In this document: one piece after another, positions 1 through 64,000 of the stretch
Numbering within the stretch: position 1 is the first letter of the stretch
Layout: every line of letters starts with the position of its first letter
Source of the DNA: an uncultured Verrucomicrobiales bacterium
GTDB taxonomy: Bacteria > Verrucomicrobiota > Verrucomicrobiia > JADLBR01 > JAIBCM01
Reading direction: 5' to 3'
Length of the DNA: 64,000 bases
Assembly: GCA_964435495.1 (NCBI GenBank)
Contig: CAYSZK010000003.1
Coordinates: forward strand, 2,870-66,869
Notes under the pieces: model-generated
What the model saw: only the letters and a program-made list of their open reading frames with translations
What the model was told of the DNA's origin: nothing
The model's database searches: none
Program-made: the position numbers and the translations under genes

Positions 1-154
1 ATCGAGAGTTGACGAGGGCATGGGTAGGTAGCCGCCGACCATGCTAGCCGGAACAGCGGGCGGATGCCACGTTCAAAAATCGGCGGGCGCTGTGCGGCGG
101 CGGGGGAGGCCGCGGGGCGGGATGCGCCCGTTGCCACCGGGCAACCCCCGGTTG

Positions 155-3100
155 CTAGGGCCCGCCGAGACAGACCACGCGGCCATTGCTCAGGGCCAGG
201 ATCAGGCGACCCTCCGCGGACGCCATGCCGTCGAACACCGGGCATGCCGGGAGGTCGATGGCGCCGGCTTCCGAACCGTCCGCCCCCTTGTGCACGAGCA
301 GTTTGGCCGGTCCGCGCCAGTGGCCCGCCTCGTTCCACTGCTCGTTCGTCGAGCCCTCGACCACGCCCGCGCTGAACACCATGTCGGCGCCGTCGGCGCC
401 GGGCGCCGCGAGGATGGCGCGGATCAGGATGGGCACGGGCGTTTGCCAGAGAGGCGGCGCGGTGCGCATAAAATCGCTGCTGTTGCCATATGGCCGCCCG
501 GGACTGGCCTTCTTCAGGACCTCCTTGTCGATCATGTCGCCGCGCATGTTGTCGGTTTCAAACGCATCCGCCACGAGAAGGTTGCCCGTGCCGGGTTTGT
601 GCACCGGATACCAACCGCCCTCATAGTGTTTCGCGGCGTAAACCGCTTTCTGGCCCACGGCGAGGATCGTGCCGCCCCGGGCCGCGACGCCGCCGCCGCC
701 GGCCTTGCCCGGCCAGGTGTCGTCAAACGTCCAGAAGCTTCTGTGGTACATCGTGTCGTCCATGAACCCGAATTGGGGCATCAGATGCATCCCGCCCATG
801 GGCCGAATGCCGATGTGGTCGGCGCGCGTCAGGGGCGCCCGCTCCAGGGCGGGCGTGAACTTGTTCTGGCGCATGTACAGGTCCTTGCCGTCGGTCACCA
901 GCAGATCGGCGTCGGCCCCTTCGACGTCGTACCCGCTCGCGAGCTGGGTCTTGAGCTGGTCGAGCTTCGGGCCGGCTGCGTCGTCAGCGTCCTTGTCGCT
1001 GAGCACCGGCGTCCTGAGTTGTTCCCGTGTCGGATGGGGCCCGTCGATCTGGGTGTGATGCCGCACCGCGCCCGACGCCGGGTCCAAGGCGTAGAGGTGG
1101 ACGCCGCGGTCCAGGAAACTGTTGCGTCCCGCCACGGCGTACACCAACCCTCCCGCGTAGAGCACGCCCGCGCTCACCGGCCATGCGCTTTCCAGGCGGT
1201 CCTGGCTCAGCGTCAACCGGGGCAGGGGCGCCGCGAGGAATTTCCAGGCCAACTCCCCATCCGCCGCCCGCAGGCTGTACACATGCCCGTCGCGGCAGCC
1301 GGTGAAGAGCCGCCCGCCCACAACGGTCGGCGGGCCGTCCAGCGCTCCGGGAAAGGAGCGGCGCCACTGGATTGCGCCCGAAGCTTGGTCCAGGCAGATG
1401 AGTTCGTAGGTGTCTTTGCGGGCCACGAATACGCGACCGCCGCCGAGGGTCGCCGGTGTCAGGTCCCCGCCCAAATCCCGTTCCCACGCGACGGCGAGCG
1501 CGGGTGGAAGCGGCGTCGTTGCGCGGCCCGTCCGCATGTCGTCGCCACGGTAGGTCGTCCAGCCGCCCGCGGCGGGTTTGACTGGTTCTTGGAAGGCCGG
1601 CCCTTTTTCGAGCCGGGACGGGTCGGCGGGCGGGGGCGCCTGGTCCAAGCCGGGCGGGAGGGCTGGGGCGAACGCGTGGAACCCGTTGACCTTGGCCCCC
1701 GAGTAGCAGGCGCATGGGTCCGGCGTGGTATAGAACAGGCCATTGGCCGGCAGATTGCCCAGGGAACAGGTGCCGCGAATCCAGTCGTTGATCATGTGCT
1801 CCTCGCCCTTGAGGTCCACGAACTCCGCGCCGCGCATGGGCGTGATCAAAAACCGTTCCGTGGCCTTGCCCGGAAAACAGCGGACGTGATGCCCGCGCTT
1901 GAGCATTCCGGCGAGGTCGGGGCCTTTGACATTTTCGCCGCTGGCCAGGCTCAGGCCCGAGGCGGTGTCGAACCAGATGACGCCGTTGACAACCCGCGTG
2001 GCCAGGGGGAACCCGAACCCGCCTTGCTGGCTGAAGCGCGGGTTGGCCCACACCTTCTGGCCGGTGGCCAGGTCCAGGCAGACGCCGCCGCCACACGCCG
2101 CGCTGGCCCAAACGACTCGTTTCTCGGTGATCAACAGCGCGCCCAACGATCCGCGCGATCCAAACCGGTTCCGGTCTGTCGCCGGGTTGGCGAATTCCCA
2201 CGCGGGCGCGCCGGTCTTCGCGTCCAGCGCGGTGAGCGCCTCGTAATTGTGATAGACCACCTTGCCCTCCGCCATGGCCAGCGCCTGATGCGCCACGACC
2301 GGGGCGTCCCGTTGCCAAAGCACTTTGCCGGACTCCGCGTCCACCGCGGCGACGCGTTCGTTCTTTTTGCCGCGCAGATGATCGAGCAGCCGGCCCTGCA
2401 ATTCCCCTTTTGCCTTGTCCTTGGGAACGCCCTCGGCCTCCATCGCCTTGGCGCGCGCCAGGGACGGCGTGAACTTGTTCTCGGGCATGTCGATCTCCGC
2501 GCGCACGCGGCACACCACCAGCGGACCGTCCGCGATGATCTCGTCCACGATTCCGCCCAAGTCGATTTCGCGAAGGGTCTTGCCCGTGGCCGCATCCAGA
2601 ACGCTCAAGGGCCCTTTCCGGTAGCTCAGGGCAGCATACAACCGCCCGCCGTGGACCACCATCCGCCGGTTGATGCTCAAGGGGCTGCGCCAGATGTTGT
2701 CGGACGTCGGTTGCGAACCCACCTCCTCAAAAAAGGTCTGCCCATACCCGTCCAGCGGGCGTTTCCAAAGCAGCGCCCCGTTGAACGCGTCCCGCGCCAC
2801 CAGCGACCACCGCTCCGCCAGCCCGCCCTCCTCCAGCAGAAACGAGCCTTCGTCCAGGAAATGGAAAATCCGCCCGCCGCCCGTGACCAACCCCAGGAAA
2901 CTCGCGCCCCAATTGTGGCTGCGCAAGTGGAACGGCGGCGCGTACCAGCGAAACGACCGCGGCGTCGCCACCTCGCGGTCCCGCGACACCGCGTTGCCCG
3001 ACGCGTCATACAAAAAATGGGTCCACTCGTCGAGGGCCTCCGGCACGGGCGCCGCCGTGGCGCCGTCCGCCTTCACCCAAAGCCCGCGCGGCGCCAGCAC

Positions 3101-3478
3101 CCGCCGGACCTCTTCGTCGGAGGCCGCATCCGGCCCCGCCGCCACCAGGGCGTTCACGACGCGCTCCGCGAACGGCAACCGTTTCCCGTCCCACGCCGAC
3201 ACCGTGAACCGTCCCTGCAACCCCGCTTGGTCAATAGCCGCCTGGGCCTTGGCCACGGCGGCCGCGTCCCCCAGCAAGATGCGGACATGGAACGCGCCGC
3301 CCAATTCTTTCAATCCAAGGTCGTCGGAGCCCACCTGCGCGATCAACCCGCCGGAGATGCCCGCATCCCGGACAACCGAAGCGGGAGAGGCAGCGCCCGT
3401 GGAGGCGGCGCCATGGGCCAGGAGCGCGAGTGTGGCCGCGAGAAACATGGGCCGGGCGGAAAGGGTGTGACGGGTCAT
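155..3478 (-). CDS. Secreted PQQ-like beta-propeller repeat protein (1107 aa)
   Basis: N-terminal signal-like segment (MFLAATLALLAHGAAS). Repeated W/G-rich beta-propeller (PQQ enzyme-repeat-like) motifs run throughout. The ATG at 3478 overlaps the stop of the upstream GH43 gene by 4 bp (ATGA). Confidence 0.7.
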   Translation of the reverse strand: MTRHTLSARPMFLAATLALLAHGAASTGAASPASVVRDAGISGGLIAQVGSDDLGLKELGGAFHVRILLGDAAAVAKAQAAIDQAGLQGRFTVSAWDGKRLPFAERVVNALVAAGPDAASDEEVRRVLAPRGLWVKADGATAAPVPEALDEWTHFLYDASGNAVSRDREVATPRSFRWYAPPFHLRSHNWGASFLGLVTGGGRIFHFLDEGSFLLEEGGLAERWSLVARDAFNGALLWKRPLDGYGQTFFEEVGSQPTSDNIWRSPLSINRRMVVHGGRLYAALSYRKGPLSVLDAATGKTLREIDLGGIVDEIIADGPLVVCRVRAEIDMPENKFTPSLARAKAMEAEGVPKDKAKGELQGRLLDHLRGKKNERVAAVDAESGKVLWQRDAPVVAHQALAMAEGKVVYHNYEALTALDAKTGAPAWEFANPATDRNRFGSRGSLGALLITEKRVVWASAACGGGVCLDLATGQKVWANPRFSQQGGFGFPLATRVVNGVIWFDTASGLSLASGENVKGPDLAGMLKRGHHVRCFPGKATERFLITPMRGAEFVDLKGEEHMINDWIRGTCSLGNLPANGLFYTTPDPCACYSGAKVNGFHAFAPALPPGLDQAPPPADPSRLEKGPAFQEPVKPAAGGWTTYRGDDMRTGRATTPLPPALAVAWERDLGGDLTPATLGGGRVFVARKDTYELICLDQASGAIQWRRSFPGALDGPPTVVGGRLFTGCRDGHVYSLRAADGELAWKFLAAPLPRLTLSQDRLESAWPVSAGVLYAGGLVYAVAGRNSFLDRGVHLYALDPASGAVRHHTQIDGPHPTREQLRTPVLSDKDADDAAGPKLDQLKTQLASGYDVEGADADLLVTDGKDLYMRQNKFTPALERAPLTRADHIGIRPMGGMHLMPQFGFMDDTMYHRSFWTFDDTWPGKAGGGGVAARGGTILAVGQKAVYAAKHYEGGWYPVHKPGTGNLLVADAFETDNMRGDMIDKEVLKKASPGRPYGNSSDFMRTAPPLWQTPVPILIRAILAAPGADGADMVFSAGVVEGSTNEQWNEAGHWRGPAKLLVHKGADGSEAGAIDLPACPVFDGMASAEGRLILALSNGRVVCLGGP

Positions 3479-5526
3479 GGCAGTTCGTCCTTGATCTCAA
3501 TCCGTACCGTGTCATCGGGGTCTTTGCGGATGTCGTAAACGAGGACCCCCGGATAATTGGGCCACGGTCCCGTGGATTCGTTGCCGAACAGGAGCCCGAA
3601 CCACCGTCCGTCCGGCCCTTGCAACGGCGGGCAGGAATGCCCCGCGTGCGGCATGGCGTAGGCCCGGCGCGGCATTTCATACGGCCCTTCAAGTTTGTCC
3701 GACTGCCAATAGACCCAGTCGTACGTGCCATCGACCCTGTAGTTTTCGCCGTAGGTTCCGCCGCACCAACCGGTGGCGAACACCATGTACTTGCCGTGGA
3801 TTTTGAGGAGGTTCGTCGCGACGTCCCCTTTCGCAAAGGCCGTTCCCATCTCCGTCCGCAACGTGATACGCTTGCCGCCCTCCATCTTGGCGCCTTTCGG
3901 GTCCCACTCCTCCAGGGTGCCGTTGTAAAAGATGTAGGTCTTGCCGTCGTCGTCCACAAAGGCGGTGTTCTGGGCGCGCGAGCGGTCCACGTATTCATAC
4001 GGGCCCTCGGGTTTCCCGGTCTTCGACCGCAGCCACATCGTGCCGCCCCATGCCTGCGAACCGTCCGCCTTTTTTGGCCCGCCATACAACGAGGTGAAGA
4101 TGTGGAACGTCCCGCCCACGAAATAGATTTCGCTGTCCATGTATTTCGCACCGAGCGACGACTGCTGTTTGGGGTCGTCGAACCGCGCCTTACGGTCCTC
4201 CTCGGTGACGCCGGGGATGCTCATGAAATCAAACTGGATGTCCACCGGTTCCCACGCCCGCATATCCTTGGACCGGAACACCATGATCCGCCCGGCGTAG
4301 GCCTTGTCGGTGCCTGAGCCCGTGAGATAGGTGAACCCGTCGGGCGCCATGCTGCATTGCAGGTCCCGGATGTGATAGGGCGCCACCACCTTCAGCTTGT
4401 CCCAGGGCCCGAACTCGGTGAACGCGCCGGGCTTGATGTAGGGCAAGGGCGCCGGTGGCCGTTTGCCGTACGTGTTTTCCAAACCGAACTCCAGCGGCAC
4501 AATCGCTGGTTTGTCCCGAATCGCCGCCCGGCTGTCCCTGCCCGAGAACGTGGCGAACCACGCGTCGCCGGGTCCTTGGAAAACGGTGGTCTGGCCGCCG
4601 TGCGGCACCGCCACCAGCGGCTCGGTGTAGGGTCCCTCCAGCTTGTCCGAGCCCGCCACAAATGTGTCGTAGCAGCCCACCCCAATCCGGTCCCGGACCG
4701 CCGCCGCCATCAGCCAGTAGCGGTTGTTCGCCTTGAACAGGAACGCCCCCGCGGTTCCCGCGTACCGCGGCGCGTGGGTTGAGTCCATCGGTTCGTGCCC
4801 GCCGTGGGGGATCGACGGAAACGGCGCGCACCGCAGCAGCCGCGGCGCCTCGGCCAGCCCGGAAAGATCGTCCTTAAGCCGCGCCATCCAGCCCTGCCCC
4901 ATCACCCAATACGCCGCGCCGCCATTCGCGTCGTCCACAAAAATCGACGCGTCCGTCCCCTCCGCCGTGAACTGGCCCAAATCCTCGTAAGGCCCTTCCG
5001 GCTTGCCGGTCGTGCTCCGCAGCAGGCCAGTGCCCTGGCCGTTCATGCTGTAGGTGATCCAGTAGGTATCCTTGCGGTAATGCGCCTCGGGCGAAACCAT
5101 CCCGCGCACCAGCGGCCCCGCCGGATCGTCCGGGTTCACCCGCATTTCCTTCTGCCACGCGCTCTTTGGGCCGGTGGCCTGTTTTGCAATGCTCCACACC
5201 TGCCCCATCTCCTTCCATTCCTTCAAATCCGTCGAGCGCCACAACCAGACTCCGTCGTTATTCTGGAAGTCGGACGGGCCTTTCCGATCGGATGAATCAG
5301 ACCGATCCCCCGCTGAAGCGACCGTGCCGGTTAGGTACCATGCCCCGTCGCCGCCCTTGCAGATGCTCGTGTCCCGGACCGGCGCGTCAAACAACGGCGC
5401 GACCTTGGACCGCGGCGCGTCAAGCTCGGGCGGCGCCATCGCGCCAGCGTCCGCCGCCGACAAGGCAGCCAAGCCCAAAACCAGCGCCCCTTGCCTCAAC
5501 CGTCCGAATCCCGCCTTGTCCGCCAT
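3475..5526 (-). CDS. Glycoside hydrolase family 43-like protein (multi-domain, secreted)
   Basis: Repeated GH43-type five-bladed propeller motifs (DGxWYL, WLWRSxDLKxW). I checked that the ATG at 5526 gives a signal peptide (MADKAGFGRLRQGALVLGLAALSAADAGA). The longer 5598 start has no signal peptide. Confidence 0.75.
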   Translation of the reverse strand: MADKAGFGRLRQGALVLGLAALSAADAGAMAPPELDAPRSKVAPLFDAPVRDTSICKGGDGAWYLTGTVASAGDRSDSSDRKGPSDFQNNDGVWLWRSTDLKEWKEMGQVWSIAKQATGPKSAWQKEMRVNPDDPAGPLVRGMVSPEAHYRKDTYWITYSMNGQGTGLLRSTTGKPEGPYEDLGQFTAEGTDASIFVDDANGGAAYWVMGQGWMARLKDDLSGLAEAPRLLRCAPFPSIPHGGHEPMDSTHAPRYAGTAGAFLFKANNRYWLMAAAVRDRIGVGCYDTFVAGSDKLEGPYTEPLVAVPHGGQTTVFQGPGDAWFATFSGRDSRAAIRDKPAIVPLEFGLENTYGKRPPAPLPYIKPGAFTEFGPWDKLKVVAPYHIRDLQCSMAPDGFTYLTGSGTDKAYAGRIMVFRSKDMRAWEPVDIQFDFMSIPGVTEEDRKARFDDPKQQSSLGAKYMDSEIYFVGGTFHIFTSLYGGPKKADGSQAWGGTMWLRSKTGKPEGPYEYVDRSRAQNTAFVDDDGKTYIFYNGTLEEWDPKGAKMEGGKRITLRTEMGTAFAKGDVATNLLKIHGKYMVFATGWCGGTYGENYRVDGTYDWVYWQSDKLEGPYEMPRRAYAMPHAGHSCPPLQGPDGRWFGLLFGNESTGPWPNYPGVLVYDIRKDPDDTVRIEIKDELP

Positions 5527-5537
5527 CGCCGTCCTCC

Positions 5538-6485
5538 TCATGGAACCGCCAGAAGTTGTGGTTGCCCGCCGCAGGGCAGCCCCGACACCGCCCGCCACGC
5601 GCTGTCTTTGTCCTGGAACACCGTCACCGGCCCGCTGCCCCGCAACACGGTGGAGGTCTCGCGATACGGACCCTCCAGTTTATCCGAGGTCCACAAGACC
5701 GCGTCGTGGGACGGTTTGCCGTCATGCGCCTGCCAACGCGGGGCGAGGGCGCAATACTTTCCCTCCCGTTTGAACAACGCCACGCCCTTGCCGCCCAGCG
5801 TCAGCCTGTCCTTTGCCGGATCGCCGGTTTGAGCCGGGGCCAGGAGTCTGGGCGCTTCGGCGAGTTTCTCAAGGTCCGGCGCCACCCTCGCGATCCATCC
5901 GTCCGCGAACACCAGATAGACGGCGCTGTCCTCGAGGAAAAAGGAGGGCGTCCCGCCGCGCGTGGCGAGGTAGCCGTGATCGTCATAAGGCCCCTCGGGC
6001 TTGCCGCTGGCGCTCTTCTGCACGATGATGTTCTGGCCGTTCATCGCGCAGAGCAGATACCAGGCGCCCTGGATCGAATAGAACTTCGGCGCGGTTGTCG
6101 CCTGGGCAAGCAACCCGTCGATCCGGTCCGCCGGCGCGCTCCAGTCCAGCCAGATGCCGCGCTTGGGCTTTCCGCCGCGGGCGAAATGCTCCGCCCGGTC
6201 CCAAGCGTACACGGGGTTCTCCCACGTTTTCAAATCCCTGGAGCGCCACAGAGGCGCGCCGCGGTTGTAATCGAAGTCGGTCTTGCCTGATTTGTCGAAG
6301 GTGCCCGCGGTGCCGGTGAGCAGGTACCCTCCTTCGCCGTCGGGGCAAACAAACGCGTCGCGAAGCATGTCGAGGCGCGGTGGCCCGGCAAGAGCGCCGG
6401 GTTCGGCGGCGCGGACGGGCGGGAGGAGAAGGATGGCCACGAGGATGGCCGCGAGGGCGGAGCGAGCGGGACGGGCAGAATTCAT
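5538..6485 (-). CDS. Glycoside hydrolase family 43-like protein
   Basis: Signal peptide (ALAAILVAILLLPPVRAAEP). Motifs are shared with the neighbouring GH43 paralog (DGEGGYLLTGT, PLWRSRDLKTWE). It lies 12 bp upstream of that paralog. Confidence 0.75.
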   Translation of the reverse strand: MNSARPARSALAAILVAILLLPPVRAAEPGALAGPPRLDMLRDAFVCPDGEGGYLLTGTAGTFDKSGKTDFDYNRGAPLWRSRDLKTWENPVYAWDRAEHFARGGKPKRGIWLDWSAPADRIDGLLAQATTAPKFYSIQGAWYLLCAMNGQNIIVQKSASGKPEGPYDDHGYLATRGGTPSFFLEDSAVYLVFADGWIARVAPDLEKLAEAPRLLAPAQTGDPAKDRLTLGGKGVALFKREGKYCALAPRWQAHDGKPSHDAVLWTSDKLEGPYRETSTVLRGSGPVTVFQDKDSAWRAVSGLPCGGQPQLLAVP

Positions 6486-6590
6486 GGGTTGTCGGATTTA
6501 GCGCGTAAACCATTACGTTGAATCAGTGCCCCCGCCTGTCAACCCTTTGGGGCGCGCTGGTCCCCACCGCTTTCGTATGGGGTTCTGGCA

Positions 6591-6710
6591 GGAAAGTGGA
6601 AGCAGCCCCCGCCACTTCAGGTTGTGCCGTCGATAAATGGGGTCTCCGTAAGGAAGTGGCGGGGCCGCCGCTTAACGCGTGGGATGGACCAAGCGGAGCG
6701 GCAAGGGCGG
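6591..6710. repeat. Copy A of a conserved roughly 120-bp GC-rich stem-loop repeat
   Basis: It is near-identical to 8321..8440 (3 mismatches or indels). A perfect 14-15-bp stem (GCCCCCGCCACTTC / GAAGTGGCGGGGC) encloses a roughly 33-nt loop (AGGTTGTGCCGTCGATAAATGGGGTCTCCGTAAG). Confidence 0.85.
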
Positions 6711-6798
6711 AAGATGTTCCCAAAACGGCCCACCGCTCCCTGCAACGGATCAATCCAGGGAAAACCGCACGGGGCCGAGGACCGGCGCAGGAAAAAAA

Positions 6799-8271
6799 TC
6801 AGCGGCCACGGCGCGCGAAGGGAACCAGAACCGCAATGCCGGCCAGCGCCGGCATCACCGTGCCCGGTTCGGGGATCGCGGTCACGACCAGTTCGATGTT
6901 GTTGCCGTTGAGCTGCAACAGGCCGTTCCATGAGAAGCCAATCGTGCCCGCGGTGACCCCGCCCAGCCCCCCCGCGAGGTTGGTGCTGGTGAAGAGCGTG
7001 TAGGTGGTGGCGAACAGGCCCGCCTGCTCGGTGAAGGTGAAGTCGGTGAACTCCAGGGTGTTGATGGAAAGGATGCCCGTGAGCACATTGATCCGGTCGC
7101 CGGTCAAGCCAATGTCGAACAGCAGGTCCCCCGGCTCAATGGCCGTGAGGTCCAGAACGCCGGTCAGGAGCGAGAGATCGAGGTCCTCGATTGTGCCGTC
7201 CCCGCCGGGGGCCAGGCGTCCGCCGGCCTGGACAGTGATTCCGACCTCATTGGTTTCGAGGTTGATGGCGCCGGTGCCGCCGAGGGTGGAGTTTGTCGCC
7301 ACGGTGTAGGCGCCCGCGCTGTTGTGCCTGCCGTTGATCAGGAGCGTGCCGCCGCCCTGGACTGTTGTCGTGCCTTCCAGCGTGTTGGTGCCGGTGAATG
7401 TCAACGTCCCGGTCCCATCCTTGATGAAGGAGCGTTCGCCGGCGGCGTTCGGGTGGTCGGGCATGGCGCCGCTGAAGGTGGTGTTGTTGGTTTGGTTGAT
7501 TCGGAACGTGCCGCCACCGTTGCCGCCACTAAAGGTAAGATCCCCGCTGCCGGAAAGGGCGCCGAGGGTGGTGGTGACGTTCGTGGCGGTGGAAACATTC
7601 ATCGTGGTGCCGAGCGCCAGGACAACATTCAGATTGGGCTGATTGAAGGTTCCGGTGAGGTTGTCGATGTTCAAAGTGCCGTTTGAGACTGTCACCGTGG
7701 TGGGCGCCGAGAACGTCACGGTGGATCGGATGCCCAAGTTTCCGATGCCCGTTTTCACGAAGTCGCCGGAAACCGCCATGTTGTTCAGTCCCAGGTCCAC
7801 GGCCGCGGTGGTAACGTTTTCCACTTCCACAACAGCGCCCGCCGTGAAGGCCAGGGTGGAACCGCTCAAGCCAATGGTGCCATTGGTGCTCTGGCTGGTT
7901 CCCAGGCGCCATCGGATTCCGCCGATGGAAAGGGGGGCGGAGATCGAGATATTCTGGTTGTTTGCCGTGAATGAATTGGTGGCGACGGTGAAGACCATGG
8001 TCGAGTTGCTGGTCCCCCCGGCTGTCGCAAAGTCCGTTGTGGCGCTCACGCCCCCGTCGGTCGCCGTCCAGTTGGAGCCCTGAATCGAACTGCCGTTGTA
8101 AAGGCCGTACTGTGGCGTCACGCCATCGGTGTCGAAATAGAGGAGCTGGCCCTGCGCCTGGGCGGTTCCGAAGACAGGTGCCGCCAACGCGGCGGCCCTG
8201 TGGATAAACTTTGCCCCTTGGTTTTTCACGGACGTCAATCTGAGGCCGGGCCCGCCGGGAGTCAAGGGCAT
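6799..8271 (-). CDS. PEP-CTERM sorting-domain protein (secreted, Ser/Thr/Gly/Asn-rich beta-repeat)
   Basis: C-terminus PEPGTVMPALAGIAVLVPFARRGR shows a PEP motif, a TM helix and an Arg cluster. The body has low-complexity T/G/N/S-rich repeats. Confidence 0.75.
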   Translation of the reverse strand: MPLTPGGPGLRLTSVKNQGAKFIHRAAALAAPVFGTAQAQGQLLYFDTDGVTPQYGLYNGSSIQGSNWTATDGGVSATTDFATAGGTSNSTMVFTVATNSFTANNQNISISAPLSIGGIRWRLGTSQSTNGTIGLSGSTLAFTAGAVVEVENVTTAAVDLGLNNMAVSGDFVKTGIGNLGIRSTVTFSAPTTVTVSNGTLNIDNLTGTFNQPNLNVVLALGTTMNVSTATNVTTTLGALSGSGDLTFSGGNGGGTFRINQTNNTTFSGAMPDHPNAAGERSFIKDGTGTLTFTGTNTLEGTTTVQGGGTLLINGRHNSAGAYTVATNSTLGGTGAINLETNEVGITVQAGGRLAPGGDGTIEDLDLSLLTGVLDLTAIEPGDLLFDIGLTGDRINVLTGILSINTLEFTDFTFTEQAGLFATTYTLFTSTNLAGGLGGVTAGTIGFSWNGLLQLNGNNIELVVTAIPEPGTVMPALAGIAVLVPFARRGR

Positions 8272-8320
8272 TTGCTATCAAATGTCTCAATAGATACCAT
8301 TGCCCCCGGGGCCCTTCGGC

Positions 8321-8440
8321 GGAAAAGTGGAAGCGGCCCCCGCCACTTCAGGTTGTGCCGTCGATAAATGGGGTCTCCGTAAGGAAGTGGCGGGGCCGCC
8401 GCTTAACGCGTGGGATGGGCCAAGCGGAGCGGCAAGGGCG
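8321..8440. repeat. Copy B of the roughly 120-bp stem-loop repeat
   Basis: Direct-orientation near-identical copy of 6591..6710. It sits immediately upstream of the PEP-CTERM gene start. Confidence 0.85.
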
Positions 8441-8687
8441 GTGTCTGGGTAAGGAATTGCGGTGTGCCGGAGATAATCGGCGGGCGTGAGAAGGCGCAGG
8501 CCCGAGGCGGGCCGGGGCGCGGAAGCGGTGGGCCGGGGCTCTGGGGCGTCGGAAAGGAGCGCGCTGGGGGTTGGGGGTTGGGGCTGGGAGGCGCAACGGG
8601 AGTGCTCTTTTGTTTGCGGGTTTTGAGGGCGGGCGGGGGGCCGGGGTCAGAACAGGAGGGCGTTTCCAGTATTCCAATTGCGTCCGA

Positions 8688-9134
8688 CTACGGGGCGCGA
8701 TACGGGTCCGGTCCGGGATGGGTGGAGATCGGGGATGCGCGGAGATTTCCCGAGTAGAGAGGCGCGCAGCCGCAGACGCGCTGGAAGCGGTCGGGGTTGT
8801 CGAGGAAGGCGCGGAGTTTCTGGTAGGGCGTGGGGTTGTGGGCGGCGGGCGTGCCGTGGGGGCAGACGACCACTTCCCGAAGCGGGGCGGTCTCGCGCCA
8901 ATAGAGGAAAGCGGTCAGGCCGATGACGGCCACCGCGGCGGCTTTCGCAAAAACGACCAAACGCGTGCGCAGGGTGGTGCGGAGGTTTTCGCGGTTGCGC
9001 TCGGCGCGGAGGGCGGCGGTTACGCGGGCAAAGCCGTCGGCCGGGGCGGCGCGGCCGATGGCGAGGCGCAACGCGGCGACGGCCTGGCTGTCGGGGTCGT
9101 CGCCGGAGGAACGCGTTGGGGGGCCGGGGTTCAT
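8688..9134 (-). CDS. Hypothetical small membrane protein
   Basis: ORF with one predicted TM helix (VVFAKAAAVAVIGLTAFLYW). I recognised no family. It could be a GC artefact. Confidence 0.25.
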   Translation of the reverse strand: MNPGPPTRSSGDDPDSQAVAALRLAIGRAAPADGFARVTAALRAERNRENLRTTLRTRLVVFAKAAAVAVIGLTAFLYWRETAPLREVVVCPHGTPAAHNPTPYQKLRAFLDNPDRFQRVCGCAPLYSGNLRASPISTHPGPDPYRAP

Positions 9135-9272
9135 CTATTTGTACTTGCGATTACGCTAGAGCGGGAGGACCGGGGACACGAAAGTTGGAATCAACCCACC
9201 CGTTCGACATGCCGATGGGAACGCATCGCGTCTTCCGCCCAGCGGCGCAGGGCGGCGAGAACGGCGCTCCGG

Positions 9273-9662
9273 TCAGGCCAGACGAGCACGGCCGAACTCA
9301 ACAATCTCACCGGCACAGGTGATCGCCTCCCTGCTTTGCAGTGCGCCGTAGTGCTCGAACGGGGGGCCTTCGGGATGCCCGTAGGCGTAGCGGGGCGCGA
9401 TGTAATAGGCGTCCAGGACCCGCGCCTTGTCCAGAAGCTCGCCACCCGCGGCGAGGGCGGCGGGCAGGTCCGCGAGCAGGCGCGCGACGACGTGTCCCCA
9501 AGCCTCCTGGCCGCGATTCAAGTGAAGGGCCTTCACCGCCTTTTCAGCGGCTTGCTGGGAGGCGAAGCAGGCCCATTCGTGGCGTCCGGAAGCCGCCGAA
9601 TCGCGGGCTTGCTCCAAATCGCGTTCCGCTTGGCGGAACCAGTCTGTGTCGCGATTGGCCAT
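9273..9662 (-). CDS. HEPN domain-containing protein
   Basis: MANRDTDWFRQAERDLEQA...AAEKAVKALHL...YIAPRYAY is a typical HEPN (COG2250-like) layout. The ATG at 9662 is supported by reverse-complement reading. Confidence 0.65.
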   Translation of the reverse strand: MANRDTDWFRQAERDLEQARDSAASGRHEWACFASQQAAEKAVKALHLNRGQEAWGHVVARLLADLPAALAAGGELLDKARVLDAYYIAPRYAYGHPEGPPFEHYGALQSREAITCAGEIVEFGRARLA

Positions 9663-9721
9663 GGGGGATGGTCGACAGTAAGCGGGCGGTTCCCCGCGGT
9701 CAAGATGAGCTGCCGGGGGCT

Positions 9722-10025
9722 CCAGTGTCCTGTTCATTAAATATGGGGGCAAAATCTGCGAGACAAAATGGCGCGAAACGAGGCGTGCCGAGGGGAGTGG
9801 ATCGGATGGATCCTCGACCTGAGGCACAACGAAGTGTCGCGTCATTTGGGCCGCAGCCCTCCGGCGGCAGCCTCCGGGCGACAGCCCTTCGGGTCGTGGT
9901 TCTTTTGGCCTGGGGCCGCGTTGCTCGTCGGTCACAGATCGCCACGGATAGGCTCCCTCCTCGCGCCTTGCCCCAGGCCAAAATCCCTCACGAATTTTGC
10001 CCCCATATTTAATGAGCAGGACACT
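9722..10025. mobile_element. MITE-like element with 32-bp terminal inverted repeats and no coding capacity
   Basis: Left TIR is AGTGTCCTGTTCATTAAATATGGGGGCAAAAT (9723-9754). Right TIR is ATTTTGCCCCCATATTTAATGAGCAGGACACT (9994-10025), with 1 mismatch. There is an inner inverted pair TTTTGGCCTGGGGC / GCCCCAGGCCAAAA. The TIRs are locally AT-richer than the flanks. Confidence 0.5.
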
Positions 10026-10256
10026 AGCAACTGGCATCTCGCTGCGCGGACCGGATTTCCCGGCGCGAGGCGGCAGGTGTCAAGGTCAAGGACTGATACC
10101 CCAGGGGTCCTGAATGGCGCTTAGCCTCACCGCGACGGTGGCGCACTGAACCCGACGAGGAACGCCGAACACCCGCGCGACACAAAGGCGCCAGGGCTCG
10201 ATTGGGGAATTCCCACAGTGCCGTTGCACCTGAATCGCGGGGGGCTTGGCAGTGCC

Positions 10257-11537
10257 TCAGGCGTAGCAGTCCCCAAACAGGCCCTCGGCCCATCGGAACA
10301 TATCGACGTAGTTCTCCGAGTTGGCTGCGTCCGCCTCACCAAAGGACTCCGCGACGCGGACCATCGCCTTGGCCACACCATCATACTGGTAGGTTGCGGT
10401 CAGCCACGACGCCGACTTGGACGTGATGGGGCTGTAGCACGCCGACATCGTCGTAGGGGAAGGATCGGGCGGATTCCCGCCTATCCACCGAAGAATCGCG
10501 TCCGCGCAGACTTTGGCTTGGGAATTCGCCATCGTACCGGACTTCGGCTGGCCCGTCGCCTGCGAATCACCGAGGACATGCACCCCGGGAACGCGCAAGG
10601 ACTCATAGGAAAGGGGATCAACCGCCGCCCAGCGGGCGCCATTCGCCGTGTCCACCAGCCCGGCGTCGAACACAATCCGGCCCGCCTTATGCTCCGGGAT
10701 GAAGTTGACGACGGCGCCGTTGAAGGTGCCGGCTTCCGTCACAAGGGAACGGCCGGAGGAATCCACGGCGGTTACAGGCGTGCCAGGCCGGTAATCGACG
10801 ATTCCCTTGAATGTCTTGGAAAACGCCTTGCTGAAGGTTTCCGGTTCCGCCTGGATCGAGGGGTTGGCATCCAGCACCACGACCTTGCCGCCAAGTTTCT
10901 TGCGCTTGATATAATCCGCCACAACGCACGCCCGCTCGTAAGGTCCGGGCGGGCAGCGATACGGCGCCTTGGGGATGTTCATGAGGAATGTCTTCTTCTT
11001 CTTCATCCCGGCGAGCATTTTGCGGAGCAATTGGGTCTGGTCCCCGGCAATCCACGCGTGGGGAGTCAGCAGTGGGTCGTAGCTTCCCGCCGGAGTGACA
11101 AAATCGACCCCGGGGGATAGCACAACCCGGTCACAGGACAGCATCCTGCTTCCGCCCGCCGTCTCCACCGTAACCGACATGGGATTGGTGCCGACCGCAA
11201 CAGCCCGGCCTTGGACGAATTCAACACCATGCACCGACTGCAGCGATGCGAAACTCATCTGGATATCCGGGAGGTCCATCACCTTGGCTACCACGAGGTT
11301 CGAGAGGATGCAGGAGTAATGGAACGGGTTGGTGTCCACCAGCGTCACCGAGACGGCCTTGCCGCCCCACACCTTGAGATACTTTGCCACCGTCGCTCCG
11401 CCAAAACCTCCGCCGACGACCACCACGCGTGGCGGCAACGACTGGGCGCGAGCCCTGCGCGGCCAGCCGGTGCAAACCGCGCCGGCTCCCGCCGCGCCAA
11501 TCCATTTTACAAAACTTCTACGATCCATGTGCTTCAT
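10257..11537 (-). CDS. fccB: Flavocytochrome c sulfide dehydrogenase, flavoprotein subunit
   Basis: Tat signal (RRSFVKWIGAAGAGAV). FAD-binding GGGFGG motif. The ATG at 11537 has a GGGAGA ribosome-binding site 8 nt upstream. Similarity across the full length. Confidence 0.8.
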   Translation of the reverse strand: MKHMDRRSFVKWIGAAGAGAVCTGWPRRARAQSLPPRVVVVGGGFGGATVAKYLKVWGGKAVSVTLVDTNPFHYSCILSNLVVAKVMDLPDIQMSFASLQSVHGVEFVQGRAVAVGTNPMSVTVETAGGSRMLSCDRVVLSPGVDFVTPAGSYDPLLTPHAWIAGDQTQLLRKMLAGMKKKKTFLMNIPKAPYRCPPGPYERACVVADYIKRKKLGGKVVVLDANPSIQAEPETFSKAFSKTFKGIVDYRPGTPVTAVDSSGRSLVTEAGTFNGAVVNFIPEHKAGRIVFDAGLVDTANGARWAAVDPLSYESLRVPGVHVLGDSQATGQPKSGTMANSQAKVCADAILRWIGGNPPDPSPTTMSACYSPITSKSASWLTATYQYDGVAKAMVRVAESFGEADAANSENYVDMFRWAEGLFGDCYA

Positions 11538-11565
11538 TTTGCCATCTCCCTTTCGATCGGAATTC

Positions 11566-11916
11566 TCAGTCATCGTCGTCTTCATCTCCACCGCCCAAGG
11601 ATGCCAGGTAGGTCGAGATCGCGAGCAATTGCTGGTCGGAGTATCCCCTCGCCTGGAGGTCCATGATAGAGTCCACTTCCTTGCGCCGCTTCATCTCGAG
11701 CAGTTCCCGGTACAACTCCGACGCGCCCTCCCCGGTGATCGACTCGAAGCCCCGCCCCTTGCTCGCGGGCCCGGCGTGGCACTGGAAGCACGACGCCGCC
11801 ATCAGCCGCCCCGCCGGGGGCGGCGGATCCGCCGCCCCCAAGTGGGGCACGAACACAGCCATCACCATGCCGCCCGCCAGGACGGCCCCGCTCACCGCAT
11901 GAATTCGACGTTTCAC
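11566..11916 (-). CDS. fccA: Flavocytochrome c sulfide dehydrogenase, monoheme cytochrome c subunit
   Basis: Signal peptide plus a single CFQCH heme-binding motif. It lies directly upstream of fccB. The acidic C-terminal tail is DEDDDD. Confidence 0.7.
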   Translation of the reverse strand: MKRRIHAVSGAVLAGGMVMAVFVPHLGAADPPPPAGRLMAASCFQCHAGPASKGRGFESITGEGASELYRELLEMKRRKEVDSIMDLQARGYSDQQLLAISTYLASLGGGDEDDDD

Positions 11917-11981
11917 GCTCCCAGGATGGCATAACCACGATCAGTTTGCATTAATCCTGTATTAAAAATCGTTAATCGTCT

Positions 11982-12731
11982 ATGCGCGGCATCGCGAGTC
12001 CGGCGTTCCATGGTGTTGCAAGGCGGTATCCCCCGGGCCATTGTGCCCTTGTGCGAATTCTTCTCGCTGAGGATGACCCGAAGGTTGCCCGATGGGTTCG
12101 GATTGCGCTGGTTGCGGAGGGGATGGTGGTTGACCACGTCAAGGATGGCCTGCTTGCGGCCACGGCGGCTTCCTCCACTGAGTATGACGCCGCCATCTTT
12201 GACGTGATGATGCCCGGCTTGGACGGCTTGGCCCTCTTGCGCCGCCTCCGAGACTCCGGTTCCTCTCTTCCTGTCATCCTCGTGTCCGCGCGCGGCGCTG
12301 TGGACGAGCGGGTTGCGGGTCTTGACGCCGGCGCCGACGACTATCTCGCCAAGCCGTTTGCCATCGCGGAACTCACCGCGCGGGTGCGCGCCCTCGCGCG
12401 CCGGAAGGCGCCCCTCCATACGGGGATGCTCCGGGTTGGCGACCTCGAACTTGACGCGGCCAAGCGGATCGTGCGCCGCGGCGGCCATGAGGAGAACCTG
12501 ACCTCCCGCGAGTTTGCCATTTTGGAGTGCCTCATGCGCCAGGCGGGCAGAATCTGCAGCCGCCCGTGGATCCTTGAACGCGTCTGGGATTTCCACTTCG
12601 ATCCAGGCTCGAATATCGTGGACGTGTACGTGAGCAAGCTGCGCGAGAAGATCGACCGTCCGGGAATGCCCCGCCTTATCCACAGTGTCCGCGGCAGCGG
12701 GTATGTGGTCCAGGAGAAACCCCCGAAGTGA
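11982..12731 (+). CDS. OmpR-family response regulator
   Basis: Receiver domain (LLAEDD...D...) followed by a winged-helix trans_reg_C region (REFAILECLMRQAGRICSR...YVSKLREKI). An alternative GTG start at 12051 removes a 23-aa extension. Confidence 0.85.
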   Translation: MRGIASPAFHGVARRYPPGHCALVRILLAEDDPKVARWVRIALVAEGMVVDHVKDGLLAATAASSTEYDAAIFDVMMPGLDGLALLRRLRDSGSSLPVILVSARGAVDERVAGLDAGADDYLAKPFAIAELTARVRALARRKAPLHTGMLRVGDLELDAAKRIVRRGGHEENLTSREFAILECLMRQAGRICSRPWILERVWDFHFDPGSNIVDVYVSKLREKIDRPGMPRLIHSVRGSGYVVQEKPPK

Positions 12732-13801
12732 AGCTCAAAACCCAGATCGGGGCCGGTTATGCGGGAATCGCGCTCATCTGCCTCATGCTTCTCGCCGTGA
12801 TTGGGTACCACGAGTTTGTCGAAGAACCGAAGCATTACGGCGCCACAACGCTTTTCCACGCCAACGAACCGCACCTGACAGAGTTCGCCGAGGTCTCCAT
12901 GTACGCCGTCATTCCGCTCGTCCTGCTTTTCGGTTGGTTTTTCATTCGCCACCAGATCCAACCGCTGGATGCGGCCGCGCGCACGGTGGACGCCTGGAAC
13001 GCAGGCAAACCCCTCCCCCGGCTTTCGCGGAAGCGTTCGTTTGACGAACTGGACCGCCTCGTCTCCGCCCTCAACGGCGCTGCGGAACGCCTCGAAATCG
13101 CTTTCGCCCAACTCCATGAATTCACCTTGAACGCCTCCCACGAGATCAAGACGCCGCTCGCGGTCCTTCGCGGCCAGATTGAGGAGGAGTTGCGCGAGGG
13201 ATATGCTCCCGCCCGTGCCAGCCGCCTTGAGGGCCAACTCGAAGAGATCGATCACATCGCCCGAGTCCTCGATCATCTCTCCCTTCTGGCCCGTGCCGAG
13301 ACCGGGACTCTTCAACTCCAAAAGACCGGTGTTTGCATGGCCGGGCTCCTCGCCGAACTTGTCGAGGACCTGCAGGTTCTCGGCAGTGCCAAGAAACTCT
13401 CGGTCTCATTCGATGGCGCCCCCGCCGCCAGCATCTCCTGCGACCGCGACCGCATCCGCCAAGTCCTTCTCATCCTCGGTGACAACGCCGTGAAGTATAC
13501 GCCGCCGGGCGGATGGATCCGTATCGGCGCGGCCATGGCACCCACTGGCGTCACCTTTTGGATTTGGAATCAGGGTGAAAACCCCTCCCCGGAAGAGGCC
13601 GAGCGCCTCTTCCTCCGCTTCGTAAGGGGCCGTTCCGAGTCTCGCGCTGTGGACGGCCTCGGCTTGGGCCTGAGCATCGCGAGATCGATTGTCGAGGCCC
13701 ACGGCGGCGGCATCCATTTCGACCCCAGCCCCGGAGAGGGGGTTCGAGTCCTCGTGCTGCTCCCAAGCACCCATACGGGCCAGATATGTGCCCGCAGATG
13801 A
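12728..13801 (+). CDS. Sensor histidine kinase
   Basis: Two N-terminal TM helices, a HisKA H-box (NASHEIKTPLAVLRG) and a HATPase_c region (GLGLGLSIARSIVEAHGG). The GTG start overlaps the regulator's stop by 4 bp. Confidence 0.8.
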   Translation: MKLKTQIGAGYAGIALICLMLLAVIGYHEFVEEPKHYGATTLFHANEPHLTEFAEVSMYAVIPLVLLFGWFFIRHQIQPLDAAARTVDAWNAGKPLPRLSRKRSFDELDRLVSALNGAAERLEIAFAQLHEFTLNASHEIKTPLAVLRGQIEEELREGYAPARASRLEGQLEEIDHIARVLDHLSLLARAETGTLQLQKTGVCMAGLLAELVEDLQVLGSAKKLSVSFDGAPAASISCDRDRIRQVLLILGDNAVKYTPPGGWIRIGAAMAPTGVTFWIWNQGENPSPEEAERLFLRFVRGRSESRAVDGLGLGLSIARSIVEAHGGGIHFDPSPGEGVRVLVLLPSTHTGQICARR

Positions 13802-13964
13802 ACCGGTATCGCCGTCCAACGCGCTCTCCCGGATTTCGGTGCTCTGGAAGCGGGGAACGGCCACAGAGCCACGAGGGGCAGGGAAGCCAAGCCTGAAGGC
13901 CAACAGACTCTGGGTTGGCCGCGGGGTTGGCGCCCCGGCCGCACAAAGGGGGGGGCGCTCCGCG

Positions 13965-14570
13965 CTACCCGGCGGCTTGTTTTTGCGGCGTGCCGGGGGC
14001 CAGGGTGGCGCGCACTTTTTTGAGGGCGCGTTGGGCGCGTTTTTTGGCGGCCTCCTCGGTGACGCCGGTGAGGGCGGCGACTTCCCGGAGCGGCAGGCCG
14101 TGGAGATAATGGAGGATCAAGACTTCCTGGTCGCCGGGTGGCAGGACGGCGAGGAGCGCCGCGGCATCGCGCCCGTCCGGCGTGGGAGCGGGCGCGGCAT
14201 CGGTGGTGGCGGCGGTGGCGGCGAAGAGATCGAGGCGCGCCCAATGGCGCAGGCGGCGGCGGGCGGCGTCGGTGATGGAGTTGCGAAGAATGGTGTAGAA
14301 CCACGCGGCGAACGGGCGCGCGGGGTCGTACCGCCGGCGCTCGCGAAAGACGCGGAGGAAGGTTTCCTGGACGACGTCCTGGGCGAGGGCGTCGTCGCGG
14401 AGCCGGGACCTGGCCAGGGCGAGGGCGGGCGGGTAATAGCGGCGGGCGAGGGCGTCGAAGGCGGCGTCATCGTCGTGGGATGCGATTCGGGCCATCAGCA
14501 GCGCGTCATTGGCGGCCGGGGCGCCATCCGGGGCGGGGAAGGCGATGATGTTTTGCTCCGGGGCGTGCAT
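13965..14570 (-). CDS. ECF-type RNA polymerase sigma-70 factor
   Basis: Sigma region 2 (VVQETFLRVFRERRRYDP...FAAWFYTILRN) and region 4 (LPPGDQEVLILHYLHGLPLREVAALTG). The start could be 14570 (MHAPEQ) or 14495 (MARIASH). Confidence 0.8.
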   Translation of the reverse strand: MHAPEQNIIAFPAPDGAPAANDALLMARIASHDDDAAFDALARRYYPPALALARSRLRDDALAQDVVQETFLRVFRERRRYDPARPFAAWFYTILRNSITDAARRRLRHWARLDLFAATAATTDAAPAPTPDGRDAAALLAVLPPGDQEVLILHYLHGLPLREVAALTGVTEEAAKKRAQRALKKVRATLAPGTPQKQAAG

Positions 14571-14647
14571 GGCGAGGACAGATTCGCAGAGAATGGCGGG
14601 GATTTCCAAGGGGAATATGTGGTTTGGTGGTCCGACTTTGGTGGGGG

Positions 14648-14725
14648 GCGTGGAAGCGGCCCCGCCACTTCCTTGCGGAGACCCCATTTATTGACGGAAC
14701 AACCTGAAGTGGCGGGGGCCGTGGC
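14648..14725. repeat. Copy C (inverted) of the stem-loop repeat
   Basis: Same stem arms as copies A and B, with the loop sequence reverse-complemented (TTGCGGAGACCCCATTTATTGACGGAACAACC). It sits between the LacI stop (14744) and the ECF sigma start. Confidence 0.8.
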
Positions 14726-14743
14726 CGGACGGGGAAAGCGGTA

Positions 14744-15817
14744 TTACGCTGGCTTCGGGGGCGCGGTGGAATCACGGACGACGAGTTTGCCTTCGAACGT
14801 GCGGGAGGGGAGCGGGGTTTCGGGGTCCTGGATGCGCTGCATGAGCATGTCGGCGGCGACGCGGCCCATTTCGTAGAAGTCGATGGCCATGGTGGTGAGG
14901 GGCGGGCTCATGTGATCGGCGAGGACCATGTCGTCGAAGCTGACGATGGAGACATCCTCCGGGACGCGGATGCCGAAGCCTTTAAGGAAATGGAGGAGGC
15001 GGATGGCGACGGGGTCGGAGGATGCGACGATGGCGGTGGGTTTGAGGTCGGCGATGAGGGCGGTGCGGAGGTACTCGGCGACTTCCTGGGTGCGCTCGGG
15101 CGGTTCGTTCTTGAAGGGGACGAGCAGGTGGCGGGACATGAGAAAGAGGACGGGGAGCCCGGCCTCCTCCATGGCGGCGCGGAAGCCGCGGACGCGGTGG
15201 AAGAGCGACTGGTGCTCGACGTAGTTGCCGACGAAGACGATCTGTTTATGGCCGAGATCGAGGAGATGGCGGGCCGCGGCCTTGCCGGTGTTAAAGTCCT
15301 CGACATAGACGGCGTTTTGTTTGGCGGAGGCGTTGAAGATGATATAGGGGATGCCGGCTTCGCCGATGCTTTTCACGACCTCGCGGTCGTCCACGTCGAT
15401 GACGACGCCGTCCACGCCGTGTTCGCGGAGGTAGCGGGGGCGGGAGGCGACATCGCTCCAGCCGCCGGGGTCTTTGAGAAGGACGAGGTGCCACTCGCGT
15501 TCGGCGAGATATTCGTTGAGGCCGAGGAGGGCGGGGAACTGGGGGATGGGCAGGCGCGGGTTGGACGGATCGTAATTGAGGACGAAACCGACCTGTTTGA
15601 AGAGATGGTGGCGGAGCGCGCGGGCGCCGGAGTTGACGCGGTAATTGAGGCGCGCGGCGACTTCCAGGACGCGGCGGCGTGTGGCCTCGCTGACCTTGAT
15701 CGTGCTGGGGCGGGGGTTCAGGGCGAGGGAGACGGCGGCCGGGCTGAGCTTGAGCTCGTTGGCCAGATCAATAATGGTGACCCGGCCGGAGCGCGGTTTG
15801 GAACGCGGTTTAGGCAT
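14744..15817 (-). CDS. LacI-family transcriptional regulator
   Basis: N-terminal HTH (TIIDLANELKLSPAAVSLALN) plus a periplasmic-binding-like sugar-binding domain, 357 aa in all. I confirmed the ATG at 15817. The 1476-aa ORF in the track is an artefactual extension. Confidence 0.85.
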   Translation of the reverse strand: MPKPRSKPRSGRVTIIDLANELKLSPAAVSLALNPRPSTIKVSEATRRRVLEVAARLNYRVNSGARALRHHLFKQVGFVLNYDPSNPRLPIPQFPALLGLNEYLAEREWHLVLLKDPGGWSDVASRPRYLREHGVDGVVIDVDDREVVKSIGEAGIPYIIFNASAKQNAVYVEDFNTGKAAARHLLDLGHKQIVFVGNYVEHQSLFHRVRGFRAAMEEAGLPVLFLMSRHLLVPFKNEPPERTQEVAEYLRTALIADLKPTAIVASSDPVAIRLLHFLKGFGIRVPEDVSIVSFDDMVLADHMSPPLTTMAIDFYEMGRVAADMLMQRIQDPETPLPSRTFEGKLVVRDSTAPPKPA

Positions 15818-15974
15818 AATTGGCCTCCTAGCCAAAGAATTGGCCGCGTCAATATAATTTATCCGGGTGGGGGTATGAGCATGGTTGAGGCGGCGCACGA
15901 GCCAGTGCGATCCGCGCAAAGGGCGCCCAGGCAGCCCGCGACCAGCCTGGATCGTAATGGCTTGCGAGGCGGCG

Positions 15975-16328
15975 CTATTTGCGGGCTTCGTCGAGAAGCT
16001 TCCAAAAGCCGGGCTCATTTTCGAGGGCCTCGTCCTCGCCGACGGGGAGGCTGGTGCGGAAGAGGAAGTCCTTGAGGGTGTTTTTGTGGAGGACGCGGTC
16101 AATGACGAGGCCCTGGCCGGTTTTGCGGAAATAGAGGCGGTAGTCGCGGGCGCGGAAGCGGTAATAGACGCGGTTGTCGCGTTCGAGGCGTCCGAAGCGG
16201 TCGGAGTCGTGTTTGGGATCGAAATCCTCGGGGAGGAGATGGAACTCGCTGAGAATCTCGAGCTGGAGTTCCTTGGGCATGCGGGCCATTTCGGCGGCGC
16301 TGAGGTCATTGAAGATGATCTGGAACAC
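15975..16328 (-). CDS. ParE/RelE-family type II toxin-like protein
   Basis: VFQIIFNDLSAAEMARMPKELQLEILSEF...YYRFRARDYRLYFRKTGQGLVIDRVLHKN matches the ParE/RelE fold signature (F-x-x-x-A-x-x-D...DYRIIY...HRK). The start is GTG at 16328. Confidence 0.55.
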   Translation of the reverse strand: MFQIIFNDLSAAEMARMPKELQLEILSEFHLLPEDFDPKHDSDRFGRLERDNRVYYRFRARDYRLYFRKTGQGLVIDRVLHKNTLKDFLFRTSLPVGEDEALENEPGFWKLLDEARK

Positions 16329-16429
16329 GGGGCGGAGTGTAGCGCGAAAGGGGCGCGCGGGCGAGGAAAAGCTTGGCGGCCTGGATTTCGGGCTCGTCGG
16401 ATGGGCGGCGGGGCGGGTAGTGTGCGGGG

Positions 16430-17722
16430 ATGAGCGCGACGGCACGATTGGAGATTGGCGGCAAGGGCCTGGACTTGCCGGTGGTGGCGGGGAGCGAAGG
16501 GGAGCGGGCGCTGGACATCGCGAAGCTTCGGGACGCGACCGGCTGCATCACGCTGGACGAGGGGTACGGGAACACGGGATCGTGCGAGAGCGCGATCACG
16601 TTCATTGACGGGGAGAAGGGGATTCTGCGGTACCGCGGGATACCGATAGAGGAGCTTGCGGAGCAATCGACGTTCATCGAGACGGCCTACCTGATCATCC
16701 ATGGGCGCCTTCCGACGAGCGCGGAGCTGCGCGGGTTCTCGGATTTGCTGACGGACAACGAGCTGCTGCACGAGGACATGAAGTTCCATTTCGAGGGGTT
16801 CCCGCCCAACGCGCATCCGATGGCGATCCTGTCGTCGATGATCAACGCGGCGGCCTGTTTTCATCCGGGCCTGCTGGAGGGGTACAACCCGGCCCGGTTC
16901 AACCTGCAGGCGGCGCGGCTGCTGTCGAAAGTGCGGACCATCGCGGCGTTCGCCTACCGGAAGTCGCGCGGGCTTCCGATCATCTACCCGCATCCGACCT
17001 ACAAGTACACGGCGAACTTCCTGCACATGATGTTTTCGCTGCCGTACGCGGACTACGAATTGAAGCCGGAGGTGGTGAAGGCGCTGGACCTGATCTTTCT
17101 CCTGCACGCCGACCACGAGCAGAACTGTTCGACGGCGACGGTGCGGATGGTGGCGTCGAGCCGGGCGAACCTGTTCGCGTCGGCGGCGGCGGGGGTGTGC
17201 GCGTTGTGGGGGCCGCTGCACGGCGGGGCGAACCAGGCGGTGCTGGAGATGCTCGAACAGATCGCGCAGGACCGCGACGACGGCTCGCGGTTTTTGGCGC
17301 AGGTGAAGGACAAGGCGGGCGGCAAGCGGCTGATGGGCTTCGGGCACCGGGTGTACAAGCATTACGATCCGCGGGCGGCGATCATCAAGAAGCGGTGCGA
17401 CGCCCTGCTGGCGGTGTTGAACCGGACGGACCCGCTGCTGGACATTGCGCGCAAGCTGGAGGAGGTGGCGCTGCACGACTCCTATTTTGTGGAGCGGAAA
17501 CTGTATCCGAACGTGGACTTTTACAGCGGGATCATGATGCGCGCGATTGGGATTCCGGTCGAGATGTTCACGGTGATCTTCGCCATCGGGCGGATGCCGG
17601 GGTGGATCGCCAATTACCGGGAGGTCCTGGACAACCCGCACGGGCGTATCTACCGGCCGCGGCAGATTTATACCGGGCCCGCGTTGGGGCATTACGTGCC
17701 GATTGCCAAAAGGTCCGGGTAA
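16430..17722 (+). CDS. gltA: Citrate synthase
   Basis: Full-length match to type II citrate synthases, including GFGHRVYK and the active-site His/Asp context. Confidence 0.9.
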   Translation: MSATARLEIGGKGLDLPVVAGSEGERALDIAKLRDATGCITLDEGYGNTGSCESAITFIDGEKGILRYRGIPIEELAEQSTFIETAYLIIHGRLPTSAELRGFSDLLTDNELLHEDMKFHFEGFPPNAHPMAILSSMINAAACFHPGLLEGYNPARFNLQAARLLSKVRTIAAFAYRKSRGLPIIYPHPTYKYTANFLHMMFSLPYADYELKPEVVKALDLIFLLHADHEQNCSTATVRMVASSRANLFASAAAGVCALWGPLHGGANQAVLEMLEQIAQDRDDGSRFLAQVKDKAGGKRLMGFGHRVYKHYDPRAAIIKKRCDALLAVLNRTDPLLDIARKLEEVALHDSYFVERKLYPNVDFYSGIMMRAIGIPVEMFTVIFAIGRMPGWIANYREVLDNPHGRIYRPRQIYTGPALGHYVPIAKRSG

Positions 17723-17863
17723 CGAGGCGGAAGGCGCGCCGCGCCCGCCGGTTGCGGCGGAGACCCCCGGACCGACAGCGGCGGACAGGGTGACGGAGTG
17801 ACGGAGTGTTCCGAAACGGCAAGTTCTTGACTGGGGCATGCCGCCGCGTAAGCTGGAAGTTTT

Positions 17864-19165
17864 ATGAACGTGGCTGTGGAAGAGATTAACCCGTGCCGTC
17901 GGCGGCTGCGGATCGAGGTGCCGCCCAACGAGGTGAACGAGGAGATCGAGCGGATCACGGGGGAATTCCAGAAGTGGGCGAAGATTCCGGGATTTCGTCC
18001 GGGCAAGGCGCCGAAGGCGGTGATCGCGAAACGGTTCGAGAAAGAGATCGACGAGGAGGTCCGGCGGTCGGTGGCGCCCAAGGCCTACCGGAAGGCGGTG
18101 GCGGACAAGAAACTGCGGGTGGTGAGCGCGCCGCAGATTGAGGAGATGAAGTTTGAGCGGGGGTTGTCGCTGAGTTTTTCGACGGTGGTGGATTTGGCGC
18201 CGGACATCCGCCTGCCGCAGTACAAGGGGATTCCGCTCAAGGCGGTGGTGGAGGGGGCGGCGGACGAGGAGGTGGACAAGACCATGGAGGCGGTGCGGGA
18301 GCAGCACGCGGAGTTCGAGGACGTGGCGGGGCGGGCGGTGGAGGCGGGGGATTTCGCGGTGGTGTCGTTTACGGCGGCGTGCGAGGGCAGGCCGCTGCTG
18401 GAGGTGGCGCCCGCGGCGAAGGCGCTGGCGGCGCGGGAGAACCTGTGGGTGCATGTGGAGGCGGACGCGTTTTTGCCTGGGTTCGGGGCGCAGATCACGG
18501 GACTGGGGATTGGGGACCGGAAGGATGTCCAGGTGGAATTTCCGGCGGACTTTCCGCACGCGGAATTGCGGGGGAAGAACGCGGTCTTTTTCACGGAGAT
18601 CAAGGGGTTGAAGCGGAAGGTGTTGCCGGCGCTGGACGACGCGCTGGCGCGGAAGGCGGCGGGGAAGGATTTGGAGGCGTTGCGGGCGGAGATTCGGGAG
18701 CGGATCGCGGAGGAGAAGGCGGCGGAGGCGGAGGTCCAGCGGCGCAACGAAGTGGTGGACTACCTGTTGGGCCGGGTGGATTTCGATTTGCCCGAGTCGG
18801 TGGTGCAGGCGCAGACGCGGAGCGTGATCCGGCGGATTGTGGAGGAGAACTCGGTGCGGGGCGTGCCGGCGGAGACCCTGCAATCCAAGAAGGACGAGAT
18901 TTATCAGATGGCGGCGAAGAGCGCGCGGGACCGGGTGAAGGCGTCGTTCCTGGTAACGCGGATCGCGGAGGCGGAAAAGATCGAGGTGACGCAGGAGGAA
19001 ATGAACCGGCGGCTGCAACAATTGGCGGTCCGGTACGGGATGACGGCGCGGAAGCTGGCGGAGGAACTGGAGAAACACGACGGGCTGGGGCAGATTGAGG
19101 AAGAACTGCTGATTGGAAAGACGCTTGATTTTCTCGTGGCGGAGGCAAAGGTGGGGGGCGAATGA
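17864..19165 (+). CDS. tig: Trigger factor
   Basis: Ribosome-binding N-terminal domain (GFRPGKAPK), an FKBP-like middle domain and a C-terminal arm. It sits upstream of clpP in the classic order. Confidence 0.9.
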
Positions 19166-19773
19166 GCGAGACATCCAATTTTCTGGTGCCGATGGTGGTG
19201 GAGCAGACCGGGCGCGGCGAGCGCGGGTACGACATCTACTCGCGGCTGTTGAAGGACCGGATCGTGTTCATCGGGTCGGCGATTGACGACACGGTGGCGA
19301 ACCTGGTGATCGCGCAGCTGCTGTTTTTGCAAATGGACGATCCGAAGAAGGACATCAGCCTCTATTTGCAGAGTCCCGGGGGGTATGTGACGGCCGGGCT
19401 GGCGATTTACGACACCATGCAATTTTTGACGTGCGACGTGGCGACCTACTGCATTGGGCAGGCGGCGAGCATGGGGGCGGTGCTGCTGGCGGCGGGGTCG
19501 AAAGGGAAGCGGTTTGCCCTGCCGAACGCGCGGATCATGATCCACCAGCCGTTGGGCGGGGCCCAGGGACAGGCGACGGACGTGGCGATCCAGGCCAAGG
19601 AAATCCTGAAGACCAAGCAGCGGCTCAACGAAATTCTGGCCGAGCACACCGGCCGGCCCATCACGCAACTGGAGAAGGATACCGACCGCGACTTTTTCAT
19701 GAGCGCGGAGGAGGCGAAGGAGTACGGGCTGGTGGATGAGGTGGTGAAGTCGCGGCGCGAAGTGAAGGCGTGA
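19162..19773 (+). CDS. clpP: ATP-dependent Clp protease proteolytic subunit
   Basis: The catalytic Ser context [14 protein letters not shown] and the IMIHQP motif are present. The ATGA overlaps the tig stop. Confidence 0.9.
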
Positions 19774-19849
19774 CGGCCGAAACCAGCGTGGACACGCAAG
19801 TGCCAGAAGGCGTTGGCGGGCGGGGGCGGAACAGGCGGCGCACCATGGT

Positions 19850-20806
19850 TCATTCCCACTCGGAAATGGACTCGTACATGCCGCTGATGCTGCCGGCAAT
19901 CCGCAGCACCTGGACCACCGCGACGGCGATGGCGGCGAAATAAACCAGCCTCGGCGCCCAGACCTTGACCGCCTCCAGCGCGGAGTCGCGGGCCGTTCGC
20001 GCCGCGGCCTCAAGGGCCGTGAACGTTTCGTCGAACCGCCCGGCTTCGATGCCCACGGCGAGGATGGCGCGCATCTCGGGGTCGCGCCGGAGCACGGGGC
20101 GCAGCGCTTCGAGCAGCGAACCGGTGTCGGCGACGCGGGCCTTGATCGACGGTCCCAGGGCGGTCCAGGCCGGATTGCCGGAGGCGTCCAGAGCCGGTTC
20201 GAGGGCGTCGAGGATCGGGATGCCGGCGGCCACCTGGACGCGGAGCGCGAGCAGAAGCCGCTGGAGCTGTGTCTGGCGTATCAGCCGCCCGAAGACGGGA
20301 AGGCTTTCGATCAGCGGGCGGAACGGGGCCGTCGAAAGCAAATAAAGAATTGACGCCGCGAGGAGAACCATGCCGAAGGCGCCTGAAAGGGCGCGGAGAA
20401 AGGCGGGCGCGCCGCCCTGGCCCACGGCGGGGACGGCGCTTGCGATGGCGGCGACGAAGATGATGATCGCGGGGTAGATCATGCCGGACACGATCTTGCG
20501 CCGGGCATCGTCGATTCCCGCCCAGTAGGCGGAGAGGTCGGCGAAAACATCGGGCAATTTGCCGCTGCGTTCGCCGGCCTGGACAACGCAGGACTCCATC
20601 GGGGTGAAGCCGGGCGTCCGGCCAAGGGCGGGGCCGAGGGGCGCGCCGGACTCAAGGGTCTCCCGCCACGCGCGAAGGGAGGATTGGAGAGAGGCGGCGG
20701 GCGGATTGTCGGCAACGACCCGGAGGGCGCGGCGCAGATCGACGCCGGAGCGGCTCAGCATGGCCAGTTGGTGGTACATGGCGGACTTGTGGCGTGCGGC
20801 GGGCAT
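19850..20806 (-). CDS. Type II secretion / type IV pilus platform protein F-family (GspF/PilC-like)
   Basis: T2SSF-domain-like helices and a polytopic membrane segment (GMIYPAIIIFVAAIASAV). At 318 aa it is shorter than canonical GspF. Confidence 0.55.
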   Translation of the reverse strand: MPAARHKSAMYHQLAMLSRSGVDLRRALRVVADNPPAASLQSSLRAWRETLESGAPLGPALGRTPGFTPMESCVVQAGERSGKLPDVFADLSAYWAGIDDARRKIVSGMIYPAIIIFVAAIASAVPAVGQGGAPAFLRALSGAFGMVLLAASILYLLSTAPFRPLIESLPVFGRLIRQTQLQRLLLALRVQVAAGIPILDALEPALDASGNPAWTALGPSIKARVADTGSLLEALRPVLRRDPEMRAILAVGIEAGRFDETFTALEAAARTARDSALEAVKVWAPRLVYFAAIAVAVVQVLRIAGSISGMYESISEWE

Positions 20807-20864
20807 GGATTGCGGTCAGGATGCTACGCGAAGGACGGGGCGGCGGCAAGGCGGCAAAGTCTTG

Positions 20865-21647
20865 CTACGGGTTGCACCGGTCGGCGGCGAAGAGCGCGGC
20901 CCCGAGCGCGCCGGTCATGTGGGGATCGGGCGCGACGGCCACAGGTTGGCCCAAGGCGCGCTCCATGGCCCCGGCCATGCCCGGGACGCGGGCGACGCCT
21001 CCGGTAAAGACGATGGGCGGCGTAAGATCGCGCCCGGCGAGGGCGGCGAGGCGGGCGGCCAGGGCGGCGAGCACGCCGGCGGCGATCTCCTCGCGCGGCA
21101 CGCGGGAGGCGAGGAGACCGATGATTTCGCTTTCGGCGAAGACGACGCACATGCTGCTGATGGCGGCGGGCTTGAGGCCGCGCGAAGCCACTTCGCCGAG
21201 GTTGGCCAGCGGGACGCCGAGGCGTTCGGCGACCAGCTCAAGAAACCGGCCGGTGCCGGCGGCGCAGCGGTCGTTCATTCGGAAGTCCAGCACCGCGCCG
21301 CCGGGCTTGAGGCGCGTGACCTTGCTGTCTTGGCCGCCGACTTCGATCACGGTGCGCGAGCCGGGTTGGAGATGGGCGGCGCCGCGGGCGTGGCAGGTGA
21401 TTTCCGTGACAGCGCCGTGGGCCGCGCCGATGATGTGGCGGGCGTACCCGGTGGCAATGGCGCACCGGACGGCGCCGCGGCCCCCAGGGATTTCCGCGAG
21501 GACAGCCTCGTAAAGGGCGGCGGCTCGTTGCTCCTGGTCGGGACCCTGCTCGGCGGCGCCGGAAGCCACGACGCGGCGGGACTGGGAGTCGAGGATGACG
21601 ATTTTGATGGCGCGGCTGCCCGCGTCGATGCCGGCGGCGAGGGTCAT
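20865..21647 (-). CDS. BadF/BadG/BcrA/BcrD-type ATPase (HgdC-like activase of 2-hydroxyacyl-CoA dehydratase / benzoyl-CoA reductase family)
   Basis: Acetate/sugar-kinase fold start MTLAAGIDAGSRAIKIV, then the conserved VEVGGQDSK and TGGVARVPGM. I confirmed the ATG at 21647, which overlaps the upstream gene's stop by 4 bp. Confidence 0.8.
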   Translation of the reverse strand: MTLAAGIDAGSRAIKIVILDSQSRRVVASGAAEQGPDQEQRAAALYEAVLAEIPGGRGAVRCAIATGYARHIIGAAHGAVTEITCHARGAAHLQPGSRTVIEVGGQDSKVTRLKPGGAVLDFRMNDRCAAGTGRFLELVAERLGVPLANLGEVASRGLKPAAISSMCVVFAESEIIGLLASRVPREEIAAGVLAALAARLAALAGRDLTPPIVFTGGVARVPGMAGAMERALGQPVAVAPDPHMTGALGAALFAADRCNP

Positions 21648-23053
21648 GGCGCGGGGGTGGCGCTCCGAGGCCGGGCTTCGCGGGCGGTTTCGACGAGGGC
21701 TTCGAGGCGGGTGCGCAGGGCGGCTTCGGCGGCATCGTCCAGGGACGGCACCTCGATTTCGAGCACGGGAATGGCGTGCCGGGCGGTGATGGCCTGTTGG
21801 AGGAGGATGGACTCGGCGGCGCAATGGCTGGCGCCGGGGATTCTGGAGATGACGGCGGCTTCGGCGCCGAACCGCGTGATGTCGCGGCAGATTCTGTCGC
21901 CGCGCCCGGCGCAAGGCCCGGCCATGGGATCGGCGAGGGCGGACCGGGCGAGGGCGGTGAGCGGATCGGAATCCTCGGGGATGGGGTCGAGGGCGTGGCA
22001 GAAAAGGAATTCGGAGCCGCAGAGGCGGCCGCCGCACTCTTCGAGGAGGTTCATGGCCTTGAGATCGGCGGCGGGATTGATCCAAAAGACCCGCACGGCA
22101 TCGGCGGGGAGGACGCCGGCGCGGGCGGCAACGCGGTGGCGCACTTCGGCGGCGACGGTTTCGAGGACGGCGAGGCATTCGGCCGGGTCGGAACAAAAAT
22201 GGATGGCGAGCATTTCGCAGATGAGCATTTCGAGCGCCGGAAAGGGGCAGGCCGGGGCGGTGTACACAAGCGAGCGCAATTCGTCGAGCAGGGCGCGGAC
22301 GTGGTTGGCGCCGGCGATGCCGGCTTGGAGCGTGGCGTCGGCGAGGGGCCGTCCGGTCAGGCCTTCGATGAGCTTCCGGACGCCGTCCAGCTCGGCGCGG
22401 ACGAGGCGGAGCTGGGAGGCGGGGGCGGTGAAACCGCCGGGGAGGGGAACGGCCTCTTCGTCGGGACCCGGCTGGCGGCGGTGGGGGATTTCCCACCAGT
22501 GGACGGGATGGCCGAGGCCTTCGAGGAGCTGGGAGATGGCGGTGAGATCGTCGCAGCAGGCGCCGACGCTGCAGACGACGCGGTCGGGGATGGGGAAATG
22601 GGCGCCGGTGACAAAGGCGCCGAGCAGGGCGCGCACGGGGCAGAGGCCGGGACCGGCGCCGAGGGCTTCGGCCTGGTCGAGAAGGCCGGCGCTGGATTCC
22701 AGGAGGCATGGCAGCCACCATGCGCCGTCGAGGTAAAACGCGGTGACGCCGGGGTCCGAATAGGCGATGACGGGGACCGTGCCAAGGTCCTTCATGACGC
22801 CGACGAGCTTCTTTCCTTCTTCCCGTGCTTCGCGCAGGCGGTCATTCTCGGTGAGTAGAAAATTCCAGAGGCGCAGGGCGGCGGCGGAGGTGTCGAAGAA
22901 GAGGGCGGCGAGGCGCCGGTTGGCGCCTTCGTCGAGATGGCGTTGGAGGGGGCCGCCGTACCCGGGTTCGCGCAGGCCGTCGGCGCAAAGCTGGGCGTGG
23001 CGGGCGCCCCATTCTTCCAGGCGGATGCGGCGGGGTCCGAGGGCGGCGTTCAT
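21644..23053 (-). CDS. 2-hydroxyacyl-CoA dehydratase family protein (HgdB/BcrB-like, 469 aa)
   Basis: Cys-rich segments (CSVGACCDDL, CAGRGDRICRD). Similar in length and composition to HgdAB/BcrBC subunits. I confirmed the ATG at 23053, overlapping the upstream stop. Confidence 0.65.
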   Translation of the reverse strand: MNAALGPRRIRLEEWGARHAQLCADGLREPGYGGPLQRHLDEGANRRLAALFFDTSAAALRLWNFLLTENDRLREAREEGKKLVGVMKDLGTVPVIAYSDPGVTAFYLDGAWWLPCLLESSAGLLDQAEALGAGPGLCPVRALLGAFVTGAHFPIPDRVVCSVGACCDDLTAISQLLEGLGHPVHWWEIPHRRQPGPDEEAVPLPGGFTAPASQLRLVRAELDGVRKLIEGLTGRPLADATLQAGIAGANHVRALLDELRSLVYTAPACPFPALEMLICEMLAIHFCSDPAECLAVLETVAAEVRHRVAARAGVLPADAVRVFWINPAADLKAMNLLEECGGRLCGSEFLFCHALDPIPEDSDPLTALARSALADPMAGPCAGRGDRICRDITRFGAEAAVISRIPGASHCAAESILLQQAITARHAIPVLEIEVPSLDDAAEAALRTRLEALVETAREARPRSATPAP

Positions 23054-24156
23054 GGGCGGGCGGCGGCTTGGGCGGCGAGGGTTTCGATAAAGGCTTCGAC
23101 GCGGGTGCGGGTGCGTCCGGCGGCGGCGGGCCCGGTGAGCGGCCCGGCGGCGGAGTCGAGGGGAAGGACAGGGACCGCGGCGAGCTGCTGGATGCGGCGG
23201 AGTTCGGTTTGCCAGAGATCGCACCAGAGATGGTGGCGGACGATGAGGCCGTCGAGCTCGCGTTCGCGGATGGCGGCGATGAGCCATTGATAGAGGCGGT
23301 CGTTGGGGCGTAGGGCGATGTCGGGGATGGCGTCGAAATAGGCGGCGGTGAGCGTTTCGAGGGGGTCGCCGAGGGCGGCGCCGAAGTTGAGGGGTTCGGG
23401 CAGGGTGCGTTCGCCGTGTTCGGTCCCGTCGAGCATGACGCGGGCGCCGGCGGCTTCGATCCAATCGAACAACTCCATGTCGCGGAGAAAGAGCGGCCCG
23501 CCGATCAAGCCGATCCGCGGTTCGGCGCGTGTGGCCGGGGGATGATCGTGGCGCGGGGCCTCGGGGATATCCTGGTGCAAGCGCCTCAGGAAATAGTCCA
23601 CGACGCCGGAGCTGAACCAGCCGGTGCGCCACTCGGCGAGGGTACGGGCGGAGACGGGGAGATTTCCGTCGCGGTGGAGATCCCCGAGCCGGCGCAGGGA
23701 TTTGCGGGCTTCGTCGAACCGGAAAAAGGTTTCGACTATGGCTTGTGGCGAAGGGGCGGTGCCGCCGAGGGCGGTGAGGAACCGGCCAAGGCGCTCGAGC
23801 TCGAGGGTGTAATATTCGCGGGCGGCCGGGCTTTTGCAGGCCTTGGGAACGTGGAACAGGAAGACCGGCGGCGAGTCGCCGCGGGTGGCGGCGAGCTCGG
23901 CGGCTCGGCGTTGCTGGTCGCAGGAGGTGGCCATGACGATGGCCGCGTGGGTGGCGCCCGCGGTTTCGTCGAGGAAGGCTTCGGCGTAGGGGCAGAAACC
24001 GGCCGCGCAGCCGCCGCAATCGCTGTCGGAACCGGCGGGCATCAGGCGGACAGGCCGGAACCCGTGGGCGGCGATCCATTCCGGGGGAATGAAAAAGGAG
24101 GTGACAACGACTTTCCTTCCCGGAAACCGCGCGCTCCACCGGCCCAGGGGGTTCAT
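23050..24156 (-). CDS. 2-hydroxyacyl-CoA dehydratase family protein (HgdA/BcrC-like, 368 aa)
   Basis: Cys cluster GSDSDCGGCAAGFCPY plus MATSCDQ. I confirmed the ATG at 24156. The upstream gene's stop (24158..24160) overlaps this ATG. Confidence 0.65.
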   Translation of the reverse strand: MNPLGRWSARFPGRKVVVTSFFIPPEWIAAHGFRPVRLMPAGSDSDCGGCAAGFCPYAEAFLDETAGATHAAIVMATSCDQQRRAAELAATRGDSPPVFLFHVPKACKSPAAREYYTLELERLGRFLTALGGTAPSPQAIVETFFRFDEARKSLRRLGDLHRDGNLPVSARTLAEWRTGWFSSGVVDYFLRRLHQDIPEAPRHDHPPATRAEPRIGLIGGPLFLRDMELFDWIEAAGARVMLDGTEHGERTLPEPLNFGAALGDPLETLTAAYFDAIPDIALRPNDRLYQWLIAAIRERELDGLIVRHHLWCDLWQTELRRIQQLAAVPVLPLDSAAGPLTGPAAAGRTRTRVEAFIETLAAQAAARP

Positions 24157-24157
24157 G

Positions 24158-25015
24158 TCAGGCGGGCTCCTTCGCGGGGGCGGGTGGCGGCCCCATGCGC
24201 CAGGCTGGCTGGATTTCGCAGGCGCCGCAATGGACGCATTCCATGCAGCGGATGCAGCGGGGATCGTCGGCCCGGACCTTGGAACTGACGCCGAAATCGC
24301 AGGTGTCGCCGCAGCGGCCGCAGTCGCGGCAGCGTTCGGGGAAAAAGCGCACCGAAAAGAGCGAGAAGCGGTTGAACAGGCCGAAGATGGCGCCGAGCGG
24401 GCAAAGGAGGACGCACCACGGGCGGCGGATGAAGAACATCGCGCCGAGCACCGCGCCCAGGACGGAGAGTTTGATGGCATTGGGCCAGACAACCGGCGCG
24501 CCCGCGAACGCCTGGCTGGCGGCGTGGGGGAGGGAGGCTTCAAGCGCGCCAGCCGGACAGACGCGGCAGAAGAAGAGCGGGTGTGCTTCGCCCCAGAACC
24601 AGGGGACGGCGACGACAAGACCGGCGAGCACGGCGTACCGGAGATGCGTCATCCAGTATGGCGGGTCCCATTTGGGCGTGGGAACCTTGGCGGCAAGGTC
24701 CTGGAGCAAGCCAAAGGGGCAGGCCCACCCGCACAAGGCGGTGCCGGCAAGCGCGCCAGCCAGGACAAGCGTGCCCAGCGCGAGGAACGGCATCAGATGC
24801 AGCGCGCTGAACTGGGCGAGCACGCCGATGGGACAGGCGAACGTGGCCAGCGGACACGCATAGCAATGGAACACAGGCGCGCACACCGAGTGCGTGCGCA
24901 GGCCCGCGGGACTGAGCCATGCCACGAGGAACAACGATTGCACCCAGAGCCTGTGGCGCGAGAGTTTCGAGGCGGGCGTGTTGAAGGAAAGTTGAGCCAT
25001 GGACGCCATGACCAA
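24158..25015 (-). CDS. Membrane-bound 4Fe-4S polyferredoxin (NapH/MauN-like)
   Basis: Four or more TM helices with two ferredoxin-type clusters (CxxCxxCxxxC-like: CRDCGRCGDTC and CIRCMECVHCGAC), plus the CPLATFACP and CGWACPFG motifs typical of the NapH family. Confidence 0.7.
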   Translation of the reverse strand: MVMASMAQLSFNTPASKLSRHRLWVQSLFLVAWLSPAGLRTHSVCAPVFHCYACPLATFACPIGVLAQFSALHLMPFLALGTLVLAGALAGTALCGWACPFGLLQDLAAKVPTPKWDPPYWMTHLRYAVLAGLVVAVPWFWGEAHPLFFCRVCPAGALEASLPHAASQAFAGAPVVWPNAIKLSVLGAVLGAMFFIRRPWCVLLCPLGAIFGLFNRFSLFSVRFFPERCRDCGRCGDTCDFGVSSKVRADDPRCIRCMECVHCGACEIQPAWRMGPPPAPAKEPA

Positions 25016-25028
25016 ATGGTCACTGTAT

Positions 25029-25409
25029 TCAGGTGGGACACCGGGCTTGCGGCGTCCCGGTGTAGGTCAGCCGCAGGACGCCCTCGGGCGTGCGAGCCAG
25101 GCCGGAGCGCGCCACTTCGAGAACAAGCTCGGGCTCGGCCTTGAGGGTGGACACGGTCCTGCGGACGACGATCTCGCTTGGCGCCTCTTGGCTGCCCATC
25201 AAGCCGGGCATTCCGGGCTCGCCGGGTTCGAGGCCGGGCCCGGCGCCGGGCGGAGGGGGCGGGGGCGTTTCCCGGGTTTCGCGCTCGAAGGTGACAGTCT
25301 GGTGATGGCCCATCGCGCCAAACACAAGCATGAACGCGCCGGCGGACACGAGCAGCGACGCGGCGAACGTGCGGCGGACCGGGTGGGAGGCCGGCGCGGA
25401 CGGGTTCAT
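25029..25409 (-). CDS. Hypothetical small membrane-anchored protein
   Basis: Start MNPSAP. One TM helix (FAASLLVSAGAFMLVFGAM), a poly-Pro linker and a C-terminal beta-rich domain. It lies immediately downstream of tRNA-Sec. I recognised no family. Confidence 0.35.
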   Translation of the reverse strand: MNPSAPASHPVRRTFAASLLVSAGAFMLVFGAMGHHQTVTFERETRETPPPPPPGAGPGLEPGEPGMPGLMGSQEAPSEIVVRRTVSTLKAEPELVLEVARSGLARTPEGVLRLTYTGTPQARCPT

Positions 25410-25430
25410 GGCGCGGCGCCCCGCGAAGAA

Positions 25431-25526
25431 TGGCGGAGGCGAATGGGAGTCGAACCCACCCGGGACCTTTCCAGGCCCCACACTGGTTTTGAAGACCAGG
25501 AGCGCCACCGGACGCCTGTCACCTCC
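25431..25526 (-). tRNA. selC: tRNA-Sec (selenocysteine tRNA, anticodon TCA)
   Basis: Reverse complement reads GGAGGTGACAGGCGTCCGGTGGCGCTCCTGGTCTTCAAAACCAGTGTGGGGCCTGGAAAGGTCCCGGGTGGGTTCGACTCCCATTCGCCTCCGCCA. It has an 8-bp acceptor stem, anticodon loop CTTCAAA (UCA), a long variable arm, a GGTTCGACTCC T-loop and an encoded CCA, and is 96 nt long. Confidence 0.8.
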
Positions 25527-25541
25527 AAAAATCGCATGCGG

Positions 25542-27158
25542 TCAATCTCCTGTTTGCCGTCCGTCCATTTGCGCCTGGACCGCTTTGTAAAACATCATGA
25601 CCGGCGATCCCCCAAAAGCAATCGCGCTCCACGCCGCGTCGTCGATTTCGTCCTGGCTGAATCCCATTGCGCGGGCCTTTTGGATGTGCTGGACGGCGCA
25701 GGGTTCGCACTTGGACAGAACCGACAAGGCCACGGCAATGGCCTGCTTGGCCGGTGCGTCAAGCCCCTTGGGCCTGCCCGCCGATTGCAGAAACGCCATG
25801 AACCGTTTCTCGGTGTCCTGGATGGCGCTCCCGGAAACGCCCGGCGCCCGCGCGGCGTCCGGCGGCGCGGCATCGGTTTCCGCGCAGCAGGCGGTTTCGG
25901 CGCCGGTGGCGCCGGTGGCGGGTGGGGCAGGCGGGGGGGCGGCGCGCGGCATGACACGTTCCTGGCGGGTTGTTAGAGTCACCATGCCCGTGCCCTTTCC
26001 GGTGGCACGTCCGATGACCGCGGCGGCGGGCACGCCGCGGGCGTGAAGGGCGGTGACGAGGGCGGGGGCGCGGTCGTGAGGGATGGCGATGAGGAGGCCG
26101 CCGGAGGTTTGGGGATCGAAGCAAACGTCGAGCGCGACGGGGTCAAGGCCTTCCGCGGAGCGGACCTGGCCGCCGGCGGCGGCGCGGTTGCGTTCGGTGG
26201 CGCCGGGGATGACGCCTTCGGCGGCGCGGGCCAGGGCGCCGGGGAGCAGGGGGATGTCGTCCCAGACCAACTCGGCATCGACGCCGCTGTCGCGGGCCAT
26301 TTCGGCAAGGTGCCCGAGGAGGCTGAAGCCGGTGACGTCGGTGCAACCGTTGGCGCCGTGGGCGAGCATGAGTTCGGCGGCGGTGTTGTTGAGGGCGGCC
26401 ATCGAGGCGGCGGCGGCCGCGATCTCGTCGGGACCGGCGCGGCCAATCTGTGCGGCAAAGGCGAGGATTCCCGTGCCGAGGGGTTTGGTGAGGACCAGCG
26501 CGTCGCCGGGCCGGGCGCCGGCGCGGGCGGTCACGCGGTCCGCGTCGATCTCCCCGGTGACGGCAAAGCCGGCTTTGATCTCGCTGTCCTGGATGCTGTG
26601 GCCGCCGATGACCGAGACGCCGGCCTCGGCCATCTTGTCGAGGCCGCCGCGGAGGATGTCGCGCATGACGCTGGTGGGGACGGCGCCGGCGGGGAAGCCG
26701 ATGATGGACAGGGCGGTCAAGGGGCGGCCACCCATGGCATAGACGTCGCTGACGGAGTTGGCGGCGGCGATCTGGCCGAAGGTGTAGGGATCATCGACCG
26801 AAGGACTGAAGACATCGACCGTCTGGACCAGGCACCGGGCGCCGTCGAACCGGTAAACCCCGGCGTCGTCCCCGGCGGCAACGCCGAGGAGCACGCGCGG
26901 GTCGTCGGGCGCGGGAAGGCCCTGGACGGCCTCTTTGAGGGTGGCCAGGTCGATCTTGGAGGCGCAGCCGGCCTTTTGGACAAGCCGCGTGAGGCAGACG
27001 GGACCAGGCGCGGGTTCGAGGTGTTCGCCGGCGCAATGGCAGACGTCCTTTTCCTTGAGAAGCTCGCACGGGCAGGCGAGGCGCGGGTCGCACACGCAAT
27101 GGCCCAGCGCGATGGAGCGGCGCATGACGCGCTGGCGTTTTTCGAGGTCCCTGGCCAT
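25542..27158 (-). CDS. selD: Selenide, water dikinase (selenophosphate synthetase), Cys form, with an N-terminal Cys-rich extension and a C-terminal AhpD/carboxymuconolactone-decarboxylase-like domain
   Basis: SelD core with LTRLVQKAGCASKI (E. coli: LTQYSHGAGCGCKI) and a PurM-like fold. The N-terminal roughly 50 aa carry three CxC pairs (CVC, CPC, CHC). The C-terminal roughly 110 aa carry an AhpD-like CxxC (SKCEPCAVQH). Confidence 0.8.
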   Translation of the reverse strand: MARDLEKRQRVMRRSIALGHCVCDPRLACPCELLKEKDVCHCAGEHLEPAPGPVCLTRLVQKAGCASKIDLATLKEAVQGLPAPDDPRVLLGVAAGDDAGVYRFDGARCLVQTVDVFSPSVDDPYTFGQIAAANSVSDVYAMGGRPLTALSIIGFPAGAVPTSVMRDILRGGLDKMAEAGVSVIGGHSIQDSEIKAGFAVTGEIDADRVTARAGARPGDALVLTKPLGTGILAFAAQIGRAGPDEIAAAAASMAALNNTAAELMLAHGANGCTDVTGFSLLGHLAEMARDSGVDAELVWDDIPLLPGALARAAEGVIPGATERNRAAAGGQVRSAEGLDPVALDVCFDPQTSGGLLIAIPHDRAPALVTALHARGVPAAAVIGRATGKGTGMVTLTTRQERVMPRAAPPPAPPATGATGAETACCAETDAAPPDAARAPGVSGSAIQDTEKRFMAFLQSAGRPKGLDAPAKQAIAVALSVLSKCEPCAVQHIQKARAMGFSQDEIDDAAWSAIAFGGSPVMMFYKAVQAQMDGRQTGD

Positions 27159-27164
27159 GGCGGG

Positions 27165-28337
27165 TCAGGCGGGGGCGCCGGCTTCCGTGCGGATGGTTTC
27201 AAAAAGGGCTTCGAGCCGGACGGCGATCCGCCCGGTGTCCGAGGGGGAGTAATCCGTTTCGATGCGGAGGTACGGCAGGGCCAGCCTGTCCCCGGCAAGC
27301 CGTTTGACGAGATCGGACTCGATATCGTAGGTGAGGCAGGCCTGCCAGACCAGGTCGATGACGCAGGCCGCGCGGTACTCGCGCGCCAGGCGGGCGATGG
27401 ATTCGAGCCGGGCGTTGTTGGGCGACATCACCGAGCACGGAATGGCCAGGTATTTGTCCGCCAGCGCCTCAATGGGATCGGGATTGGCCTCGTCCACGTC
27501 GTCGAGGATCGGTTTGAGGCCGGTGCAATTTTCCTGGCAGACGATGAGCCCGCCGCGGTCCTCGATGAGGTCCACCACGCGCTCCGCCCCGTGCACCACG
27601 GGCACGCCGGTAAGCAGCACGCGAACGCGTCCAGCCAGGTCCGGGCGCGATGGCGCGGCTTCCCGCTCCCGGAGGATGGCCTCGTAGCGGGCGAGGTCCT
27701 CGGGAATGCCGGAGATGATGGACTTGAGATCAAGCAATTCGCGCCCCGTGAGCGGGGGCGGATCGAGGCGCATGAGGCCGGCCAGGCGGCGGCGCAGGCG
27801 GCGCTCGCGGTTCATGAGCCGGATGGCGTCCCGGATGCGGGCGGTGGTGATTTTGACGCGGAACCGGTCCTCGAGCACCTGGATGAGGCGGTTCATTTCG
27901 GACGTCCACTGGGCGCGGGCGCCGGGATCGCCGGGACGGTGGGGGAGAGCGAGGATGTGCATGGGCCGGGACTCGGCCATGATCTCGAACATCTTTTTCT
28001 TGCCGTCGCAGGTTGTTTCGGCGACGACGAGCGCGGCTGACTCAAGGAATGGGTTGGATTTTCCGACGTGGTAGCCGAAGGTGGACTTGATCAGGGGGCA
28101 GAGATTGGAGGGCAACCGGGTTTCCGCGTCGGGGATGGTTTCCGGTTCGCCGCCGCAGAGGCAGACTGGAACGGCATTGGCGGCCATGATGATTTCGCGC
28201 GGGGTGAATTCGCACATGATGCCGACGATGGGGCGGCCTTGTTGGGCGGCCTGTCCGGCATGGGCGCGGCAATGGCCGAACATGCCGTCGAACCACGCCA
28301 GGGACGCGGGGCGTGGGGAAGCGGTCAGCGCGGGCAT
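27165..28337 (-). CDS. 2-hydroxyacyl-CoA dehydratase family protein, second HgdB-like paralog (390 aa)
   Basis: VGIMCEFTPREIIMAANAVPVCLCGGEP and ETTCDGKKKMFE match the HgdB/BcrB-type Fe-S subunit family. It sits 6 bp upstream of selD. Confidence 0.6.
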   Translation of the reverse strand: MPALTASPRPASLAWFDGMFGHCRAHAGQAAQQGRPIVGIMCEFTPREIIMAANAVPVCLCGGEPETIPDAETRLPSNLCPLIKSTFGYHVGKSNPFLESAALVVAETTCDGKKKMFEIMAESRPMHILALPHRPGDPGARAQWTSEMNRLIQVLEDRFRVKITTARIRDAIRLMNRERRLRRRLAGLMRLDPPPLTGRELLDLKSIISGIPEDLARYEAILREREAAPSRPDLAGRVRVLLTGVPVVHGAERVVDLIEDRGGLIVCQENCTGLKPILDDVDEANPDPIEALADKYLAIPCSVMSPNNARLESIARLAREYRAACVIDLVWQACLTYDIESDLVKRLAGDRLALPYLRIETDYSPSDTGRIAVRLEALFETIRTEAGAPA

Positions 28338-28385
28338 GGCAGGGCTCTCCGAAGCGTGCGGGCTTGGCGGCGCGCGGGGCTGCGT

Positions 28386-30260
28386 TCAGGGTTTCTTGAA
28401 CCAATCCTCGCTCTGCTTGTATTCAAACGCGCCGAGCTTGGCGTCCACTTCCACGCGGAATTCGCCGTCGAGACTGGAAGGCACACGCCACGTGTACCGG
28501 CAGGTGCCGCCTCATCCATACTCAAATTTGCCGGACTCGATCTTCTTGCCGTCCCGGTTGAGGATGGTGAAGATTGGGGCGGACTGGCGCTCGTTGTTGC
28601 GGCGGGCCCCGGCTTCGTAGGTCTGGCCTTCCTTGTCTTCGAGGGTGAATTCAATATAGGCCGTATTGTTGCCGCGCCAATCGACATCGACTTTCGCCCT
28701 GAGGCCAGATCCCACGCCTGTGGCCACGGCGGCGCCGGGGCGGATTTCGATTTTGCGGGAGTTGCCGGAGGACGCGCCGTTGAGGGTCCAGTCGGCGCCG
28801 CCTGCCTGGTGGCGCAGGCGGTAATACCCGATCTGGTAGGTGCCCGGCGCGAGGTCCCAGCCGTCTTTGGCGCCGGCGTCCAGGTAACCGCAGCAACCGC
28901 GGCTGAGGACGGCGAGTTCCAGGTGGGGGGACTCTGGTTTCAGTTTGCCGGCGTCCATGCGGACCTCCTGAAGGAGCAGCGTGGAAGCGTCCGGCTCGGA
29001 GTTGACCTGGAAAAATTTTCCGGCGAGGGCGAGCAATGGGGTTAGCGGCAAGATTTCGCCCCGGTAATCGAAGCGTTCGTTGCCGTCGAGGTCGAGGGCG
29101 AGGAGATCGTAGCCGGGACGCTCGTCTCCGTCGGACGATCGCTGGTTGTAGGGCAGCAGGTCGAGCGTGAACCCGGCCTCGATGCGCCCGTTGTTGCTGG
29201 CGTCAGTCACCGCGGCGAGCAGTTTGCGGGGGCCGGCGGCGGTTTTCCCTTCCCAGTGGCAGGCCGGCGCGACTTCGAGGTAACCGGGGGTGGAGGAGTT
29301 TTGCGTGTACACCCGGCCTTTGAACTCGATCTCCAGAGGGACTTTGCCTTCCGCCGCTGACGACTGGATTTCAGCGTCGCCGAATTTGTAGTAGCCGTAG
29401 CGCTCGGCCGATTCGCCGGTGTACTCATTGGAGGCGCTCAGGACCTTGGCCTTGGCCAGGTCGCCGCTGCCATCCACATCGACCAGCAACCGGGCCCTGC
29501 CCAAGTTGTCGGCGTCCATGAGCATGAACACGTCCCGCCCGCCGATCTTGGCCGAGAAGTAGAGCGGCTTTTTCACGTCCGGCGCGTTTTTGATGCCTTC
29601 GGGCGGGGCGTAAAGCAGGCGGGCGTTGCGTTCCGAGGCGTAGGCGAGATATTGCTGCAACTCGGCGGTTCCGCGCTTTTTCAAGGGCGTCTTCTCCCCA
29701 AAACCGACCTGATCCATGGACCGGGAGGCGGGGGCCGATGCCGCGGCGGGCGCGGGGGATTGGGATGTTTCGGGCTTGGCCGGGGACGGGGCGGCGGGCT
29801 GTTCGGTCGCGCGCTGGGCTTGGAGTTCCCTCTGCCACTCGTCGTACCGGCGCCAGAAATCGGTCCTGGCGGCGTCGATCTCGATGGCGGTGGACCCGGT
29901 GGCGGCGAGGATGAGCTTTCCTTTCTCGATGCCGACCAACTCGAACTCCTTGCCGGGGGCAAGCTTCATCGAGCCGACGGTCTTGCCGTTGATATGGAGC
30001 GGCACCTCCGAAGGCGCGAGGACGGAGACGGCCTTGGGCCATTGCTCCGGGTCTTTGGCGATCTCGGCGAGCTTGGCGGCGTCGGCGGCCGGACCGGATT
30101 GCGCGGGGGCGGCGGCGGCCCAGGCCCAGGCCAGCGCGGCGGCCAGGATAAGAAAGGGATCGAGCGCGCTGGCTGGATTCCGACCCGCAAACACCCGAGG
30201 CAATGGCCTGATCCCCTGCATAGCGGCGCCATGGTGGCGGATTCCTGGCGCGCTGGTCAA
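28386..30260 (-). CDS. Candidate selenoprotein: secreted protein of unknown function with an in-frame TGA (Sec?) 42 codons before the final TGA
   Basis: The annotated ORF ends ...KFEYG then TGA at 28512..28514. The same frame continues GGTCRYTWRVPSSLDGEFRVEVDAKLGAFEYKQSEDWFKKP to a stop at 28386..28388. The extension has GC3-rich codons and a protein-like composition. Its FEY motif echoes KFEYG just before the TGA. A signal peptide starts at the alternative start 30221 (MQGIRP...AAALAWAWAAAAPAQS). Confidence 0.5.
28470..28511 (-). promoter_or_regulatory. Candidate bacterial SECIS-like hairpin immediately 3' of the in-frame UGA
   Basis: The mRNA reads UGA GGC GGC ACC UGC CGG UAC ACG UGG CGU GUG CC. 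The outer stem is GGCAC/GUGCC and the inner is GCC/GGC, around a CACGUG palindrome. Only manual folding was done. Confidence 0.3.
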
Positions 30261-30399
30261 GGCAAATTATTTGTTTTCTCCAAAACGTACGGAGCGGGGC
30301 GCCCGCGCCGCCGGCACGCCTTTCGGAGAAGCCGGCCCCGGCCAACCGTCCCAAGCGCCGCCGCCCGCGTGAAATGGAAAATGGAATCTTGATTCGGGG

Positions 30400-31893
30400 G
30401 TGGGACGGGGGCAGGATGGGGGCATGGACGGCATGCCGGACCCGGCGCTGTTGCGCGCGATTCCGCCGGTGGAGGCGTTGGTGGCGGCGAATGCGGGCCG
30501 GGAGGAATTTGCGGGTTTGTCGCGGGAGCGGTTGACGGGTCTGGTGCGGGAAACGGTGGAAGGCGTGCGGCGGGAGGCGCGGACGGGGTCGCTCGCGCCG
30601 GGGGGGGAAGGCGGGGAGGGATGGGCGGCGTGGGTGCGGCGGGAGATCGCGGCGCGGCTGCTGGGGCGTGCGCGGGAATCGGCGCGGGCGCATTACCGTC
30701 GGGCGATCAACGCGACGGGCGTGATTTTGCACACGGGCCTTGGCCGGGCGGTGCTGGCGGAGGAGGCGCTCGCGCAGGTGGGCGCGGAATTGCGCGGGTA
30801 TTCGGTGCTGCAACAGAGCGTGGAGACGGGGGAACGGACGCGGCGGGACCTGGGAGTGGAACGGTTGTTATGCCTGTTGACGGGCGCGGAGGCGGCGACG
30901 GTGGTGAACAACAACGCGGCGGCCACGATGCTGGCGCTGGCGGCGATGGCGGCGGGGCGCGAGGTGCTTGTGTCGCGGGGCCAGTTGATCGAGATCGGCG
31001 GGTCGTTCCGGCTGCCGGACGTCATGGCGGCGAGCGGCGCGAAGCTGGTGGAGGTGGGCACCACGAACAAGACCCACCCGCGCGATTACGCCAACGCGCT
31101 CACGGAGCGGACGGCGGCCATCATGCGGGTGCATCCGAGCAATTACCGCATCCACGGTTTTGTCAGGGAGGTGGGCACGGCGGAGCTTGTCGCCATCGCG
31201 AAGCCGCGCGGAATCCCCGTCATCGACGACCTGGGCGCGGGCGCGTTGCTTGACCTTTCGCGGTTTGGGTTCGAGAAGGAGCCGACGATCCAGGAATCGG
31301 TGCGGGCGGGGGCGGACGTGGTGTTGTCGAGCGCGGACAAGCTCATTGGCGGGCCGCAGGGCGGGATCATCCTGGGGCGGGCGGCGGTGGTCGCGGCCAT
31401 CCGGAAGCATCCGCTGGCGCGGATCGTGCGCGTGGACAAGGTGACGCTGGCGGCGCTGGAGGCGACCCTGCGCCTGTTTCTTGACGAAGGCCTGGCGTTG
31501 CGGCGGGTTCCGACGCTGCGGATGCTGTGCCGCACGGTGGAGGAGATCGGCGCGGAGGCCGCGGCGATGGCGGACTGGTTGCGGGCGGAGGGGGGCGGCG
31601 CGTTGCCGGCGGAGGTGGCGTTGGAGGACGGGGCGTCGTTCATGGGGGGCGGGTCGCTGCCGGAGCAGGAGCTTCCGACGCGGCTGGTCGCGGTCCGTCC
31701 GCGGGCGATGGGGGCCGCGGAGCTGGCGGCGCGGCTGCGGCGGGGCGTGCCGGCGGTGTTTTGCCGCGTCCGGCATGAGGGGGCGTTGTTCGACCCGCGA
31801 ACGATGCTGGCCGGGGAGGCGGCGGAGGCGGCGCGGGCGGTGGCGCGTTGCCTGGTGGAGGCGCCTGGCGCGGAGAGCGCGGCGGCGGCTTGA
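30400..31893 (+). CDS. selA: L-seryl-tRNA(Sec) selenium transferase
   Basis: PLP-dependent SelA core (NATGVILHTGLGRA...SADKLIGGPQGGII) and the typical N-terminal tRNA-binding region. The true start may be 30424 or 30433. Confidence 0.85.
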   Translation: MGRGQDGGMDGMPDPALLRAIPPVEALVAANAGREEFAGLSRERLTGLVRETVEGVRREARTGSLAPGGEGGEGWAAWVRREIAARLLGRARESARAHYRRAINATGVILHTGLGRAVLAEEALAQVGAELRGYSVLQQSVETGERTRRDLGVERLLCLLTGAEAATVVNNNAAATMLALAAMAAGREVLVSRGQLIEIGGSFRLPDVMAASGAKLVEVGTTNKTHPRDYANALTERTAAIMRVHPSNYRIHGFVREVGTAELVAIAKPRGIPVIDDLGAGALLDLSRFGFEKEPTIQESVRAGADVVLSSADKLIGGPQGGIILGRAAVVAAIRKHPLARIVRVDKVTLAALEATLRLFLDEGLALRRVPTLRMLCRTVEEIGAEAAAMADWLRAEGGGALPAEVALEDGASFMGGGSLPEQELPTRLVAVRPRAMGAAELAARLRRGVPAVFCRVRHEGALFDPRTMLAGEAAEAARAVARCLVEAPGAESAAAA

Positions 31894-31898
31894 CCCGG

Positions 31899-33842
31899 AT
31901 GGCGACCCGGCGGATTCACATCACCCTGGGCACGGCCGGGCATATTGACCACGGCAAGACGGCGCTGGTCCGGAATCTGACCGGGTGCGAGACCGACACG
32001 CTCAAGGAGGAGAAAGAGCGGGGGATGTCGATTGACCTGGGGTTCGCGCCGTGCCGGATCGAAGGCCTGGAAGCCGGGCTGGTGGACGTGCCGGGGCACG
32101 AGAATTTCGTGCGGACGATGGTGGCGGGCGCGACCGGGATGGACGGGGTGATTCTTGTCGTCGCGGCCGACGATGGCGTGATGCCGCAGACCCGCGAGCA
32201 TCTGGACATCCTGTGCCTGCTGGGGGTGCGGCACGGCGTGGTGGCGCTGACGAAGATCGACCGCGTCGAGGCGGGGCGGGTGGAAGAGGTGGCCGCGGAA
32301 GTCCGCGGGCGGCTGCGTGGCACGTTCCTGGAGCCGGCGGAAATCTGTCCGGTGTCGAACACGACGTTTGAAGGCTTGAATGATCTCCGGGCGGCGCTGG
32401 TCCGGTTGATGGAGCGCGTGCCGCCGCGCGGGACGGGAGGTGTGTTCCGGCTGCCGGTGGACCGGGCGTTTGCGGTGAAGGGGTATGGCGCGGTGGTGAC
32501 GGGGATACCGGCGCACGGCCGGGTGGCGGTGGGCGCGGAGCTGGAGATGCATCACCAAGGCGGGGAAAAGCCGGTGGCCGGGCGGTTGCGGGCGGTGCAG
32601 GTGTACCGGGAGGCGGGAGAGACGGCGCAGGCGGGCGAGTGCGCGGCCCTCAATGTGCCGCAATGGGACCACGCGCGGACGCGGCGCGGGGATGTCGTGG
32701 CGGCGCCGGGCTGTTTTGTCGCGGGCGAGTGGCTGGTGTGCCGCCTTGCGTTGCTCGGGCGGGAAGGGTTGGACCTCAGGAACGGCGGGCAGGTTCGCGT
32801 GCACACGGGGACCGTTGACGTGCCGGGGACGGTGTACCTGGAGCAAGGGCGCCGGATGAATGCGGGAGACGAGGGACTCGTGCAAGTGCGGGTGGCCGCG
32901 CCGATTGTGGCGGGGCCGGGCGATCCCTTCCTTCTTCGCGTCCTGGGTCCGGCGCGCACCATCGGAGGCGGGCGGATCGTGGCGATGCCGGCGCGGAGGT
33001 TGCGGCGGCAGCGTCCGGAGGCGTGGGCCGCGGCGCGGGCGCGGGCCGAGGCGCTTGGGGACCCAATACGGCTGGTGGAGAGTTGCTTGCGCGCGGCCGT
33101 GGGCGGCATCGCCCGCGAACCGGGCCTGGAGTTTGAGGCCAAACTGCGGGCGGACGAAGTGCGGGCGGCGCTTGGGGCGTTGGAAGCCGGGGGCGTGGCG
33201 GTGGCGGTTCCGGGGCAGGGGTATATCCATGGGGAGACCGCGGCGCGTGCGCGGGCGGCGGTGTTGGCGGCGGTGGGGGCGTTTCACCGGGAGCATCCGG
33301 AGAGTCCGGGCCTGGCGCGGGAAAGCGGGTGGGTGCCCACGCTGGGGGAAGGGCCACCTCTGGCGCCGGCGTTGGCGGAGTGGGCGGTGGCGGCACTGTT
33401 GGGGGATGGGGCGTTGGTGAGGGACGGGGCGACGGGGCGGATTGCGTTGCCGGAGCACACGGCGCGGGTGACCGATGCGGACAGGCTGGGGATGGAGGCG
33501 GTGGAGCGGGCGTTTCGGGAACATCGATTTGCTCCGCCGGACGAAACCGGGTTGGCGGCGGCGGGCGGGGTCGGGGTGGAGGAGGCGCGGCGGCTGACGC
33601 GGCTGCTGGAGGAGCGGGGGCGGCTGGTGCGGGTGGGGGCGGGGCTGCTGTTTCACGCGGAGGCGGTGGCCGAGGCGCGCGCGCGGATTGAGGAACACAT
33701 GCGGCGGGAAGGGCGGCTGGAGAGCGTGAAATTCAAGTACCTGGTGGAAACGACGCGCAAGTTCGCGCTGCCGCTTCTGGATTATTTCGACCGCATTGGA
33801 GTCACGCGCCGGGTGGGGAACACGCGGTTTCCGCGGCGGTGA
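31899..33842 (+). CDS. selB: Selenocysteine-specific translation elongation factor
   Basis: G-domain (GHIDHGKTALV, DVPGHENF, TKID), EF-Tu-like domains II and III, and a long winged-helix C-terminal extension that would bind SECIS. The start lies 5 bp after the selA stop. Confidence 0.85.
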   Translation: MATRRIHITLGTAGHIDHGKTALVRNLTGCETDTLKEEKERGMSIDLGFAPCRIEGLEAGLVDVPGHENFVRTMVAGATGMDGVILVVAADDGVMPQTREHLDILCLLGVRHGVVALTKIDRVEAGRVEEVAAEVRGRLRGTFLEPAEICPVSNTTFEGLNDLRAALVRLMERVPPRGTGGVFRLPVDRAFAVKGYGAVVTGIPAHGRVAVGAELEMHHQGGEKPVAGRLRAVQVYREAGETAQAGECAALNVPQWDHARTRRGDVVAAPGCFVAGEWLVCRLALLGREGLDLRNGGQVRVHTGTVDVPGTVYLEQGRRMNAGDEGLVQVRVAAPIVAGPGDPFLLRVLGPARTIGGGRIVAMPARRLRRQRPEAWAAARARAEALGDPIRLVESCLRAAVGGIAREPGLEFEAKLRADEVRAALGALEAGGVAVAVPGQGYIHGETAARARAAVLAAVGAFHREHPESPGLARESGWVPTLGEGPPLAPALAEWAVAALLGDGALVRDGATGRIALPEHTARVTDADRLGMEAVERAFREHRFAPPDETGLAAAGGVGVEEARRLTRLLEERGRLVRVGAGLLFHAEAVAEARARIEEHMRREGRLESVKFKYLVETTRKFALPLLDYFDRIGVTRRVGNTRFPRR

Positions 33843-35418
33843 TTTCATTCCAGAGCGCGGGGCCTTCGACGGCGGTCGGGGTGACGATCCGGAGGCGATC
33901 GGGGGCCGGGGCGGGCTGGAGGAGCGAGACGGCGGCGAGGGAGAGAGCGGCAACGAGGACGCCGGCGCCAATGTAAAAGTAGCCGTAGCCGCCGGCCAGC
34001 CAGGCGGGCAGGACGGCGGTGTAATAATGGGGGGCGCCGGGATCGGCGGCCTGAAGGAAGCGGTATTCCCAAAGATAAACCGCGAGGGTCGTCACGGCGC
34101 CGAGGACGCTGGCGGTGAAGGCGCCGCTCGCGGTGGCGCGGCGCCAGAAGATGGCGATGGCGGGGACGGCGATGGAGGCGGAAAGCACGCCGGAGGAAAG
34201 ATAATAGACGTCGCCGAGGCGGTCGGCGATGGCGGCGTAACCCACGGCAAGCAGCAGGCAGGCGGCGGTGATGATCTTGGCGGGTAGCACCGTGGACTTG
34301 GCGGAACCGCCGAACAAGGGGCGGTAGAGATCGTAGGCGAGGGGCATGGCGGTGACGTTGGTGAACGTGTCCACGGTGGACATCTGGCAGGCGATGACAC
34401 CGAGGAACATGAAGACCGCCAGCCCAGGCGGCATCTGGGCGAGGAACGCGGCGATGATTCCCGTGAAATCGGCGCCCACGGCCGCGGCGCCGGGGCCGCT
34501 AGGTTTGAAAACGACGAGCGCGCAGAAGGCGACCACCGCCGGGATGGCGATGACGAACACCGTGATCAGGACCAAGCCGATGAGGGCGCCGATGCGCGCC
34601 TGGGGCGTGGTGGGCGCGGCTTGGATGCGCAGAACGAGATCTTGTTCGACCAGCCAGCCGGGGAGGTACCCGATGAGCAGGACGGCGGGAAAAATCCAGT
34701 CGAGCGTGTTGAGGTTGAGGGCGGCGGGGGCGCCGGCGTTGGGCGGCGCGATTTCGCGCAAGGCGGCGAGGACGCCCATGGGCGCGGCGGCGTGGGCCTG
34801 GACCAGCGCCCAACCGCCGAGGACCGCCATGAACGGCGCCATGACGGCGAATTGCAGAAAGTCGGTGGCGACGATGGAGCGGAAACCGCCCAGCACCATA
34901 TAGACGAGGACCGGGAGGATGAACGCGAGGAGCATCAGATTGGGGTGGGCCGCCAGCCCGAGGCTGGGGGCGGCGAGGGTCTTGACCATGACCAACTCGG
35001 CGCCGGTCCAGGAAAGGAACACGCCGAAGGAAAGAAAGGCGGCGAGACGCCGGAGGTTCGGGCCGAACCGGCGGCCGAGGGCTTCGGGCAGGCTCAGCGC
35101 GGCGGCGCGGCGGAAGAACGGGACCAGCAGGACGATGAGCCAGCAGAGGATGAACCAGGGGATGGGCAAGAGCCAGAGGCCGGTGGCGCCGTACCCGTAA
35201 ATCTGGCTCATGCCAAACCCGATCCATCCGAGCATAAGCCAGCCGGAGGCCAGGGAGACCCCCAGGCGCCAGCCGGGGATGGAACGGCCGGCGGCCCAGA
35301 ACTCGAAATCGGGATGCGCCCGGGCTTGGAGCAACCGGCGGCGGCCCCAGAAGCCGACGCCCATGACGGCAAGCGCGTACATCCCGTAAACAACCCAACA
35401 CCCCGCGACGGTATTCAT
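33802..35418 (-). CDS. Sodium:solute symporter (SSS) family transporter
   Basis: About 13 TM helices with SSS-family topology. I confirmed the ATG at 35418. The 3' end converges with selB and overlaps it. Confidence 0.8.
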   Translation of the reverse strand: MNTVAGCWVVYGMYALAVMGVGFWGRRRLLQARAHPDFEFWAAGRSIPGWRLGVSLASGWLMLGWIGFGMSQIYGYGATGLWLLPIPWFILCWLIVLLVPFFRRAAALSLPEALGRRFGPNLRRLAAFLSFGVFLSWTGAELVMVKTLAAPSLGLAAHPNLMLLAFILPVLVYMVLGGFRSIVATDFLQFAVMAPFMAVLGGWALVQAHAAAPMGVLAALREIAPPNAGAPAALNLNTLDWIFPAVLLIGYLPGWLVEQDLVLRIQAAPTTPQARIGALIGLVLITVFVIAIPAVVAFCALVVFKPSGPGAAAVGADFTGIIAAFLAQMPPGLAVFMFLGVIACQMSTVDTFTNVTAMPLAYDLYRPLFGGSAKSTVLPAKIITAACLLLAVGYAAIADRLGDVYYLSSGVLSASIAVPAIAIFWRRATASGAFTASVLGAVTTLAVYLWEYRFLQAADPGAPHYYTAVLPAWLAGGYGYFYIGAGVLVAALSLAAVSLLQPAPAPDRLRIVTPTAVEGPALWNEITAAETACSPPGA

Positions 35419-35514
35419 CGTTCGGATGAATCTGTCGGAAGGGCGGGGCCATGGCGAGTGGAAATGATGCGGCGCGGCCGCTTTGGGATTGCGCACGCGG
35501 CGGGTGGGCGCACG

Positions 35515-36648
35515 ATGGGGCGCGTGTTGTACCGTGAACTTGGCGGGACGGGATTGAAAGTGTCGCAGTTGGGCTTTGGCGCGATGCGATTGCCCATGAC
35601 CCCGCGGGACGAATCCGGGAAGGCGCGGGTGGACCGGGAAATGGCGGTTCCGTTGATGCATCGGGCGTTCGAGGCCGGGGTGAACTACATCGACACGGCG
35701 GTGGGTTATTGCGACGGGGACTCCCAGAGCGCGGTGGGCGAGGCGCTGCGCGGCTGGCGGAGGCGGATCGTGGTTTCGACGAAGAACCATTACTATGGGG
35801 AAGACGAGGGGGAATGGTGGCGGAACCTGGAGAACTCGCTGGAACGGCTGGGGGTGGATTGCATCGACATCTACAACCATCACGGCGTGAACTGGGACAC
35901 GTTCACCCGGCATGTCGAGCCGCGCGTGGGCAAGTGGATGCGCAAGGCCGTGGACCAGAAGCTCGTGCGGCACGCCTGCTGTTCGTTCCATGACAACAAC
36001 GCGAATCTCCGCCGGTTGATCGACACCGGGTACGCGGATGTCATCACACTCCAGTACAATCTGCTCGACCGGCAATTGGAGGACGGGATCGCCCACGCGC
36101 ACGCGAAGGGCGTGGGGGTGGTGGTGATGGGGCCGGTGGCGGGCGGGCGGCTCGGCGCGGGCAGCGACGTCCTGGCCGACCTGGTCCCCGGCGTCAGGCG
36201 CGTGCCCGAGCTGGCGCTCCGGTTTGTGCTGAGCAACCCCGGAGTCGCCGTCGCGCTGTCGGGCATGAGCGCCGTGGAACAGGTGGCGGAAAACGCGGCG
36301 GTGTGCGCGGACCGGGTGGCGCTTTCCGAGGGGGACCGCGCGGCGATTGCGGAACACCTGGCGCGGCTTCAAAAAATGGCGGACCTGTATTGTACCGGCT
36401 GCAAGTATTGCATGCCCTGCGAGGCGGACGTGAACATCTCCGCAATCTTCGAGTTTTTCAACCGGGCAAAGGTGTACGGGCTGTGGGAATCGGCGCGCGC
36501 GTCGTATGCAAGCCTGGGGACCGTCCCGTGGCTGAAGGGGAACCGCGCGGACGCCTGCGTGGAGTGCGGAAGTTGCGAGGACAAGTGCCCGCAGCGGATT
36601 CCGATCCGGGACCAGCTCAAGCAGGCGCACAAGGCGTTGGCCGGGTAG
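35515..36648 (+). CDS. Aldo/keto reductase with a C-terminal 4Fe-4S ferredoxin-like domain
   Basis: AKR N-terminus (ELGGTGLKVSQLGFGAMRL...NYIDTA). The C-terminus carries CTGCKYCMPCE and CVECGSCEDKCP cluster motifs. I confirmed the ATG at 35515. Confidence 0.8.
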   Translation: MGRVLYRELGGTGLKVSQLGFGAMRLPMTPRDESGKARVDREMAVPLMHRAFEAGVNYIDTAVGYCDGDSQSAVGEALRGWRRRIVVSTKNHYYGEDEGEWWRNLENSLERLGVDCIDIYNHHGVNWDTFTRHVEPRVGKWMRKAVDQKLVRHACCSFHDNNANLRRLIDTGYADVITLQYNLLDRQLEDGIAHAHAKGVGVVVMGPVAGGRLGAGSDVLADLVPGVRRVPELALRFVLSNPGVAVALSGMSAVEQVAENAAVCADRVALSEGDRAAIAEHLARLQKMADLYCTGCKYCMPCEADVNISAIFEFFNRAKVYGLWESARASYASLGTVPWLKGNRADACVECGSCEDKCPQRIPIRDQLKQAHKALAG

Positions 36649-36681
36649 GGGGAAACGGGACCCAGTCCTTCGGCTGTCCGG

Positions 36682-38445
36682 TCAGGCCGTGGCCGGGCGG
36701 CAGAGGGCTTCCGCGAGATCGAGATCGAAGGTTTCGCCCGCGTGCTCGAAGCGGCAGTGAAACCCGTCTTCGCGCCAGTGGGCGGGTTGGTCCGTGGGGG
36801 TGAGCAGGACGGCGACGCGGGCGCTGGGATGGTCGTGGCGCGGATGGTAGGTGAGCGTGTGGATGGGCTGGTTGTCCCATTCCCAGGAATCGATCCGGCC
36901 TGGGCGCGTGGCGCCGAGCCAGTGGCCGCGGAGGTTGAGGTGGCCGAGTTGGAGGCGGAAACCGCCTTCGTGAAGTTCGGGCGCGGCGGGCAATTGGAGG
37001 TGGCCCGCCGCGCCGGCGCGGAGGCCGTGGCGGGCGAGCAGATCGTCCACGATGAGGAGCCAGCCCTTGGGCGAGGCGAGGACATGGCGGTAATGAAAGT
37101 TGAGGATATGGGGATGGACTTCCGTGAGGTCGCAGGCGAGGTGGAGGGTCGTTGTGCCGGGGATTTCGCGGGCGCGGAAGAGGCGGGCGGTCGCGGCGGC
37201 GGCCTGGTCGAGTTTGCGGAGCGCGAGGCAATTGTGCTGGTGGGCGGCGGAGGCGAGGTAGCCCGGGTCAAGAAGGACGCGCCGGTCCTGGATGCCGAAT
37301 ATGATCTGGCCGAGGTCGCGGTTGGTGTGGTTTCCGCCGGTGGTGCCGGAACGGAAACCGAGCCAGGCGCCGCCGCGGCGCCAGGCGGCCCAGTCGATGC
37401 CGCGGAAATGTTCGAGGCCCGTCCTGGGCGCGGGCGGGGTTGAAGGCTGTCCGGGTTCGCGGAGCCAGAACGCTTCGAGGTCGAGGAAGACGCCGTTGGT
37501 GTCGCGCCAGTCGCGTTGATGGGCGTCTTCAAATCCCGTCCAGTCAGGCCGGTTGCAGCGGTTCGCCCACCAATAGACATGGGGGCAGCGCCATTCGTTG
37601 GAGCGCGCGTTGCAGTTGGAGAAGTTCAGGGGGAGCCCGTCGCCGCCGAGCATGGCCATCCGGAAATCAATGTTTTGGAGGAAACGGCGGTGGGTGGAAA
37701 GCCCGAGGTCGTCGCCGGTGAGGCGGTGCAGGGCGGCGGCGAAGTCGGTGAGATGGGCCAGGGTGGTGGCCTGGTACATGATGCCTTCGATCCAGCCGCC
37801 GCCCTCGGGATAGGCGTCGATCACGAATTGGAGGCCGTCACGGGCTTCGGCCAGGGCGCGTTGGGCGAGGGCGGGATGGGTGTCGCGGAGGGAAAGCGCC
37901 GCAAGGCCGGCGGCGCCGTGAACGGCGGCGCCCCAGTTGAACTCGGCGTGGCGCCACCATTCGCGCTCGTCGATGCCACGGAGGTACGCGGGGAGGAACC
38001 AGTCGGCGAGCATGGCGGTGAGCTGGGCGTCGCGGCTGGGGCCGAGTTCCCCGGCCAGGGCTTCGCGGGCGAAACAGGCGCAGAAGGCGAGGTCGCCGGT
38101 CTTGAGATCGGCGTGGTGGAGGCCGGAACCGGCGAACTGGACCTTCCAAAGGGAGCGGTCGAGCAATTGATCGACGGCTTCGAGGGCCATGGCGCGGGAG
38201 GCGGGTTGGGCGGCCAGGCGCCAGGAGACCGCGGCGCGGACGAGGCGGTGTTTGAGGATGCGCCAGTTCCAGGGGTTGCGCTCGCCGCCGGCGCCAAGGG
38301 TGGCCTCGACCTCCCAGAACGGCGACTGGCCAAGGATGGCGAGCGCCTTCTCGTTGTTCGCGTGGAGCGTGGCGAAGAAGGGATCGGAGAGGCGCTGTTT
38401 GAGGTTTTGCCAGCCGTCGGGGTCGAGGAACAGGCCTTGGGGCAT
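36682..38445 (-). CDS. Heparinase II/III-like (polysaccharide lyase family) protein
   Basis: The alpha/alpha toroid plus beta-sandwich layout and its composition resemble Hepar_II_III and alginate-lyase-like proteins. I base this on overall similarity, not on specific catalytic residues. Confidence 0.5.
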   Translation of the reverse strand: MPQGLFLDPDGWQNLKQRLSDPFFATLHANNEKALAILGQSPFWEVEATLGAGGERNPWNWRILKHRLVRAAVSWRLAAQPASRAMALEAVDQLLDRSLWKVQFAGSGLHHADLKTGDLAFCACFAREALAGELGPSRDAQLTAMLADWFLPAYLRGIDEREWWRHAEFNWGAAVHGAAGLAALSLRDTHPALAQRALAEARDGLQFVIDAYPEGGGWIEGIMYQATTLAHLTDFAAALHRLTGDDLGLSTHRRFLQNIDFRMAMLGGDGLPLNFSNCNARSNEWRCPHVYWWANRCNRPDWTGFEDAHQRDWRDTNGVFLDLEAFWLREPGQPSTPPAPRTGLEHFRGIDWAAWRRGGAWLGFRSGTTGGNHTNRDLGQIIFGIQDRRVLLDPGYLASAAHQHNCLALRKLDQAAAATARLFRAREIPGTTTLHLACDLTEVHPHILNFHYRHVLASPKGWLLIVDDLLARHGLRAGAAGHLQLPAAPELHEGGFRLQLGHLNLRGHWLGATRPGRIDSWEWDNQPIHTLTYHPRHDHPSARVAVLLTPTDQPAHWREDGFHCRFEHAGETFDLDLAEALCRPATA

Positions 38446-38547
38446 GGCCGGAGCATGGCGGACGGGCGGCGGAGGGCGAGCCCCGTGTTCTGAATGCTGA
38501 TACAGAGACGGAACGGCGGGAGGGCGGGAGCTGCGGTTCCTGGCGTT

Positions 38548-39546
38548 TTACTTGGGGAGGGCGCCGCGGACGAGGGGGAGGACGCGGGCGACAGCGGCGT
38601 CAAGGGGGCCGGGCAGTTCGGCGCCGGCGGCTTCGCGATGGCCGCCGCCGCCGAGGGTGACGGCGATTTCGTTGACGTTGACGCGGCCTTTGGCGCGGAA
38701 ACTCATCTTGATCGTCCCGTTCTTGCGTTCTTCGAAGGCGATGGCGACATCGACGCCTTCGGAGGAGATGATCGATTCGATGAGGCCTTCGGTGTCTTCG
38801 GCGCGGGCGCCGGAGTCCTCGTACATGGCGCGGGTGATGGGGTACCAGGCGATGCGCTCGCCGCATTCGAAGGCGAGGTGTTGGAGGATTTCGCGGAGCA
38901 GCTTGGTGCGGCGGAGGGGAAACGAGCCGTAGCAGGCGTGGCTGAGCTCGGCGATGGGGGCGCCGGCGGCGGAAAGAGCGGCGGCGACTTCGAAGGTGCG
39001 GGTGGTGGTGTTGCGGTACTTGAAGGAGCCGGTGTCGGTGGAGATGGCGACGAAGAGGTTGGAGGCGATGGCGGGGGATACGGGCCAGCCGGCGGCGAGC
39101 ATGAGTTCGAAGAGAATCTGGCCGGTGGCGGGAACGGAGGGGTCGATGAGATTGAGGGCACCGAAGCGTTCGTTGCTGACGTGATGGTCGATATTGAGCC
39201 AGACCGGTTTGTTCCAGGAGGTGAACGCGGCGCCGAGGCGCGGAGCGGCGGCGTTGTCGAGGGCGACGATGGCGTCCACGTCCGGCGCCGTTTGGGGCGG
39301 GCGCTCGACGCGGGCGGCGCCGGGGAGGAAGGCGTAGCGTTCGGTGAGCCCGTCTTCGAGGAACAGGCGGACGCGTTTGCCGGCGTTTTCCAGGGCGAGG
39401 CCAAAAGCGATGAGGCTGCCGCAGGCGTCGCCGTCGGGGCGGACGTGGGAGAGAAGGGCGAGCGAGTCGAGGCGCTGGAGTTGGGCGAGGGCGCTGGTCC
39501 ATTCGCCGAGGAGGGCGGGATCGATTTGGGGGTTGCGGGCGGGCAT
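38548..39546 (-). CDS. nrnA: DHH-family phosphoesterase (bifunctional oligoribonuclease / pAp phosphatase NrnA-like)
   Basis: DHH motif context (HVRPDGDACGS, NIDHH), a DHHA1-like C-terminus (GGGHREAAG) and the GGGH motif. I confirmed the ATG at 39546. Confidence 0.75.
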   Translation of the reverse strand: MPARNPQIDPALLGEWTSALAQLQRLDSLALLSHVRPDGDACGSLIAFGLALENAGKRVRLFLEDGLTERYAFLPGAARVERPPQTAPDVDAIVALDNAAAPRLGAAFTSWNKPVWLNIDHHVSNERFGALNLIDPSVPATGQILFELMLAAGWPVSPAIASNLFVAISTDTGSFKYRNTTTRTFEVAAALSAAGAPIAELSHACYGSFPLRRTKLLREILQHLAFECGERIAWYPITRAMYEDSGARAEDTEGLIESIISSEGVDVAIAFEERKNGTIKMSFRAKGRVNVNEIAVTLGGGGHREAAGAELPGPLDAAVARVLPLVRGALPK

Positions 39547-39644
39547 GAGGCGAAAGGGGTTACCTGTTTGGCGCCGGAAAGGGAATGGCAAAGTCGCGGG
39601 TCGGAGGGAGGGCGCGGGTTGGGTGGCGCGCGGCGTGTTGTGGT

Positions 39645-40628
39645 TCAGTAGGCTTGGGTGGGGCCGGGTTCGGGGTGGGGTTGGGAGCGGGTGTGCGATC
39701 TCCAGGCGAGGATGGGGTGGAAGATGGCTCGGGCGGTGTTGCGAACGCCGTGGCGGAGGAGCGTGCCGAAGGCGAGCATGAGGCCGATGGCGACGATGAA
39801 GACGAGGTACCCGGAAAAATCGTGGTAGGGACCGGCGGCGAAGCCCTGGCTGAAGGCGACGGCGACAATGGCGATGGTGGTGACGCGGGCCATGTTGCCG
39901 ATGACGGCGAGGGGGAAGGCGGAGAGGAAGAGGGCGAACTGCTTGAGGAGCGTGCGCTGGCTGAGGTGGGCGTAGAGCGCGGCGAGCATGGTGAGGGCGA
40001 AGAGCGAGCGTATGCCGGAGCAGGGGTCGGCGACGTCGAGGGAGAAGACGCGTCCGGCGGGGATGCCGAGGGGGGGGTTGGGGGCGGAGAGGAGGGCGGT
40101 GCCGTTCTGGAGGGTTTCGATGCCGATGAGATTGAGGAGGGCGGTGGAGGCGGTGGCCATGATCATGCGCAGGGGGAAGGCGACGAGATTGTCGAGGAAG
40201 AGCAGGGGCCAGGCAAAGAGGAGGAAGGCCCAGGGGAAGGCAATGAGGCCGAAGATGCGCCGGCCGAAGAACCAGAGGACAAGCGCGGCGGCGAGGAGTT
40301 GGATGGAGGCGTAGCCGAGGTAGTAGTTGTCGGCCCGGTACCCGGTCCAGTAGAGCAGCTCGGCGAGGCCCAGGGCGAGGCCACCGAGAATGGCGTCGGG
40401 GCGTGGCGGGGCGGACGTGAGAAGGGGGCGCTTGCGCCAGATGAGCCAGGCGACGAGGGGCGGCACGAGAAGGCAATGCTGCCAGTCGGTGGTGTTAGCG
40501 TAGGCCCAGACGAAGAAGCTAAGAGATTGGCGTTCGGACCCGGCGCCTTGGGCGTAGGGGACCAGGGCGAGATGGACGGCGAGCAGCCCGGCGATGAGAA
40601 GCCATGGCCACGGCGGGCCGGCGCGCAC
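39645..40628 (-). CDS. Exosortase (EpsH/Xrt family)
   Basis: Polytopic membrane protein with the hallmark DPCSGIRSL active-site motif and a conserved Arg/Asn region. The start is GTG at 40628 or ATG at 40790. Confidence 0.75.
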   Translation of the reverse strand: MRAGPPWPWLLIAGLLAVHLALVPYAQGAGSERQSLSFFVWAYANTTDWQHCLLVPPLVAWLIWRKRPLLTSAPPRPDAILGGLALGLAELLYWTGYRADNYYLGYASIQLLAAALVLWFFGRRIFGLIAFPWAFLLFAWPLLFLDNLVAFPLRMIMATASTALLNLIGIETLQNGTALLSAPNPPLGIPAGRVFSLDVADPCSGIRSLFALTMLAALYAHLSQRTLLKQFALFLSAFPLAVIGNMARVTTIAIVAVAFSQGFAAGPYHDFSGYLVFIVAIGLMLAFGTLLRHGVRNTARAIFHPILAWRSHTRSQPHPEPGPTQAY

Positions 40629-40767
40629 GCGCGGCTCCGGCAAGGAAATGGCTGCCTGGCTATGGTCCACGAACCGGCAATCAAAGCGTAAAACCGGGTC
40701 CTTGTCTAATAGCGGTTTTAAGCGGGAGAGGGGGAGTGGGGGGCGGCAAAACCCTTCCGGACAAACG

Positions 40768-41742
40768 TTAGGAAGCGCCTGGACGGCCATGCGCTCGCTC
40801 CACTGCCCTCGTGCGGACGAGGCGCCCTTTGAGAATGGCCGCCAACGTCCCAGGGATCATGCTCTTGACCGTGAACGTCATCCGGTCCAGCGGGGTTCCC
40901 ACAAGATACTTGTTGCAGACTGGGAAAGCGCTGCGCCTGCTCCTGTCGATGTCACCTCCGGAATCCATGTACACATCGTAATCAATGAACAAGCCGGCCC
41001 GGTCCCTGTTCCTCAAGGGCCTGTGGCAGACAACACCGGTGCAATGCTCCCAGTATTCAAGGGGAAAACAAATCTGGCCTGAGCCGTCATCGATCAGATC
41101 ATTTCGGATGAAAAACGCATCCAAGGCGGGAACAACCCAAAGGAGCGAGTAGCCGTGACGGGCGGCAACACTGTTTAGCGCCTTGAGGGAAGCCCCGTAG
41201 CCCCTGTCACCTTCCCATCTTTCATTTGAATCGTTCGGGAATGTGATGGCCGCGTGAAGCGGGAAGTGCGCGTTGTATTCAACGGAGAAGAGCATTGCCC
41301 TGTACTCGTGCAACAGGGCATCGAAGAGCCACAGGTCGGTGGAGTCCACATCAATCGAGATGTACTCGGGCTCCCGTGGCACATTGTGCAGCCTGAAGAC
41401 ATCACAGATATTGGATGATGTCAGAAAATGGCGGTGGAGAGTGATCTGTGGATTGTCATGCTCGCCATCCAAAAGAAGGGACTGCCAGTGTTTGTCGAGT
41501 ATCAAGCGGGCGGTATTGGATCCGGAGCCGTGGGTGAGGCTGGTCGAATTGAATCCGAATTCCACACAGAACGGAACACGATTTCTGGTGCCGATGTTGT
41601 TGAACACGAAGTCGAGTAGTTGATCCTGATGGGACTGGGAATATACCCCGGTTTGGAAGGTCATTCGGCCCAAGTCTTGCAACCAAGCTTTCACCCAATC
41701 TATTCCGTTAGCCGCATGGCAAGCAGTGATAGTGGACAACAC
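40768..41742 (-). CDS. Hypothetical protein, possibly an FkbM-like methyltransferase; locally lower GC
   Basis: Weak FkbM-like patterns (CVEFGFNSTSL, YISIDVDSTDLWLFDAL...EYN). GC is clearly lower than in its surroundings, and its K/N/Y/F content is unusual for this window. Confidence 0.4.
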   Translation of the reverse strand: MLSTITACHAANGIDWVKAWLQDLGRMTFQTGVYSQSHQDQLLDFVFNNIGTRNRVPFCVEFGFNSTSLTHGSGSNTARLILDKHWQSLLLDGEHDNPQITLHRHFLTSSNICDVFRLHNVPREPEYISIDVDSTDLWLFDALLHEYRAMLFSVEYNAHFPLHAAITFPNDSNERWEGDRGYGASLKALNSVAARHGYSLLWVVPALDAFFIRNDLIDDGSGQICFPLEYWEHCTGVVCHRPLRNRDRAGLFIDYDVYMDSGGDIDRSRRSAFPVCNKYLVGTPLDRMTFTVKSMIPGTLAAILKGRLVRTRAVERAHGRPGAS

Positions 41743-41949
41743 ATTGGGACACGGAAGACTCCGGCCCTGCGGTAGCGCAAGGCATACGCAACTCCACGCG
41801 CCAATCCTGGCAGAATGGCTGGACGCGCGGGCGTGTCAAGCGTTTCGGGGGATTGTTTCGGGGGATTGGCGGCGGCAGTGCTCCCGGCACGCCTCTCGAA
41901 GGAGTTCCGGCGGGAACGGATACTCCCGCAGGGGAGACCGGGACAGGCA

Positions 41950-42759
41950 TCAGCCGCGCTTGATCTCATGCGGAGGCTGGCGTTCCGGTGGTTTGAACTG
42001 TTCGCGGGCCCAATGCCAAAGGAAACGGGGGATCATGCGGGCGTAGCGGGGGCCGAGGCGCAGGGGTTCGGAGCATGCCCGGAAGAGCCATTCGAGGCCG
42101 GTGCGTTGCATCCATCGGGGGGCCTGGCGGACGGCGCCGGCGTGGAAATCGAACGCGGCGCCTGTGCCGATCATGATTCCGCGGCTTAGAGTCGGCGCAA
42201 GATCCGCCATGAGGAGTTCCTGTTTGGGGGTGCTTAATCCGATCCAGATGAGGTCGGGTTTGAGTTGGCGGATCGTTTCCAGGAAACTGGTCCGGACAGG
42301 CTCGGGCCATGGCCCGAAGGGGGGCGTCCAGGTTCCGGCGAGGTCGAGGCCTGGGAATTGTTCGCGCATGCGGGCGGCGAGGGCATCGGCGATGCCGGGT
42401 TTGCCCCCGGCAAGAAAATGCCGCCAGCCGTGCGCCCGTCCGCGATCCATGAGCAGGAGCATGAGATCGGGGCCGTACACGCGGTCCATGTCCCGGTGGC
42501 CGCGGAGGCGCCCGATCCAGACAAGCGGCATGCCGTCTGGGGTGACCAGAAAGGCGCCGTTGAGGGCGGCGCGGAGGGCGGGATTGTCAAGGGCCTCCGT
42601 GATGCCATGGACGCCGGTAACGGCGATGTAGCCGGTTCTGCCCGATGCGAGTGCGGCGGTGACGGCGGCTAGGGTGGTATCGAGGTTGAGGATGCTGACG
42701 GGGGTGCCGAGGATGGGGGTGGTCCGGGCGGCGGGCCGGGAAGTGGTGTCGGAGGTCAT
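41950..42759 (-). CDS. WecB/TagA/CpsF-family glycosyltransferase
   Basis: ILNLDTTLAAV...YIAVTGVHG...FLVTPDGMPLVWIGRL...PKQELLMADL are conserved family motifs. The ATG at 42759 overlaps the upstream GT4 stop by 4 bp. Confidence 0.75.
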   Translation of the reverse strand: MTSDTTSRPAARTTPILGTPVSILNLDTTLAAVTAALASGRTGYIAVTGVHGITEALDNPALRAALNGAFLVTPDGMPLVWIGRLRGHRDMDRVYGPDLMLLLMDRGRAHGWRHFLAGGKPGIADALAARMREQFPGLDLAGTWTPPFGPWPEPVRTSFLETIRQLKPDLIWIGLSTPKQELLMADLAPTLSRGIMIGTGAAFDFHAGAVRQAPRWMQRTGLEWLFRACSEPLRLGPRYARMIPRFLWHWAREQFKPPERQPPHEIKRG

Positions 42760-43988
42760 GTGCGGCGTGTCGTTTGGGCATGGGCGAGAATGGCGCGGAA
42801 GCGCGCGAGCCATTCTTCCGGGGAGGCGTGGGTTTCGAGCCAACGTCTTCCAGCTTCTCCCATGGTTTGAATCCGGTTCGGCTCGGCCTCGAGCCGCGCG
42901 ATGCTCCGGGCGAGATCCCCGGCGTCGTTGGGTGTGTGGAGAAATCCGGTGGTTCCATCGGCGACCGTTTCAGCCAAGCCGCCGCTGCAGGCCGCGAGAA
43001 CCGGGCGGAAATGTTCATACGCTTCGTACACGACCAGGCCCAAGGGTTCCCACCAGACGCCGGGGACGATGACGCCGCGGGAGCCGGCAAGGAGCCGATG
43101 TTTGTCCGCGCCGTTCGTCCAACCCACGAGGGAGATGAGGGGATTGGTCAGTGCCGCCGAGTGCACGGTGGGCGCGAGTTCGCCCGTGCCGGCGATAACG
43201 AGGCGTGGACAGGCCGGGCCAAGCTGGCCGCGAAGCAGAGACCAGGCCCGGAGGAGGCACGGAACACCCTTTTCGGGGATCAGGCGGCCGAGAAACAAGT
43301 AGTAGTCGCCGGGCGGGGACGGGGCATGGACGGCGGGCTCCCAGAAGTGGCGAAGGGCGAAGACGCGGTCCGGGAGCAGGCCGGCCTCGACGAAACGCTT
43401 CCGGGCAAAGTCGGAGATGGCGATCCAGGATTGCACACCTTGATGCCAGCGGCTGGCGCGCAACCGGGCAAGGGCAACGCCGAGGAGGGCGGTTGCTGCG
43501 CGCGAATGCCGCCAGGAGCGATGAAGGAGTTCGCGCAGGAACGCGGGGCGCAGCGGATCGGTTGCCACCGCGCCACGAAGCCAGTTGGAACCGCTGATGG
43601 AGTAGGGGCGCCAGTTGTGGAGGAACTGGACGGCGGGAACCCGAAGCCGGCGCGCTTCCTCGTAAACGGAGCAGGAGGCGGCCGGGAAGACATTATGGAT
43701 GAGCCAGATATCCGCGCGATTCTCGTTGTGGAGAGAGCGAAGGATACGGGGTGTGCGGGGATTGGAGAGTGTCCAGAGCGCCTGACGCCAGCGGGGTGGG
43801 GCATCCGGGCCGGTCCAGTCGCGGCTCTGAAACCAGGCGATGCGGGAAGAAAAATCGGGTTGCCGGTTGAGGAAGGCGTCGAGGCGGCGCACGAAGATTT
43901 CTTCACCGCCCGGTTCGGTGTAGGCGTTGAAAATCTGGAGGATGCGGATCACGGGGGAGGGTCTGCTTGTGATGGAACACAAGAGCAT
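42756..43988 (-). CDS. Glycosyltransferase family 4
   Basis: GT-B fold with a C-terminal EPLGLVVYEAYEHFRPVLAACSGGLAETV motif (E-x7-E-like). Confidence 0.7.
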   Translation of the reverse strand: MLLCSITSRPSPVIRILQIFNAYTEPGGEEIFVRRLDAFLNRQPDFSSRIAWFQSRDWTGPDAPPRWRQALWTLSNPRTPRILRSLHNENRADIWLIHNVFPAASCSVYEEARRLRVPAVQFLHNWRPYSISGSNWLRGAVATDPLRPAFLRELLHRSWRHSRAATALLGVALARLRASRWHQGVQSWIAISDFARKRFVEAGLLPDRVFALRHFWEPAVHAPSPPGDYYLFLGRLIPEKGVPCLLRAWSLLRGQLGPACPRLVIAGTGELAPTVHSAALTNPLISLVGWTNGADKHRLLAGSRGVIVPGVWWEPLGLVVYEAYEHFRPVLAACSGGLAETVADGTTGFLHTPNDAGDLARSIARLEAEPNRIQTMGEAGRRWLETHASPEEWLARFRAILAHAQTTRRT

Positions 43989-44140
43989 GCGCGAAACTAA
44001 CGCTCAACGGCAAGACGGAAGCGGCGGTTGGCCTGCTTTTCAAACATCTCCGAGTGCTCGGAACGATTCACGCTCAGGCTTGGGATGGCATCCAAGGAGC
44101 GTGCAGGGTGCACGGCGCAGATTTGCACCAGCGACCATGC

Positions 44141-44863
44141 CTACAGTCGTCGGAACGTGCCATCGATCTGCAGCAAGCGGCCGGACTTGGGATCGAAGAA
44201 CTCATGTTCGAGAAAGACAAGGCTGTAGCCTTTCCGATTCATCAGCATGCATAGGTCCGGGAAGAGCATCTCGCCCGCGTACATCGGTACAACTGAAATC
44301 TCCATTTGCACGATTTCGATTTGTGAAAGCGCGTGTTCCGCTCCCTTCAGGACGCGGCTCTCGAAACCTTGGGTGTCAATTTTTAGATAGACGCGGCTGC
44401 CGGAAGGACAGAGGCTCCCGAAGACAGAGTCGAGGGGTTTCACGGTGACGGACTCCTTTCCGACGTACCGGGATTGGGGGGCGGACTCCAAGTGGGCGGG
44501 GAGCATTTCAAGGATCGAGCTGCTGTAGGAGTTTCCCGCAATATTGATGTCCGTGGCCACCGCGAGGTCGCCAAGGGCATAATTGAAGACCTCCCATGCC
44601 GGGTCGCCGCTTGCGTTGGCCTGGAGCAACTGAAATGCGGCGGTCTGGGGTTCAAAGGAAAGAATCCTCTTCGTGTAGCGTAGATCGGAACGGAGCCTTT
44701 GGGCGAACTGCCCGGAGTTGGCGCCGACGTCCAGGACGACATCGATGCGGTGATTCGCCAGCAGTTGCCGGCGCCAAGCAATCGGATGGGAGGCCGGGGT
44801 GAATCGCGTGATGTCGTAACCCGTGTTCCAGAGGAGCGTTCGGAGTTTGTGCGTGATGCTCAC
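44141..44863 (-). CDS. FkbM-family methyltransferase
   Basis: VVLDVGANSGQF SAM-binding motif and KIDTQGFESRVLKGA, the FkbM signature. Confidence 0.7.
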   Translation of the reverse strand: MSITHKLRTLLWNTGYDITRFTPASHPIAWRRQLLANHRIDVVLDVGANSGQFAQRLRSDLRYTKRILSFEPQTAAFQLLQANASGDPAWEVFNYALGDLAVATDINIAGNSYSSSILEMLPAHLESAPQSRYVGKESVTVKPLDSVFGSLCPSGSRVYLKIDTQGFESRVLKGAEHALSQIEIVQMEISVVPMYAGEMLFPDLCMLMNRKGYSLVFLEHEFFDPKSGRLLQIDGTFRRL

Positions 44864-45084
44864 GCCGCCAGTTTCGTGATCGCTGGCGCCGGGTCAAGGC
44901 TGGAAGCGCATCGGATTGGGCGCCGCGCAAAACTTCTTTCCGGTCCGGGGCGCGGTGGTATGGTCGCGTGATGATTCATGCCGGCTTGGCCCGTCTGCGC
45001 AAGGCGTGTTCCGTCATCAGGTTGAGACCGTTTGACACTGCGACCGATGAGGGGCAAGGGAATGAGAGGCATCGGCGCATTGCC

Positions 45085-46371
45085 ATGACGGCGGCGGCAT
45101 CGGTTGCCTCGCGTGGGGTTTCCGTGTTGACCGGCTTGGTGACGGTGCCGGTGACGCTCCAGTATCTGGGTGTGGAACGCTACGGGCTGTGGATCACGAT
45201 TTCCTCGTTGTTGCTCATCTTGAACGCTGCGGATCTTGGGTTGGGCAACGGGTTGCTGAGTTCCATTGCCATGGCCCATGGCCGGAACGACCGGAGCGAA
45301 ATTCGAAGGCTGGTTTCGAGCGGGTTCTTCATGTTGGCTTGTTCAGCGCTTGCGGTGGGATTGGCTGGTTTCGCAGTGCTGCCTTGGCTGGATCTGGGGG
45401 CTTTGTTCCGGCTCGGATCGAATGCGGCCATTCTCGAGGCGAGGCAATCGATCATGGTGGTATTGGTGGTTTTTATGCTCAGCCTTCCCGCGACGATTGG
45501 GATGCGCCTGCAGGAGGCGCTTCAGGAGGGGTATCGATCACATTGCACCTACATGTTTGGCAATTTGATGAGCCTCGGGTTCCTCGTGGCGGGGGTACAC
45601 TGCCGGGTCGGGCTGGGGTGGCTGGCGCTGCTGCTCCTGGCCGGGCCCTGCTTGAGTATCTGGGGACTCTGGGTGCTGGAGTTTGGGCGGGACAAGCCTT
45701 GGGCGCGGCCTTGCTGGCAAAGCGTCTCCGTGGGGACCATCCATCGTCTGTTCAAGACCGGAGGAGTTTTTCTTGCGATGAACCTCCTGACAGCCTTGGG
45801 TTACCAGACAGACAGCATCATCATCGCACGGATGCTGGGAGCCGAAGAAGTGACGACATTCGCCGTGGCGCAGCGCCTTTCCATGGTGGCGATGCTTTAC
45901 TGGGCCTTCATCCAAGCGCATTGGCCGGCTTACAGCGAGGCCATGGCCCGGGGGGACCACGCCTGGATTCGGAAGACGATTCGGCGTTCTTTGAAAGTGA
46001 GCATCTGGTGTGGAGGCGTGATCGGCGGCCTTTACTGGTTGCTGGGTGAGTGGATCATCGGCATTTGGGTTGGCCCCTCGGTGGTTCCCGGCAAGGGCTT
46101 GCTTGCGGGTTTTGCGGTTTCGATCCTGGTGACCGGTATTGTTGCCACGCACGCGGTTGTGTTGAACGCTGGATTGCTGCTGCGCAGGACACTCCATCTG
46201 TTGCTGATCACCGCTCCGGTCTCGGTGCTGTTAAAGGTGCTGCTTTGTCAGCATTGGGGAAGTCAAGGGGCCATCTGGGGGACCAATCTAGCCTTCGGCC
46301 TGCTGTTCATTCCCGTCGCGAATCGACTCATTCGGGACGCATTCTGCCGGGAGCCGCGCAAGCCGGCATGA
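45085..46371 (+). CDS. Oligosaccharide flippase (Wzx / MOP superfamily polysaccharide biosynthesis protein)
   Basis: About 12 TM helices and a Polysacc_synt-like N-terminus (LQYLGVERYGLWITISSLL). I confirmed the ATG at 45085. Confidence 0.7.
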   Translation: MTAAASVASRGVSVLTGLVTVPVTLQYLGVERYGLWITISSLLLILNAADLGLGNGLLSSIAMAHGRNDRSEIRRLVSSGFFMLACSALAVGLAGFAVLPWLDLGALFRLGSNAAILEARQSIMVVLVVFMLSLPATIGMRLQEALQEGYRSHCTYMFGNLMSLGFLVAGVHCRVGLGWLALLLLAGPCLSIWGLWVLEFGRDKPWARPCWQSVSVGTIHRLFKTGGVFLAMNLLTALGYQTDSIIIARMLGAEEVTTFAVAQRLSMVAMLYWAFIQAHWPAYSEAMARGDHAWIRKTIRRSLKVSIWCGGVIGGLYWLLGEWIIGIWVGPSVVPGKGLLAGFAVSILVTGIVATHAVVLNAGLLLRRTLHLLLITAPVSVLLKVLLCQHWGSQGAIWGTNLAFGLLFIPVANRLIRDAFCREPRKPA

Positions 46372-47249
46372 AATCCCCACCTTGTCCTGTTTGCCGGAAC
46401 ACGTCAACACGCCCATGGGGTGTGAAAGACGGTTTTGGACTCTTTCATTGCGGGAGATGCAGCCATTTGTTTGCCGATGTTGAATCCGCTCCAATGAATT
46501 TCTCCGATCCGGACCGGTTCCGGGAACGGATAACCAACGCCCTTCGCGCGTCCGACGAGGATTACTACCGGCTTCTCGTTGCTGGTGAAGCCCAAGGCTT
46601 CCAGACCCGGATCACAACGGACATGATCCTGGGACGGACTGAAGGAAGCGATGGGCGCGGCCTTTCGTGGCTCGATATCGGCTGCGGGTCCGGTTATCTC
46701 CTGGCTCAGGCTGCCTTGCGGGGTTATGAGGTGGTAGGAGTGGAACCAGGCGGGTGGGGTCGGATCGCCGCTGAAGCAAAGAAGGTCCACATCGTTGCGG
46801 GGCCCCTCACACAGAAGACGTTTGAGGGAACGTTTGACGTGGTTACCGCAACCGACGTGCTTGAGCACCAACCTGATCCGCATGCGTTTTTGGACTTGAT
46901 TCGCCACTACTTGGCCCGGAACGGCCGGAGCCACATGTCGTTTCCATGGGCTGGATCGCCACGCCGATGGATGCAGGGACCGGGCTGGAGCATGATCCTG
47001 CCGCCAACGCACTGCCAGTTTTTCACACGTCGCAGTTTCACCCGGCTTGCACGCGAACACGGCTTGGAGACGGTGAAGTTCCAAGTGTTTAACTCCGACT
47101 GTTTTCGCGGCTATCACCGTCTTGGGTTGCCGCGGGCGGCGGCCAACCGGATCGCTTCGGCCTTTGGGTGGAGCGACCAGGCACTCGTGACCGTGTGCCA
47201 CGCGGTAGATTGCGGGGGTGTTTCGCGTGGGAACGATGGCACCCCGTGA
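46368..47249 (+). CDS. Class I SAM-dependent methyltransferase with an N-terminal zinc-ribbon
   Basis: CPVC...CGRC zinc ribbon and the LDIGCGSGYL SAM motif I. The ATG overlaps the Wzx stop (ATGA). Confidence 0.7.
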   Translation: MKSPPCPVCRNTSTRPWGVKDGFGLFHCGRCSHLFADVESAPMNFSDPDRFRERITNALRASDEDYYRLLVAGEAQGFQTRITTDMILGRTEGSDGRGLSWLDIGCGSGYLLAQAALRGYEVVGVEPGGWGRIAAEAKKVHIVAGPLTQKTFEGTFDVVTATDVLEHQPDPHAFLDLIRHYLARNGRSHMSFPWAGSPRRWMQGPGWSMILPPTHCQFFTRRSFTRLAREHGLETVKFQVFNSDCFRGYHRLGLPRAAANRIASAFGWSDQALVTVCHAVDCGGVSRGNDGTP

Positions 47250-47442
47250 AGCGGTGGTGGTGTGCCCTCGCAGGTGGCGGCGTCCGGTCTTTCGGCTTGA
47301 GGAGCGGAGCCTTTCCGGCAGGCTGCGGTCGTGAGGAAGCACGGGAAGCATGAATGGAGCGCCACTTGCCGAGGGAGACCGGAACGCAACATTCCGGTGG
47401 GCAGGACGGATTAGAAAAGCAGGCGGCACGCGGGCGGGATTC

Positions 47443-48399
47443 ATGAGGTGGCTGCTGGCAGGACTCACGGGGACGGCCGATGTGCTGTTGTTTTTGTGGG
47501 TTTGTGGCGCGGCGATGTTGCTGAAGCTGGTACGGTGTATCCGGGTCGAGCGGATGCCGCTGTGCCGGCGGGCGTTGATGGGTGTCGGTGTATTCCCGAT
47601 TCTTCGGCATTACTACGAACCCCAGTTTGACCATCGGACGCTGCGGCGGGCGCTATCGGAGGAACGGCGTTTGCCTGGAATCGAATGGAACGAGGCGGGC
47701 CAACTCGAGGTGCTCGCGTCATTCCGATTCGCGGCGGAGTTGGACGGGCTGGCCCAGGACAGGCGCCCGCCGCCGGAATTCCACTTAAACAATGGAAGCT
47801 TCGAGAGTGGGGATGCGGAGAGCCTGTATCAGGTCATCCGGCTCAGGAGGCCGCGGCGGATCATGGAGATTGGAGGCGGCCACTCGACATTGATGGCCGC
47901 GCGGGCGGTGCGGCGGAACGAATTGGATGACGCTGATTATCGCTGTCGCCATGTTTGCATTGATCCATGGGGGCCGCCATGGCTTGCGAAGTCCGGCGCC
48001 GAAGTCATCCGGCGCCCGGTTGAGGAGTTGGGGACGGTTTTTTTCGATGCGTTGGACAGTGGTGACCTGCTGTTCATTGATTCGACACACATGATCCGGC
48101 CCCAAGGGGACGTGCTCTTTGAGATTCTTGAATTGCTTCCCAGCGTCCGCCGCGGTGTGCTGGTTCATATTCATGACATATTCAGTCCGCGCGACTACAT
48201 CCGGGAGTTCTTGATCAACCAGGTCCGATTCTGGAATGAACAGTATCTCCTGGAGGCCTTGCTGGCGGAGAACCCTCGGTGGCGTGTATTTGCGGCGATC
48301 AACTTTTTGAAGCACCGCCACTACGACGCATTGAAATTGCGGTGTCCGTATCTGGCCCCGGATCGGGAGCCTGGTTCCTTTTACTTGGAACGAGTGTGA
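47443..48399 (+). CDS. Class I SAM-dependent methyltransferase (TylF/Methyltransf_24-like)
   Basis: IMEIGGGHST SAM-binding loop and DLLFIDSTH, the signature of TylF/MycF-like O-methyltransferases. It could instead start at 47350. Confidence 0.6.
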   Translation: MRWLLAGLTGTADVLLFLWVCGAAMLLKLVRCIRVERMPLCRRALMGVGVFPILRHYYEPQFDHRTLRRALSEERRLPGIEWNEAGQLEVLASFRFAAELDGLAQDRRPPPEFHLNNGSFESGDAESLYQVIRLRRPRRIMEIGGGHSTLMAARAVRRNELDDADYRCRHVCIDPWGPPWLAKSGAEVIRRPVEELGTVFFDALDSGDLLFIDSTHMIRPQGDVLFEILELLPSVRRGVLVHIHDIFSPRDYIREFLINQVRFWNEQYLLEALLAENPRWRVFAAINFLKHRHYDALKLRCPYLAPDREPGSFYLERV

Positions 48400-48463
48400 A
48401 GAGCAGGGCCGGAAGCGTGCGGCATGCGGATGCGAAGGGGCGGCTGCGGGTCATCCCGATGGG

Positions 48464-49576
48464 TCAGGTGGCATGCGTGGAACTGGCTGCCACGAGTGTG
48501 CTGGCGTAGATGCGCGACATTTCGGATGCAAGCCTCGCAACGTCGTGAAGACGGGCGGCCGAACAGCGCAATTGCCAAAGCGTGCTGGAGGGTGTGGAAT
48601 CACGCAGTGCGCGCTCCATGGCGGCTGCGACCGGTTCCGGGGAGGGCTGTGCGGCATGATGGATGCCGGCGATGGCCAGGTCGCCGGGGTAATCGTTGAT
48701 GAAGGTGTCGGGCAGGACGACCATTCTGACGCCGGCCGCGAAAGCTTCCAAGATGACGATGCCGAACGACTCCGGCGATCCGAGGTGCACAAAAATGTCG
48801 CCTGCCCGGAGGTGGGCGGCCCAGTGCGTGTCCCAAGCATGAACCACCACCCCGGTTTGGGAGGCGGCGAGCCGCCGGATGCGCATCTCATGGCGTGTGG
48901 GAGGGGGTGTTGGCGAGCTTCCGAACAGGTGAAGGCTGCCATAGGCATGCCGCATCCGAAGCATGCTGAATGCGAGGATGAGTGTCTCGAGGTGTTTCCC
49001 AGGCACGAACGCCCCGGCAGCGAGAAAACGGGGAGGTGTTGCGGGCACCTTCCGGGGAGGCGCCTTGGGCCAGTCCAGGATGGGCGCAATGATCGTGGCG
49101 GAGGGCGAAGTGTCACTGTAATGCCGGGCCGTCCTGCGGGAGTTGTAGATGACTTGAGCGTGGGTTGCCTTGGCCAGCGCGCGATAGATCCAAGCGCGCC
49201 GGGCAAGAAAGTGGAGGTGGATGATAAGGGGAATTCCGGTCAGCCAGTGGGCGATGGCACCGGCAAGAATGCCGACACGACTGTGGGCGTGGAGAACGAC
49301 AGCTCCGTGGGCAGCGGACCAACGGGCAACCCGCAAGGCCTCAACGATTGAACCCAGCAAGTCAATGGCGATTCCGCGGTTCGGAGAGACCACCCAGCCG
49401 TTCCGGACGAAAGCGGGGTCGCCGGGGTGTGCCGTGCAATCCCGATGCACCCAGATCCGGTGCTCGAACTCCGAGGCGGCAAGGCGTGCGATGTGGTACA
49501 CGGAGGCCGCAAGGCCTCCGTGGAATTCCTTGCCCGCCACGAGATGAAGAACCGGCATCAAGGGCGAAGGATGCAT
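48464..49576 (-). CDS. Glycosyltransferase family 4-like
   Basis: GT-B fold. The C-terminal SPESFGIVILEAFAAGVRMVV is E-x7-E-like. I confirmed the ATG at 49576. Confidence 0.65.
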   Translation of the reverse strand: MHPSPLMPVLHLVAGKEFHGGLAASVYHIARLAASEFEHRIWVHRDCTAHPGDPAFVRNGWVVSPNRGIAIDLLGSIVEALRVARWSAAHGAVVLHAHSRVGILAGAIAHWLTGIPLIIHLHFLARRAWIYRALAKATHAQVIYNSRRTARHYSDTSPSATIIAPILDWPKAPPRKVPATPPRFLAAGAFVPGKHLETLILAFSMLRMRHAYGSLHLFGSSPTPPPTRHEMRIRRLAASQTGVVVHAWDTHWAAHLRAGDIFVHLGSPESFGIVILEAFAAGVRMVVLPDTFINDYPGDLAIAGIHHAAQPSPEPVAAAMERALRDSTPSSTLWQLRCSAARLHDVARLASEMSRIYASTLVAASSTHAT

Positions 49577-49818
49577 GGCGGCAGGAAGGAGGCAAGTTCC
49601 AGTCCGGTGATTGCTGGCGGCTTCCACTTTCTGGCATGGGAGCGATGTCCAGCGTTGGACCAACGGTCAGAGCAGCATCGTGCGCGGTTTTCACTCCGTG
49701 GGGCGATGAACTGGCGCCGCGCAAAGAGCGAAGCGAGGGATTGCCAATCAGATCATCATGCCCGAAACTGACCCTCGTTGGCAGTGCCGATGAACAACGG
49801 AGCTTGATGAGGATGTGA

Positions 49819-51369
49819 TTGGGCCCACGCGATAAGGCAAGGATGGAAGACGTAGAATTGAGCAGCGGATGCGCAAGGGCATCGGGCGGAGCATCGTTTC
49901 TGGGATTTGTCGATCCCGTCTGGCGCGCAAGATTGATCAGCGCGGCTTCCGCGGTGGGATGTTGGAAGGCGGGTGAATGGGTCGCGCACGGACGGTGGCT
50001 GGAGACCGGCGCATTGGTGGTATGCCTGCTGGCGCCGTTGGTCTGGGCCGTTGCGGGCGATATCGGAATCCTGAGCGTGGCGTTGTGCCTTGATTGCAGG
50101 ATCAATCTGCCGATGGTTGGACCAATTGCCCCGGCGTTTCTTGTTTGCTCCGGAATGGTCGGCCTTTACGCGGTCCGGAGAATGAGTTCGCGCTCCGTGT
50201 CCTTCTCGCCGGCCTGGAGCGTGAACGCTTGGTTCTCGATTCTCTTCCTGTGGATTGGATTCAGATGGCTTATGGATCCGACGCTGCCGCGCGCCATCGC
50301 CGGCGCGAGTGGAGACGTCACCGGGTTCCGGACCTTCTTTGACTACCTGACCTGTTTGATTGTGTGCGTGGTGTTCGGGGTCATCATCCGGTCCCGACCG
50401 GACTTCGTGCGTTTTCTGCGCGGCTTGGGCTGGGTGTCTGTGGGCGCCACATTTGTGCTCTTGTGCGTTTCGTTTGCTCCCATCCCGCTGCCGAGTCTGG
50501 CGCTGAGCTATGTCGGGGTTTATCCGGTAAGCGGGACGGTGGGCAGCTACCGCTACGTGTCGTTGCCTGGTTACGGCATGAACCTCCTGGCGCTTGCCAT
50601 GCTGCCCACAGTCTGCGGCGGCGGCATTCTTCGCCGGCTGGCATTCGTTTGCATCAGTGGCTGCGCGATTTTGGCGGGCGCGAACCGAATATCAGTGCTG
50701 GCAGCAGTCGTTTGCGTCCTGGTCATGCTGGCGTTGTCGCGGCGTCCGCTTCAACTGGTCATGCTTGTGATGGCGCTTGGGGCGGCAGGCGGAGGGATGT
50801 ACCTGTACGGGGAATACGGAAACATTGATCCAGAGGCGCGATTCACCCGGCTTATTTCGCTGGTCAGCCGCCGTGCGGAGGATTTGTCCGGTAGCAGTGA
50901 GACAGTGGAGTGGCGGCTGCGCCGATGGCGGCGCGCCTACGAAGACATCACCAAGAGGCCGGTTTCCGGACACGGTTTCCAGCCGGTCAAAGGGATATTC
51001 AACGCATCGTACCAGACTTACGAGCAACGGGAGGCCCTTCGGGAGGAGATGGACGTCGCCATCGGGGGAACGCACAATGGCTATATTTCGATGGCGAGGT
51101 TGCTGGGAATTCCTGCAGTTATCCTCTTTGTTGGCGGGTCGGCCGCGGTCTTCATGGGGTGCGCAAGGGCTGGTTTTGACAAACGGCGGCCCCAGTTGGA
51201 CCGTGAGCTGTGTATTTGGTGTGCGGCGTTGTTGGCTTTCATCGGCGTGAGCCTGATGGGGGGAAGCGAGATCCACTTTTACAACGGGTGGATGCCAATC
51301 GGGCTGGGGATTCTCCTGCTGCGGTGGGAGCGCGCGGGAAAGGCGGCGAAGAATCGGAGGGCGAAATGA
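49819..51369 (+). CDS. O-antigen ligase / polymerase-like (Wzy/WaaL family) membrane protein
   Basis: About 10-12 TM helices with a large periplasmic loop near the C-terminus, typical of the Wzy_C family. Confidence 0.55.
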   Translation: MGPRDKARMEDVELSSGCARASGGASFLGFVDPVWRARLISAASAVGCWKAGEWVAHGRWLETGALVVCLLAPLVWAVAGDIGILSVALCLDCRINLPMVGPIAPAFLVCSGMVGLYAVRRMSSRSVSFSPAWSVNAWFSILFLWIGFRWLMDPTLPRAIAGASGDVTGFRTFFDYLTCLIVCVVFGVIIRSRPDFVRFLRGLGWVSVGATFVLLCVSFAPIPLPSLALSYVGVYPVSGTVGSYRYVSLPGYGMNLLALAMLPTVCGGGILRRLAFVCISGCAILAGANRISVLAAVVCVLVMLALSRRPLQLVMLVMALGAAGGGMYLYGEYGNIDPEARFTRLISLVSRRAEDLSGSSETVEWRLRRWRRAYEDITKRPVSGHGFQPVKGIFNASYQTYEQREALREEMDVAIGGTHNGYISMARLLGIPAVILFVGGSAAVFMGCARAGFDKRRPQLDRELCIWCAALLAFIGVSLMGGSEIHFYNGWMPIGLGILLLRWERAGKAAKNRRAK

Positions 51370-51418
51370 GAAGTTGGCGGATCGCTCCGAATTGGACGTA
51401 TCCCCGATTGCTTCCTGT

Positions 51419-52267
51419 TCAAGACATGGGGTGGGTTGGCGCTTTTCCAAAGAGATGCTTGATGCGGCGCACCGCGCGCCTCAGCCAGTGTATCCGTCGC
51501 AACGGTTCGGTCCAGATGTAGAAACGGATCCGCCATTCGCCAAGCGACCACGGGCTCTTTCCATATCGGCGCCGAACGCTGAGGAAGGTGCGGAAGTGGT
51601 CCGCCATGCGCGCGTCCATGATCGATCCAGGTCGGCGCTGGTAATAGGTGAGGACGTGGGGGATATAGGTGCAGCGGAACTTCTGCATTGCCCGCACAGT
51701 CCACTCGTAATCCATGGCCTCGTGGATGGATACATCCAGAAGGCCGACGGATCTATAAACGCCCCTATGAACAAATGTTGACGCTTGATTGATTCCGGTT
51801 CTTGTCCCGAGCAGATCTCCCAAGTTGTAGTCCCAGCCGGGGACCAATCCTTCCACCGTGCCATCGTAACCCAGAATGATCTGGTCGCCGCAGAACACCT
51901 TGATGTCCGGGTGGCTCCGGGCATGTTCCAGGAAGGCTGGGAGCGCGCCTTCCGCCAGACGGTCGTCCGCATTGAGCCAAATGATCCACTGGCCGGTGGA
52001 ACGCTGGATTCCCTTGTTGACCGCGTCCGATAATCCGCGGTCTTTCTCCGAGATAAACCGGACGTGGGGGGCCTGTTTAAGGAACTCGACGGTGCCGTCG
52101 GACGAACCGCCGTCGATGACCCAGTGCTCAATCTCCTCTGGAGGCAGGCCTTGCGATCTCACCGACTCTAGGTTTTTCGGGAGGAATCCGATGCAATTGA
52201 GTGATGGCGTGATCACCGAGAACAAAGGCGGGTGGGCCAGCGCCTTTTTGACTTCACCAGGGTGCAT
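51419..52267 (-). CDS. Glycosyltransferase family 2
   Basis: FSVITPSLNC...IDGGSSDGT...WLNADD is the GT-A DxD context. Confidence 0.8.
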   Translation of the reverse strand: MHPGEVKKALAHPPLFSVITPSLNCIGFLPKNLESVRSQGLPPEEIEHWVIDGGSSDGTVEFLKQAPHVRFISEKDRGLSDAVNKGIQRSTGQWIIWLNADDRLAEGALPAFLEHARSHPDIKVFCGDQIILGYDGTVEGLVPGWDYNLGDLLGTRTGINQASTFVHRGVYRSVGLLDVSIHEAMDYEWTVRAMQKFRCTYIPHVLTYYQRRPGSIMDARMADHFRTFLSVRRRYGKSPWSLGEWRIRFYIWTEPLRRIHWLRRAVRRIKHLFGKAPTHPMS

Positions 52268-52414
52268 TCACACCATCTAGGATGTCCTAAGCCGCAGTGT
52301 CAAGCAGAGCATAAATCGGGTTGTGCGCCGGCCAGCAGTCGGGAATCCGGCGGAAGTTAGAGGAGAGGCAGTGGGACGGGCTTAGATCTGGCGCTCACCG
52401 GGGGGAGCATCCCC

Positions 52415-53101
52415 TCATGGAATCCGGCGTGCTTGGCTTGGAGCCGTTCTGGCGACCCAAGACTTGACCAGGGGCCCAAACTGTTCCGCAAGAATTTCGG
52501 CATTTGGGAATAGGGCAGCCAGTTGGGCCCGAGTAAGGAGTTGTATCTGGCGTACGGCAGCCGTCGCCTTTGCGAGATCAGGCTCCCGCGGCATCCAACC
52601 GAGGTTGAAGCGCTGGTGAAGGCGGACCCGGAGGGTTTCAGGCAGGAACTGCCATCCGGGAACAAGGAAGTGGGGTTCCATGGGGAAGGCGCGGTTGGGG
52701 GTTTGAATGAAAAACGCGCGGGCGACGCGCCGCACTTCGGAGGCCATCGCCTGTTGATCCCTGAAGGCGCCAACGTGCTCGATGACCGAGTTGGAAAAGC
52801 AGATGTCAAAGGCCAGATCCGGTATGCTCCCGAGGGACCGTCCGTCCGCGGCGATGGACGCCACGCAGACGGCATGATCCGCGGGGACGGGTTCGGGCTC
52901 CAAGTTGCCGAGGGTGACCCGACAACGCCGCGTCAGGAGGGGCGCTGCGCGGGACCAGAATCCGAGCGTTCCGCCGACGTCCAGAATGCTGACGGGCTCG
53001 GGGAACGCCTCAAGCAACGGCAAGAGCCACGCCATGCGACGCTGCCGCAGGCGGTACGCCCAGGACCCGGGCCGGGAGTGGTCGGCAAACAGTTTGAGCA
53101 T
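52415..53101 (-). CDS. Class I SAM-dependent methyltransferase
   Basis: ILDVGGTLGFW SAM motif I, with FSNSVIEHV as motif II/III. I confirmed the ATG at 53101. Confidence 0.6.
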   Translation of the reverse strand: MLKLFADHSRPGSWAYRLRQRRMAWLLPLLEAFPEPVSILDVGGTLGFWSRAAPLLTRRCRVTLGNLEPEPVPADHAVCVASIAADGRSLGSIPDLAFDICFSNSVIEHVGAFRDQQAMASEVRRVARAFFIQTPNRAFPMEPHFLVPGWQFLPETLRVRLHQRFNLGWMPREPDLAKATAAVRQIQLLTRAQLAALFPNAEILAEQFGPLVKSWVARTAPSQARRIP

Positions 53102-53111
53102 GCCGGCGCCG

Positions 53112-53900
53112 TTACGCGGCCACAGCCCTGGGATACGCGCTTGGCGCCACCTCGTGCGGGCGCGCGGCATGGGCAAGGATTTCCTGATAAAGGCCGGTGC
53201 AGCGCCCCAACCGCCCGGTCAGGGAGCGGCTGGAATTGAGGCGGTTCCGAAGCTGCAAGACACGCGCCGCCCGTCGAGGTTCCGGTCTCGGGACGGACTT
53301 GATATTGACGTCGCCATCGTCATTCCGAACGGCTTTCTCAAGGTCGATGGCGGCTTGCCGGGCGACATCCGCTGGCAGGGAAGGTGGCGCAATCCCGTGG
53401 AAGGCGCAGAAAGCGGGAATCATCAACCCAGGATTCGTTGAAGCCAAGGTGAAATCGGCGATAAAGAGGCGGGACGCGTGCGGGACAACAAGGCTGTAAA
53501 AGCGATCGTAGTAATCGATCGCGGTGGCGAGGTGGTGGCCGGTCATCACGCAGTAGGAAAGGATCGCGGGAAGGGGGTCGCGGACCAGAAGGACACCCGG
53601 TTTGCCGGTGCCAAGCGCGTCAAGGCAGAGGAACGGGGCGTGGATGTGCGAGACGATGCGGCGTCCGGGAAAGGCAAGGCGCATTACGTGCAGCGTGAAC
53701 GTGTTCGCCGAACGCGGGAAACCCTCGATCCAGAAATCGAAGCTGCCAGGGTCCGGCCGCCGGGTGCCATACCGGAAATGCCTGTAAAACCAGAACGCTG
53801 CATCCGTTTTCCACAACCATCCGCGAATGAACGGGACCAACCGGCTCGCAGGCGTGCGATTCACGCATTCAATAAGATTATGGAGGGCTCGTCGCAACAT
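53112..53900 (-). CDS. Sulfotransferase-family-like protein
   Basis: PRSANTFTL resembles the 5'-PSB loop (PKSGTTWL). LVRDPLPAILSYC resembles the 3'-PB motif (RNPKDVLVSYY). The assignment is tentative. Confidence 0.4.
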   Translation of the reverse strand: MLRRALHNLIECVNRTPASRLVPFIRGWLWKTDAAFWFYRHFRYGTRRPDPGSFDFWIEGFPRSANTFTLHVMRLAFPGRRIVSHIHAPFLCLDALGTGKPGVLLVRDPLPAILSYCVMTGHHLATAIDYYDRFYSLVVPHASRLFIADFTLASTNPGLMIPAFCAFHGIAPPSLPADVARQAAIDLEKAVRNDDGDVNIKSVPRPEPRRAARVLQLRNRLNSSRSLTGRLGRCTGLYQEILAHAARPHEVAPSAYPRAVAA

Positions 53901-53961
53901 CAGCTACCGTGATTCAATCTCTTACCGCCAGCCAGCGCCCGATGCACGCAAATAATGGCGC

Positions 53962-55263
53962 TCAGGCAGCGGCCAAGCCCACTTGCAGCGTCCTCGGCAG
54001 GGAATCGAAGACCGCAAGCGCCTGGCCAACGACTTGGTCCATGTTCAGACACTGGTAGCTGGCAAGGCGCCCGGAAAAGGTCACGCCCGTTTCCGCTTCG
54101 GCACGCACGGCGTATTTCTGAAAGAGCGCGCGGGCGTCGGGGGCGGGGATGGGATAATACGGTTCGCGCCCAGGCCCGTGGTCCTGGGGATATTCGCGGA
54201 TGATCGTGGTGACCGGAAGTTTCTGGCCCGTGGCATGCTTGATCTCGACGATCCGCGTGAACGCATGGTCGTTCGGGTAGTTCACCTGCATCGCCGGCTG
54301 AAAGAACTCCCGCTCCAGCGTCTCGGGCTCGAAGCGCAGGGACCGGTACGGAAGCGGGCCGAAGCAGTGGCCAAAGTATTCGTCGATGGGGCCGGTGTAG
54401 ATGACGTGCCGGCAGCGGACGCGGGGGCGGATGTCGCGGAAGTCGGTGTTCAGCCGGACCTCAATGTTCGGGTGGTCCAGCATGCGGCGGAACATTTCCG
54501 TGTAGCCGCGGTCCGGCAGGGCCTGGAACGACTCGGAGAGGTAGCGGTCGTCGCGGTTGGTGCGGATGGGGATGCGCCCGCAGACGGAGGGGTCGAGGTC
54601 CTTTGGGTCGCGGTTCCATTGTTTGCGGGTGTAGTTCTTGAAAAACATGTCGTAGAGGCGGCGGCCCACCTGGGAGATGATGACCTCCTCGGAGTTTTTC
54701 GGGGTCTGGATGGGCACGCGCCAGATGTCGAGCGTGGCCCGCATCTCCTCCTCCGTGGAGGGGCGCCCGAGGAGTTGCTCGAAGGTGTTGAGGTTGATGG
54801 GGAAGGGCCAGAACCGGCCTTCGGTCCAGGCGAGGATTCGGTAGTCGATGTGATGCCAGCCGGTGAACCGGGAGAGGTATTCAGCGATGCGCGGGGAGTT
54901 GGTGCGGAAGTAGTGGGGGCCGTAGGGGTGGATGAGAACGCCCGCGGCGTCGGTGCGGTCGTGGGCGTTGCCGCCGACATGGTTGCGGCGGTCCACAACG
55001 AGGCAGCGGGCGCCGCGCTGGGAGGCGAGGCGTTCGGCCAGGACGCTGCCGGCGAAGCCGGCGCCGGCGATGAGATAGTCGCAGTCGATGGGGAAACGTA
55101 GCGGGCGGAGCGGAGTTTGGAAAGGCGGGGGACGGGGGATGGGAGATGGGAGATTGGACTTTTGCCGCGAAGAAGAGGAGTGGGGAGGCGGAGCCACAAT
55201 GCAACTGTGGGCGGCTGGCGGTGTAGAAATGGGTTGTGAAAAACAGGCATCTGGCGGCGGCAT
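53962..55263 (-). CDS. glf: UDP-galactopyranose mutase
   Basis: Full-length match (YLIAGAGFAGSVLAERL FAD motif, GGNAHD, YGPHYFRT and the conserved C-terminus). The true start is probably inside the listed ORF. It has no nearby in-frame ATG and overlaps the divergent SIAE start. Confidence 0.8.
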   Translation of the reverse strand: MPPPDACFSQPISTPPAAHSCIVAPPPHSSSSRQKSNLPSPIPRPPPFQTPLRPLRFPIDCDYLIAGAGFAGSVLAERLASQRGARCLVVDRRNHVGGNAHDRTDAAGVLIHPYGPHYFRTNSPRIAEYLSRFTGWHHIDYRILAWTEGRFWPFPINLNTFEQLLGRPSTEEEMRATLDIWRVPIQTPKNSEEVIISQVGRRLYDMFFKNYTRKQWNRDPKDLDPSVCGRIPIRTNRDDRYLSESFQALPDRGYTEMFRRMLDHPNIEVRLNTDFRDIRPRVRCRHVIYTGPIDEYFGHCFGPLPYRSLRFEPETLEREFFQPAMQVNYPNDHAFTRIVEIKHATGQKLPVTTIIREYPQDHGPGREPYYPIPAPDARALFQKYAVRAEAETGVTFSGRLASYQCLNMDQVVGQALAVFDSLPRTLQVGLAAA

Positions 55264-57290
55264 TGGCGGCGTGGGTGGCGGGCGGGGGCGGTTGGGCGTG
55301 GGGGGCGGGGTTGGGGGTGAGCCCGGTGTTCTCGGACAACATGGTGGTGCAGCGGGAGATGCGATGGCCGGTGTGGGGAACGGCGGCGCCCGGCGCGGAG
55401 GTGACCGTGCGCATGGCCGGCGTTTCAGCGTCCGAAAAGGCGGACGCCGCGGGGAAGTGGCGGGTTTATTTGCCGGAGTTGAAGGCGGGAGGGCCGCACG
55501 AGCTGAGTGTGGAGGCGGGGGGCGAGCGCCGGACGTTCACCAACGTGCTGGCGGGGGAGGTCTGGATTTGTTCGGGGCAGTCGAACATGGAATGGCCTTT
55601 GTCCGGCGCGTCCAACGGGCCGGCGGAGGTGGCGTCGTCTGCGCACGAAGGGCTGCGCCTGCTTTCCGTGCCGCGGCTGGCAAGCCGGACGCCGGTGGAC
55701 ACGTTTGCGGGGTCGTGGGCGGTTTGCGGTCCTGAGACGGCCGCGGGTTTTTCGGCGGTGGCCTATTACTTTGGGCGCGAAGTTCACAAGGCGCTGGGGG
55801 CGCCGGTGGGGTTGGTGAAGAGCGCGTGGGGCGGGACGCGGGCGGAGGCTTGGACGCCGGCGGCGGTGGTGGAGGAGTTCGAGTCGCCGGCGGCGTTTGA
55901 CGCGTCCGTGGAGGAGGCGAAACGGGACATGGACGGCGCGAAGGCGCGCTACCGGGACGCGGTATCGGCATGGAACGACGAGGTGCTGCATCGGGACGAG
56001 GGCATCGACCCGGCGGCGGCGAGGTGGGGGACGGAACCGGCGGGGGCGGCGTGGGAGGAGACCAAGGCGCCGGGCGCGTGGGAGAAGGCGGGGCTGGAGA
56101 TCGACGGGGCGGTGTGGCTGCGGCGGGCGGTGGTTTTGAAACCGGACCAGTGCCGGGGACCGGCGGCGTTGGAGCTGGGGATGATCGACGACTGGGATGT
56201 GGCGTGGGTGAATGGGCGGGAAGTGGGACGGACCGGAAGGGAAGTGGACCCATTGCCCAGCGAGCACGCGCGCACGTACACGGTGCCCGCCGGAGTGTTG
56301 AAGCCGGGAACCAACGTCATTGCGGTGCGGGTGTTCGACCGGGGCGGTCTCGGCGGGTTCCTCGGACCCGCGGCGGAGATGCGGCTGGCGCCGGCGTCCG
56401 GAGCGGCGGTGCCCCTGGCGGGGACATGGACGCGGCGCGTGGAACGAAGGCTGGAGCCGATTCCCGCGGGCGTTTGGGCGCGGCGGCCTCGTCCGCCTGG
56501 GTTGCTGGGCGAGCATGCGCGGCCGTCGGCCTTGTACAATGGCATGATCGCGCCGCTGGTTCCGATGGCGTTTCGCGGGGTGATCTGGTACCAGGGCGAG
56601 TCCAACGCGAGCCGGGCGCGGCAGTATCGCGCGCTGTTTCCGGCGATGATCCGGGCGTGGCGCGCGGAATGGCAGCGCGGCGACTTTCCATTCTATTATG
56701 TGCAGCTCGCCAGTTTCATGGCTCGGAAGGAAGAACCGGCGGAGAGCGCATGGGCGGAATTGCGGGAGGCGCAGCTCAAGGCGTTGGACGTGGCCAACAC
56801 GGGCATGGCGGTGGCCATTGACATCGGCGAAGCGGAGGACATCCATCCGAAGAACAAGCGGGAGGTTGGGCGCCGTCTCGCGCTATGGGCCTTGGCGCGG
56901 GCGTACCGCCCGGCGCCGGCGTGGTGGGAGGCGGCCATGGAGCGGATCATGGGGCCGCGCCCGGACAATCCGGAGTGTTCGGGCCCGTTGTTTGAGGGGT
57001 GGGCGGTGGAAGGCGTCGAAGCGCGGGTCCGGTTCCGGCACGCGGCAAACGGGCTCGCGACTTCGGACGGAAAACCGCCGCGCGGGTTCGCGTTGGCTGG
57101 TGAGGATCGGCGGTTTGTGTGGGCGCACGCGCGGATCGAGGGGCGGGAAATCGTGGTTTCCTCGCCGGAAGTGGGGAATCCCGTGAGCGTGCGCTACGGG
57201 TGGGCCGCCAACCCGGACGTGAACCTGGTCAACGGGATGGGGCTGCCGGCGTCACCGTTTCGGACGGATGATTGGGTGGCGGCGCGGTAA
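55236..57290 (+). CDS. Sialate O-acetylesterase family (SGNH-type carbohydrate esterase) protein
   Basis: Signal peptide. SGNH block I context ICSGQSNMEW. DUF303/SIAE-type blocks (KSAWGGT, GVIWYQGESN), duplicated. Confidence 0.7.
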   Translation: MKNRHLAAALAAWVAGGGGWAWGAGLGVSPVFSDNMVVQREMRWPVWGTAAPGAEVTVRMAGVSASEKADAAGKWRVYLPELKAGGPHELSVEAGGERRTFTNVLAGEVWICSGQSNMEWPLSGASNGPAEVASSAHEGLRLLSVPRLASRTPVDTFAGSWAVCGPETAAGFSAVAYYFGREVHKALGAPVGLVKSAWGGTRAEAWTPAAVVEEFESPAAFDASVEEAKRDMDGAKARYRDAVSAWNDEVLHRDEGIDPAAARWGTEPAGAAWEETKAPGAWEKAGLEIDGAVWLRRAVVLKPDQCRGPAALELGMIDDWDVAWVNGREVGRTGREVDPLPSEHARTYTVPAGVLKPGTNVIAVRVFDRGGLGGFLGPAAEMRLAPASGAAVPLAGTWTRRVERRLEPIPAGVWARRPRPPGLLGEHARPSALYNGMIAPLVPMAFRGVIWYQGESNASRARQYRALFPAMIRAWRAEWQRGDFPFYYVQLASFMARKEEPAESAWAELREAQLKALDVANTGMAVAIDIGEAEDIHPKNKREVGRRLALWALARAYRPAPAWWEAAMERIMGPRPDNPECSGPLFEGWAVEGVEARVRFRHAANGLATSDGKPPRGFALAGEDRRFVWAHARIEGREIVVSSPEVGNPVSVRYGWAANPDVNLVNGMGLPASPFRTDDWVAAR

Positions 57291-57315
57291 GGGTGGCCGT
57301 GGCTGGGTGGGGAGG

Positions 57316-58353
57316 TCAGGAATACCTGGCCTTGAGAGCGCGGCCAGCCTTGGCGCTGCGGGCGGCGAGGTCGATGATGTGGATGGGGCGGCGCGACCAT
57401 TCGCCGGTGATGGCGAGCTCATCGCCGTTCACGAGATGGGCGGCGACGTTTTTGTAGTAGAGCTCGCCGGCGGGGCTCGCGGGATTGCGGCCTTCGGTGA
57501 CACGTTTTTCGCCTTTCCGGTGCTGGATGATTTTGTAGCCGCCGCCGTCCATGACGTAGGTCCCTTCGGTGCCGGTGATTTCGAGCCAGCCTTCCTTGCC
57601 CTTGGAATCGATGCTGCTGATGGCGAGCGTAAGCCACTGGCCGGACTTGAAACGCACGACGGCGAAGGCCTCGTCCTCGTTGCTGTCCTTTTTCCACGCG
57701 GTTTTCGGGGCCCAATACCCTTCGTGGGCAAACCCGGAGACCTCGGTGATCTCCGAGCGGATGAGCTGGAGCGAGTATTCGAGCAGATGCACGCCCCAAT
57801 CGTAGAGGATGCCGCCGGAGATCGAGCGCGACGTGCGCCACCAGTCGCCAGGCCGGCCATACCCGCCCATGTGGGCTTCGATGCGGATGATGTCGCCGAT
57901 GGCGCGCTTTTTGTGGATCATCTCGAGCGCGCGCAGGATGCAGCCGTCCCAGTGCCGGTTGTGGTAGGTCGAAAGCATGACCCCGGATTTTCTTGCGGCG
58001 GCGATCATGGCGTCCACCTCGGCGGTGGTGATGGCGAGGGGCTTCTCGCAAATGACATGCCGCCCGGCCCGGAGGCACTCGAGGGCGAGCGGGGCGTGGG
58101 TGTTGTGCGGGGTGATGAGGACGATGAGATTGACGTCGTTTCGTTTGAGCATCGCCTTGACCGACGTGTAGGCGCCGATCCCGGGAAAATCGTCCTGGGC
58201 CGCGGCGAGCCGTTTTTCATCGACTTCGGCGACGGCGACGGGAGTCATGCCAACGGCTTGCATATGGCGGAGATGCTCGCGCCCCATGTTGAAGGCGCCG
58301 CCGTAGCCTGCGACGCCGACGGTGATTTCGGAGGGTTTGGAGTAGCGTTTCAT
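57316..58353 (-). CDS. Gfo/Idh/MocA-family NAD(P)-dependent oxidoreductase
   Basis: Rossmann N-terminus (VGVAGYGGAF...EKPLA) and the GFO_IDH_MocA C-terminal domain. I confirmed the ATG at 58353. Confidence 0.8.
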   Translation of the reverse strand: MKRYSKPSEITVGVAGYGGAFNMGREHLRHMQAVGMTPVAVAEVDEKRLAAAQDDFPGIGAYTSVKAMLKRNDVNLIVLITPHNTHAPLALECLRAGRHVICEKPLAITTAEVDAMIAAARKSGVMLSTYHNRHWDGCILRALEMIHKKRAIGDIIRIEAHMGGYGRPGDWWRTSRSISGGILYDWGVHLLEYSLQLIRSEITEVSGFAHEGYWAPKTAWKKDSNEDEAFAVVRFKSGQWLTLAISSIDSKGKEGWLEITGTEGTYVMDGGGYKIIQHRKGEKRVTEGRNPASPAGELYYKNVAAHLVNGDELAITGEWSRRPIHIIDLAARSAKAGRALKARYS

Positions 58354-58379
58354 AGAGGCGGGGGATGGCGGGCGCGGAC

Positions 58380-59489
58380 TCAGTCGAGGGCGCCCTCGGG
58401 CAGATCGGCGCGCATGGGGGCGGGGCGTTCGCATGTGGACAGGAGTTCGACGTGGCGTCCGGCGCCGGAGGCTTCGTGGACGGCCTGCATGATGTCGAGG
58501 GCGTGCATGGCGACGCGCTCGTTGCAGCGGTGCTCGCGCCCGGCGCGGATGGCCGCGGCCATGTCGGCGACGCCGACCCCGCGGGCGCCCTCTTGGTAGG
58601 GATGGGAGTGGGGGACCTCGGCCCAATCGCGCCCTTTGCCCAAAAACACGGGGCCATTGGTGGCGTTGGGGTCGGGCACTTTGATCGAGCCTTCGGCGCC
58701 GTAGATTTCCATGGCGACATAGGTGTAGGGAACGCGGATGTCGAAGCTGGTGGTGAGCGTGCCGGTGGCGCCGCAGACGAAGTCGAGGACGGCGACGACG
58801 TGCGTGGGGACCTCGACGGCGACCTTCTTGCCGGCCTTGGGCTCGCTGGTGATGGTGCGTTCGGGAAACGTGATCCGGGTGGAACCGGTGACGCGCCGGA
58901 CCGGGCCGAGAAGCGTGATGAGGGCGTGCAGGTAGTAGGGGCCCATGTCGAACATCGGGCCGCCGCCCTTCTCGTAATAGAATTCCGGGGAGGGATGCCA
59001 CGTTTCGTGGCCGCCGCAGAGCATGTTGGCGGTGAACGCGACCGGCCGGCCGATCGCGCCTTCGTCGATCAATTTGCGGCACGTCTGGATGCCGGCGCCC
59101 AGGACGGTGTCCGGGGCGCAGCCCACGCGCAGGTTCCGCGCGGCGGCGGCGTGAACAATGGAAAGGCCTTCGTCGCGGGTGAGGGCGAACGGTTTTTCGC
59201 TGAAGACGTGCTTGCCGGCCGCGAGGGCCGCGAGATCGACGGGCGCGTGCGCCTTGGGAACGGTGAGGTTGACGACGATGTCGATGGACGGATCGGCGAG
59301 AAGTTCGTCCACAGAGCAGGCTTTGGGTACGTTGGCCGAAGCGGCGAGCGCGCGGGCGCGCTCCATGTCGAGGTCGGCGACGGCGGCGAGGTCGAGGATG
59401 GGGAACTTGCGGCAGGCGGGGACGTAGGCTTTCTCGGCGATGTTGCCGCAGCCGACGATGCCGATGCGGAGGGGTTGAGGGGAGGGCAT
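58380..59489 (-). CDS. Gfo/Idh/MocA-family NAD(P)-dependent oxidoreductase
   Basis: IGIVGCGNIAEK...EKPFA. I confirmed the ATG at 59489. Confidence 0.8.
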   Translation of the reverse strand: MPSPQPLRIGIVGCGNIAEKAYVPACRKFPILDLAAVADLDMERARALAASANVPKACSVDELLADPSIDIVVNLTVPKAHAPVDLAALAAGKHVFSEKPFALTRDEGLSIVHAAAARNLRVGCAPDTVLGAGIQTCRKLIDEGAIGRPVAFTANMLCGGHETWHPSPEFYYEKGGGPMFDMGPYYLHALITLLGPVRRVTGSTRITFPERTITSEPKAGKKVAVEVPTHVVAVLDFVCGATGTLTTSFDIRVPYTYVAMEIYGAEGSIKVPDPNATNGPVFLGKGRDWAEVPHSHPYQEGARGVGVADMAAAIRAGREHRCNERVAMHALDIMQAVHEASGAGRHVELLSTCERPAPMRADLPEGALD

Positions 59490-59518
59490 GGGGATGCGGG
59501 GAGGCGCGGCGTCCGGGT

Positions 59519-60154
59519 TCAGCGTGCGGCCCAGAGCAAGCCGCGGACGGTCATGGCGCGGACGTGGGGAAAGTCGAGGAACTCTTTGGGTTTGTGGCCG
59601 AGGGAAGAGTAAAAGACGCGGCCCCGGCCCCAGGACTTGGTCCAGACGACGGGCATGCGGCAGCGGCGGCCTTCGTAGGTGTAGAGCGTGTCGGCGAGGA
59701 CGGTGACGGCGGGATCGACGAGCATATAGTACTGTTCGGAGTTGTAGGGGAACTCGCAGGGCAGCCCCTCCGTAATGGGATGGGAGACTTCGGTGAGCCG
59801 GACGGAATACTCGCCGACGTGGGGATGGCCGACGAAATGGCCGCCGACCATCCATTCATATTCCGTGTTGCCGCGGAAGGCGTCGCCCATGCCGCCGTGG
59901 ACGCCGCCAAGGCCGCAGCCGGAGCGGACGGCTTCGTGGAGGCCCTTCCCCTGTTCGGGGGAGAGCTTGTCCATGGTCCAGCAGGGAAAGATAAGGTCGT
60001 AGGCCTTGAGGGCGTCGGCGTCGGCGAGGGGTTCGAGCGAATTCTCGACGCGAACCTCGAACCCGTTGGCGGCGAGGTCTTCGCGGAACGTTTCGGCGGT
60101 CTGGCGGGGTTCGTGCCCGTCCCAGCCGCCCCAGAGGATGATGGCCTTTTTCAT
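59519..60154 (-). CDS. ThuA-domain (trehalose-utilisation-like, class I glutamine amidotransferase-like fold) protein
   Basis: MKKAIILWGGWDGHEP...HPITEGL are ThuA family motifs. I confirmed the ATG at 60154. Confidence 0.65.
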   Translation of the reverse strand: MKKAIILWGGWDGHEPRQTAETFREDLAANGFEVRVENSLEPLADADALKAYDLIFPCWTMDKLSPEQGKGLHEAVRSGCGLGGVHGGMGDAFRGNTEYEWMVGGHFVGHPHVGEYSVRLTEVSHPITEGLPCEFPYNSEQYYMLVDPAVTVLADTLYTYEGRRCRMPVVWTKSWGRGRVFYSSLGHKPKEFLDFPHVRAMTVRGLLWAAR

Positions 60155-60227
60155 GCGCGCGGTTTTCGCTCCCGGGGGATTGGCCGGGACGATTTGCTCA
60201 TGAAAGAGGATTGCTTTTTGTGGGGGA

Positions 60228-61082
60228 ATGGATTTCCTTTTCGAAAACATGGATTTTCTGATCAGGCACTGGGCGCCGTTTCCGCGCCGGCATCCGTCGG
60301 GGCTGCCGGTGCAGACCATCGGGTACATGGCGGCCAAGGATCATTGGGTGCGGCACGCGTTCGGGACGTGCAACTTCTCGTTCATCCTCTCCGGCGGCGG
60401 CGAGTACCGGTGGCGGGGCGGGGTGTTCGAGGTGCGCCCGCCGTGCGTGATCACGCAATGGCCGGGGGAGCGGGTGGCCTACGGGCCATGCGGGGGGCAC
60501 GCGGTCTGGGAGGAGCTGTATCTGGTGTATCCGGCGCGGTTGCGGCGGGTGTTCCGGCAGATGGGGTACGAGCGGGCGGACCGTCCGGCTTGGCGCATCC
60601 GGCAGGCGGGCGCGGTGCGGGAGGGGTTGGAACGGTTGCGCGATCTGGCTTCGGCGCCGCCTGGGGAGGGGGTGGCGGACCGGGTGGACCGCGTGTGCGA
60701 AGGAATGGTTTTGGAGAGCCTGCTGGGGGCGCAACCGGCGGCGTTGGGCCCGGCGGAGCGGGCGGTGGCGGAGGCGCGGGAGGGGTTGCGGACAGCGTTG
60801 GGGGCGCCGGTGGATTGGGGGGCGCTGGCGGCGGGGCGGGGGATGGCGGTTTCGACGTTCCGGCGGCATTGGCGGCGGCTCGGCCAAGCTCCGCCGGCGC
60901 GGTTTGTGGCCCGGCTGCGGATGCGCGAGGCGCGGCGGCTGCTGGCGGAGACCCGGCTTGCCGTGGCGGAGGTGGCGGCGCGCGTGGGGTTCGAGGACGC
61001 GCTCTATTTCTCGCGGCGGTTCCGGATGGAAACGGGGATGGCGCCGCGGGAGTACCGGCGGGCGTATGGGCGGCAGGGGTAG
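60228..61082 (+). CDS. AraC-family transcriptional regulator
   Basis: N-terminal cupin-like sensing domain. C-terminal twin HTH (VSTFRRHWRRL...LAVAEVAARVGFEDALYFSRRF). Confidence 0.8.
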   Translation: MDFLFENMDFLIRHWAPFPRRHPSGLPVQTIGYMAAKDHWVRHAFGTCNFSFILSGGGEYRWRGGVFEVRPPCVITQWPGERVAYGPCGGHAVWEELYLVYPARLRRVFRQMGYERADRPAWRIRQAGAVREGLERLRDLASAPPGEGVADRVDRVCEGMVLESLLGAQPAALGPAERAVAEAREGLRTALGAPVDWGALAAGRGMAVSTFRRHWRRLGQAPPARFVARLRMREARRLLAETRLAVAEVAARVGFEDALYFSRRFRMETGMAPREYRRAYGRQG

Positions 61083-61220
61083 GCGCGCGGGGCGGGTCCG
61101 TGGGGTGGGGGAGCGGGAGGCGAGTGGCGATTGCGGTGGCGATTGCGGCCTTGTCTTGCGGCTGGTTTGGGCCGACAGTAACGCTCCGGATGCGACTGAC
61201 CATTTGCGAAGTCGAAGGGC

Positions 61221-61448
61221 ATGCCCGCCCATTCCGTCGCGCCGGAAATCTGTGTCGAGGTGTGTTCTCCCGGCAACACGGAGAGGCAGCTTGACGAAAA
61301 GCGCGACTGGTATTTTGACGCGGGCGCCGAGGAGGTCTGGCGGTGCGACAGCGGCGGGAGAATGGCTTTTTTTCTGAAAGAGGCGCCCTCTGAAGACGCT
61401 GGAAAATCCAAGCTTTGTCCGGAGTTTCCGGCCATCGTCAACAGGTAA
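61221..61448 (+). pseudogene. Uma2-family (DUF820) endonuclease, C-terminal fragment only
   Basis: EICVEVCSPGNTERQLDEKRDWYFDAGAEEVWRCD matches the conserved C-terminal motif of Uma2-family putative restriction endonucleases. The roughly 120-aa N-terminal part is absent. Confidence 0.45.
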
Positions 61449-62154
61449 GGCGGACTTCATCGCGCGGAAGCGGGAGGCCCGCCGGTTACAGGCGGGTTCG
61501 CGGCGCCCGTCCATCCCCAGGGTCCCGCACACCGGGCTGCGCATCGAGCTCAGGCCGCGCGGCCAGTGGGAGATTCTTGAAGCGAAAAAGCGAAATTCAC
61601 ACCGTCCAAGGTGGCGGCGGGTTCTCGTTTTCCGTTTTCCCGCCTTCCTGCTTTCCTCATTCCAGAATGTTGCAACGCCACATCGCGCCGCACACGCTCT
61701 GTTTCATGTCCCAAAGCGCCGCGCCAGGGCAGAACCGGTCGGCCCGGCTTCATGGCAGCCCGGAACCTTGCTCCGGCTTCCACCTATTCACATCCCAGGA
61801 GACGCTGGACGAAGTCATCGCCGAGGTGCGCCGCCACAAGGAGGAGATCGCGGCTGAGCGCGATTTCGATGTGGACTCCCTCCGGCGGGACCTGCGAGAA
61901 CGCGAGGAGCGAATCCCAGGCTGGTGTCCCGGATCACCAGAAGCGAACAAGACACTTGAGAGCCACCTCCATACCACTGCCGCGGCATCGAGGTGGCTTG
62001 CCGGCACGTTGGTGGGATCACTGAGCCACGCGCCAGTCCACCTCCTGTGTGCAATTCGGCGGACGATCTGTTGGGGAAGGGAAAACGGTTTTCAAGGAAA
62101 GCCCGCCGGCCCTCGCGAATGCGGGATTGGCCCTTCTGAACCGCGGAACGCGGC

Positions 62155-64000
62155 TCAGTACTCCACGGCGACCCGGAAAAACATCGTGGAATTCGTTACT
62201 CCAGAATCGACCATGGAGACATGGAGCGTGTCGGCATCCTCATGCACGGTTATCTTTTGTGGATCGCACTGGGTCCAGTGGATAAGGTCGGTCGAAGCCT
62301 GGAGGCGAATGACCGCGTCTTCGGGCGCGAGGAGTTGATCGAAAGACACCGACCATCCGAGCGGGCCGCGGGCGTTTGTGATTCGGGGCGACTCTGTGGC
62401 CTGGAGCGGGGAAGTTTGGAAAATATACTCCAACGCGTTGCAGGCGCCGTCTCCGTCCGCATCCGCCTGCGGCGCGGAGATCGCGGGGTCCGCCTGTTGT
62501 TGCGGGGTGAAGTTCGCCGCTTTCCAGGTTCCGTAACGTGGCGCCGGGCTGGCCGCAAAACATGTGGTTCCGCCGGCGAAAATCGCGCCAGCCACCAGAT
62601 TGGGGACCGCCACTGGCACATAGGAATCCGGCGGCGGAGCGGCTGTGGGCTCCCCATAAAGCGCCGCGACGTCGGATGCGGTCAACGGCCGATCGAAGAT
62701 GCGCACTTGGTCCAGGGTGCCAACGAAGAAATCGGCGGTGGACTGGTTGGCGTGGCCGAGGACGACCCGCGCTTGCTGGGTGGAAGTTGAAGCGGCGACC
62801 GAACCGCTGGCGACGAGATGGTTGTCGATGTAGAGCTTTTGGCCGCCGATACTCGCGCCGTAGGTGTGGACGACGTGATGCCACTTGCCATCGGCGTAGG
62901 TTCCCGGCGAATTAATAATCTGGGTGGTCGAACCGACCAGGCGGGCATAGACCTTCCCGTTGCTCAGGTAGAGTTCGCGGTCGTGGATGTTCGCGTCGAA
63001 ATCGGAGCGGGGCGCGTCGAAGATGCCGCCGTTCGGGTCGGTTGTCTTGAACCAGAGCGACAGCCCGTGGCGGTCTTCGGGAAGATCGATGCTGGCCCCG
63101 GCGTACTCGCCCGAGCCGATGGCGGCGTTGGTGCCGTTGAAGGCCAGCGCGCCCCCCATCTTGCCGGTTGGGGTCCAATTGGCATTTGTCATGTTGTTGA
63201 GAAAGATGCTGTAGCCGACGCCATCGTTGCACGCCGTGGCGCCGGAGGTTTCGTCCAGCCGCCAAAGGAGCAGCGGTTCGGGGAAGGTGGCCGGTCCGCC
63301 GCCGGCGCCGATTTGGCCGGCGTCGCCCCGGCCCCACGCCATCACTGTCCCGTTGGCGAGCAGTGCCAGGGACGTGCCGTCACCGGCCGCTACGGAGGCG
63401 GCGCCGGCCACGGCGAACACGGCCGCGGGAATGGTGGCGGAAGGCGTGGTGGCGGGGTCGCTCCCGAGCTGGCCGTGCGCGTTGTTGCCCCAGGCGCGGA
63501 CTTCGCCGGAAGCGAGCGCGGCGAGCGCGTGATCGGACCCCGCCGCGATGGCGGCAGCCCCGGTGAGGCCTGTGACCGCCACCGGGGAATGCCGGTCGCT
63601 GGTCGAGCCGTCGCCGAGTTGGCCGAGATCGTTCCGGCCCCACGCGGTGACGGAGCCGCCGCCGAGGAGCGCGAGCGCGAAATCGCGGCCGGCGGCGATG
63701 GCTTCGACGCCGTTCAAGCCCGCGATTTGGAAGGGCGCGTACCGCCCGGCGGTTGATCCGTCGCCGAGTTGGCCGCGGTCGTTCTTGCCCCAGGCGTAAA
63801 CCGCGCCGGTCTCGAGCAAGGCGACGGTGAAATCGCCGCCGCAGGCCACCGCCACGGCCGCCGCGGGTAGCGAAACCGCCAGCGGCCACGGGCAGCCGAT
63901 GGCCGATCCGTCGCCGAGTTGCCCCTCGCTGTTGTCACCCCAGCAATAGACCGTGCCGCCGCACACCGCGGCGGCGTGGCGGGCGCCGGCGGAGACTGTG
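62155..64000 (-). CDS. RCC1-repeat plus LamG/concanavalin-A-like lectin domain protein (5' end outside window)
   Basis: Repeated GxNxxGQLGDG beta-propeller blades (RCC1), then a laminin-G-like jelly-roll (GKWHHVVHTY...LYIDNHLV) and a C-terminal region. The frame stays open to the window edge. Confidence 0.7.
   Translation of the reverse strand, partial: TVSAGARHAAAVCGGTVYCWGDNSEGQLGDGSAIGCPWPLAVSLPAAAVAVACGGDFTVALLETGAVYAWGKNDRGQLGDGSTAGRYAPFQIAGLNGVEAIAAGRDFALALLGGGSVTAWGRNDLGQLGDGSTSDRHSPVAVTGLTGAAAIAAGSDHALAALASGEVRAWGNNAHGQLGSDPATTPSATIPAAVFAVAGAASVAAGDGTSLALLANGTVMAWGRGDAGQIGAGGGPATFPEPLLLWRLDETSGATACNDGVGYSIFLNNMTNANWTPTGKMGGALAFNGTNAAIGSGEYAGASIDLPEDRHGLSLWFKTTDPNGGIFDAPRSDFDANIHDRELYLSNGKVYARLVGSTTQIINSPGTYADGKWHHVVHTYGASIGGQKLYIDNHLVASGSVAASTSTQQARVVLGHANQSTADFFVGTLDQVRIFDRPLTASDVAALYGEPTAAPPPDSYVPVAVPNLVAGAIFAGGTTCFAASPAPRYGTWKAANFTPQQQADPAISAPQADADGDGACNALEYIFQTSPLQATESPRITNARGPLGWSVSFDQLLAPEDAVIRLQASTDLIHWTQCDPQKITVHEDADTLHVSMVDSGVTNSTMFFRVAVEY

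Follow-up and report, generated by a model that had tools for sequence, protein, structure and literature searches.

The direct repeats that bracket a PEP-CTERM gene in this stretch of Verrucomicrobiota DNA raise the question of whether they are a sequence with a specific function or an ordinary kind of interspersed repeat. A repeat search of the whole stretch of DNA analysed (64 kb, referred to here as the window), together with base-by-base comparison, showed that copies A and B are direct repeats of 124 nt with 97% identity (Table 1), which differ at four positions (6590, 6592, 6604 and 6688), lose all similarity sharply at both borders and are spaced 1731 bp apart with exactly one gene between them. 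The original prediction of near-identical repeats at 6591–6710 and 8321–8440 with three differences was borne out, three of the four mismatches lying inside 6591–6710. The junctions of A, B and a third copy, C, were recovered in independent Logan assemblies of SRR10095373 and SRR10095374; the De Bruijn assemblies of these two sequencing runs break within the element, as repeats do, and one contig (L003) consists of the PEP-CTERM gene plus half a repeat at either end. The element exceeds chance expectation: a screen of the 64 kb for hairpins with perfect stems of 11 bp or more and loops no longer than 60 nt gave just six distinct ones, three of which are this element, and the 16-mer core of the loop was matched three times versus 0.3 expected.

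Table 1. Window positions of the repeat copies, their internal parts and the genes beside them
Feature	Position	Strand	Evidence
Copy A, full 124-nt mosaic repeat	6587..6710	+	Repeat search and base-by-base comparison; Logan contigs L085, L086, L003
Copy A, palindromic unit with GT tag, GTGGAAGCAGCCCCCGCCACTTC, whose inner half forms the long stem's 5' arm	6596..6618	+	
Copy A, 34-nt linker/loop AGGTTGTGCCGTCGATAAATGGGGTCTCCGTAAG	6619..6652	+	Hairpin search
Copy A, second, inverted palindromic unit; outer half altered (GAAGTGGCGGGGCCGCCGCTTAAC)	6653..6676	+	
Copy A, 3' module with second, weaker hairpin (GCCGCTT...AAGCGG...), in A and B only	6667..6710	+	
Copy B, full 124-nt mosaic repeat	8318..8441	+	Repeat search and base-by-base comparison; left junction in Logan contig L003
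Copy B, 34-nt linker/loop, same sequence as in A	8350..8383	+	Hairpin search
Copy C, 66-nt hairpin core only, inverted	14656..14721	-	Repeat search and window scans; Logan contig L088
Copy C, complete GT-tagged palindromic unit GTGGAAGCGGCCCCGCCACTTC (plus-strand reading), on the side nearest the downstream gene	14650..14671	+	23-nt plus/plus match to B
GH43 glycoside hydrolase, downstream of A by transcription	5538..6485	-	Pfam
PATR-repeat protein between A and B, with PEP-CTERM sorting signal	6799..8271	-	Pfam
148-aa membrane protein, weak anti-sigma-factor match, upstream of B by transcription	8688..9134	-	
ECF sigma factor, downstream of C	13965..14570	-	Pfam
LacI-family regulator, upstream of C	14744..15781	-	Pfam

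Copy C, which the original prediction had overlooked, lies approximately 6 kb from the A/B pair and matches it over 66 nt at 95% identity, with three substitutions, while its flanks are unrelated to those of A and B and the 3' module is absent from it. A simple segmental duplication, the outcome that the original prediction had raised against itself, is ruled out because C shares only this 66-nt core and its flanks are unrelated; a third, inverted copy in such a setting therefore indicates a discrete, dispersed element. The three copies all fall within 8 kb, and none was found in the remaining 50 kb or so of the window, where a covariance-model search with filters off also detected no degenerate copies.

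At the centre of the element is a perfect, GC-rich stem of 12 bp, CCCCGCCACTTC / GAAGTGGCGGGG (6607–6618 with 6653–6664 in A and 8338–8349 with 8384–8395 in B). A GC-rich stem had been correctly foreseen, but the perfect length of about 15 bp claimed for it did not hold, 15–16 bp being reached only with one bulged C, and the loop, given earlier as 33 nt, measures 34 nt. Each arm with its outer flank also folds on itself, as a hairpin of 7–9 bp with a 3–4-nt loop, to give a palindromic unit of about 21 nt (GGAAGYGGC-N3-4-GCCRCTTCC, with GT in front). The DNA folding energies are -5.7 to -8.1 kcal/mol for the left units of A and B, the right unit of B and the right unit of C, and -1.9 kcal/mol for the distal unit of C, which is degenerate. 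The GT-tagged outer half GTGGAAGCGG adjoins A, B and C, and GTGG, whose GG belongs to the stem, is kept in all three (plus-strand positions 6596, 8327 and 14650); the canonical REP tag GTAG is absent from A, B and C. In A, B and C two such units stand in inverse orientation around the 34-nt linker, one of those in C being partial, and the terminal inverted repeats amount to 12 bp perfect, 15–16 bp with the bulge and at most about 23 nt counting the outer halves.

Since the units are palindromic, their inner halves pair mutually to give the 12–16-bp stem and its 34-nt 'loop', and since every arm makes a REP-like palindrome with the flank outside it, the 'hairpin' is better read as two inverted units around a linker. 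The element is also mosaic, because A and B carry the additional 3' module, which reuses the GCCGCTT/AAGCGG half-sites and forms the second hairpin (about 6667–6702) within their common 3' flank. The contrast drawn in the original prediction with a generic REP thus pointed in the wrong direction: arms and outer flanks are REP-like palindromes and the overall layout is BIME-like. In C the loop appears flipped with respect to the conserved outer flank; DNA inversion was considered and rejected, a simpler account being available. The 'flip' is more simply understood as insertion of the whole element in the opposite orientation, with a different outer half-unit decaying in each lineage.

On this architecture we judge it somewhat more probable than an even chance that A, B and C are members of a lineage-specific family of short palindromic repeats interspersed between genes, either REP/BIME-like or very small MITE-like. 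Their identity of 95–97%, their presence in three different intergenic regions and in both orientations, their unrelated flanks and their sharp borders support this reading, and of the candidates named in the original prediction a mobilisable mini-element is the one that fits best. The borders of the 124-nt and 66-nt units showed no direct repeat, and this lack of a target-site duplication at any copy fits REP/IS200-type elements rather than DDE-type MITEs. Such a family would have multiplied by copying without target-site duplication; the candidates for this are a HUH/Y1 (RAYT-type) transposase that works on hairpins of single-stranded DNA, or else gene conversion or local recombination. Neither a RAYT, an IS200/IS605 nor any other transposase was found among the window ORFs scanned against Pfam, and the window holds no parent insertion sequence with matching terminal repeats. 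REP families usually comprise hundreds of copies, typically more than 100 per genome; with three copies only, all within 8 kb, local duplication or a locus-specific role is still conceivable. Further points at odds with a REP are that GTGG overlaps the foot of the palindrome rather than preceding it and that C has a degenerate distal unit.

Comparison with known systems bears on this assignment. E. coli BIME-1 (RIB/RIP) elements consist of a REP and an inverted REP with a well-conserved long 'L' linker between them (PMC3333891). The element resembles them in having two GC-rich imperfect palindromes in inverse orientation and a conserved linker of a few tens of bases, and also in that BIME-1 elements are extragenic, usually between co-directional or convergent genes, lack a target-site duplication and have mosaic variants with extra motifs (PMC3333891). 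There is, however, no sequence similarity between the two; the tag here is GTGG overlapping the stem foot whereas that of BIME-1 is GTAG 5' of the stem, the units are about 21 nt rather than 30–40 nt, and by eye the linker does not match the IHF consensus of enterobacteria well. Within the same phylum, Opitutus terrae (Verrucomicrobia; Di Nocera et al. 2013) has abundant GC-rich REPs, often as head-to-head or tail-to-tail dimers, the spacers of the head-to-head dimers tend to be conserved, and in one family the GTAG tag is mutated to GTGG (PMC3733652). The comparison with the O. terrae families covers architecture and published description, and translations of the element did not match the intragenic-REP peptides of the O. 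terrae supplement. Small MITEs (Correia/NEMIS, ERIC, RUP) offer a further parallel, with terminal inverted repeats of 12–26 bp around a short conserved core, intergenic placement in both orientations and co-transcription with neighbours. Those elements are 100–150 bp long and have target-site duplications (TA for Correia), unlike the present one, with its core of 66–80 nt and no duplication.

Searches for further copies and relatives extended well beyond the window. No copy was present in 2.8 kb added leftward via Logan contigs, the exact loop 22-mer had no match in 185,579 representative genomes, stem-only and unit-only patterns had none in viral contigs, and a blastn search of plasmids and phages with the 124-mer returned nothing relevant. 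In JGI metagenomes a loop 20-mer matched two contigs, L001 and L002, with similarity ending at the 20-mer in both, and both were judged chance matches: L001 carries a coding stretch (...YLVDKWGLRKE), which we take to be the end of a LamG-type domain, with no likeness beyond the 20-mer, and L002 is a MITE of 220 bp, unrelated to the element, whose terminal repeats measure 45 bp. The peptide VDKWGLRKE, which L001 shares with one reading frame of the element, was dismissed as coincidence: in that frame two of the three A/C substitutions change the amino acid, and there is no domain context. No element was seen at the citrate-synthase-anchored loci of the nearest genomes, which are uncultured Verrucomicrobiota MAGs with 75–78% protein identity and too distant for an empty-site comparison, and a homologue search with the PEP-CTERM protein for flanked paralogues gave only four distant matches. 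As no related sequence was found in the genome, JGI metagenome, plasmid, phage or viral collections searched, from which the species is missing, it is on architecture alone that membership of such a family is argued.

The original prediction had read the conservation of the loop as a sign of sequence-specific function. That argument is weak, given that A and B are 97% identical over all 124 nt, unstructured parts included, and that the three differences separating them from C fall only in the loop, none of them being compensatory; loop conservation probably just reflects the youth of the copies rather than demonstrated selection. A structured ncRNA (a small RNA gene or riboregulator) with the 34-nt loop as its functional part would draw on the predicted stability of the long hairpin and on the 91–100% identity of the loop among copies, but we consider it highly improbable, and the structured RNA proposed earlier did not find support. 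No Rfam family matched the element at gathering or E-value thresholds, with only chance-level matches around A (E-values of at least 3); the only Rfam match in the window was a tRNA-Sec at 25435–25526. An automated scan found neither a sigma-70 promoter nor a terminator at the element, the copies occur in both orientations relative to flanking genes, the 124-nt unit has folding z-scores of just -1.1 to -2.3, and no homologue was found in any collection searched. The stem shows no covariation, the check that the original prediction had proposed: 14 of its 15 pairs are invariant across copies. The element may form an RNA hairpin incidentally.

All three copies are intergenic, each between minus-strand genes, and the neighbours are supported by Pfam. 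Copy A lies between the stop of the PEP-CTERM gene (6799), which is 89 nt away, and the start of the GH43 gene (6485), in keeping with the earlier claim that A is upstream of a GH43 gene, which Pfam bears out. Copy B stands 47 nt ahead of the annotated PEP-CTERM start (8271) and 247 nt past the stop (8688) of the gene for the 148-aa anti-sigma-like protein, whose anti-sigma-factor match has an E-value of 2.9e-4, below the family cut-off. Copy C is situated between the stop of the LacI-family gene (14744), 23 nt away, and the start of the ECF sigma gene (about 14570). The product of the bracketed gene is a PATR-repeat protein whose end, IPEPGT-TM-RRGR, is a PEP-CTERM signal, which confirms the name given to the gene in the original prediction. 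A second, unrelated MITE-like palindrome was observed nearby (about 9725–10026), which shows that this genome does contain small non-autonomous elements.

Measured from the minus-strand starts of the downstream genes, the copies end 64–119 nt upstream (A of GH43, B of PEP-CTERM, where the full 124-nt B is at 47 nt, and C of the ECF sigma gene). They are clustered in 8 kb beside regulators and absent elsewhere in the window, the gene-proximal side is intact in all three (the ...GAAGTGGCGGGG(G)C-YGCTTCCAC unit), and an exosortase and an EPS gene cluster are situated 32 kb away. These observations are consistent with a shared cis-regulatory element, either a DNA site or a 5'-UTR RNA, that co-regulates the GH43, PEP-CTERM and ECF sigma genes, the putative regulator being the neighbouring ECF sigma/anti-sigma-like pair or the LacI-family repressor. 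We nevertheless regard such a local regulon as unlikely. The linker of C is inverted relative to its downstream gene, the distances to the start codons are unequal among copies, and the identity of A and B over 124 nt with sharp borders is what duplication would yield, but not selection for a binding site. The element also lacks a sigma-70-like promoter, and inspection of the loop and arms by eye gave no convincing sigma-70, ECF-type, sigma-54-type, LacI-operator or IHF motif. Position alone is weak evidence here, because a gap between co-directional genes counts as 'upstream' and 'downstream' alike.

The same gaps can be viewed from the other side, as every copy is downstream of a co-directional gene, at the distances from the stops given above, and a GC-rich stem works either way round. 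This would suit an orientation-independent intrinsic terminator or mRNA 3'-stabiliser that was selected and locally duplicated without a mobile-element origin; moreover, canonical hairpin and T-run terminators are no commoner than chance here, so that non-canonical hairpins may substitute for them. We consider this alternative distinctly unlikely, since a 34-nt loop and a missing T-run on both strands are unlike known intrinsic terminators, and the conserved linker, the GT-tagged sub-palindromes and the mosaic 3' module are left unexplained by it. Under the interspersed-repeat reading, copies between co-directional genes would be transcribed within the neighbouring mRNAs, where the GC-rich hairpin in either orientation could serve as a barrier to 3' exonucleases or as a weak terminator or insulator, although the lack of a T-run and the atypical loop length count against such an effect as well.

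The arrangement of 124-nt direct repeats around exactly one gene at 1731-bp spacing, and the shape of contig L003, with the gene between half-repeats, could also suggest that A and B are recombination sites, that is, attL/attR-like products of the integration of a circular 1731-bp molecule (repeat plus PEP-CTERM gene), or an on/off switch for a surface protein. A and B have a size and dyad symmetry reminiscent of chromosomal-integron attC sites (VCRs); like the 123–126-nt VCRs of Vibrio cholerae, they are highly similar imperfect palindromes of about 120 nt that flank a single gene as direct repeats. Unlike attC sites, they have no R''/R' core sites, integrase or array: neither strand has an R''(RYYYAAC) ... 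R'(GTTRRRY) pair arranged as in attC, A and B each having one GCTTAAC/GTTAAGC site without a partner in that arrangement and C none, and the window encodes neither an integrase nor a recombinase. Copy C stands alone, is inverted and shortened, and lacks the 3' module. The PEP-CTERM gene does not look foreign, as its GC3 (0.83) matches that of its neighbours, and the shape of L003 is what any repeat does to k-mer assembly. We therefore hold recombination sites of this kind to be very unlikely; deletion or duplication of the PEP-CTERM gene mediated by the repeats is possible in principle. Taken more broadly, a functional element, whether as a linker/unit site that joins the ECF sigma, PEP-CTERM/PATR exosortase substrate and GH43 genes in a regulon or as an A/B recombination switch, seems to us quite improbable.

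The interspersed repeat has consequences for annotation. The two small minus-strand ORFs pointed out earlier (6617–6931 and 8348–8677) are present and have a common C-terminus encoded by the repeat, and a search of 5.8 billion proteins with a six-frame translation of copy A, which includes this C-terminal peptide, gave no homologue. A 240-aa ORF opens at 14687, its ATG falling within the loop of C, and is probably artefactual; the element probably causes a wrong, over-long start of the ECF sigma gene.

The element is an ordinary kind of genomic feature, and no specific function is indicated for it. Its practical effects are modest: short-read assemblies break at the locus, spurious ORFs arise, and the element could favour loss or duplication of the PEP-CTERM gene. 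Greater importance would follow only if the whole genome showed it to mark a gene set, such as exosortase substrates or an ECF regulon. If the reading of A, B and C as interspersed repeats is true, they would represent one more REP/BIME/MITE-like sequence family, from a poorly sampled lineage of the Verrucomicrobiota.

A repeat search of the window and base-by-base comparison showed that copies A and B form a direct pair of 124 nt at 97% identity, spaced 1731 bp apart, with four mismatches (6590, 6592, 6604 and 6688) and similarity dropping abruptly at both borders, so the two near-identical repeats of the original prediction are real. The junctions recur in Logan's independent assemblies of runs SRR10095373 and SRR10095374, whose contigs end within the repeat. 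The predicted hairpin is present, but its perfect stem is 12 bp (CCCCGCCACTTC / GAAGTGGCGGGG) rather than about 15 bp, reaching 15–16 bp only if one C is bulged, and it encloses a loop of 34 rather than 33 nt; a second, smaller hairpin lies in the 3' flank common to A and B. The bracketed gene does encode a PEP-CTERM protein (a PATR-repeat protein with C-terminal IPEPGT-TM-RRGR), and the gene downstream of A is indeed GH43. The small minus-strand ORFs at 6617–6931 and 8348–8677, with a common C-terminus encoded by the repeat, were also found. The six-frame translation of copy A, including the shared C-terminal peptide, had no homologues among 5.8 billion proteins.

A covariance-model search of the whole window with filters off returned exactly three copies and no degenerate ones, adding to the two already predicted an inverted copy, C, which was also found in an independent assembly. 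Copy C has only the 66-nt hairpin core in common with A and B, from which it differs by three substitutions, every one in the loop. Simple segmental duplication fails as an account because this third copy has unrelated flanks; the element is discrete and dispersed.

Copies of the repeat and other features of the window
Feature	Position	Strand	Remarks
GH43 gene	5538–6485	minus	
Copy A	6587–6710		between PEP-CTERM stop and GH43 start
PEP-CTERM gene	6799–8271	minus	
Copy B	8318–8441		between 148-aa membrane protein and PEP-CTERM start
HEPN-domain protein	9273–9662		129 aa (Logan gene call)
MITE-like palindrome	9725–10026		about 300 bp; one copy in window
ECF sigma factor gene	13965–14570	minus	
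Copy C	14656–14721	minus	between LacI-family regulator and ECF sigma factor
ParE-like toxin	15975–16445		weak match; adjoins LacI gene
tRNA-Sec	25435–25526	minus	74 bits
SelD-like AIRS protein fused to CMD domain	25542–27164		
SelA	30373–31893		
SelB	31779–33842		
Exosortase EpsH	39645–40856		
EpsH with polysaccharide biosynthesis cluster	39645–53900		
Coding repeats	63301–63958		period 150 nt (50 aa), in large ORF
Large ORF	62155–63999	minus	runs past window end

All genes flanking the three copies lie on the minus strand, the loop being antisense to them in A and B and sense in C. The end of each copy lies 64–119 nt ahead of a start codon, and the three are grouped close to regulators, as would suit a regulatory site shared by the GH43, PEP-CTERM and ECF sigma genes; we consider such a site unlikely, however, with the linker inverted in C, no recognisable motif in the element, and a 124-nt identity with sharp edges. 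The 148-aa membrane protein has a weak anti-sigma match, below the family cut-off. The exosortase is encoded with an EPS gene cluster (WecG/TagA, GT1/GT4 and GT2 glycosyltransferases, a Wzx-like flippase, a Wzy_C ligase and methyltransferases), and is likely the sorting system for the PEP-CTERM protein.

Within the loop of copy C, one T is replaced by C, so that the TAA of a mini-ORF (ATG GGG TCT CCG TAA in A and B) reads CAA. The reading frame of the ECF sigma gene is thereby extended from 14570 to 14687, giving an ORF of 240 aa, and the Logan gene call adopts this longer start. The start at 14570 (MHAPEQ...) suits the position of sigma-70 region 2 better, and the extended version is therefore probably an artefact of annotation caused by the repeat. 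Toxin–antitoxin-like genes lie on either side of the region, the HEPN gene being without a recognisable MNT partner. The window also carries a complete selenocysteine toolkit (25435–33842), adjoined by 2-hydroxyglutaryl-CoA dehydratase-like genes and a BcrAD/BadFG-type activase.

Rfam had no matching family, whether gathering or relaxed thresholds were applied, the stem left no scope for covariation (14 of 15 pairs were invariant and the 15th is simply broken in A), and folding z-scores of the 124-nt unit were unremarkable (-1.1 to -2.3), those of the hairpin core alone as DNA being -2.1 to -4.0. With no support found for it, a structured RNA gene is scarcely credible. Neither a sigma-70-like promoter nor a hairpin-plus-T-run terminator was seen at the element; a hairpin selected as terminator or stabiliser would also leave the linker and sub-palindromes unexplained, and is quite unlikely. 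Sites for cassette recombination are very improbable, the element failing attC tests in that the R''/R' pair is absent.

Each stem arm with its outer flank forms a small palindrome by itself (GT-GGAAGYGGC-N3-4-GCCRCTTCC), which folds alone into 7–9 bp with a 3–4-nt loop (-6 to -8 kcal/mol as DNA). What was called a 34-nt loop is thus more aptly a conserved linker that joins two palindromic units of opposite orientation, whose facing positions give rise to the long stem as a secondary effect. The GT-tagged outer half GTGGAAGCGG adjoins all three copies; the right outer half has decayed in the A/B lineage (a CGC insertion; CC to AA) and the left in the C lineage. The 3' module of A and B re-employs GCCGCTT/AAGCGG half-sites, and the element is thus a mosaic. 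No target-site duplication surrounds the 124-nt or the 66-nt unit, and no transposase, integrase or Y1/RAYT protein is encoded in the window.

The loop 22-mer was absent from 185,579 representative genomes; the host is an uncultured member of the Verrucomicrobiota whose citrate synthase is only 75–78% identical to those of the nearest of them. Stem and unit patterns were absent from viral contigs, blastn against plasmids and phages found no related sequence, and 88 fetched loci yielded none to either blastn or the covariance model. Two JGI metagenome matches to a loop 20-mer, one in what we take to be a LamG-type coding motif and one in an unrelated MITE, were judged chance, the similarity ending at the 20-mer. 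The latter, at 3480–3710 of the unrelated metagenomic contig L002 (JAABUV010012986.1), is a 220-bp MITE with 45-bp terminal inverted repeats, which by chance contain the loop 20-mer, and an apparent 7–8-bp target-site duplication (GCCCTTA).

The MITE-like palindrome of the window, unrelated to the repeat, has near-perfect terminal inverted repeats of 29–32 bp (AGTGTCCTGYTCATTAAATATGGGGGCAAAAT) and, in its interior, a 14-bp stem without mismatches (9903–9916 with 9970–9983). Its place is upstream of the HEPN gene, within a spurious N-terminal extension of ORF 9273–10037. The Logan contig carrying the 148-aa gene (L087) breaks inside this palindrome. The contig also stops at about 8599, in G-rich low-complexity sequence (GGGGGTTGGGGGTTGGGGCTGGG) and not at B, which suggests another assembly-breaking sequence between that gene and B.

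Two inverted palindromic units around a conserved linker are also the build of E. coli BIME-1, in which a long, well-conserved linker sets a REP apart from an inverted one (PMC3333891). REPs abound in the verrucomicrobium Opitutus terrae, where they include dimers, among them head-to-head dimers with conserved spacers, and one of its families has GTGG in place of the GTAG tag (PMC3733652). Among the functions originally offered, a mobilisable mini-element fits best. The contrast drawn with a generic REP does not hold, as the element resembles REP/BIME more than not, and loop conservation fails as a sign of function, since all the copies are equally young and the substitutions that set C apart from A and B sit solely in the loop. 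On balance we favour a lineage-specific interspersed palindromic repeat of REP/BIME-like build, which, with a tag that is non-canonical relative to GTAG, is at most a candidate member of the REP family proper. Spread without target duplication could have involved a Y1/RAYT-type transposase acting on hairpin DNA, or local recombination, and between co-directional genes the element may incidentally serve as an RNA hairpin in either orientation.

Follow-up and report, generated by a model that had tools for sequence, protein, structure and literature searches.

A probable MITE with a conserved hairpin core between fccB and an orphan HEPN toxin gene of an uncultured Verrucomicrobiales bacterium

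INTRODUCTION

What is the short repeat that separates fccB from a solitary HEPN gene in the genome of an uncultured Verrucomicrobiales bacterium, and did its arrival cost the HEPN gene its partner? The locus lies in a stretch of 64,000 nucleotides (contig CAYSZK010000003.1, positions 2,870 to 66,869; all coordinates below refer to this stretch, the window). An inspection of the letters alone had led to the original prediction that a noncoding element of roughly 300 bp with near-perfect terminal inverted repeats (TIRs) is the remnant of a MITE, a nonautonomous derivative of an IS, and that it may have disrupted or displaced the partner gene of the adjacent HEPN gene. MITEs are the least catalogued of the bacterial mobile elements. 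Here, we examine the repeat, its locus, and its relatives in other organisms.

RESULTS

A TIR-bounded repeat between fccB and HEPN

The TIR-bounded repeat at 9724 to 10025 is confirmed as a real feature. Read along the minus strand, fccA (cytochrome c) is followed by fccB (10257 to 11591), 231 nt of spacer, the element, another 61 nt, and the HEPN gene. The features of the locus are as follows:

9724 to 9755, plus strand: left TIR, AGTGTCCTGTTCATTAAATATGGGGGCAAAAT, 5' of the degenerate core; this arm is also present in Logan contig L001
9994 to 10025: right TIR, reading AGTGTCCTGCTCATTAAATATGGGGGCAAAAT on the minus strand, 5' of the intact core; contains the AT-rich TCAT/TAAATA box of the family
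9880 to 9996, minus strand: intact conserved core (covariance model R1, 128.4 bits, E about 2e-30)
9903 to 9916 and 9970 to 9983, minus strand: arms of the 14-bp core stem, which covaries among relatives
9917 to 9969, minus strand: near-invariant internal region of 53 nt, including a small distal hairpin, AUC-CGUGGC-GAU
9753 to 9865, plus strand: degenerate second core, inverted (R1, 49.5 bits, E about 3e-10)
9723 to 9724 (CA) and 10025 to 10026 (TA): possible target-site duplication dinucleotides, by homology with L015/L016 only
9273 to 9662, minus strand: HEPN gene, 129 aa (Pfam PF05168, E = 8e-28), with an intact Rx4H motif, RYAYGH
9194 to 9316, minus strand: MNT (nucleotidyltransferase) stub of 41 codons, VPVRLLSSAVLVWPDRSAVLAALRRWAEDAMRSHRHVERVG*, ending before the catalytic GS..DxD motif

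The element measures 302 bp, and its arms of 32 nt each are complementary at 31 of 32 positions. This is the match originally predicted, with the right arm at the same place; the left arm, however, had been put one base off, at 9723 to 9754. In 100 dinucleotide-preserving shuffles of the window, no inverted pair of this kind arose, not even when 3 mismatches were allowed. The identity of the arms is confined to the ends, falling from 29/30 over the terminal 30 nt to 5 to 7 of 10 across positions 31 to 70 and to random further in. The TIRs had also been called AT-richer than the genome, and this is borne out by their GC contents of 37.5% and 40.6%, against 66% for the window and a host-like 65.5% for the interior; only 0.3% of the window's 32-nt stretches are as AT-rich as the TIRs. 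The predicted hairpin is very stable (-176 kcal/mol for 321 nt). Relative to shuffled sequences, z reaches -9.1 and -8.3 when the whole element is folded and a modest -1.8 and -2.7 when the interior is folded by itself.

The absence of an ORF of its own, as stated in the original prediction, holds in substance. Of the six frames, three run through the element almost without a stop, and one on the minus strand is open from end to end, giving a 105-aa translation. A Pfam search of the element's frames returned no family and no transposase remnant, and the family to which the element belongs lacks a third-codon-position bias.

The MNT partner was truncated downstream of HEPN

In every homologue examined (L008, L010, and L012), an MNT gene lies downstream of HEPN with an overlap of 44 nt. 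The window's MNT stub aligns with the N terminus of the intact 118-aa MNT of the paralogue L008, which comes from the same samples and encodes an 89%-identical HEPN; the nucleotide homology between the two (87%) begins at the HEPN ATG (9662) and extends to about 9194. The truncation of MNT and the element lie on opposite sides of HEPN, some 470 nt apart, and the stub of 41 codons has been kept, which refutes the suggestion that the element disrupted or displaced the HEPN partner. The partner was lost by truncation of the downstream MNT itself and not through the element upstream, and this explains why the HEPN toxin at this locus is an orphan. When the element was removed to reconstruct the empty site, no gene was restored, the site being intergenic. 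We also considered L008 as a natural empty site, but its homology with the window starts exactly at the HEPN ATG and is uninformative on the element.

Apart from that of the source genome, the nearest fccB is 62 to 63% identical, and in the nearest relative with context the synteny (HK-RR, cytochrome c, fccB) stops right after fccB. No terminator-like or promoter-like sites were found in the region. The same HEPN protein is on record in both NCBI and Logan. In line with the assignment of the organism to the Verrucomicrobiota, named relatives of fccB and HEPN bear this label, and an exosortase and a PATR-repeat protein are among the other products of the window.

Assembly support for the two arms

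Two independent k=31 Logan assemblies (SRR10095373 and SRR10095374) cover positions 8599 to 9912 and resume from 10067 on, so that the stretch 9913 to 10066, including the right TIR, is supported by the NCBI assembly alone. Both runs break off at exactly 10067, and the end of L001 is at 9912. Such ends in a k=31 graph imply either a repeat over approximately 9883 to 10096 or a polymorphic segment at 9913 to 10066. Among the sequences that we compared, none of the 31-mers of this stretch recurred. On the left side, L001 passes unbroken and without a graph branch from the flank through the TIR into the interior, which argues against other young copies in that sample. A search for papers citing the run accession returned none.

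The ends of the element do not lead to relatives

Further copies, an IS with matching TIRs, and a direct duplication of 2 to 9 bp immediately outside the ends had been proposed as means of verifying the MITE. None of these was obtained with the ends of the element. No exact direct repeat of 2 to 11 nt flanks it at boundary offsets of -4 to +4; there is only CA on one side and TA on the other, where relatives have TA on both. A second copy of the TIR was absent from the 64-kb window, with up to 9 mismatches allowed, and from other contigs of these samples (about 30 kb), which leaves one copy in the roughly 95 kb examined. A 20-mer TIR core, searched in 596 Gb of GTDB species representatives and separately in the JGI metagenomes, gave two single, nonextending chance matches in each and none in viral contigs (IMG/VR), which also yielded no match to patterns of the conserved core. 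One match to the TIR core, in L004, does extend with an indel, but we rejected it: the organism is AT-rich, the match falls within one of its ORFs (169 aa), and an inverted partner is missing. Neither blastn nor tblastn detected a match in plasmids and phages. Searches of Rfam 15 at E <= 10 with the window's element and with the short form and the L015 long form (both described below) likewise returned nothing relevant, only miRNA-hairpin noise of at most 17 bits.

No autonomous IS with matching TIRs was found in any locus compared or in the plasmid and phage collections, and no transposase or recombinase is encoded within about 10 kb on either side or among the window's ORFs scanned up to about 55.5 kb. 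The window carries another repeat, a 66-nt hairpin family, to which we found no relation of the element. To our knowledge, many accepted MITE families have no known parent. Direct repeats of MITEs fade with age, and copy numbers can be as low as 1 (PMC10969869).

A single copy in the genome with no related IS had been named as an observation that would speak against a MITE. As a guide it would have misled us, since the MITE idea would by then have been discarded. The family became visible via its conserved interior and not via its TIRs.

A dispersed family detected through its open reading frame

The 105-aa minus-strand translation was compared exhaustively by phmmer with 1.84 billion representative proteins. 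At E <= 1e-3, 24 ORFs match the element's open frame, the best with E = 2.5e-9 and 60% identity; one match, P0250, covers residues 6 to 104 of the translation. The matched ORFs are short and unnamed or form N-terminal extensions of real proteins, and they have the block FWPGARREEGAYPQRSVTDEQRSPRPK in common. Several start and end with TIR-like translations, and in some (e.g., P0243) the block precedes 'ALLVGHRS..SLLAPC', the opposite-strand translation of the same core. The 24 ORFs are thus spurious and run through related elements. A six-frame pseudo-protein had no match in a word-indexed catalogue of 5.8 billion proteins, a false negative of the word filter given that the exhaustive search found the family.

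In DNA from five relatives (L015 to L019), four elements could be delimited:

L015, 3036 to 3312: 277 bp, TIRs TAGAACCCATCTCATAAATAGGAGCGGGGCGCG perfect at 33/33 positions, TA at both ends
L016, 10108 to 10384: 277 bp, TIRs identical at 32/33 positions, TA at both ends
L017, 953 to 1114: 162 bp, 28-nt TIRs GGCGTTTGGAAGAACTAAATATACCAGG, TTA duplication
L018, 6082 to 6243: 162 bp, 28-nt TIRs GGCGTTTGGAAGAACTAAATATACCAGG, TAA duplication

The two long elements differ at only 5 of 277 positions (98% identity) and occupy independent loci on separate contigs of one assembly. Similarly, the two short elements, also on separate contigs of one assembly, differ at 4 of 162 positions (97.5% identity). 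The sensor-kinase locus of L018 is shared with L019, from a closely related strain, with flanks that are about 96% identical, and offers a comparison of a filled site, GGGA-TAA-[162 bp]-TAA-GCGG in L018, with an empty one, GGGATAAGCGG in L019. A precise deletion in L019 is an unlikely explanation of this difference because TAA occurs once in L019 and twice in L018. Filled and empty sites are standard evidence for transposition (PMC3184786).

These observations show that the family is mobile: it combines TIRs and a lack of coding capacity with near-identical dispersed copies, target duplications (TNA in the short form and TA in the long form), and strain polymorphism. The near-identical copies, the duplications, and the filled and empty site thereby uphold, at the level of the family, the original inference of a mobile element of the MITE type. 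Small size together with TIRs defines a MITE, and the family has the properties that published criteria list (PMC10969869). The genes beside the relative copies are varied and encode a glycosidase-like protein, a sensor kinase, an H+-PPase, and an enolase. The copies in L017 and L018 sit within the first few codons of a gene, where each adds 165 nt (55 codons) without a stop, so that the host ORF reads through.

Across the relatives and the window, the reconstructed targets are TTAG, CTAA, CTAG, TAA, and TTA. We considered a 4-bp YTAR duplication for the long form and rejected it; each of the three copies would need exactly one mismatch, and two of them are 98% identical, hence young.

Two cores in the window's element

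When searched with the covariance model R1, the window's element contains, in addition to the intact core, a decayed core in inverted orientation, which nhmmer by itself had missed. Along the minus strand, the element comprises, in this order, a TIR (10025 to 9994), the intact core (9996 to 9880), the decayed inverted core (9865 to 9753), and the other TIR (9755 to 9724). L015 and L016 also carry an inverted second core (R1, 68 to 69 bits), and the R1 search found no further core copies in the window, L006, or L008. The window's element is a long form like these two, in which two half-units, each a TIR plus a core, are joined tail to tail.

This anatomy accounts for the internal repeats noted originally. 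The second inverted pair, TTTTGGCCTGGGGC at 9903 to 9916 and GCCCCAGGCCAAAA at 9970 to 9983, is exactly complementary, as had been claimed, and is the stem of the family core. The presumed short palindrome GGATCGGATGGATCC is present at 9799 to 9813 but is no true palindrome, since a loop of 5 nt separates the arms of its 5-bp stem (GGATC/GATCC); it is the distal hairpin of the decayed core.

In the subfamily of L015/L016 and in that of the window alike, near-identical TIRs go together with a far more diverged second core. Since both subfamilies have this asymmetry, the divergence of the second core was probably inherited from master copies and did not arise by decay in place. The right TIR can be aligned with the TIRs of L015/L016 and of L017/L018, a TCAT..AAATA box 19 to 22 nt upstream of the core stem being common to all. 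Alignment at the outer boundary hints that the CA and TA at the ends of the window's copy may represent a TA duplication with one later substitution; the target would then be reconstructed as CTAG and the ends as (C/T)A|G...C|TA.

A hairpin core conserved above the transposon ends

All members possess a core of about 90 nt in which a 14-bp stem encloses 53 nt. The arms of the stem differ between subfamilies and read CCTGGGGC/GCCCCAGG in the window, CCGCTGGC/GCCAGCGG in L017, and GCGTGGCGGC/GCCGCCGCGC in L015. The 53-nt loop is 85 to 91% identical between subfamilies (L015 and L018 versus the window), compared with 42 to 64% for the TIRs. Poor conservation of the TIRs in relatives had been regarded as a further argument against a mobile element, yet it is accompanied here by a core that the subfamilies have in common.

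The RNAalifold consensus comprises 31 pairs, 11 of which show compensatory changes, including one C-G to A-U switch in the distal hairpin. Across eight cores from three subfamilies, 97.2% of cells are paired versus 71% after shuffling and 32 to 45% with slid partners, and 21 of the 31 pairs have changed on both sides, with 0 of 500 shuffles reaching any of these measures. Because the sample is small and pairing is inflated by the fitting of the alignment to the model, we take these statistics as supportive rather than final. The triplets of the internal loop swap together, being GAG/CGA in the window, CGA/GAG in L017 and L018, and GAC/CGA in L015. In the modelled fold, either arrangement would allow tandem G.A pairs. 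G.U pairs occur on the sense strand only, which favors a strand-specific (RNA) fold. The intact core points in the same direction as the host or flanking gene at four of five loci.

We also considered that the core might be conserved as coding sequence. The variable columns, however, are evenly spread over codon positions 1, 2, and 3 (12, 8, and 11 of 30, respectively), so conservation is not due to coding. The core data do not separate maintenance of a palindrome in the DNA from structure in the RNA.

DISCUSSION

Very probably, the repeat at 9724 to 10025 in the spacer between fccB and HEPN is a nonautonomous DNA transposon (MITE) belonging to a dispersed family that was matched in none of the plasmid, phage, and Rfam libraries checked. 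In kind, the element is a bacterial MITE; what is unusual about it is that the structured core is better conserved than the ends. It resembles Nezha, Chunjie, MITEAba12, and QMITE1/2 in being shorter than 500 bp, with TIRs of 28 to 33 nt, AT-rich ends, and no transposase, as well as in the short target duplications, near-identical dispersed copies, filled/empty strain polymorphism, and stable predicted hairpin. In contrast to these, the family shows no similarity to the plasmid, phage, or Rfam libraries, it has no known parent IS, its subfamilies vary in the length of the duplication (TA versus TNA), and conservation of the core (85 to 91%) exceeds that of the TIRs (42 to 64%), which is the reverse of the usual pattern.

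IS5-family subgroups duplicate 2 to 4 bp at TA, TNA, or YTAR. Mobilization of the family would take place in trans through a DDE transposase, and because of these targets an enzyme of the IS5-superfamily type seems the likeliest. The TIRs might be kept alike since both ends must bind the transposase. The likeness to the IS5 superfamily (PF01609, DDE_Tnp_1) lies in the targets reconstructed here, but no IS with matching TIRs was seen; the only DDE_Tnp_1 IS encountered adjoins the L015 copy and was considered as a parent, but its 37-nt TIRs are unrelated. IS630/Tc1-mariner elements likewise duplicate TA, and an IS630-type enzyme is a possible mobilizer of the long form.

The in-frame position of both short-form copies (L017 and L018) in a host ORF is reminiscent of the Rickettsia palindromic elements (RPEs), ERIC, BOX, and QMITE1, which are likewise palindromic and structured. 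The window's copy, however, lies between genes and has a length not divisible by three, the in-frame cases number only two, and the substitutions of this family carry no coding signature. Moreover, RPEs lack clear TIRs and duplications, whereas this family has both. The Correia elements (CREE/NEMIS) of Neisseria offer another parallel, being bounded by TA and situated between co-directional genes, with TIRs that form a long duplex in transcripts. They differ in that their sequence is unrelated, their length is about 100 to 200 bp versus 302 bp, and they contain no such covarying internal hairpin. RNase III cleaves the TIR duplex of Correia transcripts (PMC10969869). By analogy, the same fate is plausible for the window's 32-bp duplex.

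The family appears to inhabit uncultured lineages, probably Verrucomicrobiota and relatives. Recognizing it prevents misannotation, as read-through of its members accounts for no fewer than 24 'hypothetical proteins' and for several spurious N-terminal extensions of real genes. It also illustrates cleanly how a MITE can insert in frame into signal-peptide codons.

The question that the family raises concerns the 53-nt internal sequence of a covarying hairpin that is better conserved than the ends of the transposon. The core is probably kept by selection at the level of the element, most likely as an RNA structure, a view supported by the one-sided occurrence of G.U pairs and by the shared direction of intact core and neighboring or host gene at four of five loci. 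A more far-reaching reading, which we put forward tentatively and consider possible though rather doubtful, is that the core, about 90 nt long, represents a new class of functional structured RNA, carried by MITEs as cargo and kept while the transposon ends were exchanged or diverged into the TA and TNA subfamilies. The covarying helices, the near-invariant purine-rich internal loops that fit tandem G.A pairs, and the restriction of G.U pairs to one strand are in line with this reading. If the core is indeed a functional RNA, the family would not be plain selfish DNA but a mobile RNA gene or cis-regulator, and DNA transposition would here have spread a structured RNA. The window's copy would then place the core RNA in the leader of an HEPN RNase gene that lacks its antitoxin.

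What might the MITE do at this locus? Its intact core is co-directional with fccAB and HEPN and would thus be transcribed in read-through from fccAB or as part of the HEPN leader. Such a transcript might fold into a hairpin of about 300 nt with a terminal duplex of about 32 bp, and this could alter processing or stability, as suggested by the analogy with Correia and ERIC elements. We saw no signs in the window's copy that it is still mobile or has been co-opted.

Alternatively, this copy might have been domesticated as a cis-acting RNA that serves as the 5' leader of the orphan HEPN gene or as a 3' stabilizer or terminator of fccAB, and that might even restrain the HEPN RNase now that its MNT antitoxin has been cut short. 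The intact core does lie on the fccAB/HEPN strand, with the end of the element 61 nt upstream of the HEPN ATG, and its stems covary while its loops are near-invariant; in addition, HEPN has kept its Rx4H motif next to an MNT partner reduced to a stub, and neither an intact duplication nor another copy is found nearby. Yet the same core is carried by plainly mobile copies beside unrelated genes, HEPN homologues elsewhere have no such element upstream, and the region is devoid of terminator-like and promoter-like sites. The 89%-identical HEPN in the same samples comes with an intact MNT, which could neutralize the orphan toxin in trans. On balance, we deem domestication improbable.

Near-perfect inverted repeats around less than 300 bp just upstream of a gene, single-copy here and without a target duplication, are also what one would see in an inverton, in which site-specific recombination would invert the 238 bp enclosed by the 32-nt repeats and so switch HEPN expression. 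The size is typical as well, more than 75% of invertons being under 300 bases (PMC11602134). However, no recombinase is encoded within about 10 kb or among the ORFs scanned to about 55.5 kb, the element has no promoter-like site inside, and L001 shows no branch at the left inverted repeat, so the opposite orientation is absent or rare in that sample. The homologues, moreover, act as transposons, with duplications and an empty site, and we regard an inverton as very unlikely.

Finally, it is scarcely credible that the right arm was made by an assembly artefact or a one-off template-switch inverted duplication, with no family behind it: the Logan contigs do stop at 9912 and 10067 and leave this arm without independent confirmation, but the arms differ at one base and diverge sharply past 32 nt, as those of a fold-back artefact would not, the same two-core, TIR-bounded architecture recurs in L015/L016 from unrelated assemblies, and the stretch missing from Logan holds the intact core, which scores 128 bits against a model dominated by the copies of other organisms.

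In-frame insertion of short MITE copies

Both loci carrying the short form of the MITE have it inside a gene.

L017 953-1114: short-form MITE copy
L018 6082-6243: short-form MITE copy

In both cases the insertion point falls within the first 4-7 codons. One of the genes hit encodes a secreted glycosidase-like protein, the other a Y_Y_Y sensor kinase, and each insertion adds exactly 55 in-frame codons devoid of stops. The translations across the junctions (slashes) read MITL/RRLEEL...FSFSERL/RTILLLAV and MPVRAGI/RRLEEL.../SGCHHAIW. These insertions resemble RPE-like read-through insertions.

Assembly of the MITE region

The Logan contigs, k=31 assemblies of two runs (SRR10095373 and SRR10095374), break at identical coordinates, window 9912/9913 and 10066/10067, leaving 9913-10066 unassembled in these runs. 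This gap could be due to a repeat, to strain polymorphism, or to coverage lost over the hairpin.

Other small elements and repeats

The strain whose site is empty of the short form (L019) carries a 183-nt segment at 9749-9931 that is absent from L018. It is flanked by a direct repeat of ~10 nt (GGTGGCGCGG), is rich in nested inverted repeats (GGTTTCCCAACC/GGTTGGGAAACC and GACTTCCAAGTC/GACTTGGAAGTC), and may represent another small palindromic insertion polymorphism. At L015, a locus with the long form, an IS adjoins a MazEF pair and lies 200 nt from the MITE copy; its ends are unrelated to those of the MITE.

L015 1181-2833: IS bounded by 37-nt TIRs (36/37) and encoding a DDE_Tnp_1 transposase of 443 aa

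An exact 20-nt match to the MITE TIR core at L004 418-450, which grows to 30 of 33 positions once one indel is allowed, was judged a coincidence because it has no inverted partner. The organism is AT-rich and the match sits within one of its coding ORFs, where both the match and the MITE TIR encode ..TNFAPIFN...

The window also holds a 66-nt hairpin repeat (GGCCCCCGCCACTTC...GAAGTGGCGGGGCC; folding energy, -33.5 kcal/mol), which is a separate family unrelated to the MITE and has no match in Rfam.

6605-6668, plus strand: copy
8334-8399, plus strand: copy
14656-14721, inverted: copy
6587-6710 and 8318-8441: extended 124-nt copies

The copies are 95-100% identical and all intergenic in the window, two of them bracketing a PATR/PEP-CTERM-like gene (6799-8271).

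HEPN-MNT module and other gene clusters

9273-9662, minus strand: HEPN gene, Rx4H conserved
9194-9316, minus strand: MNT remnant of 41 codons
L008 4816-5518: paralogous HEPN-MNT

With its HEPN intact and its MNT cut down, the window pair is a degenerate HEPN-MNT toxin-antitoxin module. The paralogue, which comes from the same samples but a different contig, combines a HEPN 89% identical to that of the window with a full 118-aa MNT, which might neutralise the window HEPN in trans.

24161-33839: selenium-utilisation cluster
25431-25526, minus strand: tRNA-Sec, within that cluster
63301-63958: tandem repeat, 150-nt period, within a large ORF (62158-63999, minus strand)
~41000-54000: polysaccharide-synthesis cluster (WecG, GT1, GT2, GT4, Wzy, flippase, UDP-galactopyranose mutase)

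The selenium-utilisation cluster also encodes SelA, SelB, and a fusion of a SelD-like AIRS protein with a CMD domain. Since its translation resembles RCC1-like blades (..WGDNSEGQLGDGS..), the tandem repeat is coding and not a non-coding array. Third-position GC is lower in the polysaccharide-synthesis cluster (~0.72) than in the remaining window (~0.82), and this cluster may have been acquired horizontally.

Follow-up and report, generated by a model that had tools for sequence, protein, structure and literature searches.

Double-cubane-cluster proteins (DCCP) have been connected to selenium metabolism on the basis of co-occurrence, with 955 of 970 strong NF040772 DCCPs found in assemblies with SelD, and a role in selenium-compound processing was proposed for them (Haft & Gwadz, doi 10.1101/2022.07.06.499078). 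HGD subunits together with an activase are included in the selenium island of Slackia (PMC5322559), and a selenium-salvage cluster tends toward genomes with Sec machinery (PMC10418091). In Naegleria, SelD occurs fused to a methyltransferase (PMC4561486).

Here, we analyzed a stretch of 64,000 nucleotides (in its full length referred to as the window) from an uncultured Verrucomicrobiales bacterium. A preliminary description had read four minus-strand ORFs, termed FER, S, L, and ACT, as a four-gene operon coupled by three ATGA-type overlaps. All four are present with the identities given there, but the operon extends further, the co-directional array reaching up to DCCP in the order DCCP, SelD-AhpD fusion, tRNA-Sec, SMALL, FER, S, L, and ACT. 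The features are:

30400-31893 and 31848-33842, plus strand: SelA and SelB, assigned by Pfam, divergent from the array
28512-30260, minus strand: U582, secreted protein, cluster head
28337-27165, minus strand: DCCP, double-cubane-cluster protein, 390 aa
27158-25542, minus strand: SelD fusion (SelD + AhpD/CMD), 538 aa
25526-25431, minus strand: tRNA-Sec (selC), from ARAGORN and Rfam
25409-25020, minus strand: SMALL, predicted selenoprotein, 129 aa, Sec codon TGA at 25031-25029
24995-25013, minus strand: candidate bacterial SECIS hairpin, from covariation, overlapping the FER start codon
25009-24158, minus strand: FER, integral-membrane polyferredoxin, Fer4_5, NapH-like, 283 aa
24156-23050, minus strand: S, small HGD-D-family subunit, 368 aa
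23053-21644, minus strand: L, large HGD-D-family subunit, 469 aa
21647-20865, minus strand: ACT, activase-type ATPase (BcrAD_BadFG/HgdC-like), 260 aa

FER-S-L-ACT makes up the 3' part of a more extended operon of selenium genes, whose upstream members DCCP, SelD fusion, tRNA-Sec, and SMALL lie on the same strand with gaps of 6-21 nt (at most 21 nt throughout the array). True ATGA overlaps are found at 23053-23050 (S/L) and 21647-21644 (L/ACT), but the FER/S junction reads TGAcATG, with the stop at 24160-24158 and the start at 24156-24154 leaving a 1-nt spacer, and an AAGGAG Shine-Dalgarno sequence is located 5' of the S start. Tight gene coupling is widespread in operons and not remarkable alone.

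As proposed earlier, S, L, and ACT belong to the ATP-dependent BCR/HAD/DCCP superfamily, with S and L matching Pfam HGD-D (E 1.3e-41 and 3.4e-37, respectively) and ACT matching TIGR00241 (231 bits, cut-off 125). PDB sequence matches of ACT comprise MbdQ (3e-59), HadI (6e-50), HgdC 1HUX (4e-49), and DCCP-R (3e-40), and its C128 and C167 correspond in the alignment to the cysteines of the NDKCAAGTG and SSTC motifs in those activators (HadI, MbdQ). S and L fall below every curated family cut-off. Among the NCBIfam models, S reached 82 bits for double_cubane (cut-off 350) and 36 bits for BzdN, while L matched solely double_cubane (55 bits, cut-off 350); no Hgd, Had, or Fld model was matched by either subunit, placing both outside the characterized 2-hydroxyacyl-CoA dehydratase clades. 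By sequence, S matched BzdN (6e-10) and DCCP (2e-9) in the PDB and L only DCCP, and a Foldseek search with the AlphaFold2 model of L (pLDDT 85.9) ranked DCCP (7e-20), HadB (6e-16), and MbdO/BzdO (about 1e-13) on top. The nearest solved relatives of S/L are DCCP and BzdN/BzdO. Orthologues of S share 35-46% identity and those of L 60-65% across phyla, and 1.84 billion cluster representatives included just 308 matches to L at E<=1e-3. The invariant cysteines of S (C55, C79, and C312) align with DCCP C80, C110, and C334, and about five of the seven in L (C116, C138, C161, C167, C287, C345, and C411) map near DCCP ligand positions.

To our knowledge, all characterized two-subunit members of this family act on CoA thioesters. 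S/L/ACT, together with a methyltransferase (MT) of related loci, might accordingly act on an organic molecule, e.g., as dehydratase or dearomatizing reductase on a methylated metabolite, the synteny with selenium genes being inherited or reflecting shared anaerobic regulation in PVC bacteria. The structural similarity of L to HadB and BzdO/MbdO (TM-scores 0.7-0.8) is consistent with such a substrate. However, S and L score below all CoA-enzyme family models, and neither CoA-transferase, CoA-ligase, acyl-CoA dehydrogenase, nor hydroxyacid dehydrogenase families appeared in the conserved neighborhood upon ORF clustering.

A genome scan located S/L relatives in 176 species genomes, mostly of Planctomycetota and other PVC-group bacteria, and 80 loci were examined, the denominators for synteny being loci with enough flank. 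The usual order is MT-DCCP-S-L-ACT-SelD/AhpD, divergent from SelA-SelB. S is succeeded by L in 65 of 66 loci, and L by ACT in 60 of 63; DCCP immediately precedes S in 63 of 69 other loci, and 56 of 62 contain MT. Of 28 sufficiently flanked loci, 25 have a SelA, SelB, or SelD gene close by; the trio, previously described as sitting next to the selenium island, is indeed near it, but this wording understates the relation, the trio being a conserved part of the island. HGD-D/DCCP-activase genes and Sec machinery were kept together in at least seven gene orders and several phyla, and in every arrangement encountered SelD is the immediate neighbor of DCCP or ACT. None of S, L, ACT, DCCP, MT, and FER contains a recurrent in-frame TGA; the linkage of the trio is thus not explained by selenoprotein coding there. 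Inside Planctomycetota, inheritance instead of independent selection may account for much of the synteny. Furthermore, MT-S-L-ACT is found without a selenium gene within 8-10 kb in Candidatus Xenobiia (L002), Lentisphaerales (L021), a Eubacteriales MAG (L067), an uncultured Verrucomicrobia MAG (L056), and a distant locus (L171); consequently, the selenium link may be lineage-specific. These loci also argue for an organic substrate, but a selenium linkage outliving at least seven rearrangements in several phyla and the genome-wide DCCP-SelD co-occurrence oppose it, and we regard it as fairly unlikely.

Judged by sequence, the DCCP gene product is a bona fide double-cubane-cluster protein (NF040772, 408 bits, cut-off 350; PDB match DCCP 7yyl/6eno, 3e-61), keeping the conserved Cys set. 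The SelD fusion (TIGR00476, 349 bits; Pfam CMD, E 4.8e-14) has a Cys-rich N-terminal extension (HCxC..CPC-x8-CxC), present in most of 40 aligned orthologues, and a C-terminal AhpD/CMD domain carrying CxxC; 27 of 28 cluster-linked SelD genes share the CMD fusion. SelA was assigned with a Pfam E of 1.8e-133 and SelB by its GTP_EFTU and SelB winged-helix domains. U582 is without a match among the Pfam and NCBIfam models; ORFs homologous to it are present at 49 of 85 loci, and it shares 37% identity with a 433-aa gene at the same position in L090. Conceivably, SelD could provide selenium for a Se-substituted Fe-S cluster, e.g., a Se-bridged 8Fe-9S analogue, in DCCP and/or L, with S/L possibly being a scaffold served by ACT. 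Haft and Gwadz name this as a formal possibility for the DCCP-SelD co-occurrence, and it would suit the constant contact of SelD with DCCP or ACT as well as the Cys set of L, which is paralogous to DCCP, as a scaffold would be. In contrast, a biological Fe-S-Se cluster formed via selenophosphate is without precedent, the solved DCCP structures are described as 8Fe-9S, the linked SelD stands beside SelA, SelB, and tRNA-Sec, suggesting ordinary Sec synthesis, and other phyla have MT-S-L-ACT without nearby selenium genes, rendering this reading distinctly improbable.

The frequent presence of MT raises the question of metalloid methylation or detoxification, in which an ArsM-like MT would be central, the reductases would prepare reduced Se, Te, or As for methylation and volatilization, and SelD would be a bystander. 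The best NCBIfam matches of MT are indeed arsenite methyltransferase-type and selenoprotein methyltransferase families (33-43 bits), and the AhpD domain fused to SelD matches those of ArsM/AhpD and MduS selenoproteins. However, all MT matches are far under the family cut-offs, the genes are embedded in anabolic Sec machinery, and the window retains intact S, L, and ACT, while a search for MT therein found none. We know of no need for ATP-driven ultra-low-potential electrons in metalloid detoxification and consider this reading highly unlikely.

The polyferredoxin FER (Pfam Fer4_5, E 7.6e-14) contains four CxnCP-type motifs in all, two of them CxxxCP, and two 4Fe-4S motifs, the latter among 18 invariant Cys; 1375 matches were obtained, and orthologues are 53-72% identical. 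Its constant partners are tRNA-Sec and a small selenoprotein gene upstream, with a Sec-ending small ORF in 65 of 81 loci and tRNA-Sec in 46 of 69. In the window, tRNA-Sec (ARAGORN anticodon TCA; Rfam RF01852, 74 bits) is directly followed at its 3' side by the previously unannotated SMALL, in which an N-terminal transmembrane helix is joined through a Pro-rich linker to the C-terminus ...RLTYTGTPQARCPT-U-IQ. The ending C-x-x-TGA, two sense codons, and real stop recurs in those 65 of 81 FER loci, always with TGA; no Cys-for-Sec homologue was found among the variants compared, and the C-terminal motif and the transmembrane helix are conserved among homologues. SMALL matches no Pfam or NCBIfam model. 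An alignment of 32 distinct orthologous regions revealed a hairpin with an 8-bp stem and a 3-nt loop with an invariant G. Pairing holds in 98.4% of cells (12-42% with partners slid), three pairs show compensatory changes, and the covariation score was reached by 0 of 500 shuffles; the window hairpin appears in the minimum-energy fold, with an energy z-score of only -0.64 being thermodynamically not exceptional. Because of this recurrent ending and the covarying hairpin at the FER start, SMALL is very probably a CxxU selenoprotein lacking an NCBIfam model.

The preliminary description had instead assigned FER as first gene and dedicated electron entry of S/L/ACT, coupled to the quinol pool and perhaps the membrane potential, resulting in a membrane-energized low-potential reductase. 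The 1-nt gap between FER and S and the NapH-like motifs speak for this assignment, as does the finding that 13 of 25 loci flanked by 9-10 kb on each side have FER within the same co-directional island. The two closest relatives, L090 and L091, have the gene order of the window, but carry MT between FER and S, indicating that MT is missing in the window; in L090, FER overlaps MT-S-L-ACT, which likewise favors the assignment. However, FER abuts S in the window only, being separated by 3.6-9.4 kb in other loci and by 1.9 Mb within one genome (L017 vs L088), for many FER loci neither an S nor an L gene lies within 10 kb, and the invariant neighbors of FER are tRNA-Sec and SMALL. Nothing points to the quinol pool. 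FER scores 51.8 bits against NapH/MauN TIGR02163 (cut-off 213), no NapG, NapA, or MauM partner was seen, and no ion-translocating or quinol-binding partner was recognizable. The potential of menaquinol is far too positive to reduce the activase cluster without energy coupling. No device coupling menaquinol to the activase was seen, nor any other sign of membrane energization, leaving the membrane-energized reductase weakly supported and a dedicated entry via FER quite unlikely. Direct transfer of electrons from FER to ACT is conceivable, since FER is co-directional with S-L-ACT in many loci.

Our best explanation, to which we assign about even chances as a whole, is a selenium-island unit of two joined modules forming one transcription unit, with selenium handling as leading hypothesis. 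The first would comprise tRNA-Sec, SMALL, and FER. Electrons would most likely pass from the two cytoplasmic 4Fe-4S clusters of FER via the conserved CxnCP cysteines to the CxxU redox motif at the end of the membrane-anchored SMALL, whose putative SECIS hairpin lies across the FER start codon. In the second module, S (three-Cys cubane site) and L (seven-Cys site) would form a heterodimeric HGD-D iron-sulfur enzyme served by ACT, a homodimeric HgdC-type ATPase. ACT would accept an electron from reduced ferredoxin or flavodoxin and, driven by ATP hydrolysis, transfer it at very low potential to S/L and probably to the DCCP encoded alongside as well. In most genomes this module forms the core of an MT-DCCP-S-L-ACT array, with SelD/AhpD next in order; in the lineage of the window, SelD plus the first module sits between DCCP and MT, and the FER-S junction would have arisen through the absence of MT in the window itself. 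As its linkage to SelD and the Sec machinery is conserved through repeated rearrangement, the most likely role is in selenium handling, namely a reductive supply of selenide to SelD. The missing MT in the window and the selenium-free MT-S-L-ACT loci are points against this explanation.

Among known systems, DCCP/DCCP-R (Carboxydothermus hydrogenoformans, PDB 6ENO and 7YYL; E. coli YjiM family, NF040772) share superfamily, fold, and an ATP-dependent activase partner with S/L, providing the best Foldseek match of L and the best NCBIfam match of both subunits, and a true DCCP is encoded within the same operon. DCCP differs in being a homodimer of one subunit, whereas S and L are two paralogues and presumably a heterodimer, S keeping only three of seven DCCP-type motif Cys and L having seven with other spacing. 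With HgdAB/HgdC and HadBC/HadI, the trio has in common a larger and a smaller HGD-D paralogue and a separate homodimeric activase; the similarity of ACT to HadI and HgdC (about 1e-49) is roughly that usually seen between these relatives, and S shares the three-Cys cubane pattern. Unlike these dehydratases, S/L match no Hgd, Had, Fld, or Lcd model by sequence, L is only 14% identical to HadB in structural alignment with four extra invariant Cys, and the neighborhood is devoid of CoA-transferase and hydroxyacid dehydrogenase genes. Class I benzoyl-CoA reductases (BcrABCD, BzdNOPQ, MbdONPQ; PDB 8S02, 9GAI) provide the best PDB sequence matches of S (BzdN) and ACT (MbdQ) and likewise rely on ATP-driven low-potential transfer, but they have two different ATPase subunits compared with one activase gene at this locus, their family cut-offs are missed more than tenfold by the window proteins, and no aromatic-degradation genes are nearby.

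FER resembles NapH/MauN, NosR, and CcoG-type (Fer4_5) proteins in its multi-pass membrane build, CxxxCP motifs, and C-terminal 4Fe-4S pair. It differs from these proteins by four instead of two CxnCP-type motifs and by the lack of a NapG, NapAB, or Mau partner, having as constant partner a small Sec-terminated membrane protein, whose SECIS-like hairpin is carried by the first codons of FER. The Sec-x-x-stop end and a recoding hairpin beyond the short C-terminal tail are common to SMALL and the UXX-star selenoproteins (NF041114, NF041211; PMC13188914); SMALL, however, has the motif CP[TS]U instead of UxxT or GxGU, matches neither model, is N-terminally membrane-anchored, and is paired with a polyferredoxin and tRNA-Sec. 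Type I mlp clusters, for which methylselenide recycling was proposed (PMC10418091), parallel the suggested role in their proposed conversion of a selenium compound to selenide for SelD and in their tendency toward genomes with Sec machinery. Their chemistry differs completely, being based on a corrinoid methyltransferase and a RACE activase, whereas the window encodes HGD-D/DCCP proteins with an HgdC-type activase, and the MT of its relatives is a SAM methyltransferase.

The four open reading frames at 20865-25015 on the minus strand, introduced in the preliminary description as a four-gene operon, are present with the identities claimed for them, as supported by Pfam and NCBIfam matches. The array they belong to is longer, however, since four further co-stranded features (DCCP, SelD, tRNA-Sec and SMALL) lie upstream of them, separated by gaps of only 6-21 nt.

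Features of the gene array in the window
30.4-33.8 kb, transcribed divergently from the array: SelA and SelB
28512-30260, minus strand: U582, a 582-aa secreted protein without domain match, at the cluster head between SelA and DCCP
28337..27165, minus strand: DCCP, double-cubane cluster protein (NF040772, 408 bits against a cut-off of 350)
27158..25542, minus strand: SelD with Cys-rich N-terminal extension and C-terminal AhpD/CMD domain
25526..25431, minus strand: tRNA-Sec
25409..25020, minus strand: SMALL, small ORF with predicted Sec codon at 25029-25031
25009..24158, minus strand: FER, polyferredoxin of 283 aa with a Pfam Fer4_5 match and a weak NapH match
24156..23050, minus strand: S, small HGD-D-family subunit of 368 aa (Pfam HGD-D)
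23053..21644, minus strand: L, large HGD-D-family subunit of 469 aa (Pfam HGD-D)
21647..20865, minus strand: ACT, HgdC-type activase of 260 aa (TIGR00241)

The complete Sec-decoding set of SelA, SelB, SelD and tRNA-Sec is thus found within 9 kb. ATGA couplings had been claimed for all three junctions of the four genes; those of S/L and L/ACT are indeed ATGA overlaps, whereas the FER/S junction reads TGAcATG, leaving a gap of 1 nt and no overlap, and an AAGGAG ribosome-binding site is located ahead of S. A scan for sigma-70 promoters and terminators was uninformative, with terminator-like sites being no more frequent than the shuffled expectation. Elsewhere in the window, the gene directly downstream of SelB (34621-36648, plus strand) encodes a fusion of aldo/keto-reductase and 4Fe-4S dicluster domains, and an exosortase (EpsH) gene stands beside WecG-type and group 1 glycosyltransferase genes (39645-43988, minus strand), a group resembling exopolysaccharide or PEP-CTERM loci and apparently unconnected with the selenium island.

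Judged by its sequence, ACT is a standard archerase. On TIGR00241 it reaches 231 bits, well over the cut-off of 125, and its closest solved relatives are MbdQ, HadI, HgdC and DCCP-R. Two of its residues, C128 and C167, are invariant across 66 orthologues and correspond in alignment to the cysteines within NDKCAAGTG and SSTC of HadI and MbdQ; from the HgdC structure, we take them to be the cluster-bridging ligands of a 4Fe-4S cluster. The assignment of the trio to the BCR/HAD family holds at superfamily level, with S and L falling into no curated family. Neither of them matched any Hgd, Had or Fld model of NCBIfam at E<=0.01, and the double-cubane model NF040772 was the top NCBIfam match for both, at 82 bits for S and 55 bits for L, below its cut-off of 350. 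Scores of S on BzdN (36 bits against 454) and BcrC (21 bits against 421) were lower still, and L was without a match to the BcrB/C or BzdN/O models. Sequence searches of the PDB retrieved BzdN and DCCP for S and DCCP only for L, with E-values of about 1e-8 to 1e-10, whereas 3O3M was matched by neither subunit at E<=1. When L was modelled with AlphaFold2 (pLDDT 85.9), the best structural match was DCCP (7e-20, 20% identity), followed by HadB (6e-16) and then MbdO/BzdO (about 1e-13). The stronger reading is that S, L and ACT represent an undescribed clade within the DCCP/HAD/BCR superfamily.

The cysteine patterns were compared with the seven-Cys motif of DCCP, CX19CX18-19CX29CX166-170CX32-34CX32C. 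S carries three invariant cysteines aligned with C80, C110 and C334 of DCCP, which make up the cubane triad generic to this fold, and L carries seven, about five of them near DCCP ligand positions with a spacing unlike that of DCCP. The L family is sharply bounded, with 308 out of 1.84 billion cluster representatives matching at E<=1e-3, and retains 60-65% identity across phyla, compared with 35-46% for S in the same set of genomes. This far higher conservation of L suggests it to be the active-site subunit, S being the putative fast-evolving structural or electron-transfer partner. Match counts were 1375 for FER, 82 for S and 2541 for L. The idea of FER being far more abundant than the reductase, as the figures for FER and S seem to say, was dropped in view of the count for L; the low number for S is explained by its weak conservation in combination with a word-based search. 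Distant L homologues of ~860 aa (L171:8001-10604; P0332 and P0343) look like two HGD-D modules fused into one protein.

Scanning one genome per species revealed relatives of S in 176 genomes, all of them MAGs. They belong mostly to the Planctomycetota (Pirellulales, Planctomycetaceae, Phycisphaerae and Sedimentisphaerales), and further to Omnitrophota, Verrucomicrobia, Lentisphaerales, Armatimonadota, Aminicenantes and Hydrogenedentes. Eighty loci were annotated by tblastn, with denominators restricted to loci having enough flanking sequence. L directly follows S in 65/66 loci, ACT is next in order in 60/63, DCCP adjoins upstream in 63/69 and a SAM methyltransferase (MT) is present in 56/62. 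At least one of SelA, SelB and SelD was found nearby in 25/28 loci, and the linked SelD carries a fused AhpD domain in 27 of 28 cases. In the commonest order, SelB and SelA diverge from a series consisting of a U582-like secreted protein, MT (268 aa), DCCP, S, L, ACT and SelD/AhpD, optionally continued by tRNA-Sec, SMALL and FER. Homologues of U582 occupy the same cluster-head position in 49/85 loci, and a second secreted family of ~324 aa takes it in 17 loci.

The trio had previously been placed merely next to a selenium island, which understates the relation, as the clade forms part of a conserved selenium operon. At least seven distinct gene orders hold the set together (among them those of L005, L016/L084, L047/L061, L142 and L144, the commonest one and that of the window), which points to selection for keeping the genes linked and not just to inherited order. 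An alternative explanation for the neighborhood, that S, L, ACT, DCCP, MT or FER accompany Sec genes through being selenoproteins themselves, was rejected for these six and applies to SMALL alone: no recurrent in-frame TGA occurs in S, L, ACT, DCCP, MT or FER, so these are not selenoprotein genes merely attracting the Sec machinery. The core of MT, S, L and ACT also exists without a selenium gene within 8-10 kb, namely in Candidatus Xenobiia, Lentisphaerales, a Eubacteriales MAG and the distant locus L171, where the fused L gene still keeps the MT-S-L-ACT order. Some loci show DCCP followed directly by ACT, without S or L in between (L142:7344-8539 and L048:16722-18592), the L142 pair adjoining SelA-SelB-SelD; in such lineages, DCCP and ACT may constitute the selenium-linked core.

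FER, in turn, had been seen as the dedicated partner of the trio, for which comparison with its nearest relatives gives little support. The FER proteins of two loci, L090 and L091, share 74% and 66-67% identity with that of the window, the L090 FER cluster also including a protein of a Verrucomicrobiae MAG. Both loci show the order DCCP-SelD/AhpD-tRNA-Sec-SMALL-FER-MT-S-L-ACT, with tRNA-Sec confirmed upstream of FER. At the position corresponding to the FER/S site of the window (24154-24160), the 268-aa MT intervenes in both (L090:10867-11698, L091:6831-7628), and no MT match better than E = 0.1 was obtained within the whole 64-kb window. The FER-S junction is therefore explained by a rearrangement followed by loss of MT, and the coupling is a lineage-specific arrangement with no conserved pairing. 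A neighborhood survey supported the broader association, FER being located within 9-10 kb in 13/25 loci, and did not support direct FER-S pairing.

As a protein, FER combines membrane helices and CxxxCP motifs with two C-terminal 4Fe-4S motifs, evident from its sequence and its invariant columns. Eight of its 18 invariant cysteines constitute the two 4Fe-4S motifs and most others fall into four CxnCP-type motifs; its fold was predicted only poorly by AlphaFold2 (pLDDT 62). On the NapH/MauN model TIGR02163 it scores 51.8 bits, below the subfamily cut-off of 213, and no NapG/NapAB or MauM gene lies beside FER in the window or the FER loci. With the cut-off missed and these neighbors absent, the proposed membrane-energised reductase fed by the polyferredoxin finds little support.

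The stronger reading is that the real partner of FER is SMALL, with its hidden Sec, rather than S, L and ACT. A FER-anchored metagenome scan delivered 80 loci, in which FER is preceded by a tRNA-Sec gene at a distance of 335-700 nt, including loci that lack any other selenium gene close by. SMALL begins with a transmembrane helix, continues with a Pro-rich linker of variable sequence and closes with a conserved C-terminus (...REVTxGG...RTY[ST]G..P..CP[TS]). In 65/81 FER loci with enough upstream sequence, represented by 32 distinct sequences, the gene ends in Cxx-TGA, exactly two sense codons and a real stop, the in-frame codon always being TGA. The window version ends CPT-TGA-ATA-CAG-TGA, giving CPTUIQ if TGA is read as Sec. 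Most of the 16 remaining loci hold variants, e.g., CPT-U-x-stop, and no CPTC-type (Cys-for-Sec) variant was found among them. In Omnitrophota (L020, L047, L061), a tiny transmembrane ORF (...QTSSTL-TGA-LSCIGIQ-stop) precedes a FER-like gene, tRNA-Sec, SelA and SelB, which would be a UxxC variant of a SMALL-type selenoprotein. Neither the Sec-extended nor the shorter form of SMALL gave a Pfam or NCBIfam match, and neither the CPTU motif nor any membrane-anchored family was found in the text of a 2026 prokaryotic selenoprotein review. We therefore regard SMALL as very probably a selenoprotein of the "UXX-star" type with a membrane anchor and a CxxU motif, whose family appears to be so far unannotated.

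A conserved palindromic candidate SECIS hairpin (25013..24995, minus strand), with an 8-bp stem and a 3-nt loop, lies over the FER start codon and begins about 15-20 nt downstream of the SMALL TGA. Its consensus is GACCAUGG-YGN-CCAUGGUC, the central loop G being invariant. Pairing is retained in 98.4% of cells, compared with 12-42% when the partners are slid, compensatory changes occur at three pairs, and the covariation score was reached by 0/500 shuffles. Since the energy of the window hairpin on its own stays below significance (z -0.64), the case rests on covariation, from which the hairpin is likely the SECIS element of SMALL. The conserved N-terminus of FER (MVAM..., MASM in the window) is attributed to the overlap of the hairpin with its first codons. 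Standard gene callers truncate SMALL at UGA, an annotation corrected here. A new probable small membrane selenoprotein ending in CPTU-x-x, whose gene lies in dozens of lineages between those of tRNA-Sec and a NapH-like polyferredoxin, shifts the likely partner of the latter.

SelD itself carries a conserved 50-residue N-terminal extension (...LGHCxCDPxxxCPCx8CxCAGE), without any Pfam, NCBIfam or PDB sequence match, which presumably resembles the CPC...CHC motif of ferredoxin:thioredoxin reductase, and its C-terminal domain is AhpD-like with a CxxC. In the literature outside subscription journals, no earlier account was found that describes the S/L clade, the fusion of SelD with AhpD or the pairing of SMALL with FER.

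DCCP, a HGD-D enzyme of two paralogues and an ATPase of HgdC type are encoded together, and their linkage with SelD/AhpD and the Sec apparatus persists across loci. We propose two modules, one of tRNA-Sec, SMALL and FER and one of S, L and ACT. We judge the chances of this selenium-linked reading overall to be evenly balanced, and selenide supply specifically, within it, to be somewhat doubtful. The ACT dimer would be reduced by ferredoxin or flavodoxin and, using ATP, would pass electrons of low potential to S/L and probably also to DCCP. The substrate would be a small, possibly refractory selenium species, the reduction product of which would feed SelD, whose AhpD CxxC and Cys-rich N-terminal domain would be suited to Se-S intermediates. 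FER, in parallel, would relay electrons to the CxxU motif of SMALL; inspection of the sequences by eye under the positive-inside rule suggests a periplasmic location of this motif.

No physiological substrate is known for double-cubane proteins, and their near-perfect co-occurrence with SelD has so far been without explanation: 955/970 strong DCCPs are found in SelD-positive assemblies, for which selenium-compound processing or a Se-bridged cluster were proposed (Haft & Gwadz, doi 10.1101/2022.07.06.499078). Related precedents are a selenium island of Slackia including HGD subunits and an activase (Lin et al., PMC5322559), type I mlp clusters proposed to serve selenium salvage in genomes with Sec machinery (PMC10418091), and SPS2 of Naegleria fused to a methyltransferase (PMC4561486). 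The window and about 100 related loci turn the statistical DCCP-SelD link into a defined, clonable operon, consisting of DCCP, S/L as its new relative with two subunits, a single activase and in most cases a methyltransferase, with the SelD-AhpD fusion next on the same strand in the commonest order. This makes both ideas testable, selenium reduction feeding SelD as well as selenium inside the cluster. In a further, rather unlikely reading, bacteria of the PVC group and neighboring lineages would hold a dedicated and so far unrecognised selenium pathway in the Sec operon, in which an ATP-driven reductase system of double-cubane type, made up of DCCP and the S/L heterodimer with one activase and usually an ArsM-like methyltransferase, would provide selenide for SelD-AhpD from refractory selenium species or carry a selenium-containing iron-sulfur cofactor, with the new membrane selenoprotein and polyferredoxin (SMALL-FER) directly behind tRNA-Sec. 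If true, this would be the first physiological role of the DCCP family and explain its co-occurrence with SelD.

NapH and MauN, the membrane and 4Fe-4S layout of which FER shares, are partnered by NapG/NapAB or MauM, whereas FER stands without those partners. Class I benzoyl-CoA reductases (Bcr, Bzd) employ two different ATPase subunits (A/D or P/Q), in contrast to the single ACT gene here. The 2-hydroxyacyl-CoA dehydratases (HgdAB, HadBC, FldBC) resemble S/L/ACT in having two HGD-D paralogues and a separate activase gene, but their context of CoA-transferase and 2-hydroxyacid dehydrogenase has no conserved counterpart, as ORF clustering of 85 loci returned no conserved family of either kind. 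DCCP (NF040772), finally, is a single-subunit homodimer, whereas S and L are two co-conserved paralogues differing in size.
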